From Klebsormidium nitens (lineage: Eukaryota; Plantae; Klebsormidiophyceae): DNA of 64,000 nt. The position numbers and the translations under genes are program-made. How positions within the stretch are numbered: the stretch's first letter is position 1; each line of letters starts with the position of its first letter. The DNA is taken from contig DF237095.1 in assembly GCA_000708835.1 (NCBI GenBank), positions 1 through 64,000 on the forward strand, written 5' to 3'. Shown in pieces: positions 1 to 64,000 of the stretch. Below the pieces are notes generated by a model that was not told the origin of the DNA, ran no database searches, and saw only the letters and a program-made list of their open reading frames with translations.

Positions 1-1919
1 AGTGTGCAGAGATCCAGAAAAGGCTGGACGAAGTCACGGCTCTGTTGCATGACGCCTTCCATATGGAGCAAGAGAAGATGCTTTTGCCTGGGGGCACGTA
101 TTTGGTAGGAAAGGTGTACATCGGACAACAGGCGAGTGTCACACGCTTGTTTGACTTAGAGACACTGAGTGCTCGGAAATAAGTTAGCTGGGTCCGCAAG
201 TTGTTGTGCTTTGGAAAAGGTCGAAGCCCAGACTTTTCTTGCTTTCAGTTTCAGTCCTTGTGAGCAAGAACGGAAATGTCCGAACATCGAAGTCAATCAA
301 CAACCTTGGAAATCTAGGCTGCTGCTTTTCCATCCAAATGAAAGAACCAGTCTTGAGACGGATGCATCCTTCAATCGAAGGATGAGATGAGAGGGCCTTG
401 GTTAAAACAGAGCTTCTCACCTTCCACAACCCAATCAACCTACACTTTCCGAGTGGCGTTTGAAAGTTGGCGACTCAATACTGATTGGCTGCCCTCTGTT
501 CTGCAGAGCAACGCTGCAAGGGTGTATCCCGCAAAGGATCCTCCGACCCTAGGGTCCTTGGTCCTGTTGGAGGGCCTCCTGCGCATTGTCCTTGGTGATC
601 GTGCTCTCAGAAAAGTGTAACCGAAGTGAAAAGGTTGATCGAGAGCAATAAGAGACAGGTCAAGGCAGCTATGGAAGAAGTGTGGCAGAGTCACCGAACC
701 GCTGGGATGACCGCACGCTTGGCAATGGCCGGCAACAACTTCAGTCAGCCCAAAAGGAGGTTCAAAATTCTAGGCCATCCTAATGATCAGAGAGTGCGCG
801 CTGAATGAGAATCAACAACCGTTGTCTACCACAATCACCTCGATACCTGCGTTGGTTCTGTTCTTGATAAGTTCGCATACCCGTGTTGCAATGATGCACC
901 AGGATTCATAGCCACCGGCGTGGGCTAGTCTAGATGCACGTACAACGACACGCACAGGCCGTGGCAGCTGCATTCTAGATGCCTGGCACTTAGCGCGGCG
1001 GCCGGCACGCGTACAATCACCAACCGTCAACTTAAATTTATGCCACTTAGGAGGCAATATAGCTAGCTGTGGTGACGCACCGGCCTGCAGGCTCATGACC
1101 CGATTGATTGCAGGTTGGAGCGTATCATACCTCATGGCGGCTAAGACCGTCCCTATACACTGAGCAACAGATTGCTGTCGAGGAGTATATTCGACCGGAG
1201 CCCAGCTGGCATGGACCGGTCAGTGCGGGATGGGCCGGGCTGCACAAAGCGTGCCATGCGTAAGTACTAATGATGAGAGTGTATAACGACTGCGCAAATT
1301 CGTCCTGTACCGTCGCGATCGCAGATCCATGGGCCTATGCATCCTATATGGTTCCACTCTGGTATCCAGCTGCAAGCACTGGCATAAGTTGCTAGCCATG
1401 CTGTATATAGCACGGTCAAAACATACATGCGCTCTATGTTCGTATTCGAGCGCGGGTATCATCCACATATGGTCTTTTACAACTGGCGGCCCATGCACTC
1501 ATAGGGATATCCTAACTGATATAACCCGAGGGTTAAGGCAAAATTGCCATGGCATACCGGTACTATGATATGCGTGCTAGTTGCGAATGCAGGGTAACTC
1601 GAGCTACACGTTACTAACCGCAAATACTGCATGACACTAAACACACGCGTGTCGTTATACCGTGTTACTTAGGCAGCGGCCCCAACCCAAGGTGCGCATG
1701 TATCGGTCTCTATGTTCTGCTTGCAAGCGCTCCTCTTCCTTAAACATGTCTAGATCGGATGCCGTGGATCCCAATTTGAAAGGCATGCGTGCTGGTAAAA
1801 GTAGGTACTGTTGTCCATGATCTAGTGGAAACTGGCCAGTTTTGATTTAAAATACCTCGTACATGAGAGCGATATCCACTGTGTACTCGAAAGCAAAGCA
1901 GTGCAGCAGACTCCTCCTT

Positions 1920-4900
1920 TTAACGTTCATATATAATCCGATGCATCGGTGTAGAAGGCGTCCTCATCTTCATGTTTGGACTGCCACTATTTCCTTTGCG
2001 CCCAACAGCCTCGGAAGCTGCCCTGCTCTCAGCTGACAGCCAATCGCTCCCCTCCTTTGACCGCTCTCGCGAGGTTGACTTACTGGGCGGCAAAGCCATC
2101 GATGCCCGCAGCTTGTCCGTTACCGTCTTCAGGGATGGCGACCGCGCCTGCTGTTGTCTGGGCTGGTGGTCGCCCAAAGGCACCACCGGCGCTGGCCTCC
2201 GGAGAAACTCCCCGGACGTCCGCAAGAACTCCTGTGACGCCCGGAGGACGTCGCTAGCCTTTTTTGCGGACGATTGGGGCCGGACGGTAGATGACAAAGG
2301 CGCGGGCGTCGATGCGCGGAAGTCGGTGTTCAGCGTAAAGTTGCTGGCAGAAGGGCCTCCAAGCGAAAAGCGGTGCGATGTTTGGAGAGGCGTCGAAGCT
2401 TCGCTCGGAGATGGAGTGGGCGGAGCAAGAGCTCCGTTGCGGATGTCGAATTGCAGCCTGGATGGAGCGTAGCTGGTATGGGTTCTGATAATCAAAGCTT
2501 GGACTTCCTCGAGAAGACGGAGCAACATTTGTCTTCATTGAGGACTCTCGGGAGGGCGCTGCAAGCTTAGGAAGATCTGAAACTAAAGTACTGAATGCAC
2601 TCAAGTCGAAATTGACTCAGTCCGATGGTGACATCCTTAGATTTTGCGTAGCTGAATTCCCGTCTGCCCAACTGTTGCTTGCCGCTTCGCATCAACTTGT
2701 CACGCACCGGCCCCTTTTCACACCTTGACGGCAAGTCATCACCTGGCGCCAGCCGTAGGATTTGCGGCCTTACAGTGGGCGTCGGGAGAAGAGAGGCGCC
2801 AATCGCAAAGTCGCTCCTCTTCAAGCAAAATGGCCTGAGCCCAATTTAAACCTTAGACGTTCCGCCGAGCCCCCGTAGAAAGAATAACTAAAGTGGCGCC
2901 TCAAGTAACTAGCAATACAAACACCAGAGCGGAGGTCCTCCGAAATTGAGCCTCAAGCAACGCGGCGAAGCCCCTTCATAATGCAACTAGAGCGGCGTGA
3001 CGAGCGGCCTCACTTCTGGTAGCGCATGTTGACCTCGTAGAACGCGGTGGTAACCATCTGCTGCTCGCGCGCCGCCATCTCGCCCGCCTCCCGCCGCAGC
3101 TTCTCCGCCGTCTCTAGTTGCTGCTGCAGCGCGGCGTTTTCGTTCTTGAGCAGCGTCAGGTCGATGGCGGCCGCGCAGGACATGCGGCCTTCCACGTCCT
3201 TCAACCGCTGCTCTGCCGCGGAGAGGGCCTGGAAGAGAAAAGAGGGGCGAAGGTTTAGAATGAAGACCCTAAAATCCTATAATCCTAAAACTAGCATTGT
3301 CAATAGGGTTTGCTGTGCTGCCTTACGTGCGGAACCGAAAGACGTAGAAACTGAAATGGTGACACAGAACTGGCGGCCCTCCACGTCCTTCAACCGCTGC
3401 TCCGCTACAGAGAGGGCCTGAAGAAACAAAAAAGGGGGGGGAGTAAGCTCGTAGCGACGTAGTCTGGGTTTGCATTGCTGCTTTCGTTTTTAAGTGAAAG
3501 GATAGAATCTGACGGTCGTCCACGCCACGCCCTTGTGCTGAGGAAAGGCCCTGAGAAAGGAAGAAAGGGGGGCGCAAGCATATAAATTACGTGACATGGT
3601 TTGAGTCTGCTCTTCTGCCTACAGAGGTAAATTGAACGCGTGGAGTATGACGGCCTTCCACGTCTTTCAGTCGCTGTTCCGCTGCGGAGAGGGCCTGGAA
3701 ATGAAAAATAGGGGCGAAGGTTTGGGACTTCAGCGTTGTCAGGTGGGTTTGCTGTGGAATTCTGAAAGGCGTAGAAAACGAGATAGTCACACGGGACTGG
3801 CGACCGGATTGCGACCTTCCGCAACCATCAACCGCTGCTCTATCGCGGAAACTGGCGGAAAGACGAAACGGGGAGGAGAAGGTTCAGACACTCAGCAACG
3901 TCATTGTAATGTTCGCGGTGCTGCCTCCAGTGGCGAAATAAAGGGAGGGGAGTATGAAATGGTTAAATACTTTATAAACTCTGTACCTGGCAAGAGGTGA
4001 GAACGTTCTGAGTCGGTTTTAGATGACTTGTGGCAAGTGTGTTAAGCCGATCCTGCTCGAACTAGGAAGCAGTACCTTTGAAACAGAACTATTGACGTGG
4101 ATGGCCAGCAGAGCTTTGTACTGCGCCAAACAAAGTAGGTCTCTCTCTCCCTTCCTGGCTATACAGATGTCCAAAGCAGAGTGCGGCAAAGACGGATAGG
4201 AGAGCCGGGTCGACGCCAGCAACTTTGATGGACCTCAACGCAACCTCTTGCGCAACAGATGTGATCGGTTGGTCGAGGACCCACCTTCTGCTTCTCGTCC
4301 AGATCGGCCCGCAGTTTCTCAATATAGCCGCTGATCGAGGCCAGTAGCGACGTGCTGTTGCGGCCTTCATCTGCTGATTGCTCCATCTCTTCGGCCGCAA
4401 CTAGAGCGGCACCATCAGCCTGCACCAATGATAGACGATTTGCTAAGCATCTTATGCGTTTAACCTGATACAAAGGCCAAATGTTGAACGCCGCATCGGT
4501 CGAGGGGACACATTGAGACGTCAAAGCGCCGCAGATTCCGTGCGCGCCTGCACTTGGACATAATCTGTTTGACCGGCTCAAATCAGATAGACGATCGCTT
4601 GGAAGGTGGAAGCAAGCCATAACCTCCTGAACGGGAGCCTCGTAGCTGGATTTTGACCGAAACGAGGAGCTACGGAGGGCTTACAGAGGCATGCAAAAGC
4701 AGACTGAAGGCGCGTAAGCGCAGATTGAGTTTTGGGCGTGTTACCTCGTCCGCCGTCGCCGTGTCCTCTAGCAGGGCTGCGGCTCGATTAGGCGACCAGG
4801 GGGCAAGCTCTTGACTGTTAGAGGGGGGCAGCGAAGCGAGAGCGGCCGCCAGTTGACTGTGAATGGCGTCCAGCTGGAAGCAAGAAAAGGACAGGGTTGA

Positions 4901-7900
4901 ACAAAAGAGCAGGCTTGAGTGTCTAAGGAAAAGGCCTGAACGATTGAGTGGTTGAAAGGACGATTAGACAAGAAGCATGTAAGTGTAGAACAAGCAGTAC
5001 AGCAGAGATGTTGGGGCCAATTCATCCGCATGCAACGAAAAGCACTTGTACTTGAGGGCAGTGTTGACGAGTAGTATACGAAGAGCACGCTTTCAAAAAG
5101 GACGCCTTGATGCAATTGAAGACAACTTCTCCTTCGTCAGCGTTACGCGCCACTTCCGTGCTTTTGGGACGGATTCTACGCTCACCTCGCTCTGTAGAAC
5201 TAGAGCGGCGATCCTGTGCTTCTCCCCCGTCTCTTTCTCTCTGTCAGCGGTCCCCTGAAGCGCCTGCAACCGTTGGGCCATTTCTCGTAACTCTTCCCGC
5301 AGGCCGTCGGCCTCGTCGGACCGGGCACGGAGCTCAGTCCGAGACGCGTCCAGCGCAGCGACCACCTGCGCAGTACAAGAATCCTGTTATTGGGCAGCAG
5401 AGGGGCCGATCTGCTTAGTAACTGGACCTTTTTTACGCCCTGCAAAAGCTGACTTGATGAGAGCCGGGAGGTACAGCGACCAAGGGAGAAGGGAGAAAAC
5501 TGATGTAGCGTTGCAGGACTACCTGCGCAGACACAAATGCTGGCAGTCCGCTTGTGAAGCATTCGCGCAGTGCTTTCTCAGTGCCTGGACAGACGCTTGT
5601 ACCATCTTGCTGCTTCGCCTGCGAGAACAACGAGATTCACTTTCCTCGCAAGGGAAGTTATCACATCTCACATCGATCGCAAATGATGAAGCATTGAATG
5701 ATTTCACCGGCTTCCCACCTGCTCCATCTCGGCCGTTGCCCTTCCTAGATCCTCGCTGAAGTCCCCCCGCAGCCGATCATATTCAGACTGCACCGCTCGC
5801 AGCGCAGCCGCCCCTTCCTCCCCAACTTTCTTAACCTCCGCCCGCAAACCCTCCGCGATCTTCGACGCTTCCGCCAATTGGCCCTTGACAGCTGTCATCT
5901 CCTCAAGCGTTGCCCGCAACTCTTCCGCTTTCTTCTCCACCTCATCGGTAAGCGCGTCCCGTTCCTTGGCAAGCGCTTCCCGCTCCTCGATAGCGCCTCT
6001 CAAATCGCACTCCAACCGGCCCATGTCCTCTTCGCTCTTCTCGAGGCGTGCCTCCCATTCGGCTGTTGCCGCCCAGTGCTCCTCCAAAACTTTCTCCGAC
6101 GCCGCGCGGGCCTCTGCAGCCGTCCGTTCGCAAGTCGCCTCCAGCTCCCGCACCGCCTCGCGACCCCGCTCTAGTTCCTGAGTCACCCCCAGCATCTCTT
6201 CCCTCGCCCCCTCTAGTTGCCGACTTACTTCCTCGCACGCCGCATCCTTCTGTGCGAGGGCGTACCGGACCGTCTCCAACTCAACGCAAAGCGCCGCAGT
6301 CTCGTCTTTCCTAGTCTCCGCTTCCGTCCGCACACTTTCCAGCTCTGTCTGTACAGCATTCAACTCCGCTTTTATTTTCTGCAGCTTTTCAGTTTTCACG
6401 CTCAGTAATGTCTCCAGCTGCTCAAACGCGCTGACCTTCTTTTCCAGCGCAGCCCGCAGCTCCACCGCCTCTTCCTCCTGCCGCTGGAGCCGACTATTTA
6501 GCTCGCCCGCAATCTTGACCGCTGACTGGAGGCGCTCTTCCGCATCCTGCGCTTCTTGGTGGGCGAGTCCCAGCGTGTGCTTCAGAGAGGTGACCTCAGC
6601 ACGCGCCTGCCGGGCATCCGTTTGCGCCGCTGCTAGTTGCTCCGACAGGTTCTCGTATTCTTGCTGCTCGCTCGAGAGCTGGCTGCGGGCGTGGCTCAAC
6701 TCGCGGCGCACCTGCACATGAATCAAAACGGCCTTTCGCAATGCACCTCCAAAATGCAAATCTGCTTCGCTACACACAGTCTGCCTGATTTGCGCCTTTG
6801 AATATAAGATCACACAGAATTGACTGGACTTCCTTTCACGCACAGATTTGTTGTGCACAGTTCAAACATACGTCGATCAGGGGGCCACTCTTTTCCTCCG
6901 ACAATCCTCTTCTTAAAGCACACAGGGAGTACACAATGTCTCCCTCGCTCTTGCTAAGCCTCACGCTCTCTACACACTGCTCCCAAGGACAGGCGAAAGT
7001 ACTGCATTCGGACCCGCAGTGGTCAGAACAGATCACCCTTCTCCAAGCATTTCATGGTCAGATCAGCAGACCCACCTGTGCCTCCTCCACTTTCGCCTGG
7101 TCCAAATCCAGCTTCGCCTCGTCCGCCTCCTGCCGCGCCGCCGCGCATCTCCTCGCCCATTCCGTCGCCGCTTTCTGCGCCGTCTCTGCTTCCTCCGTCC
7201 TCTCTTTTGCCTCTTCCACCGCCCGGTCCCTTTCGGACGTGCGATCCGCCAGCTCCCGCTTCAACTTGTCCGCAGCCCTCTCGAGCGTCCGTGCCTGCTC
7301 CTGAGCCCGCTCTAGTTCCTGTTGGAGTGTGTCCGAAAAGAGCTTCCCCTGCTTGACGGCTGCTTCTAGAGACCCGAGTCTCGTCTCCGCCTCCTGGGCT
7401 TCCGCCGACAGCCTCGCCACGTCCGCCTGCCGCGACCGGAGCTCCGTTTCGAGGCGCGCTGCTTCCTCCGTTTTGCTTCGAAGACTCTCTTTCGCGGATG
7501 CCAGCTGCTCTTCGTTGGACGACAAGGCCTCTTGGAGAGTTTTGATGTCGACGGACTGCCGCTCTAACCGGCCGCGGAATCCGTCCAACTCCTCGCCCTT
7601 CCGCTGCAGCGTCACTTGGGCTCCGCTCAGCTCCCGCTCGAGGCCCTGTACGCGGGCGTTCTTCTCCAAAGTGCTGGTTTCGAGGGCCGACTTTGCCGCG
7701 AGCAGGGCCTCCCGTTCCGCTCTCAGCGCCTCCGCAGATGCGTCCATCTCTTCGAGGAGGGTCTTGACGTCTTCCAGGTTGGCCTCCATCTCGGTGACGA
7801 GCTGGTCCTTCTCAGCGAGCAGCGCATCCTGAAAAAACAGAGATTGGTGAGAACGATCGTAAAACGGAAAAGTACTGTAGGCAGCGATCGGCGAGTCCGC

Positions 7901-10900
7901 CTAGTACGATCGGCAATGATCGAATACCGAACGCCACGTACGGTGTTTGATGAGCGGGCGCCCAGACTTCCTTTTTCGTCATCCTTCTTCTGTTCATAAT
8001 CAGAAGAGTTCGTTTGCTGCTGGGGTTCATTGCCCGCCAGAAGTCTTGCTTCTACAAGTGGGTAAACAGGGCAACGGAAAAGGCCTATGGAGAGAAACTT
8101 CTTACGGCCAACAAAGCACAAGGAGCGCGCTTCCGCCTCACCTTGTCGGTCACAGCCGCCCTGCTATCCTCCAGCAGATTCGCCAGCTCAGCATTGCTGG
8201 CGACGAGCGCCTCGTTTTCGCTCTGGCTCTCCTTGAGCGACTCTTCAAGCTCGTTTTGCTTCTGCTCGTAGGCTCTTTCCTGGGAGCGCGAGTGAGCCTC
8301 CAAGTCAAACAGCTCGTGGGTCTTCACCTCGAGCTGGCCTTCCATGTCGACGACCTGACAGGGGAGGAGCGGTACATTGATTAGAGCGGACAGCTCTACC
8401 TTGGAAAACAGGGGGAAAATGCTGCATGGATTGTTAGTGTACGCCGGACTTTCATTTTGAGATCACCGGGACTGCGGAGAACAGATAAGAGACCTACCGC
8501 GGAAAACAAGGAATCAACACTTTTCAATGAGATCAAAGATCACTGAGAGAGAGGGCTTTGCGTTTGGAATGTTGGAATCGAAATTCTTCATGTATCAAAC
8601 CGTCCGTCCCTCTTGGGCCCTCGTACTTCTAGGAGCAAATCGTTAGGACGCAGTACCAAGGGAAGCAGACAAAGGCACCTTTCCAGATTTCAGACTGTGT
8701 CTACTGCATTAGCTAAGAAACTCCCCGGGTGTCCGCACCTTCAAGCGGATCAGCCGCATCTCCTCCTCGTTCTTGGAGTTGATCTCATTCAGCGCCCCCA
8801 CCATCCGCGAGAACTGCTCCAACTCATGCTCCATCTTCTCGATGCTGACGTCCCGCTCGTGCACCGTCACGTCCCGGGCCCCCAGCGCTGACGTCATCTC
8901 CGTGATCTGCACCTGCGCCGCTTCCAGCGCAGCCTCAGTTGCGCCCAGTTTCGCTCTAAGCTGGTCGCCCTTCCCGTTGGCCTCCTCCAACGATTCTTCC
9001 AGCATTGTAATCTTTGAGTCCTTCTCCTGAGACCGAGAAACTTCCGCCGCTAGTTCTTCCGCGAGCCTCTCCCCTTCCCCAACGCTGGCCGCCACCTCGG
9101 CCCCCAGCCGTTCCACCTCGGCCTGCGAGGCCGCAACTTTCTCCCGCTCTAGTTCCATCCGCTCCACCTGCCGCGTCAGCTCGCCCGTCAACCTGCCAAT
9201 GCGCGCCTCGCGTTCGCGCACCTCCTCCTCCGCAGCCTCAAGCTCTCGAGCAAGCACGTCCTTTTGTGCACAACTCTCCGCCAGGTCGACCCGCAGTTTC
9301 TGCGCCGTCTCACTCATCTCCACTAGCTGGCGGTTCCGCTGCTGGCCCTCGGTAACTGCGCGCTCCAACCCCGCCTGCAGTTCCGAAATGTACTTCTGGC
9401 CCTCGGTCCGTTTCCGCTCGCTCTCCTCGAGCTTGCCTTCCAATTCCGCCACCCGCACCAACCGAGCAGCGGATTCCGCCCTGCTTCCGTCCAAGTCTCT
9501 TTGCAAGGAGGAGAGGCGCTCCTCCAACGCCGCCCCTTCGGCCTCAGCGACACCTAACGCCGCCTCTAGTTCCTTGTGCATTCGTTTCTCCGTTTCGAGC
9601 TCTGCAACTAGGCTGCTAATCCCTTCTCGAGTGGACCTCAGGTGACCACCCAAGTTCGACACGCTGTTTTCTAGACTGGCTACATGCTTTCTGCTGCGGT
9701 CCAACTCAGCGCTAGTATCTGCGAGCTCCGCTGCTGTTTCTTCCAACTCAGCCTGTATTTCTCGCAGGCGGGCCTCGGTCTCCGTCAACTCCCTTTCCAA
9801 GGCCGCTTTGTCGCCGGTCAAATCCGCTCCAAACTGTTCGGAACGAGCCAGCTCCGCAGCAAGTCTTAGGACTTCCTCCTCCACATTCCCCAGTCGTCGC
9901 TCAAGCCCCTCCTTTTCTGCTCGAAGCGACGCCCCCTCCTCAGTCGACACCCTCAACCGCTGGCTTTCAGAATTCAGGGCCTGAGCCAACTGGTGGTTCC
10001 GCTCGTTCAGCTGGCCAACCTCGGCCTGCAGGGCAGCCACTGACGCGCTGCCACGTGTCACCTCCTGACGGGTCGCCTTCAGTTCCCCCTGGACGCCCTG
10101 CATCTCGCGCTCGGCGTCCACCAGCTGCCGTTCCCGCCGTCCGAGCATCTCCCGCAACGCAGACTCTTGCTCCGATACCTCCTCTAGTTGCACCCTCACA
10201 GCGACCGCTGCAATCCGCTCCTTTTCCAACGCCTCTTCCAGCTTCTCACACTGGGAGGCAAGATCCGTGCTGCGAGTCTGCTCCGCTGCCAGGCCAGACT
10301 GAAGCTTCTCTAGCGCAGTCTTCGTCCCCTGCAACTCCTGGCAGGTTTCCTCAAGCGCGGCGCTTAGAGCGCCGACCTGTGCCCCCAGACGCTGGGCTTC
10401 TTGATCCCGCTCCCGGAGTTCGCCTCCTAACCGTCCGATCTCGCCAACCTTCTCTTCCAGTTCCCGCATCTTCGCCCGCAGCTCTTCTTCCCTCGTTCCA
10501 ATCGTTGCCCTGCTGCTCACCAGCAAACCTTCCAATTGGTCCTCGACAGTCTCCAGTTCCTTCTTCAACGCTGTGATCGCCGTACTCTTCTCCACCCCCT
10601 CGCGTCGCTCCTCCTCGAGCCGCCCCTCCAGCTGCGCAGCCCGCGTGCGCGCCTCGATGACGTCGCGCGTCGCCTGACCGATCTCCTGCGTCGCCTCCTC
10701 GAACAGCGCTTTCGTCCGCACAAGCGTCTCGTTCAGCCGCGCCGCTTCTTCCTTCATCCCCTCCAGCTCGCTCTCGGCCTCCTCTTTCTCGGTCCGCAGG
10801 CCCCACAGCTCCTCTTTCATCTCGTCCCCTTCCCTAACCTTCGCCGTCAAGTCCCTCCGGAGCGCAATCATCGCCTGCTGCAGCCTCTCCCCCTCCTCTC

Positions 10901-13900
10901 TCAATTGCTCCACCTCAGAAACCAATTCCGCCTCCTTCCGTCCCGCTTCCGACTCCACTCTCGCGTGCTGCGCCTTGAGACTGTCCCACTCCGCCCGCAA
11001 GCTCGTCAGTTCCTTTCTCGACCTTTCGCCCTCCTCGGCGATCCCCTCCGCCTCCCGAACCAGTTGCGCTTTCTCTGCGGCCACTGCTTCCATGGTCCGA
11101 GTGAAGCCGGCGAGCTCCTCGTCGAGAGTCTGCTGCACGCGGACGCGAGTCGCGTGCTCTCGGGATGCGTCGCTGACGGCGTTCTGCAGCTCGTCCGACA
11201 GCCTGAAGACGACGAGCGCAATGGTCAGAAAAAGAAGTGAAGGTTTTGAAGCTGGGGCGTTCGAGGAAGTTTCTTTCAAATCTTTAAACAGCAGCAGGGC
11301 GAAAGTGTACAGAGGTGTGAAGACACGATGGACAAACGTCGAACGACTAAGAAAGTCTAAACTTGCAGCACCCCATCCTTCCCAGCGGTTTCTATGTCCT
11401 CTCCTGATTTTGCTATAATTCCTCATTCTCGAATTGACGTAGGCCCCTCCAATTTGCCAGGAGATGTGCGCTCGCGGTCATCCCTGTCTTTCTCTAACAG
11501 CAGCAGAAGTATCCGCCCTGACTCACCGAGCCTTCTCAACGTTTGCTTTCTCCAGCTCCTCTTTGAGCTCCTCGCACCGCTCCTTGCCGGCCCTGACACT
11601 GGCCTCCGCAGCCGCCTTAGCGACTTCAGCGGTCATGGCCCTCTCATTCCAGCGCTCTTTCTCACGCAGCATGCTGTTAATCTCCAGCATTCGCTCGTTT
11701 GCATCACTGCGCAGCCGGTCGCTCTCACTGCGCAGCCGCTCAATCTCCTCCTGGATTGAGCAGGGGTTGGATTGTCAGCGATCTCAGCTGATGGCAGAAA
11801 CACAGGCTCAAAGACAGAGAAAAGATCACTCAACAGAATGAGCACTTCTTGCTTCGACGATACAAACCTAGATATCACTTAGAAAATTGAGACTGGATCC
11901 TTGTCAACTGTTCCAAAGACGCAGGTGTGGAGAATACAAGTATCACAGTTGATGCCCCCAAGCTTCAGAAGCTGAGGCAATCCGGAAGAAGGCGGCAAAA
12001 CTCTTTGCTTCACTCTTACCATGAGTCGTGTCTCTCTTTCACCCCGGCCTTCTGCGCCCAACAGCAGTCGCTCCCGTAAGACAAGGATCTCTGCCCCCAG
12101 CCGCAGCTCTTCTGCTTTCCCCAGCTCTACCATGCCCTTGAGGCGGCTGTTCTCCGCTTCCAGATTGTCCCGCAGCGAAAGCTGCGCTGATTCGGCATCA
12201 TAAAGCTGGGCCTGCAAGGCAGGAGAGGAGATTACGCCCAATTTGATTTCGAGCGTCCTACCTTTACTGCCAATTCAAAGCCTACTACAAGTAGCTCAAC
12301 CACAAACGACACAAATTCAACGTTTGTGGAACTGTAGTGGTCTTGGCTCCAACGGCACCCTAAGCTTGCCTGTCATCAGAGTTGGTTCACAAAAGCGCGA
12401 CGCAAAGTGCATCAGAGTGGGTCAAAGGATGGAGGCAGAAAGACTCTCACCTGCAAACGGTCCTTCTCGTTCAAAGCATTCTGAAGCTTCGACTGCAAAC
12501 CGGAAAATGCGTCTCTCAGATTCTCGTGCTCATGTGCGCTTTTCGCCTGATCCTCCTGTAACTCTCTGTTGCACTGTTGAAGCTCCTGGACTTCAGCCGC
12601 CCTTGCTTCCAGCTTCAGCCACAGGGCCGCCATTTGCGCCTCCTTGCTTTTCGTGGCTTCCAGGAGAGAGGCCTTCTCAGCCTTCAGAGTAACGAAAACA
12701 GATGTTATGCAGTTCATAAAAAGGCAACAGGTTATGTAATGATGACTGCGAGTCAAAGAATGGAAGCGAATGATGATGCAAAACTAAAGGTGCGCAAATT
12801 GGATCTTTTCTGCTTCAATGAGAAAAATTCACTGTGGTGAGAGCACCTCACCTGCAGACTAGAGCTCTGTTCCTGAGCCATACTCAGTTGCTCCCTGACC
12901 CGGGCCTGTTCATATGGGTCCACCGATGTCTGTACATCCAACAAGGGGATTGGTAAGCTTCAGCACTTTGGGATTAGTCAGCTGGGTAGCCAAAGATAAT
13001 CTGCCACAGCACCAGAGAAGCTACCTCCAAGTTTGCTCACAGCAAACCTTTTTGCGGACTCTCCGCAAAGTCTGCCTTCCGGACCGCACAAAAGGTCTCG
13101 CCTTTTTGACTTTGGAGCTTACCCAGTGCACAGGGCCTTCTCCTGCTTCCTTCAGAACTTCCTCGTAAGCTCGGTACAATCTCAACACCGTTCTCTGCTT
13201 GACAAAAGGAGAGCGCCTGTCAGATGGATAAAATCATTCCCTTGGATGAAGTGCAAACTGAGGCACCACGGTACAGGAACACAGCAACACTGCAGTCTAG
13301 CAGAGTTCTTGAGCAAGCACCTGGAAAAGAACATCTTCTAAATGCAGACTGACCTGAGAGGTTCGCTTAAGAGCGAGAACGCCATCAAGATATTGTCCCT
13401 TCTTGGGCCCTGTGAGGGCAGCAAACAATAGCTGCAAAAAAGGACTGGAGTCAGGGCCGGCAAGCAGGCATAGGAGGGGACAGCAGACATGCCTCTATCC
13501 AGACAATACGTAACATTTGCAACATCTGGTTGAACATTGATTACATAGGAGAGCCACAGTCTCCGAAATACGGATCCTTTCAGCTCGTGACTTTTATGCG
13601 ATCCTTACCCTCTGCACAAGCCTGAGCAAGGCGCTGTAGTCGCCTGCGGCTGCAGCTTCAACGTCAGGACCTACTGCAGCAGCCTCTGTTGGGGCGTGCA
13701 ACTCCTACACAGTGCAAGCACCCGCATCAGGCTGTTGACGCAAGGGTGCAGTGACATGCCAATCATCCTTGGATAGTGTATTCCCCGTCTGCTCATGCTA
13801 TATCATAAAGGCACTGCCTTTGTTACTAGAAAGGGACCTGTTAGCACCCGCAGTGACATGTTGGACACAAGATCACTGCAGCTCAAGGAGCCATGAGAGT

Positions 13901-14416
13901 CACTCAGTGTATCTGCCGTGTATTTATGCTGATCACCAAGAAACTGGCTTGTCTGTTCTCTTTTTGCCAAAAAGAGAGAACATCCGCCATGTCAAATACT
14001 CGACGAGCAACCAAGTTCTGACCTGTTCATAGTGTGCTGCTAGTATACCAATCAGTTCCAGCTTTGGGTCAGCAACCAGGCTCCTAGGTGTGCTGGGCAG
14101 AATGTCTCGGGCAGCCTGCGAGAGGACAACCTGCATATCGAGGGTGCGCACACGCGTCAATGCCAGCCGAGCTAGCTTGGAAGGAAGTACCTTTCCACAG
14201 CGTCTTTCACTCAGAGCAAATAAGAAACGGACCTTCAGTACGTCAAACAGCGGGCAAGGCGTTGCTGGTCCGGGCACCAACTCATGCTTCCACAGTACTT
14301 GTACTCACCCCGTCTCTGAGTCCCTCAAACGATCGCACCATCGGTCCATCTCTGACAACTGTCTGGAGCCAGTCCAAGACTCCCTCAATGTGCTCTTCGG
14401 TGATATCGCCCTGCAT
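1920..14416 (-). CDS. Hook-family-like protein: N-terminal Hook/calponin-homology-like domain, very long coiled coil, Hook-like C-terminal helix and Ser/Arg-rich tail (~2,268 aa, 18 exons)
   Basis: Hand-spliced exons (minus strand): 14309-14416, 14023-14130, 13609-13704, 13354-13431, 13123-13194, 12852-12929, 12451-12681, 12020-12211, 11527-11750, 8739-11202, 8142-8354, 7076-7828, 5719-6711, 5186-5365, 4745-4873, 4285-4419, 3014-3228, 1920-2457. All are GT-AG and phase-consistent; total 6,807 nt, open. The N-terminus MQGDITEEHIEGVLDWLQTVVRDGPMVRSFEGLRDG-VVLSQAARDILP...LAAHYEQ-ELHAPTEAAAVGPDVEAAAAGDYSALLRLVQR-LLFAALTGPKKGQYLDGVLALKRTSQ follows the Hook N-terminal pattern (L..WL.T, DGV.L..., YY...L...PD......D...L.RL..L.L..A...KK..Y...I..L....Q). 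The C-terminal REQQMVTTAFYEV resembles the Hook C-terminal E..L...AWY helix. The middle is E/A/L/R-rich heptads. The start codon is uncertain (in-frame ATGs upstream to 14617) and minor exons may be missed. Confidence 0.8.
3229..3860 (-). repeat. Intronic tandem degenerate copies of the acceptor and first ~45 nt of the 3014-3228 exon
   Basis: The real exon edge ccttccacgtccttcaaccgctgctctgccgcggagagggcctggaag (3188-3235) recurs at about 3375-3422, 3508-3555, 3653-3700 and 3812-3860, spaced ~130-190 bp apart. Confidence 0.85.
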
Positions 14417-15523
14417 CTTGCTTCCCGGTAAGGTAGGGGTTCGTTCATTCGCACTCGCACTTGCACTCGAACGGGTGGGGCGTGCATCCTTTTTGTCAGA
14501 GACATCAAAGAGTCTTCTTATCCGCGACCGCATCTCTTGGTGAGGGTTCGGATCAGCGCGGACGACACTGCGAGCGCGATCCATGCTGCTACTCTTTGAA
14601 ACACACAGAAGCTTCACTATTAATGACTAGGTCTTGAAGCATTAGCATCCAGGCTGTTGAGCATGTATGCTCTCTCAAGAAGGAGGCTATATCTCTGCAA
14701 CCGAGAGACCAGCTCCAGATCCTGTCACATGCGTGACACCACAACAAAGCACCCCATTATTGAGTGGTCAAGAAGCGCTTGACGCTTATGATCTGCACAC
14801 CTGGAGCTTTCTTGCATTGCCACTGACATGCTGCTGATTCCCCCACGGCTCTCAACTCATGACACAACCAGTGAGACTTCAACCCTTGTGATCAATACAG
14901 TCGGCTTGCACCAGTGAGAGCTTGCAGCAATCGATCAAAGCCCATGGCAGCGGCAGCTGCGTCTGGCTGCGTCCCTTGCTAAGTTGCTTGCCAATGCAAA
15001 GCGTCCAGAGCTTGCGTGAGCCCTGACTCTGAGTCTGAGCCTGAGGCATTCACGCTCATTTGTCACTGAGTCAGCATGAGTCTGACTCTCCGAGACTGAC
15101 CATACAATGCAATGCAATACTTTGAACATTTACGCGGGAATTTGATTCAGCTGCACGGAATGAAGGCGGACGGAAGGACAGAGGGTTAAGGCTCTGGTTT
15201 AGAAATGTGGGTTAGTAATCGACGTCGAAAAGTCTCCAGTTTTCAATTTTGCATCGGGGTACGTTTACACTGACAGCTTCAACGGAAAACCCTCACCGCC
15301 ACTAACTGTACTCTGTTCCGCCGCACCCCTCAGCGGAGTCCGTTTAGACTCCGTTCCGTTTAGACTCCGTTCCAAGTCTCGACTCTCGAGCCAGCTGACC
15401 ATAGCCTTAGCCTTAGGTACAGAAGCACAATTTTGTCTCTCAGGCTGCTGCCGTCGGCGGCGTTGGCCGCCTTCTTTGTTCAGGAGATAGGATAGCTCAG
15501 GAAAGATTCCCCCCCCTGGCAAA

Positions 15524-16410
15524 ATGTCTTTCTACGAGACACTTCCTCTTTTGCTTGTCTTCGGGCCTCCTCTCTGTCTCCTTGTTTCCGTTTTCAGTTT
15601 GTATCAGTTCGGACAGGTGTTTGTCGCGCTTTCGAGGGCTTCGCAAGGATCGGTGAAGGGATCGGTACCATGGCAGTACGTGAAACAGGGACTCAAATTG
15701 GTGGTGAGTGGACTACAAATCCTCAGTCAATGCTGAATGGACACCCAGTCAAACAAAAGTTGAGTCACAGAAAGTAGACACACTGGGCGCCTGAATCAAT
15801 TCGAACGCACCGTTGATACTCTGTGCTGCTACCGACGAGCTGACTAGCCTCTGATTGCTTCTCAACCTTGAAGGTAGCAATCTTTGCTTGTAACTGCAGA
15901 CTTTTGGGTTGAGATTGAATGGGGCTTGAACTGGGCTTCCAGGATATTCATGGTGGTTGATCGCCACCATTTATATGTATTCAGATTCCGACAGCGTGTC
16001 TTTGGCCTTTTTCTGCCCCGCTTCTACCGTCCTTAAGCAATGTGTTTAGATGTGACATCAAGAACTGGGACTTGTGCAAGTTGTTCCATCAGCTCAGAGG
16101 CAATCTAGTGGACCTCTGGGTTTATCTGCCCAGTAATCATGACGCTCCACCTATTGTTGGGGCACCTGTGAAAAAGCTGTCTGCATTTGGGTGTCGAAAG
16201 CGTACGTATCTAGATTCGCCTGGTGTGTCCTTGTTGCAGGTGCGCCCGCTCACAGCAACGCTCGGAGATGCGGACAAGTTTGTCAGCAAGCTGCAAACGA
16301 CCCACGTCTTCCTGTGGGCAATCCTCATCGTCCTGTTAGTCCTCCTAAGCAGCATTCGTTCGGAGCTTGTTCAAGCAAGGCAGCCGCGCCCAGCAGCCCA
16401 ACGACGGTGA
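15524..16410 (+). CDS. Small membrane protein with two predicted TM segments (~116 aa), function unknown
   Basis: Exon 15524-15703 (gcaaaATG context, donor GTG|gtgagt) and exon 16240-16410 (ttgcag|) join in frame: MSFYETLPLLLVFGPPLCLLVSVFSLYQFGQ...KLV-VRPLTATLGDADKFVSKLQTTHVFLWAILIVLLVLLSSIRSELVQARQPRPAAQRR. Two hydrophobic stretches. Confidence 0.6.
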
Positions 16411-17149
16411 TGCGATCCGTCGTTTGGATTTTCTTTGATTGCCCCTCGTCCATGTCAGTAAATGCTCATGCTCTATTCTAAGCATACCAAGCTCGTCAGC
16501 TCGAGCGTCGGGACTGGTTCGTGGTTGCCCGTGGGTGCCTGTATACAGTTCAAGCAATGGTAGCAACAGATCTGCACATTAATAAACAGGGGTATGCTGA
16601 GCAAATGTCCAGAAAGAGCGTAGTACTCTCCACAAAATACTTTTCCTGATAGTTCTCAAAGAAGACTGGGAAAAACGATATCATAATCAGTGTGACATAG
16701 TACAGTGTTGTGGGGACGGATTAATACTAACTGCTGCAAGAATTCCTTTGCCATCTAATCGGGACAAGGCATCCCCAACTGCACATTGCATGGGCCACGT
16801 CAGGCATTGGTCATGAAGTAGCCATGGACTGGCGGTGCAGAGAAGCCATGACCATGACGGTTATTGAACCTAAAGCGGCGACCAACACTCTGCTGCATAT
16901 ATGCTTTTGTATAAGTTGATATATGGCTGCAGCGCGTGGATGCATATACATCCGTGACCCCATTTCCGACACGTACCAAAGACTCATATAACATCACATG
17001 TGTCGAACTGATTCAATCACTACAAACATCGAATGCAATCGACAAGCTAGCAGTTATACTGTGAATGGCTTGTATGTGCGCCGACATGATCGTTTACAAT
17101 GACGGTTGCAATTCTACCTAGTGCCATCTAATTTATTGACGGCTACAAA

Positions 17150-20100
17150 TCACGATCGGGGTACAGCTTGGGCGCTCAATTGAGCGGCAGTGGCCAACGG
17201 GTTCATGCTGTAGCTAAAAGCTAACTCGTAGAGATCCGAGAGATTTTGCTGACAGCTGTGAAGCGCCTTCCGAAGATGCCTGCGTGAGAGAGAGGTGTTT
17301 CAGGCCTGCAAGTGACGGTGTTCATTCCAACATAGTGAAACGCAGAAATTTCTCAAATACGAAGCGGAACAGAGAACCACCATCATTTGAATCTGCACAC
17401 CCTATGTCTGGCACATCAACAACATAAGATAATCATGTTGGCTCGTCAGCTGAACTTCCTTGACGTGTCAGCAGGTCTGCCAGAAAGATCAACATGAACC
17501 GCTGACAAAATCGCCGCAGAATCAACGACGAACTGACCACTGTCCCCAAACTGACGTGAGGTACCCAAGCTGCTCCTACTTATTCCATAGGAACGCGACA
17601 ACCTCATCGCGCGAGACCGAAGCCCACCCCTTGAAAACTTTTGACGACTTAGCCTGACAGCCTCACCTTTTAAGTGTGGCCCGCTCCTTGATAACTGCGT
17701 AAAGGAACAACCCCGCCGCGAGCACCGTTAGAAGAGCCCGCCCACCCCCGTCTTCCGTCACTTGGCGCCACTTTTGGTGTCCGTTCTGCCAGGCCCTTCG
17801 CCACCAGCCCTGAGCCAAGGCCGCCCAGTATAGCAGCCACGACAGGAAGCCGCTGCGCGGACCCGCAGATGATAGCCGCAGATCTCGACTGCCATTCCGC
17901 TCCGAAGGGTTGGGCGGCGGATCGAACACGCCTCTTTGATCTACGCTGCTTGACGGCTCGGGAAGGGCGCTGTCTCGGTTAGAGGTTTCTGGAGGATCGA
18001 TGAACGGTGACGATGAAGGTACGGAGGTGGCTTTGGCAGGGCAATCGGCAGAAGGAGCAGGGCTTGGGAGGTGTCCGTTTGTCTTTTGGTCTGGGGCCTC
18101 GACGGTGCGTTTTGAAGCAGAGTTCGAGCGCAGCTGTCGCCTTCTCACTTTCTTGAGCAGCAACTGCACGGACGATAGAGCTTCTCTAACAACCTCTTCC
18201 CTTGTCATCTGGACTCGAGGCTTCGTAATTGGGGGCTTCACAATAGCTTCGAAGAGCAGTGGATGCTGCCAACCCAATCATGTTCAGCAACGAGAAACGG
18301 GCCCGTCAAAAGTAGGGTATGTTACCTGAGACATTTTACAAAGGTGCAGCAAAAGCATCAAAAGGGCCACAAGTATCCATGGGCAGAAAACAGAACAGGG
18401 AAACACTGGAGAACTAAACAGCCGAGGCCGAGAAAGGAGCCTTGAAGGCACTCACAGAGGACGAATCAAACGTCCTCTGAAACTTTTCACTTCGTTTGAA
18501 GCGCAGGATTACGGGGTTTTCGTAACCATCTGTTGTGCGGAGATTTCTCGCACGTGAGGCTCTTGTCTAAGGCACTCACCCTGATCGTTGCCCCGTCCAG
18601 CCATCCGGACTGCTCGTGCAACCAGTCTTCCGCCTGCTGAGGAGTGTTACGGTGTTCGCAGAGCAGGTCCAGGGTGTATAAGCCCGCCAGAGAGCACCCG
18701 GCCCGCCGATCGAGCTCCTTGCCTCGTAACTTCAGATACTCCGCAACAGCCTCTTCTGCACCGTCTTTGTCGCCAGCTTTAATCCGAAGACATGACCTGC
18801 AAGCCAGAAAATCTAGACTGAGTGCAAACATATATACAGGCCATACGACTTAATGAGGACTATAAAAAGCGCAAATGAAAAAACTGAATATGAGTTCTCG
18901 TGTTGTTACAAAAAGGACTGCGGGTCAAAAGATTTGGGCAAGAAACAATCTATCCCATGCAGTGGAGTCTCTTCCATATGGGCTTTCCGTATGCGCAGCA
19001 GAAAGAAACTGCCAATGGACTGCTAACCATGATATTCAACGGGGCAGGCTGCTGGAGACAATGACCAAAAACAAGCTTACCATGTGAGAAACACCTCGGG
19101 GGGTATGGCGTCCAGCTTTGAGAAGGCCTTGAGGAACTGACCCTCCAGCTCGTCATGCCTGAGAAGAGAAGCACCAGAAAAAGCGTCAGCGAATTACGTC
19201 AATGTGAGCACACCAGCAAAGAAAAAGCTTAGCAAGCTCAGAGGCGCTGAGGTCAAGGGCACCTCTGAGTTGCTAATACATGGTCAAGCACGACGAGGCA
19301 TCAAAAGCAACCACTCGGGCGGCAGGGCGGTATGTTATTTACGGTTTGTCCAAGAGGGTTGAAAGATCTGTCCATCTGTCATTTTGTAGCGGGGTGTTTT
19401 TTTTTTGTTTTTTCTTTTATTTTAAATTAAGGTGCGCAGTCACCGCAATTTTGCCATCGCTGTTTCCGAAACCGTTGATTCAAAACGTCAATGCAGACAC
19501 AATCTGATCAGCCCCTACTCCCGACCAAGATCGAGTAGGTGACAATCAATCAAACTTGCTCGGTTGATGGACACTTAGCCAGACACTGTAAAGATCATTC
19601 ACTTTGATCCTTCCTGTACCAGGATAGCACTCAAAACCTTTGACCAGAGAAAAACGACTGTCAACGTAAAGTGGGACTCCTACCTTCTCCTTTCGTGCTG
19701 TGCTTGCAAGAGGACCATGGCGGACGACTCCACAATATCATTGAGATCTGCCCCGGCAGACTTCCCAGAGGTCCTCAGTGACGAAGCCTTCAGAAGCACG
19801 GCGGCAGCGGCGGCCTGCGCTTTGGAGAAGGCGCCAGACAACAGGTGCCTGGGAAGAGAAAGTATGGTCAACATTATAGTGGATCATTTTCCTCACCTCC
19901 GCCAATTGACGTCGATTACTTGGAGTGATGAGACTTCCAAGTGAACGCTTGAGAAAGAGTTGTGTGAGTGCCGCCGAATGAGCATGCCTGGCAGACCTAA
20001 GTTGGGGCAGGGAGGGTGGAAATTGAGGAGGGCGCAAGTTTTGATAATGAAATGCAGGTTATGACTCGCTGTCATTTAGAAATCAGCCAAACAAAGACAG

Positions 20101-20383
20101 AAGACCAGATCATTGGTTAGAAACCTTCCTGATCTTTGAATATAAGACGCTGGTGAATGTCACAGCTTTTACCACCCCTCATCGCTTCAAGCAGGCCGAG
20201 TCTGTCAATCCGTCGAGATCGTTTATCCATGTAGCAGATCACAATCACCGTGCACATATAGACCAACATTTGCATCAGCATCTTGGTGTCTCCATTGGAG
20301 CACAAGGCGAGCAGGCTGTCCTGAGCTCACCTCTCCGCAGCGTCAACCTCATCCCACAGCATTTGCGCCTGCTTTTCCTTCAT
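17150..20383 (-). CDS. APEM9: APEM9/DAYU-like tail-anchored peroxisomal membrane peroxin (functional equivalent of PEX26/Pex15; anchors PEX1-PEX6)
   Basis: Exons 20331-20383, 19684-19848, 19081-19158, 18580-18796, ~18208-17667 (5' boundary uncertain) and 17150-17279. Segments LWDEVDAAER-HLLSGAFSKAQAAAAAVL...DIVESSAMVLLQA, AFSKLDAIPPEVFLTW, the TM segment ALLTVLAAGLFLYAVIKERATLKR and the end LSDLYELAFSYSMNPLA match remembered Arabidopsis APEM9 blocks (IWGEIERSESYLVC..., DMLESAGMVLVQ, AAIPVQVLLT, FWKLAFSYQVNPLA). Confidence 0.85.
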
Positions 20384-20598
20384 CTCTCCAATTACTTGAC
20401 TCCTCTAGGGGACAATCTTTAGGGTTGCTTGATTCTCTACCATTGACACATAGCGGCTGAAGAGCGCCAGCTGCCCTTGCAGGCGAAGTCCACAGTGCTG
20501 CTCAGCTTTGTCTGTCCCTGTCCTGCGCAGAGGAAGCTTGAATGGAACCAATTTACATCGTGGCACAATATGTATGTAAAGCAGGAGAGCACGGGTGT

Positions 20599-20815
20599 CA
20601 GGGTTTCCCACAGCCGGCAGCTACACTTGGACCTGGCCGGCCGAGAAGAGACCCCGGCCGGTGCCGAAGGCACCCTGCCGGCTGGTCAGCCGGCAGAAAA
20701 TGCAGGCGCTTAGTGGGCTCAGCCGGCCGGTAAACCAAATGCTGGCTACCGAGCCGGCAGAACCGGGGGCGCGCCGGCAGCTGGCCGGCCGGGACAAAAG
20801 TCCGTGAAAACCCTG
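20599..20815. mobile_element. Non-autonomous hAT-type MITE (217 bp)
   Basis: Termini CAGGGTTTCCCAC and GTGAAAACCCTG (reverse complement CAGGGTTTTCAC). Perfect 8-bp TSD ACGGGTGT at 20591-20598 and 20816-20823. The interior carries many GCCGGC/GGCCGG motifs. An 8-bp TSD with a CAGGG terminus is typical of the hAT superfamily. Confidence 0.85.
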
Positions 20816-22126
20816 ACGGGTGTGTATTGCGATGTGAACAGACTTCACAATCTGACCTGGCACGAGCGTCGACGCACGTTCAACAAAATCTGAACGGTTG
20901 GCCGTGCTTTTGTTCCGCGAATAACCCACCTTGTGATGACGTCAACGGCCGGTTTAGTCAGGATACCGAGCGGTCACCTGCTTGATTCTACTCATGAGTG
21001 GAGCCTGCGCTGCGTACAAGTGGACAAACGACAAATTTCCAAACCTGGCGGGCCGTTGATGCCCCGGCGGGAAAAGATGCACCCTGCAGTGTACGAGGAC
21101 GTTGTACACACATAGGTAGGTTACGGTAGTCTGGTGCCTTCATGTCATGAAGTCGATAGGTAGCAGGACGTTCCAGGTATTTTCAAGATCCAGGTGGGAT
21201 TGAATGCTCCACGGCATTGTTGTAAGGAGCACTATATTGAGGAATATGGGGGCGGCTTTGGAGTAGCATGCACAGACGTGCAACATTGATTCTTGCATGT
21301 TGGAGGCAAAATCGTTCAACGGTGAGGTGCATGTTCACGAGGGGTTTGATGTGACTGATCATCTTGATCAGGGAAAGGCAATCTTGCGAAGTCTCGATCA
21401 GGGGGAGCCAAAGTTTGATGGGACAAGGATTGTCAAGTCTAGTGCTGTGATTGCAATGCCGTGACAAGCATAATCCCGTTGGTTAGGATTCTGCACTGGG
21501 GCATTCTTTCTCGGCATGTCGAAGAGAAACAAAGGAATGCTGAGAAAAAGACTAGGAAGCCGCTTTGGATAAAGATTCCACAGCTTATTCCAAGACAAGG
21601 CTGGCAGCTTCCCAGCGCAGAGCAGCAACTAGTGATCTTATCAAAATTTGTGACACAGAGCAAGCATCCTCTCCACCAGACTCTGAAAGGGCAGCATTAG
21701 GTGGTGCGTTCAGAAGCGGTACTTTAGAGCTCAGGAAAGGTAATTTGCCGTGGCTGCACCGGCTGATTAAGATCCTGGGGCTGCAGCAGACTTCTGCTGC
21801 TTCTGCCAAGAATTGCAATGCTGCAAGGTGTAGAGCCTAAAACTGTCCCCAACCGAGCACCTGGAAATGTAGATCTCAGCGCAGTGCCACCAAAAGATTC
21901 ATCAAGGGGCACTTTTTCCGCAAGAAGGGCACATTTCGAGTATCTGAGCAGCCCTTGCAACCAAAGGCTGGTGCTCTGACACACCTTTGACGTGAGAACC
22001 TGAACAAACACAGGCGATATTCCCGCATTGAGACCGCTGTAGAGTCTGCTTCGTTGCCGTGGAACCGGACAAACGAAGCCCCTTAGCCAACTTTTAGAGC
22101 AGAGCATTCCAGTGGAGAGTTGCAAA

Positions 22127-25100
22127 ATGCCACTCCCGGCAATGGACCTCATCGGCAGCCCCGAGGCGCCTCGCAGCCCCGCAACTAGCGAGGCCAGCGC
22201 CAGCACCTTCCGAAGCCCCACGGGCAGCGAGGCCATGTCCGGAACCTTTAGATCTCCCTCAGGCAGCGATGTGGCCCCGGGCACATTTAGAAGTCCCGCC
22301 GGCAGCGAAGCCAGCCTCCGCAGCCCCTCGGGCAGCTACGGCCGCACCTCCTCCCGCAGTGACGTCAGCAGCACCCGCGCTGACGTCAGCAACGGGAGCA
22401 CGTTCCGGCTCGGCAGTGGCAGCACCGAGGGGGGGCGCAGGAGGTCCTCTAACGGGGGGGCCGCGCCAACGTACAGAATTAGAAGGACGTCGAGCTCGAA
22501 CAGCAGGGCGGGGGAGGGCAAACCGGCCATTCACACGCTGCCGGATGGGTCTGCCGATGAGAGAGTGAAGGTTTATGTGCGAGTACGGCCGATGGCTTTT
22601 CAGGGGGTGGAAGAGAACGAGGATGGGGTGGCGATCCGGGCAGACCAGGAGAAGAAGCAGGTGGGGGTGTGAATGGGCGCCACTGTGGGGTGGTGTCAGG
22701 AAGCACAGTGCCTTGTATTGAAAGTTTTCACAATCAAGCTCTGCCTGGCCAGAGGTATGTCAGACTTTCCTTGAAGCAGGAGTAGGTGGAAAGAGAGTCT
22801 TTTGGCGATGCGGAGCTAGGGCCGTGCAAACTACCCATACTGAGGCACTTTGCTGAGATTGCATGACAGCCCCCTGAATGTGCACTCAGAAGTGGCATCA
22901 ATTAGACACCTGTCATTGTACTGGATTGATGTATCCGCAGACCCCCAAACGACCAGTCTGTTGAGGTCTCAGTAACTCACATTCAAGTTTCGGCCTGTGC
23001 AGGTCACTGTATTCGATGAGAAGGATGTGCAAGCAGGCCGAGCGTCGATGCAGCGGGCATTCGAGTTCGATGCCGTGTTTCCGCCCGACTCGAGCCAAGC
23101 AGAGGTGTTTGAGGCGGTGGGCCAGCCCGTGTTGGACGGAGTGTTGGCGGGATACGACGGAACCATCTTGGCATATGGACAGGTGAGCTCCGCTTGACAC
23201 TATTGTGCAGGATGTACCTGAATCACCACTCTGTTTCGAGTCTGGTGATGTAAGATTTGTTTTAGGTGCATGGGCACTTTGATTTATTTGCAGATCGAGG
23301 ACGGAACTTCAGACAAGCCAAAGAGGAGAACCGAAGTGAAGGCATCGAGAGGTTTTCTAGCACGCTGTTGATCTGACGTCGTCCTGACAGCCTTTGGACT
23401 ACAAAACCAGAATTCTCTGGCTGTATGATGGTCACCTCAGCCAAAGGGGTTGCTATCCGACGGCTTTGATTAGAATGACCTTTCCAACCGCCTGTCTGAA
23501 CAAGTGAGCTTGCAACAAGGCTCTCATTCGGGATGCATAGTGTCTTGAATTTAGGGCCCTTATCTGTGCGGCGCTATTAAACGACGTGCCTTGCCTAACG
23601 GACGCTCTTGGCCCTTTGTCAGACTATGTCGATTAGACTGAGGGTCTCGTCGAAGTTTTTCCGTTGTCCGTCCTGAAGACAACTTAGACAAGAGTTCTGT
23701 TATCTGGACGCCTTTTCTCGTTTTTGTGTTGGTCGCCGAAACTGCAAATTCCCCTAACTTCCCGGAGAGCGCGGCCTAAAGTGCTATAAGTTGTCTGTTC
23801 TTCGTGCACTGCCGGATAGACCCCCCGGCTTCTCCATTTCTTCAGACCGAGTCTGGCAAGACGCACAGTATGCTGAAAGTCGAGATTGAGCCACTATAAA
23901 GCGCTCGAACCTGTCCGTTTTTGGTCCACCAGTGAGGTTATCGCCGTGACTGATCCGGACGCTTTTTCTTCTTTGAGACAGAACCGGGCAGTCCCACACC
24001 GTGTCAAGCTTGTGCACTCACCTCTATCCCAAAGAAGCAGCTTCATACCTCGCCCAACCCAGTCTCGCCTATGAGATGCAAGCCGTCAACCAGAGTCTCA
24101 GAATCCACTACATAATGACCCGATATCCATTTACGCTCCTTCTATTGTTGCTCCAGCAAACGAACCACCTGCAATTGGACCACCTGCTTCGAAGTTACTT
24201 GGGAGATGCAGGTCCTCGTTTCAAAACTCGAGACCAGGTCGCGCAAAGCCCACACCCTGCAGTCTGCAAAACTTTGGCCTTTAAGAAACGGAATTTTGAA
24301 ATCGTTCTGTTCTGGATGCTCTTCATACGAGGCATGGCCCAAACGCTTAAGGTCCTTTTACGGACCAGGTTGATCAAGACCAACAGCCTCCTGAACCCCC
24401 GTCTTTTAAGCTCAATCCACACTTGAGGACTGCTGGATTTTCGAACCGTTGGGCTCTGTTAAAGCTGTTTCTAACTTTGGACGCTTTCTGTTTTAGACGG
24501 GGTCCGGCAAAATTCACAGCCTGCTGCACCCCCGTCGTTTGACTAGGTCACATTCTGAGAATAGGTAATGCGATACCGATTATCAAGTCGTTTCTAATGT
24601 CGGATGCTTTCTGTTTTAGACCGGGTCGCAAGACCCACACTTTGCTGAACCCCCGTCTTTCGATCAGGTTCGCATCTTTAACATAGAATGTTGTTGATTC
24701 CGTTGAATTATCGAGCCGTTCCCTGATCCTCGGACGCTTTCTGTTGCAGATCGGGTCCGGCAAGACCCACACTTCGCTGAACCGCAGTCTTACAAACTAG
24801 GATTTGGATTGTGATATTGTTGAAGCGTTGAACGATCAAGCCATTCCCTGAAACTCGGACGCTTTCTGTTGCAGACCGGGTCCGGCAAGACCCACAGTTT
24901 GCTGAACCCCGGCGAGGGCGCGCTGGAGCAGGCGGGCCTGGTGTCGCGGCTGGCGGGGCAGCTGTTCATGCGCATCGCGGCGGACCGCAAAAACTCGTAC
25001 GGCGTCCAGCTGGCTTTCTGCCAAATCTACAACGAGACGGTGAGGGCAGAGGCGGGTCGCCACATTGATTCGGAGAAAACCCCATTGAAGAGTTACGAGG

Positions 25101-28100
25101 AACATCGGATGCAATGAGGTGCGGCGTCCTTCTGGCGTTCTGCCACATCTACAACGAGACGGCGAAGTGGGGCGCTGGTCGCTCTTTTGACCTGTAGGCA
25201 AAAGGTAACGTGGAAGTGGGAGACGTGCTACAGAGCGGGTTTGTTCTGCAGTCGCCAAAGCAATATATTGCTTGAGTTGTGCTAGATCCACAAAGGAACT
25301 GGGAGAGGAACGTGAGGCATTCCGTCTGCGGAAAAACGGTGAATTCCAGTTGGATTCGCTTGGGGGATGGCACCCTCTTTACCTAGGACTGAAGAGAGAC
25401 TTCGCCAGAGCGGAGACCGCAATCTGTTCTCGTCCTTCAACGTCACGCGGACTCCATGCATCTCTTTCTGCAGACTTCATCGCCTTTTTCCTGCTTACGG
25501 CACCATTCTTCTCCTCTCCAGATCAGCGGCCTGCTCTGGGCTGAGATCACGGGCGTTCCGCTAGGTCTGCGCAAGAGCCGCTCCTCTAACACTAAGCGGG
25601 GCGCCGCTGACGTCAATCTAACACGCCTCTTCTTCTTTGCAGACGTCATCCCCGTCTCCCTTCAGATTAGCGACCTGCTCTGGGCTGAGATCACGGGCGT
25701 TCCGCTAGGTCTGCGCAGGAGCCGCTCTTCTAACACTAAGCGCGGCGCCGCTGACATGATTCTAACACGCCTCTTCTTCTTTGCTGACGTCATCCCCGTC
25801 TCCCTTCAGATTAGCGACCTGCTCTGCGCCGAGATCTACGGGCGCCCCGCTGCGCCTGCGCGAGACCCGCTCCTCCGGCACTGTGCCCCGGCGCCGCTGA
25901 CGTCGATATAACGCCTTCTTCCAACCGCCCTTCCTTGCTGACGTCACACCTATTCCCCTCCAGATAAGCGACCTTCTGTGCGCCAAGATCACGGGCGCCC
26001 CTCTGCGCCTGCGCGAGACCCGCTCCTTCGGCACTGTGCCCCGGCGCCGCTGACGTCGATATGACGCCTTCTTCCACCCGCCCTTCCTTGCTGACGTCAC
26101 ACCTGTTCCCCTTCAGATAAGCGATCTTCTCTGCGGCGAGATCACGGGCGCCCCGTTGCGCCTGCGCGAGACCCGCTCCTCGGAAACAGTGCGCGGCGCG
26201 GCGTGTGACGTGGAGGGGCTGACGTGGCTCACGTGCGGCAGCCCCACCGAGCTGCTGCAGCACTTCAACCGGGGCAAGCAGGGGCTGCACTACGCGGAGA
26301 CGAAGCTCAACCGGCACTCGTCGCGCGCGCATGCGGTGTTGCAGATCCGGGTGAGCGGGCAATCGTTTAGAAATTTGCGTTGTCACGATTTCAGGGTTGG
26401 GGCTTTTGAGATTTTGGGGCTTTAGGTGCGAGAGTCCAACCGGGGCAAGGAGGGGCTGCACTATGCGGAGACCAAGCTCGGCTGGCATCCTTCGCGCGCG
26501 CATGCTGTATTGTAGATCCGGGTGAGCGGGCAACCGCTTAATGATTTCGCAGATTCACGGTTCTACGTTTGGTGCTTTTGAGATTTTGGGGCTTTTGATG
26601 CGAGAGTTCAACCGGGGGAAGCAGGGGCTACACTACGTGGAGATCAAGCTCAACCGGCACTCCCCGCGTGCACATGCGGTCTTGCAGATTCGGCTGAGCG
26701 GGCCTCCTTTTGGATTTTTGACATTCTGGGATCCTTGGGCGTTTGGGGTCGGAGGATTCTGAGGCTTTGGGTACCGATGCTCAACCGGCACTTCGAGTCG
26801 CGTGAGCACGCGATGCTGCAGATTCCAGTAAGCGAGCAATAGACTTAGAGTTTGGGACTTCCGGGCTTCGAATGTGAGGATATGAAACTCTGTTTGGAAA
26901 TTCACGGGCGGACAAAGGGGCTGCCACATGCAGAGACGAAAGCAAAACCGGCACTCGTCGCGCACCGCACGCGATATTGCAAATTCGGGTGAGCGGACGT
27001 TTCGGAACCCCACGTTCTGCTCAACGCGAGCTTACGTCATTACAGAGTAGTCCATTAACTGAAATGAGATAAATATCCCAGGGCATGTTCCGTTCACCAA
27101 ACGGTCTTCCGTCCGGTCTGCAGGTCGTGCGGAAAGCCGCGGTCGAGGCGATCGGTGGGGAGCTCTCGTCGCAGCGTCAGCGAGTTGACGGGAAGGTGAG
27201 ACGCAAAGCACGTTTGCAAGTCGTTTTACAATGAAAGTGTTAAGAAAACAGTTGACTTGGTTCGAGCACTTCTGTTGCCAATGCTTGCAGTCTACCACAG
27301 TCGAAGTCTTCTTCTATAGAGACCGTTTCAAAGATAGCCGACTTGGTCTCCGATCACTCAGGATGCCATGTGCTGGCAATGTGCTACCAGGCAAGAGCCC
27401 GAAGTCACGTGAGGGCCGTAAACATAACTTCAGCGGAGGAACGAAGCGGAGCTCTCTCTTTATTCTCACTTGAGGTGCGTGGTGCGCACTAGAGTATTCT
27501 CTTTGAGAGTGTACTTAGGAACCAAAAACCGGCTTCTGCTCTATTACACGCGGTTATACTCAACACGTTTCGCGTGCCCATCCATGTAGCTAGCTTAACT
27601 CCTCCTTGGTCGAGTGCGAGTTGTGTACTATAGGTGCTTTGATGGACATGGTTGGCAGCTTGCTCAGACCCCCATGTCAAAACGCACTTGACCTTAACCG
27701 CCCCGAAGACTCATCACACCCCCATTACTTTTGAACGTAAATGCAACCCCCTACCGCAGGGGGGAGTGCGGGGTGCGCAGCGCGCAGATGCTGGTGGTGG
27801 ACATGGCGGGCAGCTTTTCAAGCGCCCCCGGTCAGAACCCACTCACTCACTCCCCCCCAAGCCAGATTATNNNNNNNNNNNNNNNNNNNNNNNNNNNNNN
27901 NNNNNNNNNNNNNNNNNNNNNNNNNNNNNNNNNNNNNNNNNNNNNNNNNNNNNNNNNNNNNNNNNNNNNNNNNNNNNNNNNNNNNNNNNNNNNNNNNNNN
28001 NNNNNNNNNNNNNNNNNNNNNNNNNNNNNNNNNNNNNNNNNNNNNNNNNNNNNNNNNNNNNNNNNNNNNNNNNNNNNNNNNNNNNNNNNNNNNNNNNNNN

Positions 28101-31100
28101 NNNNNNNNNNNNNNNNNNNNNNNNNNNNNNNNNNNNNNNNNNNNNNNNNNNNNNNNNNNNNNNNNNNNNNNNNNNNNNNNNNNNNNNNNNNNNNNNNNNN
28201 NNNNNNNNNNNNNNNNNNNNNNNNNNNNNNNNNNNNNNNNNNNNNNNNNNNNNNNNNNNNNNNNNNNNNNNNNNNNNNNNNNNNNNNNNNNNNNNNNNNN
28301 NNNNNNNNNNNNNNNNNNNNNNNNNNNNNNNNNNNNNNNNNNNNNNNNNNNNNNNNNNNNNNNNNNNNNNNNNNNNNNNNNNNNNNNNNNNNNNNNNNNN
28401 NNNNNNNNNNNNNNNNNNNNNNNNNNNNNNNNNNNNNNNNNNNNNNNNNNNNNNNNNNNNNNNNNNNNNNNNNNNNNNNNNNNNNNNNNNNNNNNNNNNN
28501 NNNNNNNNNNNNNNNNNNNNNNNNNNNNNNNNNNNNNNNNNNNNNNNNNNNNNNNNNNNNNNNNNNNNNNNNNNNNNNNNNNNNNNNNNNNNNNNNNNNN
28601 NNNNNNNNNNNNNNNNNNNNNNNNNNNNNNNNNNNNNNNNNNNNNNNNNNNNNNNNNNNNNNNNNNNNNNNNNNNNNNNNNNNNNNNNNNNNNNNNNNNN
28701 NNNNNNNNNNNNNNNNNNNNNNNNNNNNCTGTGCCCCTGTTTTCACCCCCGTACCACAGGTGGAATGCGAGGTGCGCAGCGCGCAGCTGTTGGTGGTGGA
28801 AATGGCCGGGCAGCTTTGCCGGCCGCAGTAGATTCCTCTCACCCCCTTCCAAAACCAACTTGTAAAACCCCCCAGATTCAAATCTTCGGACACCCCCCCT
28901 AATTTTCGACGGTTTTTTACCCCCCTATCACAGGTGGAGTGCGAGGTGCGCAGCGCGCAGCTGCTGGTGGTGGACATGGCGGGCAGCGAGCGCGTGAAGC
29001 GCGCGGGCAGCGAGGGCCTGCGCATGAAGGAGGCCATGAACATCAACACCTCGCTGCTCTGCTTTGGCAACGTGGTGAGAATGCGCACCCGATTCGGCAG
29101 CTGTGGTAAAGCGCGAACCCAGACTTCCAGTTCTTGATGTAGTCTTGCACCAACACACCTTCTTGCTCTAGTTCAAAATGTGGGTATCTGGTTCCGTCTC
29201 AGCGGCTGACGAGTAACAGAACTCAATTCGTCCTCTGGTTCTCTCATCAGTACCTCCCGCTCGTTACGTTCGGCTCTGCAAATCAAGTGCGCACTGAAAG
29301 GCGATGAAAATCCTTTGGGGAGCGCACTATGCGGCAAGCAAGAATCGAGGCTGGTCACACATCCGACGTTATACTTTCAGAAGAAAATCTCCTCAGTTTC
29401 TGACCAAGTTTGGGCAACTGGTGACGAAATTTTGCACGCATCGCACCCGTTGGACAGATTTGTCCTACCAAATTTTAGGAGAATTGCTTCCGTTTGGAGG
29501 TTAGGCAGAAGGACTTCCTCTTTGAATCTGGTAGGCCGGTCTCGGAAGCATAGTGGCGCGCGGCTTCTCTCAGAGCCGTTCATACATTTGAAACCGTTTC
29601 ACAGTCCAACTTATAGGACGGATGTGATTTGCTCTGTCGCAGGTGAGCGCCCTGGCGGCACGTCAGAAGCACGTGCCCTTCCGGGACTCCAAGCTCACCC
29701 GCCTCCTGGTAAGCGTTTTGCTCCCAAGAATCAAAGCAAATGAAAGCGGACCGTACTTTGCTCTCAGTATTCAGAGGGTTTGCCTGGTTGTACGTTGTCG
29801 TTATGCGCCTCCTTTTCGCCAAAACTCGACCGCCTTGCATGCTTTTCAGCCGAGCTTCCCGCTGTGCCCGACTTCTTTCCTCTACTTACGTCCTTCAAAT
29901 CTTTTTGAGCTTCTTCTCCGTTCAAACCTCTGAAAATACTCAACTTTGCTGTCTTTGTCAGATCTAAAAAGCAGATTTGTAGAACGTAACGGATACAGCG
30001 TTTTGCGAACAAACTCTGTGCTTACAAAGTTTGTTGTCCTCCTATTTCCTCAGGAGAAGTGCGTGGGCGGCCGTTGCCCGACCAGTCTTTTGGTGTCCAT
30101 CTTCTCGTCTTGATCAAAAATCCCAAACCATTAGAAGCCACTGGACTCGGTCATTTCTCCGCTGATTGCACACTCTTCCACAAACAGGAAAAGTGTGGGC
30201 GGCCGTTGCCCGACCAGTCTTTTGGTGTGCGTCTCCCCGTCCTCGACTCTCCCAGATCCCACAATGCCAGTCGAATCGATTATCCCGCTGAATGTAGACT
30301 CATTCCTCCACAAACAGGAGAAGTGCGTGGGCGGCCGTTGCCCGACCAGTCTGCTGGTGTGCGTCTCCCCGTCCCTGGACGACGCCCCCGAGTCGCTTGG
30401 CAGCCTGGAGCTGGGCAGCCGGGCCATGGGCGTGCGGGTCGCGCCGGAACAGAACCGGGGCACCGTCTTCCTGGACGCGGAGGCGCTCGCGCAGGACCTC
30501 GCGCAGACGTTTCGGGTGAGTGGCTTTTGAATCTTTTACTAGCTACTTTGATGAGCTCTTTTGGTATTGTCAGACTCGTTGGCAGGAATCGGGGCACCGT
30601 CTTTTGGCCGCGGAGGCGCTCGCGCAGGACCGCGCGCAGACGTTTCGGGTGAGTGGCTTTTGAGTTTCTTACCAACTACTGTGATGAGATCTTTTGGTAT
30701 TGTCGGAGTCGCTGGCAGAACCGGGGCACCGTCTTTTTGGACGAGCAAACCCGTTCAACCCGTCTTTTTGGCGAGGCGCTCGCGCAGGACCTCGCGCAGA
30801 CGTTTCGATTGGGTGGGCTCAAAAGATCTGAGGGTCTGTTGTTTTGAATCATGACCACTCTAAGATCCTTGGGCAGAACCGGGGCACCGTTTTCCTGGAA
30901 GCGGAGGCGCTCGTGCAAAGCTTCAGAAACCCAAGCTTCACGTGAAACCAATGGCCGTCCTATGATCCTGAAATGAGTAGGCGCACCGGAACCTCTGCGC
31001 GAAAACTGGGACATTGGATCTGGCCTTATGGGTGTGTGGGCTTGTGGTTTCGTGACTTGCAGGAGCTGTGGGTGATTGATCACGTGCGTCGTGATTGAGG

Positions 31101-34100
31101 ATTCGACGTCTCAGGGAGACTCCTGAGGAATCGGAGTCTTTCAATGCTTCATTTCAATCGACTGCTTGTCAACGAAACGCCTGCGTCAATCTGTGCAGGA
31201 TTCCGCCATCTTTGCGAACAGCGAGCGCGTGGCGGTGCTGGAAGGCCAGCTCAAGGAAGGCCACAAGGTGACGTTCCTGATGATCTCGTTCCGCTCGCCT
31301 TCGCCCTCTTCCGCCAGCGGACTGCGGCTTGTGCTTCCGCTTGATTGGATTCGTTGGTTGTGAGTGTTTTCGCTTGCCTTCTTTCCTCGAGCGGGAAACC
31401 TTGCTCATGAACACATATCCAAAGCTCACGTTATCTGCTTCTTATGCGCACGGGCAAAGCTCAAGTTACTAAGACGCGCGCTTGAACGAGTGAAGCACGT
31501 CCTCGCAGGCGAGAGGCGAGGCAAATCTGGAGATCAAGAAATTCAAGTCGCTCATCAAGGTGAGGATCCCGTTGCGTACTCTTGTGGGGCACTTTCCGAC
31601 CACATCTAGCGCCGCGCCTTTTCATGCATAAAGGTCATTCGCGCACGATTTTGCTCGACCCCAGATTCGTTAGACTTTCAGGTTGAGGATTTTGAGATAG
31701 TAATGCATCTTGAGCTCATGCCGTTCATGCTTGAGCAGGTATTGTCCTCAACCACCCAGACTTATCTCGTACCATTTTTAGCATGATGCAACAGGGATCT
31801 TGAAAAGACTTAGCGTCTCTGGAACCCCTCAAAAACCTCTCATTACAAACTGGACTGCCAAAATCTGTATCAGGCGGAGCGTGAGAACGGAGTGGAACTG
31901 CGTGAGCGCGCGCGAAGGGCAGAGGAAGCGGAGGCGAAGATGGTGCGCTGTCTCCCCTCTTCACTCATTCCGATCCTCTGCCAAGCCGAGTTGGACGCAA
32001 CAGACAACATCTGCTCTGCATCCGGAATCAGGGGACTCAGAATGCTACTCCCACAATTGCCAGATGTCTGACACACCGATTTTACCCGACAGTTAAGATC
32101 CGAAGCATGTCACTTAACGGGAACGTTCAATCGTTTGCCATGCGTTTTGTCAATCGCAAGACTAAGAGTGGCCCGCTTTCATCTGTACACTGAAATTGCT
32201 AGCAATTGATGGGTTGACAATAGAGGGTGATAACAATAGGCTATCAATTATAGCTTTTTCGGTATATAGATAAAGTTGCAATAGATTGAGAGCACTTTAC
32301 ATTTCATAAGACTTTGGATTCTCGTTTCGTAATCATTTGAGAAGCTCTTGCGTGCAGAGCGAGCGCGCCAAGGTTCAGGAAGCGCGCGCAAAAGCCGCAG
32401 ATGCGCGAGCGCGAGAGGCCGAGGAGCGCGCCACTGTTGCCGAGCAACTGCAAGCGGCCGCGGAGAAGCGCACCACGGCCGCGGAGGAGCGCGCCACGGC
32501 CGCAGAAGCGCAGCTCCGGCGGCTAACTGAGACAGTGGAGCACTTGAGGCGCGCGCTGAGAGAAGAAGAGGGGCGCTGTGCGGAGTGGCAGGAAAGGTGG
32601 GTTAGAATTGCCGGCTCATTCTGCTTACGTCTTGCTTTTCCTCTACATCTTAAAACAGCGAAATTTGTTCCCGTGGCGACTATTTCTAAGATAATGCTGA
32701 TCGATGTGCGTCCCTCAACGTGGGCTGCGATGCTCACGTTGCACCTTCCACATGTTCTGTCGGAGCATATGTGAATCTCGTCGCTTTATAGAAGAGATCA
32801 AACATATCCTGCCCTTGTTGATCCACCCCAGTCGGCGCTTGTTCCGCGCAGTACAACCTGCCACTATAGCTATTCTAGGCTCTACCGGGTGTACTTACAA
32901 CGGCTAGTCGCGATCCCCGTTTACCAAACTCGTTCCTGTTACTAGACAACGGCTTACCAAACCTCAAAACAACGAGAAAAACCGCTGCAACACTGAAGTC
33001 CCAACGTGCAGGTATAACGCGATGGCCGAGACTGCGGCGCTGCATGCGAAGGAGGCGGAGGTCGCCCAGCAGGCTAGTACGAGCTCGGTAAGGACAAGGC
33101 AAAAGAGGGCGACCAGAAAGGACGCAGCATTTAAGGATCCACTTCTTAGCTTCGTCTTTCTCCAGACCCTCACCACGGTAGTTTTGGGAGACGCGGCAAA
33201 AGGGACAGCCTGTTCTTACAGGATGGTCCGGGACCGAATCGAATCGTGTTTTTTGTGTGTAAAGATGTGCCATGCGGTTTGATGGCAGTGACAATGCTTT
33301 ATGGTACCTAGAAAGCGAAGCGTGTACTTGAGACGAGGGCTTTTGCTAGCTAGTTTCCCTGCGAGCGTCGCCTAGTTATCTAGCTTTAGACCAGGTCCGG
33401 TATCAATTCTACAGGACGAACGGCGAGCCGCAGCGGAGACCCGATGCATAGCGGTGCAAGAAGAGAACCAGCGGCTGGAGAAGGTGAGGAGCGTGGAAAG
33501 GCCCACTGCGAAAGCGGCGGCCTTTACACTCATTGATTGAAACAAAAAAGAAAGCGGGGGCGTCCAACAGCTCAACCAAGGTAATCTCGCAAATCCGAAA
33601 GACTGTGTACGAAATGATGAGCCCGCGTATTGATGAGTCTTGTTCTCACCAGCCTCAGTATCTGCTTTATCCGTTTTAGTTTTTGCGAACAAAAATATTT
33701 AAGTTTCCGCACATGGAATTTGGCATAAGACCCACTTGTGATCTGCGTCAGCTCGTGAATGGTTGATCTCCTGGACTCAGTTTCAGACGGGCAACGTGCT
33801 CGGAAAGAAGAAAAGGCATGCCTTTATAGCTGTGTGAAACACAGCAGGGCACGCCAGTGCCTCCAACGCCTTAGCGGCTTTTGCTGGCTGTGCTGTGGCC
33901 GACCATCTCCGCCTCCAAAGGCTTTGCATAACAGAACTGATGTCGTCTTTGTGCCTTATTTGTTTCTGCAGTGGTGCACTGAGCTGGAGGCCGAAGTGGA
34001 CGCGAGTCGCATCGCGTGCGAGAAGGCGCAAGGCGAGGCGCAGGCCGCCGCCAAGAAAGAGGGAGAGTTGCAGGTGGGCCGTCGCTCGTTTTTTGCGAAC

Positions 34101-37100
34101 CTTTTCGGACGTCTCTTCAGTTCCGGGTAAAGTAAGCTCCAGATTGAAAAGATATTACATCAAACTGAAAACGTAGTCCTTGGAAACACCCCCTCCGCAC
34201 CCATTCCCATCCAAACGCCCAAAGTAAGTTTACCCGTCGCAGGCTGAGAAGCTGACTGTATTTTGGAGCTTACGATACCAAAATTGAAATTTTATCAAAG
34301 TTTTGGCGCCCCCGTTCCCGGATGACGTCGGAGCTTTAAATGCTTTCACAAAAATGTGCTGATCTTGATGAATTCGGCCGCGATCTGCTCCAAAGTCACA
34401 GGCCCCGGAGCGAATGAGCGAAAACCCGCTTGCTTAACAAACTGAATGACGATTGGTTCGGCCGAATAACGTTTTGAACCACTCGACCAACCTTGGAAGC
34501 TGCCTTCACTTCATCAATGATTGTCTGTTGACGGACAGAACGGTTGGCATAAACGCAAGCGCAGTCTGGGTTTGATCCGTCTTTCGTCCAGCTGCATGCA
34601 CAGAAAGCCATTACCATATCGTGCTCTCTTCCTTTTACTTCGTCACCTCATCGGACCCGTCAGCCTCTTCCAAATGTGGTCCTCAGACTCGGCGTAGCTT
34701 TCAGGAAGCGTTTCATCAAGCCCCTTCGTATCGCTCTAGTTCGACTAGCGGTTTCGTGTATCTGATCCCCGGGAGCGATCGTACAATTGACATTCCTTAC
34801 AGGCGCGCGTTCAGGAGCTGAGCGAAGCCTTCCGGACGTCCGAAGAGCTCAGTAACGACTGGAAGAGCAAGTCAAAGGCCCTCGAGAAGAAGGTGAGGTC
34901 CGCGCCCCTGGAAGAGATCAGCCCAAGACCGCCATTTGAAGAAGCGGGCGCCAAGCGCCAATGAGAAGCGCGGTTTTTGACCACTATGTCGCGATCTGAA
35001 ACGCTTTTGGCGTCAGATGTTTAGACTTCAACAATTTAAAACCGCGTTCGCAACAAGATTCCCGCTGCAAGGGTTGATTTTCGACAAGAAAGGTCGGAAC
35101 GTTAGAGGTGTGGACGCTCTCTACATCGTCACTCATATTGCGGGTTCAAAAATCGCACGCTTTGTATTCGCAGACGACGTCCCAGAATAAGCTTTTGTTT
35201 CGGTCTGAAAGCTACGCTCTTATAAAAAAGAGCTGCAAGACTTTGAAACTTCAAATTCCTTTTTTGACGAGATACATACATACATCACATTTTAAAGCCC
35301 GTACCGAAGCATGGGGCTTGATTGAGTACATGGGGTCAGGGCCGTGTTAAGATAAGATCCAATCCTGATTCCTCAGACGAAATTCGTGCCAGAAAAAAAT
35401 CGAGTTTTTGGGAACGGTTCGACTCGGCCGTCCACCGCAACAGACGGTGAAGTGCTAAACCCTTTCGCAAACCCCTCGCTCGCGCAGCTCGCGGCGTCGG
35501 AGAAGCGCGCGGCCGCGTTGGAGGCCGCGTCGAGTGACGCCGCGGAGTACGTCACGCGCGCGCACAAGCTGGAGGAGCAGACCACCGACCTGCGCGCCAG
35601 CCACGCGGGGGCGCTTCTGCAGGTAACGCCACCGTCTGTTTGGTCGCCCTCAGATTCGCGTTGGAGGGTCAAGACATGTAGTTGGAGGGTCAAGAAAGTT
35701 AGTCGCTTGCAACTGGGAACGGGTGGCCAATGGAAAATTCCAGCGGACTACAAAAGACCTCTCTTAGTGAATCCCTCGCATTAAGGGTTCAGGTCAATCT
35801 GGGGGTGTGCAGCGTGACTTCATCTCTCAGATTCGCAGTGCGGAGATGGGTCGAGGCCCCCCTTTCCGCTCTGTCAGAACCCTTATCGTGGGGAAGGTCG
35901 GTTCTTTGTGAGGGCTTCGAATCTTTCCACTGCCGCAATCGTCCGCGGAACTGATGGTTCTTATATCTCAACTCAATTCTTTCTCGGGGTGGCCTCTGAA
36001 AAGCCGGCAGACAACCAAGAAGAAATGTAGAAAAAGGTCGCAAGCCTTTCTTCCGCAATTATCCTGCGAACCGGATAAAAGATCGACATCTTTCATACGC
36101 TCAAGAAAGTAAGCGGAGGTGAATTGTGTGGACTCTTGTTTGAGAGGAGATTTGTGGGAGCAGATAGAATACGCAGGTCTGTAAACCTATCTTCGTTTCC
36201 ATCCAAGGTGGGCGTCGGAAGTCAGAGCTCGGGAAACAAACGCTTTTGGGTTTATGGTATTTCACACAGACCAGAAAGTACGACCAGTTTGGAGACGACG
36301 CAGCACCGTGAATTGCCAAAGTCGACGCGCACGTCCTATGCGCACTTATGAAAAAAAGCTGACTTTAGTCGATGACTGAAATGCGAAAAGTGTAGAATCC
36401 GTAGGCGGCTGTCTCCCACATCTCGGATTCTGCTTTTCTCCAGTTGGCCTCCAGCCAGGACCACGAGCTTGCGCTCCAAAAAGAGTTGGACGCATCGCAC
36501 GCGCGCGAGCAAGGCCTCAAAACCTCCCTCGACGAGGCACGTGCCGCAGCCGCGACCGCCGAAGCCGCCCACATGCTGACACGTGTCACCCAGGGGACGG
36601 TCTGCATTAAGTACGGGCGGAACGGGAAGCCGTACCGGCGCCTCGTGCGGCTGTGCAAGCTGGCCGAAAGCGCGTCGTCAGTCGTGCCCGGGGGGAATCC
36701 CCCGGTCACAAAGTGGGGCTTGGAGTGGGCCCCGGCTGGAACGTTCCGGGGCGCAATTTCACTGCAGGTAAGTTTCCACTCCGGTTTCTTCTTCGCCACC
36801 CCAGGAAGAGATTCAGCTGTGCCAGATACACAATTACAACTGGAGACCGCACTGAATTGGATAAATACAAGCTCGGTACTGCAACATGTGCCCAGCTTAA
36901 TACCCCCCACTAAAACAACCGATTCCCTGAGCACGTACTGTAACTCGTCTCAACCCAGCTGCGTGTATCTTCAGTTATCAAAACTACTTCTGCTGCAGGG
37001 GGCGTCTTTGTGTGCTGACCGGGGGACAAAGAACCGGGGCGAGGCGCAGGTGAACCTGGCGACGCAGGAGAGGGGGGTGCTGACGTTAGGGCTGCCCGGG

Positions 37101-37151
37101 GAAGGGGACCGGGCAGTGTGGCAGAAAGTGTTGCAGAGAGTGCTCGCCTGA
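22127..37151 (+). CDS. Divergent N-terminal-motor kinesin with coiled-coil stalk and C-terminal PH-like domain (~964 aa, 18 exons)
   Basis: Exons 22127-22660, 23003-23182, 24875-25039, 26117-26350, 28934-29074, 29643-29708, 30318-30515, 31199-31267, 31509-31559, 31874-31942, 32358-32596, 33012-33087, 33415-33483, 33972-34073, 34803-34892, 35488-35622, 36444-36767, 36999-37151. All are GT-AG and phase-consistent; total 2,895 nt. Motor motifs: [28 protein letters not shown]|TGSGKT (P-loop), QIYNE|, NRHSSRAH (switch I), [11 protein letters not shown] (switch II), [24 protein letters not shown]. The C-terminal [21 protein letters not shown]...W...LTL......[12 protein letters not shown] is PH-like. 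An exon hidden in the gap at 27871-28728 cannot be excluded. Confidence 0.9.
23580..24874 (+). repeat. ~125-bp tandem array of acceptor plus exon-3 start (P-loop TGSGKT copies) in kinesin intron 2
   Basis: The unit ggacgctttctgttgcag|accgggtccggcaagacccacagtttgctgaacccc (real copy at 24857) recurs at about 24731, 24601 and 24480, with more degraded copies near 24350, 24225, 23955 and 23840. Confidence 0.85.
25480..26116 (+). repeat. ~144-154-bp tandem array of acceptor plus exon-4 start in kinesin intron 3
   Basis: cag|atHagcgacctBctStg... copies with the CAG ending at 25521, 25665, 25809 and 25963; the real acceptor ends at 26116. A copy of the exon-3 end also sits at about 25133-25167. Confidence 0.9.
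26351..27000 (+). repeat. Tandem copies of the exon-4 end (switch I region) plus donor in kinesin intron 4
   Basis: caaccggggcaag...aagctcaaccggcactcgtcgcgcgcgcatgcggtgttgcagatccgg|gtgagcggg recurs ending near 26522, 26695, 26830 and 26990. Confidence 0.9.
27630..28933 (+). repeat. Copies of acceptor plus exon-5 start (LLVVDMAGS) flanking the assembly gap
   Basis: gtgcgcagcgcgcagMtgYtggtggtggaMatggc copies at about 27760-27810 and 28757-28815, and a degraded gatggacatggttggcagc at ~27640. The real exon starts at 28934. Confidence 0.8.
27871..28728. other. Assembly gap (N run)
   Basis: Continuous N. Confidence 1.
30040..30920 (+). repeat. Copies of both edges of kinesin exon 7 in introns 6 and 7
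   Basis: Exon start caggagaagtgcgtgggcggccgttgcccgaccagtct is copied at ~30052 and ~30184 (real at 30315; ~131-bp period). Exon end cggggcaccgtctt...gcggaggcgctcgcgcaggacctcgcgcagacgtttcgg|gtgagtggc is copied at about 30590-30655, 30720-30810 and 30880-30920. Confidence 0.9.
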
Positions 37152-39244
37152 AGAGGGGCAACTGGAGCAGAGACCCGAGTTATTGGAATGGGCCGCGAGT
37201 GCGTGACCAACAAATCAATGAGCTTTTTATTGCAAGCGCAACGGTTAAAGAACGCAAGCCACAGTTGTCATCCTTTGAGAACGATTGAGTTACTGGAGAT
37301 ATTGTGCAGACTACTAATGGGCGATAGATAGACTGTCATTTGAGATTTGTTCGACTGCCTCACCGCCATTGTGTGTAAGTTTCTGTTTACCTGTTCCCAA
37401 GGAAAAAGTTAGTCAAAGGTAGCTATGTCGCTGACTAAAAAGCGAGTGTAACATGATCAGGAGCTAGAGTGGGTTTCTTTTGTCAGTGCAGCAACTAGGT
37501 TGCCTGATTCCGACAACTGTGCCAACCAGTCCGTACTCGACAACGAGAAAGGTCATCAAGAAACTTTAAAGTTCAAAGGTCGGAGAAGCGGAATTCGAGT
37601 TTCGTTTGATCCGACGTAGCTCGTTGTCGATTGCGATGGGCTCATCGGTAATTTTATGTGGTCGCATTGCTCTGGTCGTATATGCGATTAGGTTATATCT
37701 GAAAAGACTGGCTTTACTGGGATAAGAGGAGCGCATAAGCATTCACACGCACACTAACGAAAGTGTTTCGAATCTGGTCAGAAGCTTCATGATTCTGGCG
37801 ATTGCAGTCAAGTTTCGGATCTATTGTTTCGTTTCCAAGCGTAGATTGCACGTCCGTCCCCTCTGAAAAAACAGATCAGTTTGTATTCGCAACGGGCATA
37901 CGCTGTCACTCCGAATGCTCATGCGTCCGTTGAGTGATCGATTTATACCGCGCAACAGGCGGACGTGCCTGGCGGCAATGTATTGCATAAAGTTCCCTTT
38001 GGTAAGTGCACTCACAAAAAATTTGGGCGAATGCGATGCCGGAGGGACCATATTACCAGCCGCGAGTTCAAGTGTTCCATCATCAGTATATCATAGCTAG
38101 CTCTTTCGTGCTTTTTCTGAGCAATCAGACGTGCTAAAGCGTTCGACGTTTTTGGATCAACGGAAAGTTCCAGACGTACCGATCGAACCGATCTGTCTAA
38201 TGACTCCGGGTGCGCACAATGGGAATCTTGAAGGACCTGTAAATACAGTTAGCCTTTGACTTTTCATTTTTCATGGCCGCACGCGCGTATCTATCGTGAC
38301 CTGGCCCTGTGTGTACATACAAGTGCTTGCGTGACCGATCCAACATCTTGCGGTGTAGAAAATACTGACCTCGAGTCTTGTGCACGGCTCTGAGTCCGAC
38401 ATTGTGAGTATCTGGATTAACGCCCCAGCCCTTGATCGATAACGGTCGCTTTGCATGTTGACTGCGGTTCGGATGGAAAGAGCAGTCCGCTAACTGGGAG
38501 AGAACATCACCGCTCTCAGCTTCACGTGTCTCATAATGGTACGTGATGTACGGTAAGGCCCCAAAGTAACGTCTCATCGGGACCCGCAGCTGATGCCGTA
38601 ATGCTCAGCGGCTGCATCCTGCATGAGCGACTCGAGCCTGGTGCACATGATCATGCATGATGTCAAGTCGTACCTGGCTTCTGCACTCAAATAACAACGA
38701 GAAATGATAACAATCAAATCTTGCCAACAGATATGGAGCATTGAGTTTGTCGATATCAGCCGACGCTTGCGACTATACGCGTTCAATGGCCGAAGCTGAA
38801 ACCCAATCAATTACCATGCATGCGTTTCAAGATAGTCGTGCTGTATTCGCCGGCAGTGCAATACACGTCTTGTCATTGAGTTCATTGAATGCTTTTCTAA
38901 GTTGCCTCTGCCATGAATGAGGAAAGAGGTCACATGTCCAATCAGTCGAGCTTGGGTTGCCCGGCAGGAGGCACACAATTCCCGTTGCATGCAAGAGCTA
39001 TAGAAGTTAAGCACTCATGTAAGTTCGTGCAATGCAGAGATGCTCATTGAACAACGAATCGTCTGTACAAGCCGAACTGGCACTACGAGGATGCAATCAA
39101 GGACCTAGGGACATCGTCAATCACCTACTTAGTTTGAGTACCTACCCCGAAGACACGTGTTCTTTCTACTGTACTGTGTATTATATAGTCGGTACGCTGT
39201 TCACAAAACTACCAATCGATCGAGGACAAGTTAGGCAAAAGCTG

Positions 39245-41336
39245 TTACAGATAACCGGTCCCCAGTCCAGTAAACACACTGCCCTTCCGGTCCTCTGCAG
39301 CCTGGGTCGCAAAGTGCCATCTATACATAACCAGAGCGGAGCTGATGAGAATGGCCGCTAGAATGATTGCAACCTGGATTTCGAAACGCTGAACCTGCCC
39401 GGTCAGTGTCACCTTTGTCGACGCCAAAAGCGTGAAGCTCTCATAAGCCGCGACTTGGTTCAGAGAGGTGTGCACCCAGGAAGCCGTTGCGTGTTCATAC
39501 CGATGCGCGACCAGACCCCACAGATAGGCGATAGTCGCAACGTTTACTGAAAGGGCCTCCACGAGAGACCCCGCAAGACGGACCACAATGGTTACCCACG
39601 ACTTGTTGTCCGACAAAAAGGGAAGCCTGCTTTTGAAGGCATTCACACCGTAGCCCGCTGCAATACTCGCCACTGCGTTGCTGAGAGCGGAGTTCAGTGT
39701 GAAACGGCTCAGCAGGGCGACGATCTGAGCTCTGGCAGCTGCGATTGTGGACCCCTGATTTGAGGCATACGCAGATTGGATCGCGAGCGCCAGCAGACTC
39801 TTCACCAAGTCGCTGCCTAGGTTTACGGTGCCGTCGCCCACTATACCTTCGGAAGGATCCCTCTGCTTCAAAAGGCACGCGTCCCCGCTCCTCGGGTCCG
39901 CCATAATCTTGGTTGAGTTTGCCACGTGCACTAAACCATCCAGCTGCAACATCGACTGCGGCGAGAAGTGGAGATACGCTAGATCGGCGATTGCGGCGGC
40001 GCTCTCGGGGGAGAGATATCCCACAGTGTACCTCATCCCAAACGTGTTCTGCGCTGCGCTTGCTAACGTGGTGGTGTATGACTTGGCGCTGCACACGGGG
40101 TCATTGTTGCTCGTTATAAAGTTCCGTGTCTCCCCCAGACTGAAGAGCTGCGCCCAGTTCAAGTTGTTCGAACGAGGGCTGACCGTTTGTCTCATGCTGT
40201 ACGCACACCTCAGCTCATGGCCTGCTCCCCCGGCTTCGTCGCGTTGAAAGACGTAGATAAACTGAAAGGGTTTCGTACCATCAATATCATATGATTGAGG
40301 GTACATAACCCCAATATGGCTCCCTATAGAGCTGCGCGCAGTCCTCTTCCGCCATGTTGTTGAATTCTGGCAGCTTCCCCTGCCAGGCAAACGCCACGAG
40401 GAACCCGTTCCACCTAGCGCAAAATGCAGTTGTCCCGCCCAAGATGTAACTAGAGAGCGAAGGGACGACGCTCGTGGTGCCCGAGCAAACAGGGGTGTTA
40501 TTCAAGGGGGCATACGCGTTGAGGGTGGCCGTTGTCTGGAGGTTTTCCAGTGAGAGGGGGTTGTTCTGCTCCCCGATGAAACTCTGTGTGTCTATAGGCA
40601 AGCTGCTGAACTGCGCTGCTTGCTCCACATAGAGCTGAGTGTAGCTCAGGGGAAAGTGTATGCCTGTCGCAGCACTCTGAAGTTGGAAAGAGTCATTGAA
40701 GCTTTGACACTGGCTGCCACAATCTAGGAGCTGCGCGCTGGAGTATGAAGCGTTGTCGGCCGGGTTTGCAGGCGGCAATCCCACTTTCACCACGGCCTGG
40801 GCAAGGAGCACGTTGCACTCAATGCCTCCCTTGGTAGCTGCCGGCTCCACCCGTGTCTGGGCACACACAATGGGCATCATTCCCGTACCCAAGTAAGAAG
40901 GCTCCCCACTCAATCGTGCTGGCAACGCCTTGTTCATGGTTGCTGTGGCGTTGGTGTCCGCTCGATACGCGTAACCGTTCAAGCTCCCTTGTATGATATA
41001 CCGCAGCGTGCCATTGGCTCCATCGCTGGCCCGCCCGCCCCTCCCCAGAACTGCCGTGTTCAGCGTCGCCTGCTGACGATAGACCTTCTGCCAGTCGAGG
41101 ACGGTCACGGGGTCCTTATCGCCCAGATACTGCTGGATGTTGGACAGCGCATACCCCAAGTTCCACTCAAAGTAGGTCTGTCGCGCAGCTTTGCTGCCAA
41201 CCAACGCGGTCAGACTCCCGGCCTCTTGCACTTCAATAGCTATGACAGCACTTGTGAACAATATTGCCACCGTCAAAGCGCTACAGATGAGCTGAGGCCC
41301 CTGCCTCACTGCAGCGCATTGATGTGCAGCCGCCAT
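39245..41336 (-). pseudogene. Intronless unknown membrane glycoprotein split into two overlapping frames (349 aa and ~350 aa)
   Basis: ORFs 40287-41336 and 39245-40390 overlap and both read as protein. There is an N-terminal hydrophobic segment (LICSALTVAILFTSAVIAIEV), a Cys-containing luminal region with N-x-S/T sequons (NGT, NAT, NAS, NDS, NST), and hydrophobic segments near the C-terminus (WVTIVVRL...IAYLWGLV; IQVAIILAAILISSALVMYRW). A 1-nt shift near 40290-40330 joins the two frames. A cryptic short intron or a sequencing error is also possible. Confidence 0.55.
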
Positions 41337-41727
41337 GAGTGCCCTGATATTGCGCCGGCCAGAGCTCTCTCCTTCGGCACGTCGAGGTGCCCGGCCAGTG
41401 GTTGCAGCCAGACCTTTTGCTTGTGCCCTGGGCCTATAGGAACAGGTTGACTGCGTGCTGGCTCAAATGCAGCAGAAATGGGAACTCCCTCGGTTCACCG
41501 TTCAGATATGCTTTGCTGTGATTGGCTCAGTACGGACAGCTTATTTTAGGCGACAGACTCGGTCATCATAAACCGTTCGATTCTGTCGACTGGCCCCGAT
41601 CGGTGGTAGAAGATGCTTAGCTCCAACTTCGACGCCTCCTGCGTACCTTCGTCGCGCAACCTAGACCGGTAGTATTCACCGGTTCTCTACCCTCCGACCG
41701 TATGCTGGTGCCGACCAGAGCCTGTAG

Positions 41728-41950
41728 GAGCGGGGTCAAGGAGAATCAGTACTTTTGAGACCGGGGCCGGAGATGCTGTTGGAAGGGCTGACGTGGCGGG
41801 GTTTAGGGGCGAAACCCTGAGCTAGGCTTCTTTCGAACCAATCATAATTGGGAAGCCTCAGGTCAAAACCCTAGACCCCGCCACGTCACCCCTTCCAACA
41901 GTATCCCCGGCCCTCGGTCCCCAAATTACTGATTCTCCTTGACCCCGCTC
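41728..41950. mobile_element. Foldback MITE (223 bp) with ~85-bp terminal inverted repeats
   Basis: Left arm gagcggggtcaaggagaatcagta...tgttggaagggctgacgtggcggggtttaggg; the right arm is its near-perfect reverse complement ending ccttgaccccgctc. TGTAG flanks both ends (41723-41727, 41951-41955) as a candidate 5-bp TSD. Confidence 0.8.
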
Positions 41951-42039
41951 TGTAGGCACTTAAACCACCACCCAGACTTATATAATCGGGCAAACTAAAA
42001 TGCTGACGTGGCATAACTTGCCAACGGTCGTCGAGATCG

Positions 42040-42444
42040 TGAAATTCAAACTGCGACTCTGGAGCGCATGTTCTTGAACACTCAAAATGGTGGCTCCTCC
42101 ACCTGGAATTTGTATCAAACCTTCACCAAATCCGGCGGTGTCAAGCCTGGTCGCCAGGAACAGGCCCCGTTGGGACGCGCTCCCTTTTCCAGCTCTTGAA
42201 AGCGTCAAAAACAAGGCCTGTAGGCCCTACAAGCTCCTCTCAGCTTATAGGAGCTATTTTTGGTGGTTTTGAGAGCTGAAAAGCTTGGCGCCTTCCTGCA
42301 AGGCCTCTTTGGAGCGACTAGGCTTGGCACCGCCATTAGAAAGCATGTTCTGGACATGCCCAGAGCTGGAGGAAGAGCCATTTTTAAGTGCCAAATGTGT
42401 GCGCCCCATGAGGAGAACTTGAACTTCAAGTTGAAGTTCAAGTT
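42040..42444. repeat. Large imperfect palindrome (foldback element) centred near 42235
   Basis: Nested inverted pairs: cactcaaaatggtggctcctcc (42079) with ggaggaagagccatttttaagtg (to 42390); ggcggtgtcaagcctggtcgc with gcgactaggcttggcaccgcc; cttttccagctct with agagctgaaaag. A perfect 14-bp hairpin aacttgaacttcaa-g-ttgaagttcaagtt lies at 42416-42444. Confidence 0.7.
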
Positions 42445-42604
42445 CTGAAGCTGGCCGGCATCCCGGAAGGGTGGGTGGTGGTGCACACCGTAGGGCACGG
42501 TAGCTTGCGGGGATGGTCGGGACTCGGATGTTATTGTAGGATCGTTTCGAAGTTCGATGCCGCCGGTCGAAATTGTCGCGCGCCGACACACCACTTCTCA
42601 GTGC

Positions 42605-43028
42605 CGCATAAGGAATCTGAGCTTGGTGAGCGCTGGGCCTAGTTTTGACGCTCGCAAAGTTCCACGTCGGATCATCGGTACCGTGAATTGAGTCGCGTGG
42701 CATTATCTACGGCCGTCGCCGATTTTCGGAGGTTCAAAGTCGAATTTTCGGACTCGGCCGAGTCACTGCCACTGCCACTGACACTGGGCTAGGCTCGAGC
42801 CTAGCTAGGCTAGCTAGGCTAGCTACTGAGTAGCCAGTGTCCGGACTCCGAATTTTCCGGCGCGCCGAACTCAAACTTGATTAAATTTAGTCGCTAGTAC
42901 TGCAAATTTGAGGCTCGGATCCGCCGACCGGCCTGCCACGCGGCGAATCTCATGGTTCCGATGATCCGACGTGGAACGTTGCGAGCGTCAAAACTAGGCC
43001 CACTTTGAGAAATTAGATCCCTTATGCG
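42605..43028. mobile_element. Foldback/MITE-like element with ~65-95-bp inverted arms
   Basis: gggcctagttttgacgctcgcaaagttccacgtcggatcatcgg...cgcgtggca (42635-42702) is inverted at about 42935-43001. The arms extend weakly to cgcataagg/ccttatgcg, and the core carries gctaggctag repeats. No clear TSD. Confidence 0.7.
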
Positions 43029-43421
43029 CGTCCGGGCGGCCCGCCGGCCGGTCGGCTGCGCGGTCATACGGCGCCGGCCGCGGCGAGTCACCGCCCACGA
43101 CACAGTGCGCGCGTTGCGCGGTCCGATGCAGTGCAGGGATTCCGGGTTTGTATTCTAGGTTTGTACAAACCGCTTTGCTGATCGAGTGTACCTTGACAAG
43201 TCAGCACATGCAAAGCAGCAAAACGAGGGCCCCAGCAATCTGGAGAGCGCCCCGACTGACGCCCCGACTGACGCCATGAAAGGTTGCAGATGCAGACACA
43301 ATGCTAAGAGAGACCTGATACCGCCCTGTGTACTTTGAGCACCATGCTGCACGTAAGGGTGTGCGCGTCAACGTGACGAGCAAAACTTTTCCCTGACTGC
43401 GGCTGCAAACCGGTTGGAATC

Positions 43422-46400
43422 ATGGCCAGTCTCTTCTGCGGGCGTCCCTCTAGCAGCGCAAATGACGGGGGTTTCATGCCGGGAGAGGACAACATTTCAG
43501 ACGTGATTCCCGGAGAGACCAAGCAACTGATCGTCATCCCCGCCCGACGGAGACTGCGGCGGTCGAAGGGGCTGACGGCCAAAGCTTGGAGAAAGGCCTT
43601 TGACACCGAGGGGCGCCCCACTCATGTTGCAAAGCTGCTTGGCAAGGTGGGACCGAATAAGTGGTGTCAGTCGCCTCTTGTAAATCAGCTGGGCCTGCCT
43701 TACCAGGGCCGCTGGTTGGGGGTGGGACTTGAGGAGTGTCTGTGGAATGAGCTCGTCTGTCCTTTGTTTCGTCTTCTGTGACACCAGGTGAATGCAGCAG
43801 ATTTACCAAGAAGGAAAGTGTTTCTTACGAGGATCCTCAGCATTGTGGGGGCTGCAAGTAGATTGAAATTCTAAAAATCGCCAGCAGAGACAATTCACCG
43901 AGCAAAGTCACATAGGGATTCCTAGAGTTTTCAATATACTGGTTAAAGTCAATGCTAAGATTTCCAGTTTGAACCAGGTGCAACGAGGGGGAGTGAACCC
44001 GAGCATCCGACCAGAGGTCTGGGAGCTGCTGCTTGGAGTTTGGCCGGTGAACAGCACGGCAGAGGACCGGAGGGCTCTGCGGAGCAAGAGGAGGTTAGTG
44101 CTGGACAATAACATTACTTTTTCACTTACATTCATCCTATTTTTCAAATGTTAAGGCCTGCAACACTCAATGGTGTGTTGGCCCTTCATAGCCGAACGGT
44201 GGTTGGATGCGCCTCTGCAATGACACAGAAGATAAGACGAGTAAGGTGAGGTGCAAGGAACTCAAGATGCCTCAGTTCCGATGGTGTAGCTTATTGCAGC
44301 ATCCCGTCCACTTTTTTGCGTCCCAGCCTTGAGATCAAAGCGTTTTGACATGGCACATGTCCACTTGCTTCATCGCAGAAGATTCTTCCCCCTAAACCCA
44401 CTCATGGAAGACTGCCTGCCCCTCGGAAGCGGACCCCGTTTCTGGCTGCCTTGGATTCAGATAGTCTTGTGCAAACAACCGAAAAGCAAGTCAATAACAG
44501 ACTCAGGAGTCCTGTCACGTGATGTCCATGGGTCTTTCATACACGATTCAGCCATGATCAAAGAAAACAATAGATTCTTTCACTCACGAATCAGTCAAGT
44601 TCAAAGAAGAAACTGGAGAAGCAGCTCGGCACCCACTCCCAGTCACTTGCGAAGACCCAGATTCTGTGTCTCCGTCTCGTTGCATCTGACGTTCTCGTGG
44701 CTGACGTTCGCAGGCTGCTGTACGCGGAGGTCTTGGACCAGTGCCGGCAAATCCACCCTGGCATCGGGAGCGGAAAGCTGGCATATGCAGTGAACGATTC
44801 CCGCATTCTGGACGCGCGGACCAGCACGTCACCCGGGATTGTCAGTGGCACTGTTGCGTCATTCCCCAGGGAAAGCGAGGCGGAGGGACAGAACGATGGG
44901 GAAAGCAAGGAGGTGAGCATTCCTACCGCGGAGTCGCTTCACCAAGGCTTGATTAGGAGGGGTCAGTACCTTCGATGATATGATCGTAAGTTATCAGAGA
45001 CCGAAGACCAAAGGAGGGAATTGTGTCCAGGGTTTTTCCTTTCGAAGATTCCTCTCGAAAATTTCGAGCATCAGGAGAGCTCGTGGTGGATGCTCTAGGC
45101 TCACTTTCAGTTTTGTTTCCGTTGATAAAATGGATCAAGCAGCGCAAACAACAATTGGAAGACAATTCTGGTAGTCCTTCTGCGCACTCGCTATGCCCTT
45201 TTTCATCAGCTCAGCAATAAGACATCCCCGCTATCAATCTACGGTTTCTTACGGAAGCCCAAGATTGGTTGCAACATTGTCCAACGCTTGAAACCCTGCT
45301 TGAAGAGGCCATGTTTAAGGTTGTCCACTCGTCCACTTGAGGCGCTTTTATCACTGGACCTTTTCGAGAGGTTTCTCATTACCTTGCGCTCCCTTCTGTG
45401 CTTTCTTGATCGTTCTCACTTGACATTCTCTATTTGTTTGCAGTTGCCGAGGCCTCCCCGGAGGAGTCTGGAACGGGTCAGGATCGGCAGCCGCGCGGCA
45501 AACGAACTAGGCTGGGGGGCAAACTTCCTGTTTGCAATCGCCGAACGGAATGCAAAGGACGGGTTGTATGAAGCACAGCCGGCGCTCGATGTGTGGCTCG
45601 AATGGTACGTGGACGAAACTGTTGCAGAAGTTGGCTCGCAGACGGGGGGGGGCGGGACAACGAAGGAGAGTGTCGCAGGCACAGCTGCTGAGGAGGGGAC
45701 TTCGGTTAGGGAAATGTTTGATATTAACATAGAGAAGACTCGGGAGATAACCCCGGAAATAACCCCAGAACTGACGCCAGGCCGGAACATAGACAGAGTC
45801 CCGGAGTCAGTCCCGCAACAAGCCCCGGAAATGACTTGTAAAGAAACTTGCGAAATAGCTCCGGAGATCACTCCGGAAGTGGTTCCAGAAGTGGTTCCGG
45901 AAGTAACCCCAGACTTAACCCCGGCGCAAGCCTCAGAAATAACCCCAGCAACGACGTCCGGGTCAGCACTTACGGAAGAGAACATCGGAGGCCGTACTTT
46001 AGAACGGCCGTTTCATGCAGGGGCGGAGCCGGCAATTGTGGTTGCGAAAGGTCCCGGAAACGAACCACTCGTCGAAAACGGGCAGCAAGAGAACCAAGGG
46101 TCAAGTTCGTTACCCCCTAAACCAGCCGGTTTGGGCCGGGTTAAGACGATGGTCGCCGAGCTCGAACGGAGGGCGCAGGACGAGGCGCTCGAGGTGCAGG
46201 CGTCATTTTCGAAACGGCCCAAGGGCGCCAAGCTGGGGAAAGAAATGGCGGCGAAGTCGGTGCTCTCGGCGGCGTTGCTACGGGACGGGTCGGAAGGACG
46301 GAGTCTGTCAGGACCGAGTCAGAAGGAGGACATGCTGACGTCAGCAGCGGGGCGAGGGGAGAGCGACGGGGTGGTTGCGTCGTCACTGGACGGCCGAAAT

Positions 46401-49315
46401 GGGAGTGACGGACCAGAGCAAAAGTTAGCGGCAGGCGCTGCAAAAGGGGGGGCGGTGCTGACGTCAGCAGGAGAAGGGGAGGCGGGTGGGGCGGCAGAGG
46501 ATGGAGCTGCAGTGCTGACGTCAGCAGCTGGCTCTTCTGGAGGGGAAGGAGCGGAGCTGTGGTCCGCAGTTGCTCCTGTCGAAAATAAGGCGCCGGTGCT
46601 GACGACAGCATCTGAAAAGACGGCCGGCGGGGTACTTTATCGGGGGGCTTCCTTGGACGGGCTTGCCCCAGAGCCAGGCCCCCTGGGGAGAAGCAGGAGT
46701 GCAGCAGTTATCCTAACTTCTGCGGTTAGCGTTAACTCGGACACAAACCCAGGGGACGACGACTCGGTTGCGGGATACGGCACGCCAGGATCTCACTTCA
46801 CGACGTTCTCAACCGACGAGCGGTTTTTCACACCGGACCGGAGCCTGTCGGCGTTTTTGACGCCGATGTCGGCCGCTTATGCGACCCCTGACGAGGGCTT
46901 TTTCACACCAGAGCGGCTGGCAAGGAGCGCCTCTGCGTCGCCAGCGCTCTCAAGGGGCAGCGCCCGGAGTGTGAATAGACTTCCCCCGAGACCAAGCGAT
47001 TGGAACGCTAGAAAAGAGGGGCTTAGTGTAAGTGAGGGGACGGGTTCGACAACATTAGAGGGGCAGAGCGAGGCGGTGCCGGTGATTGAGCCAAGCACTG
47101 CGGACAGTGTAAGTACGGTCAAGCCTAATGTTGGGCCCTCGGAAAGGGGGGGTGAGAACGCAGGGGACAGTCAGGTTGGAGGAGAGTCGTCAGAGGGAGG
47201 AAGCGCGAGGCATGAGTTGGGGGAAGGTGTGAACAGCGGCTTGCTGGAACCGGTGGTGGTGCGCGAAAGCCGGCCACTCCACTCGCACATCCCGGAAGCA
47301 GGATCTGTGAGCCACCCCCAAAACTTGGAAGCATCGCAGATTGCGGACGATTCCGCAACTAGTAGTGCGGACGCTCCCCAGCTTTCTTCGGGTAAAGCGG
47401 AGCAGGGTGTGAATGGGCCCAAGAAGCGGGGTGTGAACGGGCCCGCCGAACTGCTGCTAGTGGTGGAGGACGGGAGTTCGCTGACCGCGCTGGGGCAGGG
47501 GCCCGTTCACACTTCCGCCGCTCAGCCCTTTGTCAGTCTCGGCTGGGCTAGCGTAACCCCTGCCGGTTTAACCATCAGGAAGACGGCGCAGGGGAGTGGA
47601 ATCCCGGGGCAAAAAGCCCCCCGGGTCGTGACGCGGAACAAGCGCCGGCTGTATGGGGGAGCCTCGGGGGAGAGCCCCGAGCGGCCAGAGGGCCCTTTAA
47701 ACATGACACCTGCTGGATTTTCAAGGGCGGAAAGTGCAGAAGATCGGCTGACAGGGCCCGAAGCCGAGAAAGCCGCCGAGTGGCTGTGGACGCTGCACCG
47801 GATCGTTGTCGACGTCGTGCGGACGGATCGGAACCTTGAGTTCTATGACGTCACCAGCAACGTGGCGCGCATGGCGGACATTCTGGCGGTGTACGCGTGG
47901 CTGGATCCGGAGGTCGGCTACTGCCAGGGGATGAGCGACCTGCTGTCGCCCTTCGTCGTGCTCTTCGAGGTATGTGTCTCTCCTTTTTCGATGTGAATAA
48001 TGCTTCCCCTTTTTGTCCGATCCTGCGACTCCGTAAAAGGGTCGACTCTGATTTGGAGGTGGGCTACTGCCGAGGATGAGCGACCTGCTTCGAAATACGT
48101 GGTGCTTTGAGGTAGTTCTTCTCCATTGTTTACCAGGAGAAAATCTTACTTTCATTTGATTCCTCCAAATGAAAATTCTCTGAATTCGCTGCTGCCAGAG
48201 TTACCCGCTGTCGCTCCTTGCGGTGCTCATTGAAGTGCCTTCCCCGACGTGTCTTACTCATCATCTTTCTCCTCTCCGTTCTGGCCCGCCTGCCGCTTCT
48301 TTGCATTTTCGACTCAGGTCGATATAAGAGGTTCGTCTCCCTTTTGGGTCAATCGCGAGAACGACTCAACAGTGCTTCTCAAAATTTGCTCCGATCCCTC
48401 CGTAAACCTCTGTGCAGGATGATGCGGACGCGTTCGGGTGCTTTGCCCCGCTCATGCGCCGCGTGCGTCACAACTTCGGCATGCCCGTATTTGCGGGCGT
48501 GCTCCGGCAGGACTCTTTATGATCCAAGACCCTACACTCACAACCTGAAACCCTTCAAAATCTTTGCAGGATGACGCCGACGCCTTTTGGTGCTTCGCCC
48601 GGCTCATGCGCCGCGTGCGCCACAACTTCGGCAAGCGCGCCGCCGTGGGCGCACTACGCTTGCTTGACCCAAAATCTTTTTGATTCTTAGAAGTTCTGAA
48701 GTTTATATCTTTGACTCTTAACCCCATATCGTGCAGGATGATGCGGACGCGTTTTGGTGCTTCGCCCGGCTGATGCGCCGCATGCGCCACAACTTCGGCA
48801 TGCGGGGCCCCGTGGGCGTGCTCCGCCAGCTGGACCGCCTGCGCGAGATTGTCGCGGCCACCGATCCGACGGTCGGGGAGCACTTGCGCGCCGCAGAAGC
48901 CGACAACTTTCTCTTCGCGTTCCGCATCCTTCTCGTAATGTTTCGACGAGAGCTTAGTTTCAGTCAGGTGCTCACGCTTTGGGAGATGCTCTGGGCGGCG
49001 GACTTTGATCTGGAAAAGGGCGGAGCAGAAGAGGCGCTTTTCGGGGGGGTAAGGGATTCGGGGCTCGCCGAGGGGGGAAAGGAGGAGGGCGGGGAAGGGG
49101 GGGGGTGCGAGGACGAGTTGTGCGTGTTTTGCGTGGCCGCGATTTTGCACCATAACCGCACGAGGTTGAGGAAAGAGGTGCGCGAAATGGACGATGCGGT
49201 GAAGCTATTCAACGCAATGGAGTTGAGAGTAGATGTGCGCAGCTGCGTTGAGCGCGCGATCAAGCAGAGAAAAGCGTTTTGGCGCAAGACCGAGAAGAAG
49301 GCGAAAGTGATCTAG
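43422..49315 (+). CDS. TBC-domain Rab GTPase-activating protein (Gyp7/TBC1D15-like) with a large low-complexity insertion (~1,214 aa)
   Basis: Exons 43422-43646, 43978-44093, 44714-44912, 45444-47969 and 48737-49315; phase-consistent, total 3,645 nt. Motifs: GLTAKAWRKAFDTEG, GGVNPSIRPEVWELLLG, IVVDVVRTDR (arginine finger), GYCQGMSDLLSP (glutamine finger), DAFWCF, FLFAFR.LLVMFRRE, LWE.LWA. Confidence 0.92.
48030..48736 (+). repeat. Copies of the exon-4 end and exon-5 start in TBC intron 4
   Basis: Exon-4 end copy ggaggtgggctactgccgaggatgagcgacctgc...tttgag|gtag at about 48055-48115. Acceptor plus exon-5 start gcag|gatgaYgcSgacgc...cacaacttcggca is copied at ~48415 and ~48566 (real at 48733). 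Confidence 0.9.
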
Positions 49316-52300
49316 AGAATGACGCTCGCTAGAAGTTACTGCTGTGCGCGAGGCCAACGATGAACACGGAGCGCACACTTGGTCAAAAGTCGGATACACA
49401 AAGCTGTACAGATGCGTTGATCCTCTGTAGCTACTAACTAATGATAGGGCATGTGTTGGGCCGAGCTTTGACTTTGTTATGCTAGGTGAGCTGTCGTTGG
49501 GCGTGACGATAAGATACAAACGGATCAGCAGCAGGCTAGCTAGCTAAAACTTACGGTATGTCATAGCACGAAGGTAATTCTGGGCACTTGCAGGTTAGCC
49601 GAGCCCCCCATGGTTGGTGCAATCATCTGTCCGACGTGCTTTGCACGTATCTCCGACACTAAGCCGTGTTTATACCGTCATGCATGCCGTTCGATTCCAT
49701 CTGCGAGCTTGCTGCAAGGATTTGGCGCGGCCGCCATGCACATGACCCGTATAATTTTTTACAAGTACACGTGTCGCCAGATCCTCTCGGATCACGACCA
49801 GGCCGCGCACTGAGTCTACGCGCAGCAAGTGTTTATCCAACATGCAGTCGACGGTTGGATCTTGATCGAGGAAATGTGCTTTCGCGCCGCCCTAGGCTTG
49901 TACAACGGACAAAAACCTAATTGTGCTTTTGCACCAAAAGTAAATGGTCACGTTAATCGACTATCAGTATGTATGTCCAACACAACTGTTATTGCGCCTC
50001 TAACATGTTCAATAATGAGTCCTGAAATTACCGGGACAGCAGCGCGACGAATGTCAGGCTGGGGTCACTCGCATGCATAGTTTACTAGTTAGCTTACGTC
50101 ATGCAAGAGAACCTTAATTGGTGTTTGTATACCGTCATGGATATCATCGATGATAAGAGATCGAACAGAAGCTTCAAGCCGTGATGCAAGGTCCGAGTAT
50201 TTGACAGAGTAAGGATTACTTTGGCTTTGCGACGGACGTGGATGTTCAGGGCAAGCTTCCGGAACTACCGCGCGCGCATGGAGCTCGTCCCCGAGAATCT
50301 TGGTGGTAAAGTCACTCGAGATTGGCAATGAATGACGTCTGCTAGAAGAAGAAAAGAGAGGACACCTGGTCTCGACTCTCGGAGGAACTGGTCAACGGAA
50401 AGGTCGGATCTCATAACGAGGTTCGAACCATCTAGCTCAATGCGGGCCTTGGACCGCGTTGATCTTGATCTTGATCTTGATGGCGGGTTACGGTACCGAG
50501 TTCGCTTTGTTCGTTTGACAGCTGGCTCGATGGGCGCCCCTGAAATTCGCCCACTGTCTGAGGACTCGACGCTCCGCAACAGGGATCTGTAGCGGCGCTT
50601 TCCTAAGGCGAGGGTGCCTGCTCGCATAACTTTCAAACTTCAGCCCGTTTGATGCCAAAATGGACGGGCGAGAAGCAGTGCAAGTTCAGCCGAGAAATCC
50701 GTTAAAAGATCGACTTTTCCGAGTGATCCGAGCCACTTCCAACATCCCGAGACACGGAGTGCTAGTTTCGTTGCAGCGGGAGTGTGGGGTTGAGCACTTT
50801 TGGTTTGAATCACCTGGAGAAAGCTAGAACTGCAACGAGACCCTCAACTGGACTACCTTGAAACTACTGCTTCCACCGATAGATGCCCGGCCGTCCTTCG
50901 CAACAGGCTGAGCGACGGGATCAGTACGTGACGCATCGGTTCCAACATCGGACGTTCTAGCCAAGTCGTCCTTCTTTTCAATAGTCCGGCTGGTCAAACT
51001 AAGGGCGAAAAGAAGACAGAATGACTTGTATAAAGCTCTGTGGTAGAGAATGAACGTTATGCAGCCTTTGAGTCGTTTTGAGCGCCCTACTTTTACTTTT
51101 CTACAAAAGTACAGAGTCTGATGAGCACGCAGTCGAGCGCAATCCCGTGTAAAGGTTTCACACGAGCAGCGCTTTCCAACCCAGACCTCTGTCGCCTATG
51201 TGAGTTCTGGCGAACGTTCCGGGCAAAAAGATTGCTGTGTGCGCGAAAAGATGGGTTTCGCTTGCAGGGGGCCGTTCTTTCTTGTGGGGCTCGTGCTGGC
51301 CTTTACTTGCGATCAGGTGAGGGTCGTCAAAGATCATGGACCCAATCGTTCGCGTTTTGTTTGCCGTAAGCCAATTCCAGAATTGCACGTCTGGTTGACG
51401 TGCAAACAGTACTTGCTTCTCTATTCAAGCAAGAATGCTGAAACTATCAAGAATCACAGAGATTTGATATGTGCGCGGTTGGGCTTGCTTGGAAGCAAGA
51501 GAGACAGAGCTGAAGTATTTTGACGGGCGATCCTTTTAGTACTCAGAAAAGAGCAACCGATCATCAGCCAGCCTGGGTTGCCCTGACAAGAAGCAGAAGC
51601 TTTCCCTTAAAACAGAATTAGGAGCTACATTCGTGAAAGTAGCCTGTCATGAAGCAGAAACTTGATTCTAGAGCAGCTGTAAGAGACTCTTTTCGTAGAA
51701 GTCACTCTCTCGAACTCAGAAAAGTCTCCTTAAACGCAAGTATTTCCTGCAGGCATTTGCCGGTCGCGGCACGCCCCCCCACGCCGGGGAGGCTCAGCTG
51801 CCCTTTGAGGGCTTAGAGTCGGCCAGCCTTAATTCCACCAGCCGCAAGCTTCTGCAATGTGAGTTTCGTTCTGGATTGAAAAGAGGTTGAAGTTGTCGAA
51901 CACGGTTCTCAACATCGAGACAGGTTCTATATGTTGCTTAACCTCTCCTTAACCTCCTTTCATGGCACTTCTCATCTCAAGATCTCAATAAACTCTACGA
52001 TTGCTGTAGCTGAGGGTGAAATTAGGCCTCCTTATAGTAATAGTAAGCATCTTCGCTCTTTGGAATGCTGCCTCCGCACGCAGGGGGATCATATTCTCAG
52101 AAATTGGTATTTGATTGCTGGACGTAAAGAGAGCATGATAACAAGAGCTTCTATAATTTGGCCCTCCTTCAATCCGAACTGAACCCCGAAAGATTTCGTC
52201 GCTGATGTGCTGCAGAGAGTGTAATCAGCAGCAAACACCGCTTCCACAAAGTCCTTGAACACAATATTTCGCGGCCTCCTCTCTTTCCAAGAGCTTAGTT

Positions 52301-55189
52301 TCCTCCCATCTCACGTGAAAAGTGCCCGCATCTCCTATGCCTCTCGACATTACCCGTCTCACTAAACAGCTGATCCGTCGCATGCCTTTGCTAGCCTAGT
52401 AGTACGCAAGGGCTTTGAATAGAAGCGTCCGACCTTTCCACCCGCAGCGGTTCAGTGTCCCAGTGATACCCAGGACGTCACCTGTGACGTCATCCCCGCT
52501 CCAGCTGTGCCTCCCCCCGTCCGAACCTTGTACCTACTCTGTTGCCCCGGCTGAGTCTGCCCGAGCTTTCCGCTAACTACACGGGGTCCCCAGTGTGTGG
52601 ATTACGGGCTTCGAGGTTGGTGTGATAATCTCGATTTTGCATTGGGTTGAGTTCCTCGAGCTGAAACAAATGAGAATCCTAAACCCCAAGTCAACGTGCT
52701 CCGCACCCTTACCCATGTTCAACCCCTGAAGAAGGATTGCTTCTTTTGTGTCCTCCCGGGTCCCAATCTGCCACCAGTTACGCCCCTAAAAGTCAGAAAG
52801 TAGGAAGCGTATCGCAGCGGATTATTCAGAATATGAGTTCTCATCCGTGATAATCTGTTAAAAGTACTAAAGTAAAGCAAAACCCGTCTCTCCAGCACAC
52901 ACACAGTACTCATCACTCTGACTGACATGCCTATGGCATCGCAGAGTTGTCTCCTGCATGTTGAACGGTGTTCATTAAGCACCTTAGAACCTATCCAACC
53001 GAATGAGACCGGCTGTATTTTATTCACGCTAGCCAGGCGCTACCCATGCTGAATCGGACATTAGATGAAACCAAAGAGTCAGATCATTGTATTGAGTTGC
53101 TTTCAAATCATGACTGACAATGACGTATGAATGGAATTGGAACAAGGATAGAGCAGCCACCATGTCAATCTCTGTTACTAAAGTCGTCAGTCGACTCGCT
53201 TGTCGATCTCTGGCAAACAAGTGCGAGTTCTTCGACATGCTCGCTTTCAACTAAGATTTACGCCCGTCTCTGATAAACCTTTTGCAGTGGCCGTACCTTT
53301 GCCGACACCCCCTCTGCCTTCTGGCGTAGTGACTCCCTCTTCAACTCCGACGTCAGGTACGGTCCAATTTATAGAACCGGCCCACTACAAGTCGCCTATT
53401 CGAAGGATTACATCCTGAAGAACCTGTTAATCACCTCCTCAAGCGCTTCGTAAACGGTCAAGCACCCCAGCCGGACTCTACCCAACTTCAGTGAGAATAC
53501 ATTCATCTGCGAAGCCGTTCTACTATCGTGATCAATCCGATAAAACTTCACAAGGGCCCGACTCAGAGCCTTGGATTCCACCAGATCCAAAAATGTGCCG
53601 AGCGGCTATGATTCTTCGCCAACAGCGACACTGAATCTGCTCGTTTGCAGCCCCGTTACCCATAACTGGGCCCGCCCGAACCGCGTGGTCAACCTGGTCA
53701 ACAGCTGCTTCTCGCCGGTTGGAATCACGTTAGCGAGCAACACAACAAACGGCGATTTCTGGCGCATCTTCCAGCCCAACGGAGCCGCGCTCGCGGCCGC
53801 GCCCGCGACGTTCAACCTACCGCCCGGCGGCGCGCAAAACAATCTGCTGCTGATCAACACTTCGCCGTTTCCTTCGGTGGGTCGATTGCTTCAAGTTGTT
53901 CAATCGCGCTTTTCCTGGCCGTTAATATATTCGTTCCGGATCCGAAGTTATGGCTTCGACGCCGGTAGCTCGATTGCTTAAGTTCGAGTCATCGCTTTGC
54001 TGGCGGTGTATCAAGCTAGTCAATATTCTGAACTTGTAACTTCGACAATGTCGCGTACTTCTTGTCCTTCCGCTTGGATGCAGCCACAGATCCGAGTTTA
54101 CTTGGTTTGATTGCTTTTGATATGTCCGAGGTGGCTTTGCATGTCTCCTATCAAGCGCTTTTGAGTCCTTTTGGAGAGATCAGACGAGTTAGAGGCCTCC
54201 GTTTTGGAAGAAACTTTTGATGTATTTCTTCCCCTCTGCAACCTATCTATTGGGCTCTCGAAACTCAGATCTAGATATACTTCAACCTTCCACTTCTGTA
54301 GCCGTCGCACGGATGCAAAAGACGGCTCTTCTACCGCAAAAGCACGCTTTGTCGATCAAGAATGTATGATGCGATGCAATCAGATTTTCTGTAAGTCTAC
54401 CTGACTGTTCATTATTAGTTGCTCATAACTCAAACAAGAACAACGTGTGGACCGCGCCCTTCTCTCTTTTTGCCTTCATCGCTGATACTTCACTCATACT
54501 CTCCTTAGCTTGCAGAGAAATCCGCGCACGGGGGGTATTCTCGTTACCCCCCTTCCGCCCACGCTCGTTCCGCCCAGTCCGCCCGGCGTGGACGGACTCT
54601 TCATCAGCAGCACCACCGACCCGTTCGCGGCAAGCACCGTCACCCTCCCGGGCGCACCCGGGGTATTCACATTCGCCTCGCTGCAGAGCGCCAACCCCAG
54701 TGTAACTGCGGCCCCGGTCGTCATTGCTGTGACGATCTTTTGTCCCCGCTTGTTGCCCGTGAACACTCCCCCAGTCACTACTCCACCGGCTGGGGGGGTG
54801 GTAACTTTGCCTGCGAAGACCCCCCCGGTCACTACGCCGCCGGTTGGGGGGGTGGTGACTCCACCGGTGAGCACCCCCCCGATTGTCATTCCCCCGGCCA
54901 CAACCACGACTCCTCCAATCATCACCCCCCCGGCTATAACGACCCCGGTCACGGCCCCCCCCGTCACAACTACCCTGGCCATCACTCCCCCGGCCACCCT
55001 TACTCCCCCCCCGATCGGACCGGTTTTCCCGACCCCTAGCCTGCCTATACCGTTGACAGGAGGCGGTGCAGCTGGTTTACCGCTTTTCTATCCGGGGGTC
55101 CCCGAGGCCCCGCCTCTTGCGCAGGGCCCGAAGCTAGTGCCGTTGCCATCCACACCGCCCCCGAAGAGCCCTTCCCCGTCCCCCGACCG

Positions 55190-56150
55190 CCCCGGTCACG
55201 ACCGCAACTGTGATTACTACCCCTGCCGCGGCCACAACCGCCCCGGCCACCGCTGCGCCAAAGACTACTGCCCCGGCCACAACCGCCCAGGCAACTATTG
55301 CGCCGGTTACGACTGCCCTGGCGACCAGTGCCCCGGCTACAACCGCCCCGGCCACAACTGCCCCGGTCACTGCTGCGCCGATCACTACTGCCCCGGCCAT
55401 AACCGCCCCGGTCACTACTGCCCCGGTTACAACTGCCCCGGCTACAGCTGCGCCGAAGACTACCGCCCCGGCCACAACTGCCCCGGCCACGAGTGTCTCA
55501 GCCCCGGTCATAACCGCCCCAGCAACCACTGAGCCGGCGACTACTGCGCCAAAGACCACAGCTCCCCCGACCACCACTGCGCCAAAGACNNNNNNNNNNN
55601 NNNNNNNNNNNNNNNNNNNNNNNNNNNNNNNNNNNNNNNNNNNNNNNNNNNNNNNNNNNNNNNNNNNNNNNNNNNNNNNNNNNNNNNNNNNNNNNNNNNN
55701 NNNNNNNNNNNNNNNNNNNNNNNNNNNNNNNNNNNNNNNNNNNNNNNNNNNNNNNNNNNNNNNNNNNNNNNNNNNNNNNNNNNNNNNNNNNNNNNNNNNN
55801 NNNNNNNNNNNNNNNNNNNNNNNNNNNNNNNNNNNNNNNNNNNNNNNNNNNNNNNNNNNNNNNNNNNNNNNNNNNNNNNNNNNNNNNNNNNNNNNNNNNN
55901 NNNNNNNNNNNNNNNNNNNNNNNNNNNNNNNNNNNNNNNNNNNNNNNNNNNNNNNNNNNNNNNNNNNNNNNNNNNNNNNNNNNNNNNNNNNNNNNNNNNN
56001 NNNNNNNNNNNNNNNNNNNNNNNNNNNNNNNNNNNGACCACCACTGCGCCAAAGACTACCGCCCCGACCACTACTGCCCCGGCCACAACTGCCCCGGCGA
56101 CTACCGCGCCGGCGACCACTGCCCCGGCGACCAGTGCCCCGGCCACGCCC
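55190..56150 (+). repeat. Coding tandem repeat, 15-nt unit (acVactgccccggYc = TTAPA/TTAPV/TTAPK)
   Basis: Read directly on both sides of the gap; the 55210-56190 ORF reads TTAPATAAPKTTAPATT... Confidence 0.9.
55590..56035. other. Assembly gap (N run) within the TTAP repeat
   Basis: Continuous N. Confidence 1.
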
Positions 56151-59100
56151 CAACCAACACCGACAGCGACGCCTAAAATACCCCCCCTGATCCCCCCCCA
56201 CGACCCACCCCCCTTCTAACGACTCCCCGCCCACGACCTCTCTCTCGATCACTCCCCGCCTATGACCCCACCCCCTTTTCACGACTCCTTCCCCCACGAC
56301 CCCCCTTCGACCATTTCCCCGCCTACGACCCCCTCGCCGAGCAGTGCCCCCCCCACCCCTCCCCCGGTCACAACTGCGCCTGCGCTCCGTAAGAAGCTTC
56401 GAAGCTTCATCAGGAGTTTTTCCTGCTGTGCATACGTCACTCGTTTTCAACGGCCTGAATCCTTTCAGTCTTAAAGAATCACCGGAGGACTGCTGCTCGT
56501 GACTTTTTACTTTCAGATACTTTGACCTCAAGGAGCATTCGACCGGGACTTCGATAATGAGAATCATCGGTCAGCACAAGGTTCACTTTTATCAACGGCA
56601 GGGTATTTCTCCTAGCTCCTCGCAACGTGGCATTTGTTCCAGTTCAGATGGGCATGACGAACCACAAGCCCCTGGGTTTCCTTTGAATCAACCTCGTGCT
56701 AAGCACAAGTGTTCTGCAAAAATTTAGAAATATCGTCCATCTTCTGCCTTCGCTAAGCCCACTCACACACTCAATCCATATGCGGGCTCGTCTTAGTCTA
56801 GTAGCTCTTATACTCTCCTGCTTGCCACCTTAGAACACCAACAAGCCAAAACGGGACGTAAATCCCCAAGTCACCCGTTTTCGGGGGAGCAGTTTGCCAG
56901 ATCCGTCTGATCCGCTGCCCGGGAGGAGCGACTAAGTAAGCACTAACCACATTTAGTCTACGGCTAACCTGTTCGTCAAAAGCTTAACCCTTGCATATGA
57001 CAGGTCCCCCTTCTCCCCCACCTTCGAACACCGCCCGGGTGAATATTGCCAACGCGTGTTCGACGCCCGTGAAAATCGTACTGGCCAGCAATCAAGCCAA
57101 CAACGACTTTTGGAAAGTTTACAACCCGGCTACTAACGCGGCGACTGCGGACGTTCCGTCTCCGTTTGACATTCCGGCCGGTGGATCGCGGGCAAACCTG
57201 CTTCTGGTCAATACTGATCCGGCGAGAGCGGTGAGAGATTCCGATATAGGCACCAAAGTAATCTTACTAGATGTCTCTCACGAGTGTGATTTGCTTAGAC
57301 AATCTTTTGAGCAATAAGTCGCCACCAAATCTCTCATGGAACCGGGTCTTTCCAACCTATATCCGACATGCAAGCTGCATGAGACAAGGAGCGCATCTCC
57401 GATTTGGTATAGTCGTCTTCCTTAGTCGACCACATGATACGAGCAGAGATAAACGCTGGAACCGCAGTCACTTGAACTCTGACACGATAGCTCCATGCTT
57501 CGGTACGGGCTTTACATGAAAAATATATGTACACCGAAGTAAGAACAAGACGTCATCTGGGTCATTTTGTTCGTCACGCAGCTCTCAGTTCGCACCGGTT
57601 CCATCGGTGCGACCGCCGCCGTCGGCCCTCTCCTCTCAACCAGTTCCACCGCCGGGCTGGATAACATTGTCATCAACGTCAGCTTCGCAAACAATACCAC
57701 CACGCCCAGCCTGAGCTTCTCCTCCTTCCCTAGCGGGCCTGGCCGGTTCGCCTTTGATCCGGCTGCCACCAGCAGCCCCGCCTCTACCGTGGCTCCAGCG
57801 GAGATCGGGGTGAGTTGTGAGTTTGCCCCAGCGCTAGGCAGGGATATGACGTAATATAGAGGGGTGTTGAGGTGTTGACAATCAGCCGTTTTTTTGGGGT
57901 CTACAAAGTTCAAGACGCAGAAGACTACGAGCGAGCGAATCTCGTGATCGTGACGGGACCCTGGCAAGCCCGAATCAGCCTTGATTGCCCGCATGATACC
58001 TAGAAGCCCACTTCCATGATGTTGCCGTTGTTCTTCAATGCAACTCGACCTATTTAATCACGTTGGTCAGGTAACCTTTGACCTAAATGTCTGATCAAAG
58101 AGGTAATCGCACCAATCCATGAACGTTACTTTTGAACGGTGGCATAACCCCAAAATCTCTGCGGTTTTCAATACGTGAAACTTGACGCCTAAGAGCTAGT
58201 GCTCGGCTTTCATTTCTGCTAATGCAGGCTCAAATAAGTGCGTCTTGTGAGCATGTGAGCTGGCAAGAGCTGTTTCCGAGTTTTTGAATACTCAACGCCG
58301 TTCGTCTTCCCAGGTGACGGTTACCTGCGCTCCACGCTGATACCGGTAGGAACGCTGCCGGTGGGTGCCGCGGCACCGGTCCCTACCATCACCCCAAGAG
58401 CAGCAACGGTCCCCGCGGTTAAGAATTGAGGACCACACTTTAAGGCCAAGTTGCACTCAAACGCAGAGGGTTGAAATCGTTATCACATAGAGAGAGCCCT
58501 CGTTTAAAAACGCCTCGATCGCAGATTTTCTAGCGTTTTAACCTACAAGGAGCCGCCACTTATATAGAAGACTTTTTCGGTCTTAGCGGACATGACAGAC
58601 AGGCTGATAGCTTGCATGGACGATGAAATATTGTTCCGTGAGCCTCCCAAGTTGCGAAACTTAAGCATGTATAGCAAAGCATTGTGGATGCAAAACCAGC
58701 GACCACGAGAAAGTAGCAACTGGGCGTCCGTGGATTCAAAAGATTTGGACCTTGTGAGCCACGTACGAAAGGGATTCCACGCAATGGTGATGATGCGTTC
58801 CGTCTTGTCGACTTTGTTTTGTGACGCGAATGCCTTAAATGTAGGCACCCAATGGCTTTGATATCTCTTGCCATAAAGAGAACTAATCTGCGTGCGCTCG
58901 CGCAAGCCTGATTTCGCGAACGCTCATAAGCTGAGTTTGCGAACGCTTAAGCGGGCTGCTTGGCACTAGCCATTTGCAATCGTTCTGTTGTCAATCTCGC
59001 AGTCTATTACACTTGATCCGCGGCCGCCTTTGACCGCAACACCGTTTGGATTCCTTGTAACCAATTGAGCTTACATGGTACGATCCAGATTAATAGCACC

Positions 59101-59764
59101 TTCTGGTTTTATGATATACACATCCGGCGTTTCGAGCGCTGCAAGGAGCACCGCGCGGACGATCGTATTCTTTCACACAGCAATCCGCCGATCGGAATGT
59201 GTCGGGAGCTAAATGAAACCCCAAACTTCGTACAGAAAACTTTCAACTCTCATCCGCCTTGGCAAGGCCGCTGGAGCTAGCCGGGCTCAGCTCGGTGATC
59301 TGATGCGCGAAGAGCAGATCCCGTCACAGTAGATCGAGACTTAATTTTCAGAACACTTTTCAGTGGGCAGGGAGTGCTCAGTCCAGCACTAACCTGAACC
59401 GGAAGAAGGGACTTTTCAAGTCGATACGATAATTTGGAATATGGGTCCATTTTCAAAGCGCGTATGATTGTAAACTTTGTCAGAGTGCTGTAAAGGACTT
59501 TTCAGTCAAAAGCGTCCTGGAAGTCCTCTGAAAACCGGTCTGACTAAATCCGCATTCAGATTTGCAATGCGTAAGAAGTGAAGAGCAAGCACACCGTAGT
59601 CGACGAAGTTGTCTCACGGTGCAGAAAAGTAAGACATAGTAAGGACAGGTACGACCATCCAATCACTCCTGACCCTCATCTCGTGAGCTATATAGAAGCA
59701 TAGAACTAATCTGGAAAGAGCTTTCACATGAGAGGTATCTCAGTCGCAGGACGTACACAGAAGA

Positions 59765-59827
59765 GACAGCCACGTGTAACCAGAAGGGACAGCCACCTGT
59801 ACGCAGAAGGAACAGCCACGTGTACTG
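59765..59827 (+). promoter_or_regulatory. Three ~23-bp direct repeats, two carrying GCCACGTG (G-box/ABRE-type)
   Basis: acagccacgtgtaaccagaagg / gacagccacctgtacgcagaagg / aacagccacgtgtac. GCCACGT is the reverse complement of ACGTGGC, the canonical ABRE. The site lies ~1.2 kb upstream of the paralog 2 ATG; function is not shown. Confidence 0.3.
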
Positions 59828-61021
59828 GTCTCCGTACATGCATCATTCACAGCATGAAGGTGTCCGCGTTGGGCAAGAGTTCCTCGGAATCGCGTGCGTT
59901 AGATTGCCCCTCCGCAAACTCTGGTCACGAGAGTGTTCGAGTTCGAGCCAATATATCACGTTTGCAAGAACAAGAAAAGAGAAGAGGATCCCGGATCAGG
60001 TCAACGGAACGGTCGACTTTGCAGCGAGGATTACTTCAAATCCTGGCCTCGACTCCTGTTGATCTCGACGCAGCGCGAACGTCCCAAGGTCACTCGTTTG
60101 CTCGACGGTAGACCTGCTTCGAGAGGGCGGGCCTCTAATCACATGTCCCTCGGCGGCTACTTCGCATGGTATTCTGCCCACGTGTCGCCAAGAATTCGAT
60201 CACGTGAACATACCGGAGTCAGCGGCCCAAACTGCGTGCATACGGGCCGGGCTATCTGGTCTTCGAGGTGTTACGGGTCACACGACGCCTCCTTAACCTT
60301 CGCCCAAATCCAAGGACTCAGGCGGGCTTTTGACGGGGCTCCGTACGATAAAGGGGCGTGTTTTCAGGATCTTCAACCCCTAGCCCGCCCGATGCCCACG
60401 AGAATGGACGAGAAGCACTGGACTCCCGACTGAAAGAAACACTCTGCCTAGCGACTCAGACCGGTTTGGAAAGCAATTTGAGGAACTAGCTCAACACCAC
60501 GACAAAGGGAGCGCTTTTTTTGCAAAAGCGGGACTGTGAATTTCTGCATTGTTGGCGTGGTTAGATTGGAGGAAGCGGGGATGGCCGCCAGACCCTCGAA
60601 CCGTACTACTTTGAAGCAGTTTTGCAATCCGAGAAAGCCCTGTACTTTGCAGCAGTCTGATCGTCGGTATATGCCAGTCCGTGACGCATCTGCATACCTG
60701 TCGTCGGGGAATCTAGTCCCATTTTTTCTGCTCTCGAGATGCGATCTGATCTGATCTGAACAATTTCTACAAAGTTTTGCAACAGTTCGTGAGTTGATCT
60801 ATACTTTGATGTAGCGAAGATGCAGCGATCTGGTCAAGCCAACTGCCCTTGTCTTTGTCTTAATAAAGCGAAGAGTCTGAGGATCACGCCTTCAAAAGAG
60901 CTTCCGATCAAAACGTTTCATCCACTCCAACGTCTGAATAGCTCTTCTCTCCCCAGGTCCTTTTCATCGGAGGGGCTCTAAGAAACAATTGCAGGGAAGG
61001 AGACAGTTTGGTGCGTGCAAG

Positions 61022-64000
61022 ATGACGTCTGATCGCAGGATACCGCTCTTTCTTGCGGGACTGCTGCTGCTGTCGTTCACTTGCGGTCGGGTGGAGGCTC
61101 AGGTGAGGGACTCCTAGAAAGGAACCAACTCTGAACGTTTCTTTTGTAAAGAGCGTGAATTGACCCGCGTGTTTTGTCCCGCAGGCTCTGATTGATGCCT
61201 TTACAACCCTTGCCTCTCTATTTAAGCAAGGAAACTGTAAAGACCGTCAATCTGATCAATGTGCGGTTGGCTTAAAAAGAAGTAGAGCTGACGGCTTGAC
61301 CACTTCCGTACTTGGGGAGCAGCATAACTTTCAAACTCAACCTGATATCGGTCACCAAGCAGAGACTGTCTGTCAGGATATCTCCGGAAAATGCTTCAAA
61401 TATGGCCTTGATGTAGTATCAACGTAAAGACCCTCTCGAAACATAACAGTTGCTTTCCTGAGCGCGACGGCGAGTCGCTGCTGTAAAATTTGCTTCGTGA
61501 GAGGGGTTTTGAACATTCTCCTGAGATCCATGCAGACACGATTATAGACATCGAGACAGGTTTCGGCTACTTTGAGCCTGTGGAACAGGGTCGTCTTGCA
61601 ATCTCCTTTCAATGTGGACCATTTGATCAAAGCACTTTTTGTATTGAGCTGGGATTGGTGTAGGCGTCCGGATCCGAAGGTATTCAGTATCCGAAGGGAC
61701 TGATGCTGTTAGGCTTCACTTGCGGTCAGGTAAGGGCAGCGCGACAAAGACCCACATTTTCGTCTTTTGTGTGACGGGCATGATTGTTGATTTATGTCTC
61801 CTCTTGCAGACTCTGATTGATGTGCACACCAGTTTTGCTTGCTCAATTCGGGACATGCTAAGCTAGAGTACTTCGGTATTTTCTGCGCAACGGGCTCTGT
61901 GGAAAGCAGAGAGACAGAGCTACCGTCTGTTGACTATATTCGCTTTTGCATCGGGATACAGCATCAAACTGTCATCAACCGGCTTGCGTCCCTACTCGTC
62001 AAGCAGAAGCTGTCTGCAAATAAGAACAAAAACAATGTCTAAAAGTACCCTCAAACTACAAGAGCACCTCGAAACGCAGACTTTTCATCCAGGCGTTTGC
62101 CGGTCGCGGCGCGCCCCCTGATTCCGGGGAGATTCAGCTGTCCTTTGGGAGCCTGCATACGGAAAGCCTTTCCACCAGCCGAAAGCTCCTACGTATACAG
62201 TGTGAGCTTCGTCAGAGCATCGAGAAGGTTTTCTGGAGCGAGTCCGACACCATTTTTGATGAATTTGGAATTGCATAACGCGAAATAAGGTTGTCGGTCG
62301 CTCTTAGATTGGAGAACTGAATGTCTTCTCACGGTTTGCGTCGATTGACTGCTCTGGTATAAGAAGGATGCCTTTAAGGAAATATTTTACCTTCTAGCCT
62401 AAAAATGTTTTTTGAATGGTCAAGCACCTCGGCAAGGATCGTATCAAAACGGGTGAGAAACGCAAAACGATTTGAATCTTGAAACGGTTCCGCTACCTTG
62501 CTCAATCTGATACAACTCAAGATAGCCCGACTCAAAGCTCAACCACGAATTTCAATCAAGTGCCGAGCAGCCGTGTTTCCCCGCACCACGAACTTGACGC
62601 TGGTTGTTTTCCCCTTTGCAGCCCCGTTACCCATAACCGGGCCCGCCCGAACCGCGCTGGTTAATATCTTCAACAACTGCTCTTCGCCAGTTGGAATCAC
62701 TTTAGCGAGCAATACGACCAACGGCGACTTCTGGCGCATCTTCCAGCCCAATGGAGGCCCCCTCGCGCCCTCGCCCGCGACGTTCAACATAGCGCCCGGC
62801 GGCGCGCAGAACAACCTGCTGCTGATCAACACTTCGCCGTTCCCTTCGGTAGGTAATCTGCTTCTACTTCAAAAACACGTTTTCCCAGGCGGAAGGTCAA
62901 TCGCTCCGGATCCGGAATCATGCATGATTCCGACGCCGGTGATTCACTTGCTCAATCCCGAGTCATGCTAATTTTGAAGGCGGTGTATCTTGTCATTCCA
63001 GATTCGTAGGTTTGACAAGAGCACGTTCGCCTTGTCCTTCCGCTTGGATTCAGCCATGCACCTCAAATCTGTTTTGTCGTTCGATCGCTTTGGATCCTTC
63101 TGACGTTGGATTCCTTATGCCTCCTATCAGAGTATATGAGGAGATCAGATGAGTTAGAGGCCTGGGTTTCGGAAGACCCCGTTATTCATATCCTTCCCCT
63201 CTGCAACCTACATATTTGGGCTCTCGAAAATCAGAGACAGGGAAAGCTTGGCCTTACACTCCGGTAGCCGTTGATCGCATGCGTAAGACGGATCTCAAAT
63301 TGTAAAAGCAAGGTTTCTGGATCAGGATCGGAGATGCGATGCGATTTATTCACCTGTATCTGACTCTTCAGCAGCTTATGAACAAGAATGAGATACCCAT
63401 TACCCGCGCTCTTCTTTCCGCGAAAGAGAAGCGCAAGACGTAGCCGGCTTCAATATCCCTGAAATCAGAATCTATCATGGATAGCAACGTAAAAGACTTC
63501 CTTATTCTGCCTTCATCGCTGATACTCTACCCATATTTCTTTAGCAGAGGAACCCGCGCGTGGGGGGCATTCTCGCAACCCCCGTTCCGCCCACGCTCGT
63601 TCCGCCCAGTCCGCCCGGCGTGGACGGACTCCTCATTAGCAGCACCACCGACCCGTTTGCGGCAAGCACCGTCACCCTCCCGGGCGCGCCCGGGTTTTTC
63701 ACATTCGCCGCGGCGCAGAGCGCCAATGCCAGTGTAACCGCGGCCCCGGTTGTCATCGCTGTGACGATCTTTTGCCCCCGCTTACTGCCCGGGACGACCC
63801 CCCCGGTCACGACTCCGCCGGTTGGGGGGGTGGTGACTCCACCTTTCAACACCCCCCCGGTCACGATTCCCCCGGTCACAACTGCCCCGGTCACAACTGC
63901 CCCGGCCACCACTGCCCCTGTAACAACCGCCCCGGTCACAATTGCCCTGGCTACGACTGCCCCGGCAACCACTGCCCCGGTCACAACTGCGCCTGCGCCC
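61022..64000 (+). CDS. Secreted Pro/Thr-rich protein, paralog 2 (runs off the window end)
   Basis: Exons 61022-61102 (signal peptide MTSDRRIPLFLAGLLLLSFTCGRVEAQ), 62093-62201 (ending STSRKLLRIQ), 62622-62848 (PLPITGPARTALVNIFNNCSSPVGITLASNTTNGDFWRIFQP...) and 63548 to beyond 64000 (RNPRVGGILATP...VTIFCPRLLPG, then TTPP/TTAP repeats). Open and phase-consistent; exons and one intron are homologous to paralog 1. Confidence 0.8.

Follow-up and report, generated by a model that had tools for sequence, protein, structure and literature searches.

Hook proteins are defined by their role for cytoplasmic dynein-1. Their Hook domain consists of a seven-helix calponin-homology (CH) fold and an extended helix H, and their conserved C-terminal region binds FTS and FHIP. 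Hook-type heads are also found in larger animal proteins. CCDC88A, CCDC88B, and CCDC88C (Girdin, Gipie, and Daple; ∼1,500 to 2,000 residues) have an N-terminal Hook-type domain, a very long coiled coil, and C-terminal G-protein-binding (G-alpha) and PDZ-binding modules. NuMA (∼2,100 residues), which works with dynein-1, has a Hook-like N-terminal domain, a ∼1,500-residue coiled coil, and a basic, disordered, microtubule-binding C terminus. In Hook3, the named positions are W19, L123, I136, I139, M142, Q147, M151, and I154, with helix H spanning residues 132 to 158 (PMC4970328). Of these, I136, I139, M142, Q147, and I154 are the helix H contacts to the dynein light intermediate chain, and Q147 is universally conserved and essential for light-intermediate-chain binding (PMC4970328). 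Toxoplasma HOOK shows that a Hook protein outside animals and fungi can work with lineage-specific partners (PMC10629828). A preliminary description of the DNA studied here stated that land plants lack cytoplasmic dynein-1, which agrees with the published loss of the dynein-1 heavy chain when the Viridiplantae originated, in a data set that included Klebsormidium flaccidum (PMC5100056).

The window analyzed, a stretch of 64,000 nt, is the beginning of scaffold DF237095.1 of Klebsormidium nitens, a streptophyte green alga, in keeping with the green-lineage host assumed beforehand. On the minus strand of DF237095.1, positions 1923 to 14584 contain a gene of 18 exons and 6,972 coding bases that encodes about 2,323 residues in the order 56-residue N-terminal extension, five-exon helical head, rod, C-terminal helical segment, and basic disordered tail. 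A small helical head with a long last helix, a coiled coil, and a conserved C-terminal segment, in this order, are shared with the Hook proteins (human HOOK1-3, Aspergillus HookA, Ustilago Hok1, and Toxoplasma HOOK), and the algal protein also resembles them in that HOOK_N clusters are nearest to its exon 1 and that helix H positions, including the conserved Gln, are matched. Unlike the Hook proteins, which have ∼700 residues, the algal protein is ∼3.3-fold as long, close to the threefold excess first described; it carries the N-terminal extension and the long basic disordered tail, its head, measured from the Trp to the Leu anchor, is ∼14 residues shorter than that of Hook3, its exons lack a Pfam HOOK_N or HOOK match, and its host lineage is reported to be without dynein-1. 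Among Hook-domain proteins, CCDC88A/B/C are closest by size, and the size and order of head and rod fit, but the algal rod has no sequence relation to theirs and the algal tail gave no Pfam family match. By description the protein is also like NuMA in its giant size, its candidate Hook-like head, its long coiled coil, and its basic disordered C terminus, but in the exon-wise search the algal exons matched no NuMA chain in the PDB. The multi-exon gene reported earlier is present, on the minus strand, with its five short 5' exons, coiled-coil body, and C-terminal helical exon, as well as the tail:

14309..14584, minus strand: exon 1, 92 codons; ATG at 14582-14584; the 56-residue extension and the first 36 head residues; donor GT conserved
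14023..14130, minus strand: exon 2, 36 codons, head; 83% amino acid identity over the full length in the relative; donor CAG|GT strong and conserved
13609..13704, minus strand: exon 3, 32 codons, head; acceptor tgtgtag|GAG, phase 0; 100% amino acid identity
13354..13431, minus strand: exon 4, 26 codons; closes the globular core and opens the long last helix, a candidate counterpart of Hook helix H; all residues the same in the relative, dN = 0
13123..13194, minus strand: exon 5, 24 codons; remainder of the long helix; 88% identity, dN/dS 0.11
12852..12929, minus strand: exon 6, 26 codons; linker leading into the rod
12451..12681, minus strand: exon 7, 77 codons; start of the rod (exons 7 to 14 without proline)
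12020..12211, minus strand: exon 8, 64 codons; coiled coil, very strongly conserved; 95% amino acid identity at dS 0.61, dN/dS 0.04
11527..11750, minus strand: exon 9, 224 nt; coiled coil, very strongly conserved; 95% amino acid identity, dN/dS 0.07
8739..11202, minus strand: exon 10, 2,464 nt, 821 codons; main rod exon; length equal in the relative
8142..8354, minus strand: exon 11, 71 codons; rod
7076..7828, minus strand: exon 12, 251 codons; rod
5719..6711, minus strand: exon 13, 331 codons; rod, lowest conservation of the gene; 75% amino acid identity, dN/dS 0.31
5186..5365, minus strand: exon 14, 60 codons; end of the proline-free rod; 92% identity
4745..4873, minus strand: exon 14b, 43 codons; linker with proline; good splice signals; 91% identity, dN/dS 0.08
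4285..4419, minus strand: exon 15, 45 codons; conserved C-terminal helical segment
3365..3874, minus strand: the 5' edge of exon 16, with its acceptor, repeated as three decaying copies within intron 15; 79%, 74%, and 67% identity
3014..3228, minus strand: exon 16, 215 nt; the "Hook-like C-terminal helix" of the preliminary description; 92% identity, dN/dS 0.13
1923..2457, minus strand: exon 17, 177 codons and stop; tail; conservation starts at acceptor 2457; stop site the same in the relative

The gene model is based on genomic DNA of two close algae, K. nitens and one relative, whose ortholog, carried by Logan contig SRR23617307_479293, is syntenic. All exons are present on that contig in the same order, with 75 to 100% amino acid identity. 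Exon length is identical in 16 of the 18 exons and intron length differs in all introns, and DNA identity is 86% in exons versus 55% in introns, in this as in every conservation figure given here between two closely related species. All 17 exon junctions are GT-AG with consistent phases and a frame without stops; splice sites are conserved at 17 of 17 introns, and the reading frame is intact in both algae. For the whole gene, dN/dS was 0.22 at a dS of 0.42, with regional values of 0.06 to 0.15 over residues 100 to 600, 0.10 to 0.19 over the last ∼400 residues (0.08 to 0.15 in exons 14b to 16), and 0.2 to 0.57 in the rod. Exons 3 and 4 have a dN of 0 between the two algae, and the first ∼230 residues of exon 10 are nearly invariant, with the remainder looser. 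The gene structure of the Klebsormidium gene, its conservation, purifying selection on it, its rod, and its domain layout are demonstrated by these data and those on the rod below, and the syntenic locus validates the gene model.

The comparison also fixed several gene boundaries. Conservation between the species starts exactly at ATG 14584, 56 codons before the start previously placed at ATG 14416, which is instead where the head begins. The added codons contain an in-frame 12-nt indel relative to the related alga and encode 56 basic, Ser/Arg/Pro-rich residues. At the 3' end, acceptors 2532 and 2484 were dropped for the last exon in favor of 2457, where between-species conservation starts. 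The first 30 nt of exon 3 differ from the relative at one site, which is synonymous; instead of donor 14023 and acceptor 13704, the true junction of exons 2 and 3 may be another in-frame pair, formed by donor 14049 and either acceptor 13673 or acceptor 13682. A 40-nt "microexon" at 13943-13904 that had been proposed because its translation resembled a Hook motif was rejected because it sits in a 129-nt insertion that is found in K. nitens and absent from the relative. Intron 15 is 1,056 nt long in K. nitens versus 348 nt in the relative, and the three exon 16 edge copies within it are noncoding intron filler.

The rod, encoded by exons 7 to 14, consists of 1,749 residues with zero prolines, so that the ∼1,900-residue coiled coil originally described was roughly right. 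Its heptad signal is far over that of shuffled sequences in exons 10, 12, 13, and 14, and heptads cover 47 to 78% of exons 10, 12, and 13 versus ∼10 to 15% in shuffles. If coiled throughout, the rod would be ∼260 nm long. A central coiled coil after the head is thus present, as the Hook family requires, but is much longer than in Hook. Pfam searches with the rod exons returned generic coiled-coil families only. No internal repeats, a sign of recent expansion, were found in the rod, and its seven L[FA]xE "Spindly-like" motifs are about the number expected by chance. An 818-residue rod-exon query in a word search and in exhaustive phmmer gave weak, generic coiled-coil matches, none with a Hook domain, and two metagenome scans with alignments of exon 8 and exon 10 detected no relatives. 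The lack of matches in the protein searches with the rod does not indicate that homologs are absent, because the relative's own rod ORF products of 838, 286, and 365 residues are missing from the protein collection. The ORF-style gene calls of the relative have no Pfam family, in line with the expectation that an ORF-based view would show only an anonymous protein.

Downstream of the rod, the C-terminal helix that had been called Hook-like is indeed part of a conserved helical segment. The attribution to Hook did not gain support from database searches: exon 16 gave only generic coiled-coil matches in Pfam and the PDB, and the conserved exons 14b to 16 had no Hook match in the exon-wise searches of either. 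These exons may resemble the Hook C terminus. The tail (exon 17) is basic (pI 11.1), proline rich, and disordered, with 34% Ser/Thr/Pro, and matched no Pfam family.

The N-terminal domain is split over five exons, as first described, with corrected boundaries as listed above, and the question for the head is whether it is a Hook domain. Exon-by-exon Pfam searches at E ≤ 10 returned no HOOK_N (PF19047), HOOK (PF05622), or CH match, and exon-by-exon PDB searches, including two-species profiles, matched no Hook, NuMA, or Girdin chain; these blanks have low power because the head exons are only 24 to 36 residues long. In the ESM Atlas, the 36-residue head part of exon 1 had as its rank 1 match a "HOOK domain-containing protein" (PF19047) with a score of 0.84, followed by CH/HOOK_N at rank 2 (0.80) and CH at rank 5 (0.77), and its ten best named matches all fall within one family or clan. 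One third of shuffled proteins reach 0.8 in this tool, whose own line is 0.9, and we treat the 0.84 match as a lead only because it lies below that line and has low recognition value. Exon 2 gave no usable match in the Atlas.

A second line of evidence comes from the long last helix. Exons 4 and 5 carry L, L, V, L, Q, L, and Y at spacings of +13, +16, +19, +24, +28, and +31 from the first L, and this series lines up at identical spacing with Hook3 L123, I136, I139, M142, Q147, M151, and I154; exon 4 supplies L, L, V, L, and Q, and exon 5 supplies L and Y at the M151 and I154 positions. Exon 1 contains a Trp (compare Hook3 W19), and this Trp and the seven Hook3-like positions are invariant between the two algae. 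The pattern, for which the L123 anchor and the residue classes were picked after the match had been seen, occurs elsewhere at 0 of 1,541 rod positions and 0 of 45,179 six-frame positions in the window. The broader alignment of the algal head to Hook3 is one that we presume. Homology of the head to the Hook domain is plausible on these sequence grounds, and the ∼154-residue, all-helical head is most likely a divergent domain of the Hook/calponin-homology type.

On balance, we favor the reading that this is a single functional K. nitens gene for a long, homodimer-type coiled-coil protein of ∼2,323 residues whose head is most likely of a divergent Hook/CH type. The protein would begin with a short basic extension and a ∼154-residue head ending in a long amphipathic helix, continue with a coiled coil of ∼450 residues under very strong conservation and a looser spacer rod that extends the proline-free helix to ∼1,750 residues, and end in the conserved C-terminal helical segment and the basic disordered tail. 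Tight ends and a looser middle in constraint fit a tether or adaptor in which the two ends bind different partners and the rod sets the distance. The head would dock a partner helix much as the dynein light intermediate chain is docked by Hook, although the partner would not be dynein-1, and the tail would bind cargo, membrane, or microtubules. The protein may act as a long tether or as an adaptor for another motor. More tentatively, it could be a true Hook-family protein, kept and enlarged threefold in a lineage without dynein-1 and probably without dynactin, whose helix-docking groove in the Hook domain serves another partner. That partner might be, for instance, the light intermediate chain of dynein-2, a minus-end kinesin, or a protein that is not a motor.

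It is possible, though we doubt it, that the protein is a generic long coiled-coil tether of the golgin, rootlet, basal-body, or spindle-matrix type with a helical head unrelated to Hook and that its likeness to Hook reflects chance or convergence of amphipathic helices. The exon-wise Pfam and PDB searches, all without a Hook or CH match, would be expected of such a protein, as would the absence of an Atlas match for exon 2 and an exon 1 score close to the 0.8 attained by one in three shuffled proteins, and a presumed Hook likeness had already yielded one false exon, the 40-nt "microexon." However, the top family for exon 1, among millions of clusters, was the family proposed beforehand, seven published Hook3 positions including the conserved Gln recur at identical spacing and nowhere else in the window, and constraint on the head is very strong, with no amino acid replacement in exons 3 and 4.

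The same features might be read as those of a conventional Hook that serves cytoplasmic dynein-1 and dynactin as an activating adaptor, in which case Klebsormidium must still possess them. A Hook-like head is followed by several hundred highly conserved coiled-coil residues, approximately the length that lies along dynactin, and a Gln is found where Hook3 has Q147, a residue essential for binding the light intermediate chain (PMC4970328). [quoted passage not shown] We give almost no credence to a decaying or nonfunctional locus or to a head and rod that are two genes wrongly joined: frames are intact in both species, exon lengths and splice sites are conserved, phases agree, dN/dS is 0.22, and head and rod are separated by introns of just 170 to 193 nt, which leave no room for a gene boundary.

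Regardless of its relation to Hook, the gene encodes a well-supported ∼260-nm rod protein in a model streptophyte alga, one that ORF-style gene calls split into anonymous pieces. The 154-residue head is a concrete test object for the partner question. If a head of the Hook type is maintained by very strong purifying selection in an alga whose lineage lost dynein-1, then either it has an unrecognized other partner or streptophyte algae retained some of the dynein-1 toolkit, and either outcome would bear on how plants replaced dynein-based transport. If the protein is a true member of the Hook family, Hook adaptors would have a dynein-1-independent function, which may be ancestral.

Reading the minus strand in three frames, with AG and GT sites listed systematically, gave a phase-consistent model of a giant Hook-like coiled-coil gene (14584-1923, minus strand) that, after correction, has 18 exons and a coding length of 6,972 nt (~2,323 residues). 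Every junction is GT-AG, the phases agree, and there are zero stop codons. The encoded protein comprises a head, a rod, a C-terminal helical region, and a tail.

Exons of the Hook-like gene (window coordinates)
14584-14309, minus: exon 1 (head), start ATG at 14584
14130-14023, minus: exon 2 (head)
13704-13609, minus: exon 3 (head), beginning at 13704 set by comparison with the related alga
13431-13354, minus: exon 4 (head)
13194-13123, minus: exon 5 (head)
12681 to 5186, minus: rod, exon 7 to exon 14, one exon being 2,464 nt
minus: exons 14b, 15, and 16, C-terminal helical region
2457-1923, minus: exon 17 (tail), beginning at 2457 set by comparison with the related alga

The neighboring ORF at 17663-18277, used as a word-search query, retrieved a 70%-identical ORF product on a 37.4-kb genomic contig from a related alga (Logan assembly of run SRR23617307). 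This contig carries the kinesin, then the tail-anchored neighbor, then the Hook-like gene. Exon-by-exon tblastn recovered all exons in the relative, each over its entire length and with their order kept, at 75 to 100% amino acid identity. All 17 introns are GT-AG at homologous positions, and exon length is identical in 16 of the 18 exons, the remaining two carrying in-frame indels (12 and 9 nt). Intron lengths differ in all cases, and DNA identity is 86% in exons versus 55% in introns. Across the gene, dN/dS is 0.22 at a dS of 0.42 (Nei-Gojobori, two algae). On the basis of the conserved exons, splice sites, and lengths and this dN/dS, we conclude that the gene is real, single, and under purifying selection. 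The preliminary description was right to place a multi-exon gene here in a green-plant-lineage genome (Klebsormidium nitens), and the 18 GT-AG-bounded exons and the relative's syntenic copy refine that gene. Its start codon was replaced, by comparison with the relative, with the ATG at 14584, 56 codons upstream of the ATG in the preliminary description.

A 40-nt "microexon" in intron 2 was dropped from the model as missing from the relative. This microexon-like but unconserved segment, in frame and flanked by AG and GT, lies within a 129-nt insertion (window ~13824-13952) that is found only in K. nitens and is without counterpart in the related alga. Intron 15 is 1,056 nt in K. nitens versus 348 nt in the relative. 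Three further copies of the acceptor and first ~50 nt of exon 16 lie upstream (window 3176-3874; 79%, 74%, and 67% identity), spaced 160 to 280 nt apart.

Other genes and ORFs in the window
17663 to ~20000, minus: tail-anchored protein gene whose N-terminal part is helical, with synteny kept in the related alga (contig segment L002, 1-10513)
22100-37151, plus: kinesin of 1,080 residues (PF00225 and PF16796), syntenic in the same segment
45288-47996: 902-residue ORF, 99% identical to a Klebsormidium nitens GTPase-activating protein whose gene has matching coordinates on scaffold DF237095.1 (assembly GCA_000708835.1), which identifies the window as the first 64 kb of this scaffold

At 25456-26533, ORFs on both strands consist of about three tandem copies of a ~45-residue unit, probably a tandem repeat or mobile-element remnant. 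Long Pro/Thr/Ala/Val/Gly-rich repetitive ORFs with extensin-like low complexity occupy both strands at 54494-56567 and 63541-63984, interrupted by assembly gaps (N runs near 27.9-28.8 kb and 55.6-56.0 kb).

The rod (exons 7 to 14) has 1,749 residues and zero prolines. Under a strict heptad criterion, coverage was 47 to 78% in exons 10, 12, and 13 versus ~10 to 15% in shuffles. Pfam matches in the rod were to generic coiled-coil families only, and a search for internal repeats found none. At ~0.15 nm per residue, its predicted length is ~260 nm. The rod is acidic, whereas the tail is basic (pI 11.1; Ser/Thr/Pro, 34%). Constraint is uneven: dN/dS is 0.06 to 0.15 over residues 100 to 600 (head and first coiled coil), 0.2 to 0.57 in the rod, and 0.10 to 0.19 over the last ~400 residues, with zero amino acid changes in exons 3 and 4 at a dS of 0.3 to 0.45. 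Such a pattern is that of a rod acting as a spacer between two functional ends.

A word search and exhaustive phmmer with a rod exon returned nothing better than E = 1.5e-5, and metagenome scans were blank. The relative's 838-residue rod ORF product (80% identical) is in the gene-position index and outside the searched protein collection. The gene's long coiled-coil ORF products (related-alga DNA L003, 10001-12517, 13485-14345, and 14583-15680; window 8712-11426) are all in that index only; the short exon 1 ORF product of the same related-alga contig is inside the collection. Protein-search blanks for rod ORFs are therefore unreliable, and the protein and metagenome blanks do not show the gene to be an orphan or unannotated.

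The closest known kinds of protein are Hook, the Hook-related CCDC88 proteins, and NuMA, the likeness being one of architecture. Exon-wise Pfam and PDB searches, two-species profiles included, gave no match to Hook, CH, NuMA, or Girdin; with queries as short as these exons (24 to 36 residues), the blank excludes little more than a close Hook ortholog. When exon 1 (36 residues) was run by itself through the ESM Atlas feature search, the top rank went to a cluster named "HOOK domain-containing protein" (PF19047; 0.84), rank 2 to a CH/HOOK_N cluster (0.80), and rank 5 to a CH cluster, scores under 0.9 being leads by the tool's rating. The best 10 named matches all fell within one family or clan, and the top family was the one already proposed beforehand. 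Exon 2 retrieved nothing there. In a wider alignment, the head and exons 15 and 16 may be collinear with human HOOK3; this is a lead only, and the false microexon indicates that such leads can mislead.

The Hook domain is a seven-helix CH fold followed by helix H (132 to 158), with conserved W19 and L123, universally conserved Q147, and LIC-binding residues I136, I139, M142, and I154 (Schroeder and Vale, PMC4970328). Counting along the exon translations, the algal head has a Trp in exon 1 and, from the Leu at exon 4 position 2, L, V, L, Q, L, and Y at +13, +16, +19, +24, +28, and +31, the spacings of Hook3 I136, I139, M142, Q147, M151, and I154. The Trp, the exon 4 Leu, and the helix H-matching residues are invariant between the two algae. 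The class-level pattern had 0 matches in 1,541 rod positions and 0 in 45,179 six-frame window positions, with classes set post hoc; because they were fixed once the match had been seen, the apparent match to Hook3 is supportive, not decisive. The Hook-like interpretation in the preliminary description is partly supported, with the exon 1 ESM Atlas result and the helix H spacing in its favor. The head is probably homologous to the Hook/CH clan; the chances that the protein belongs to the Hook family proper appear about even.

Loss of the dynein-1 heavy chain at the origin of Viridiplantae was reported from a data set that includes Klebsormidium (Kollmar 2016, PMC5100056). The Hook of Toxoplasma has FTS and parasite-specific proteins as its partners (PMC10629828), which implies that the Hook family is old and its partners flexible. 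Beyond the observed layout and selection pattern, we infer partners for both head and tail. The Hook-like head, together with the conserved coiled coil next to it, would provide the docking site for a partner that is not dynein-1, and the conserved C-terminal region and basic tail may bind cargo, membrane, or microtubules. The gene product is most likely a long dimeric tether or adaptor.
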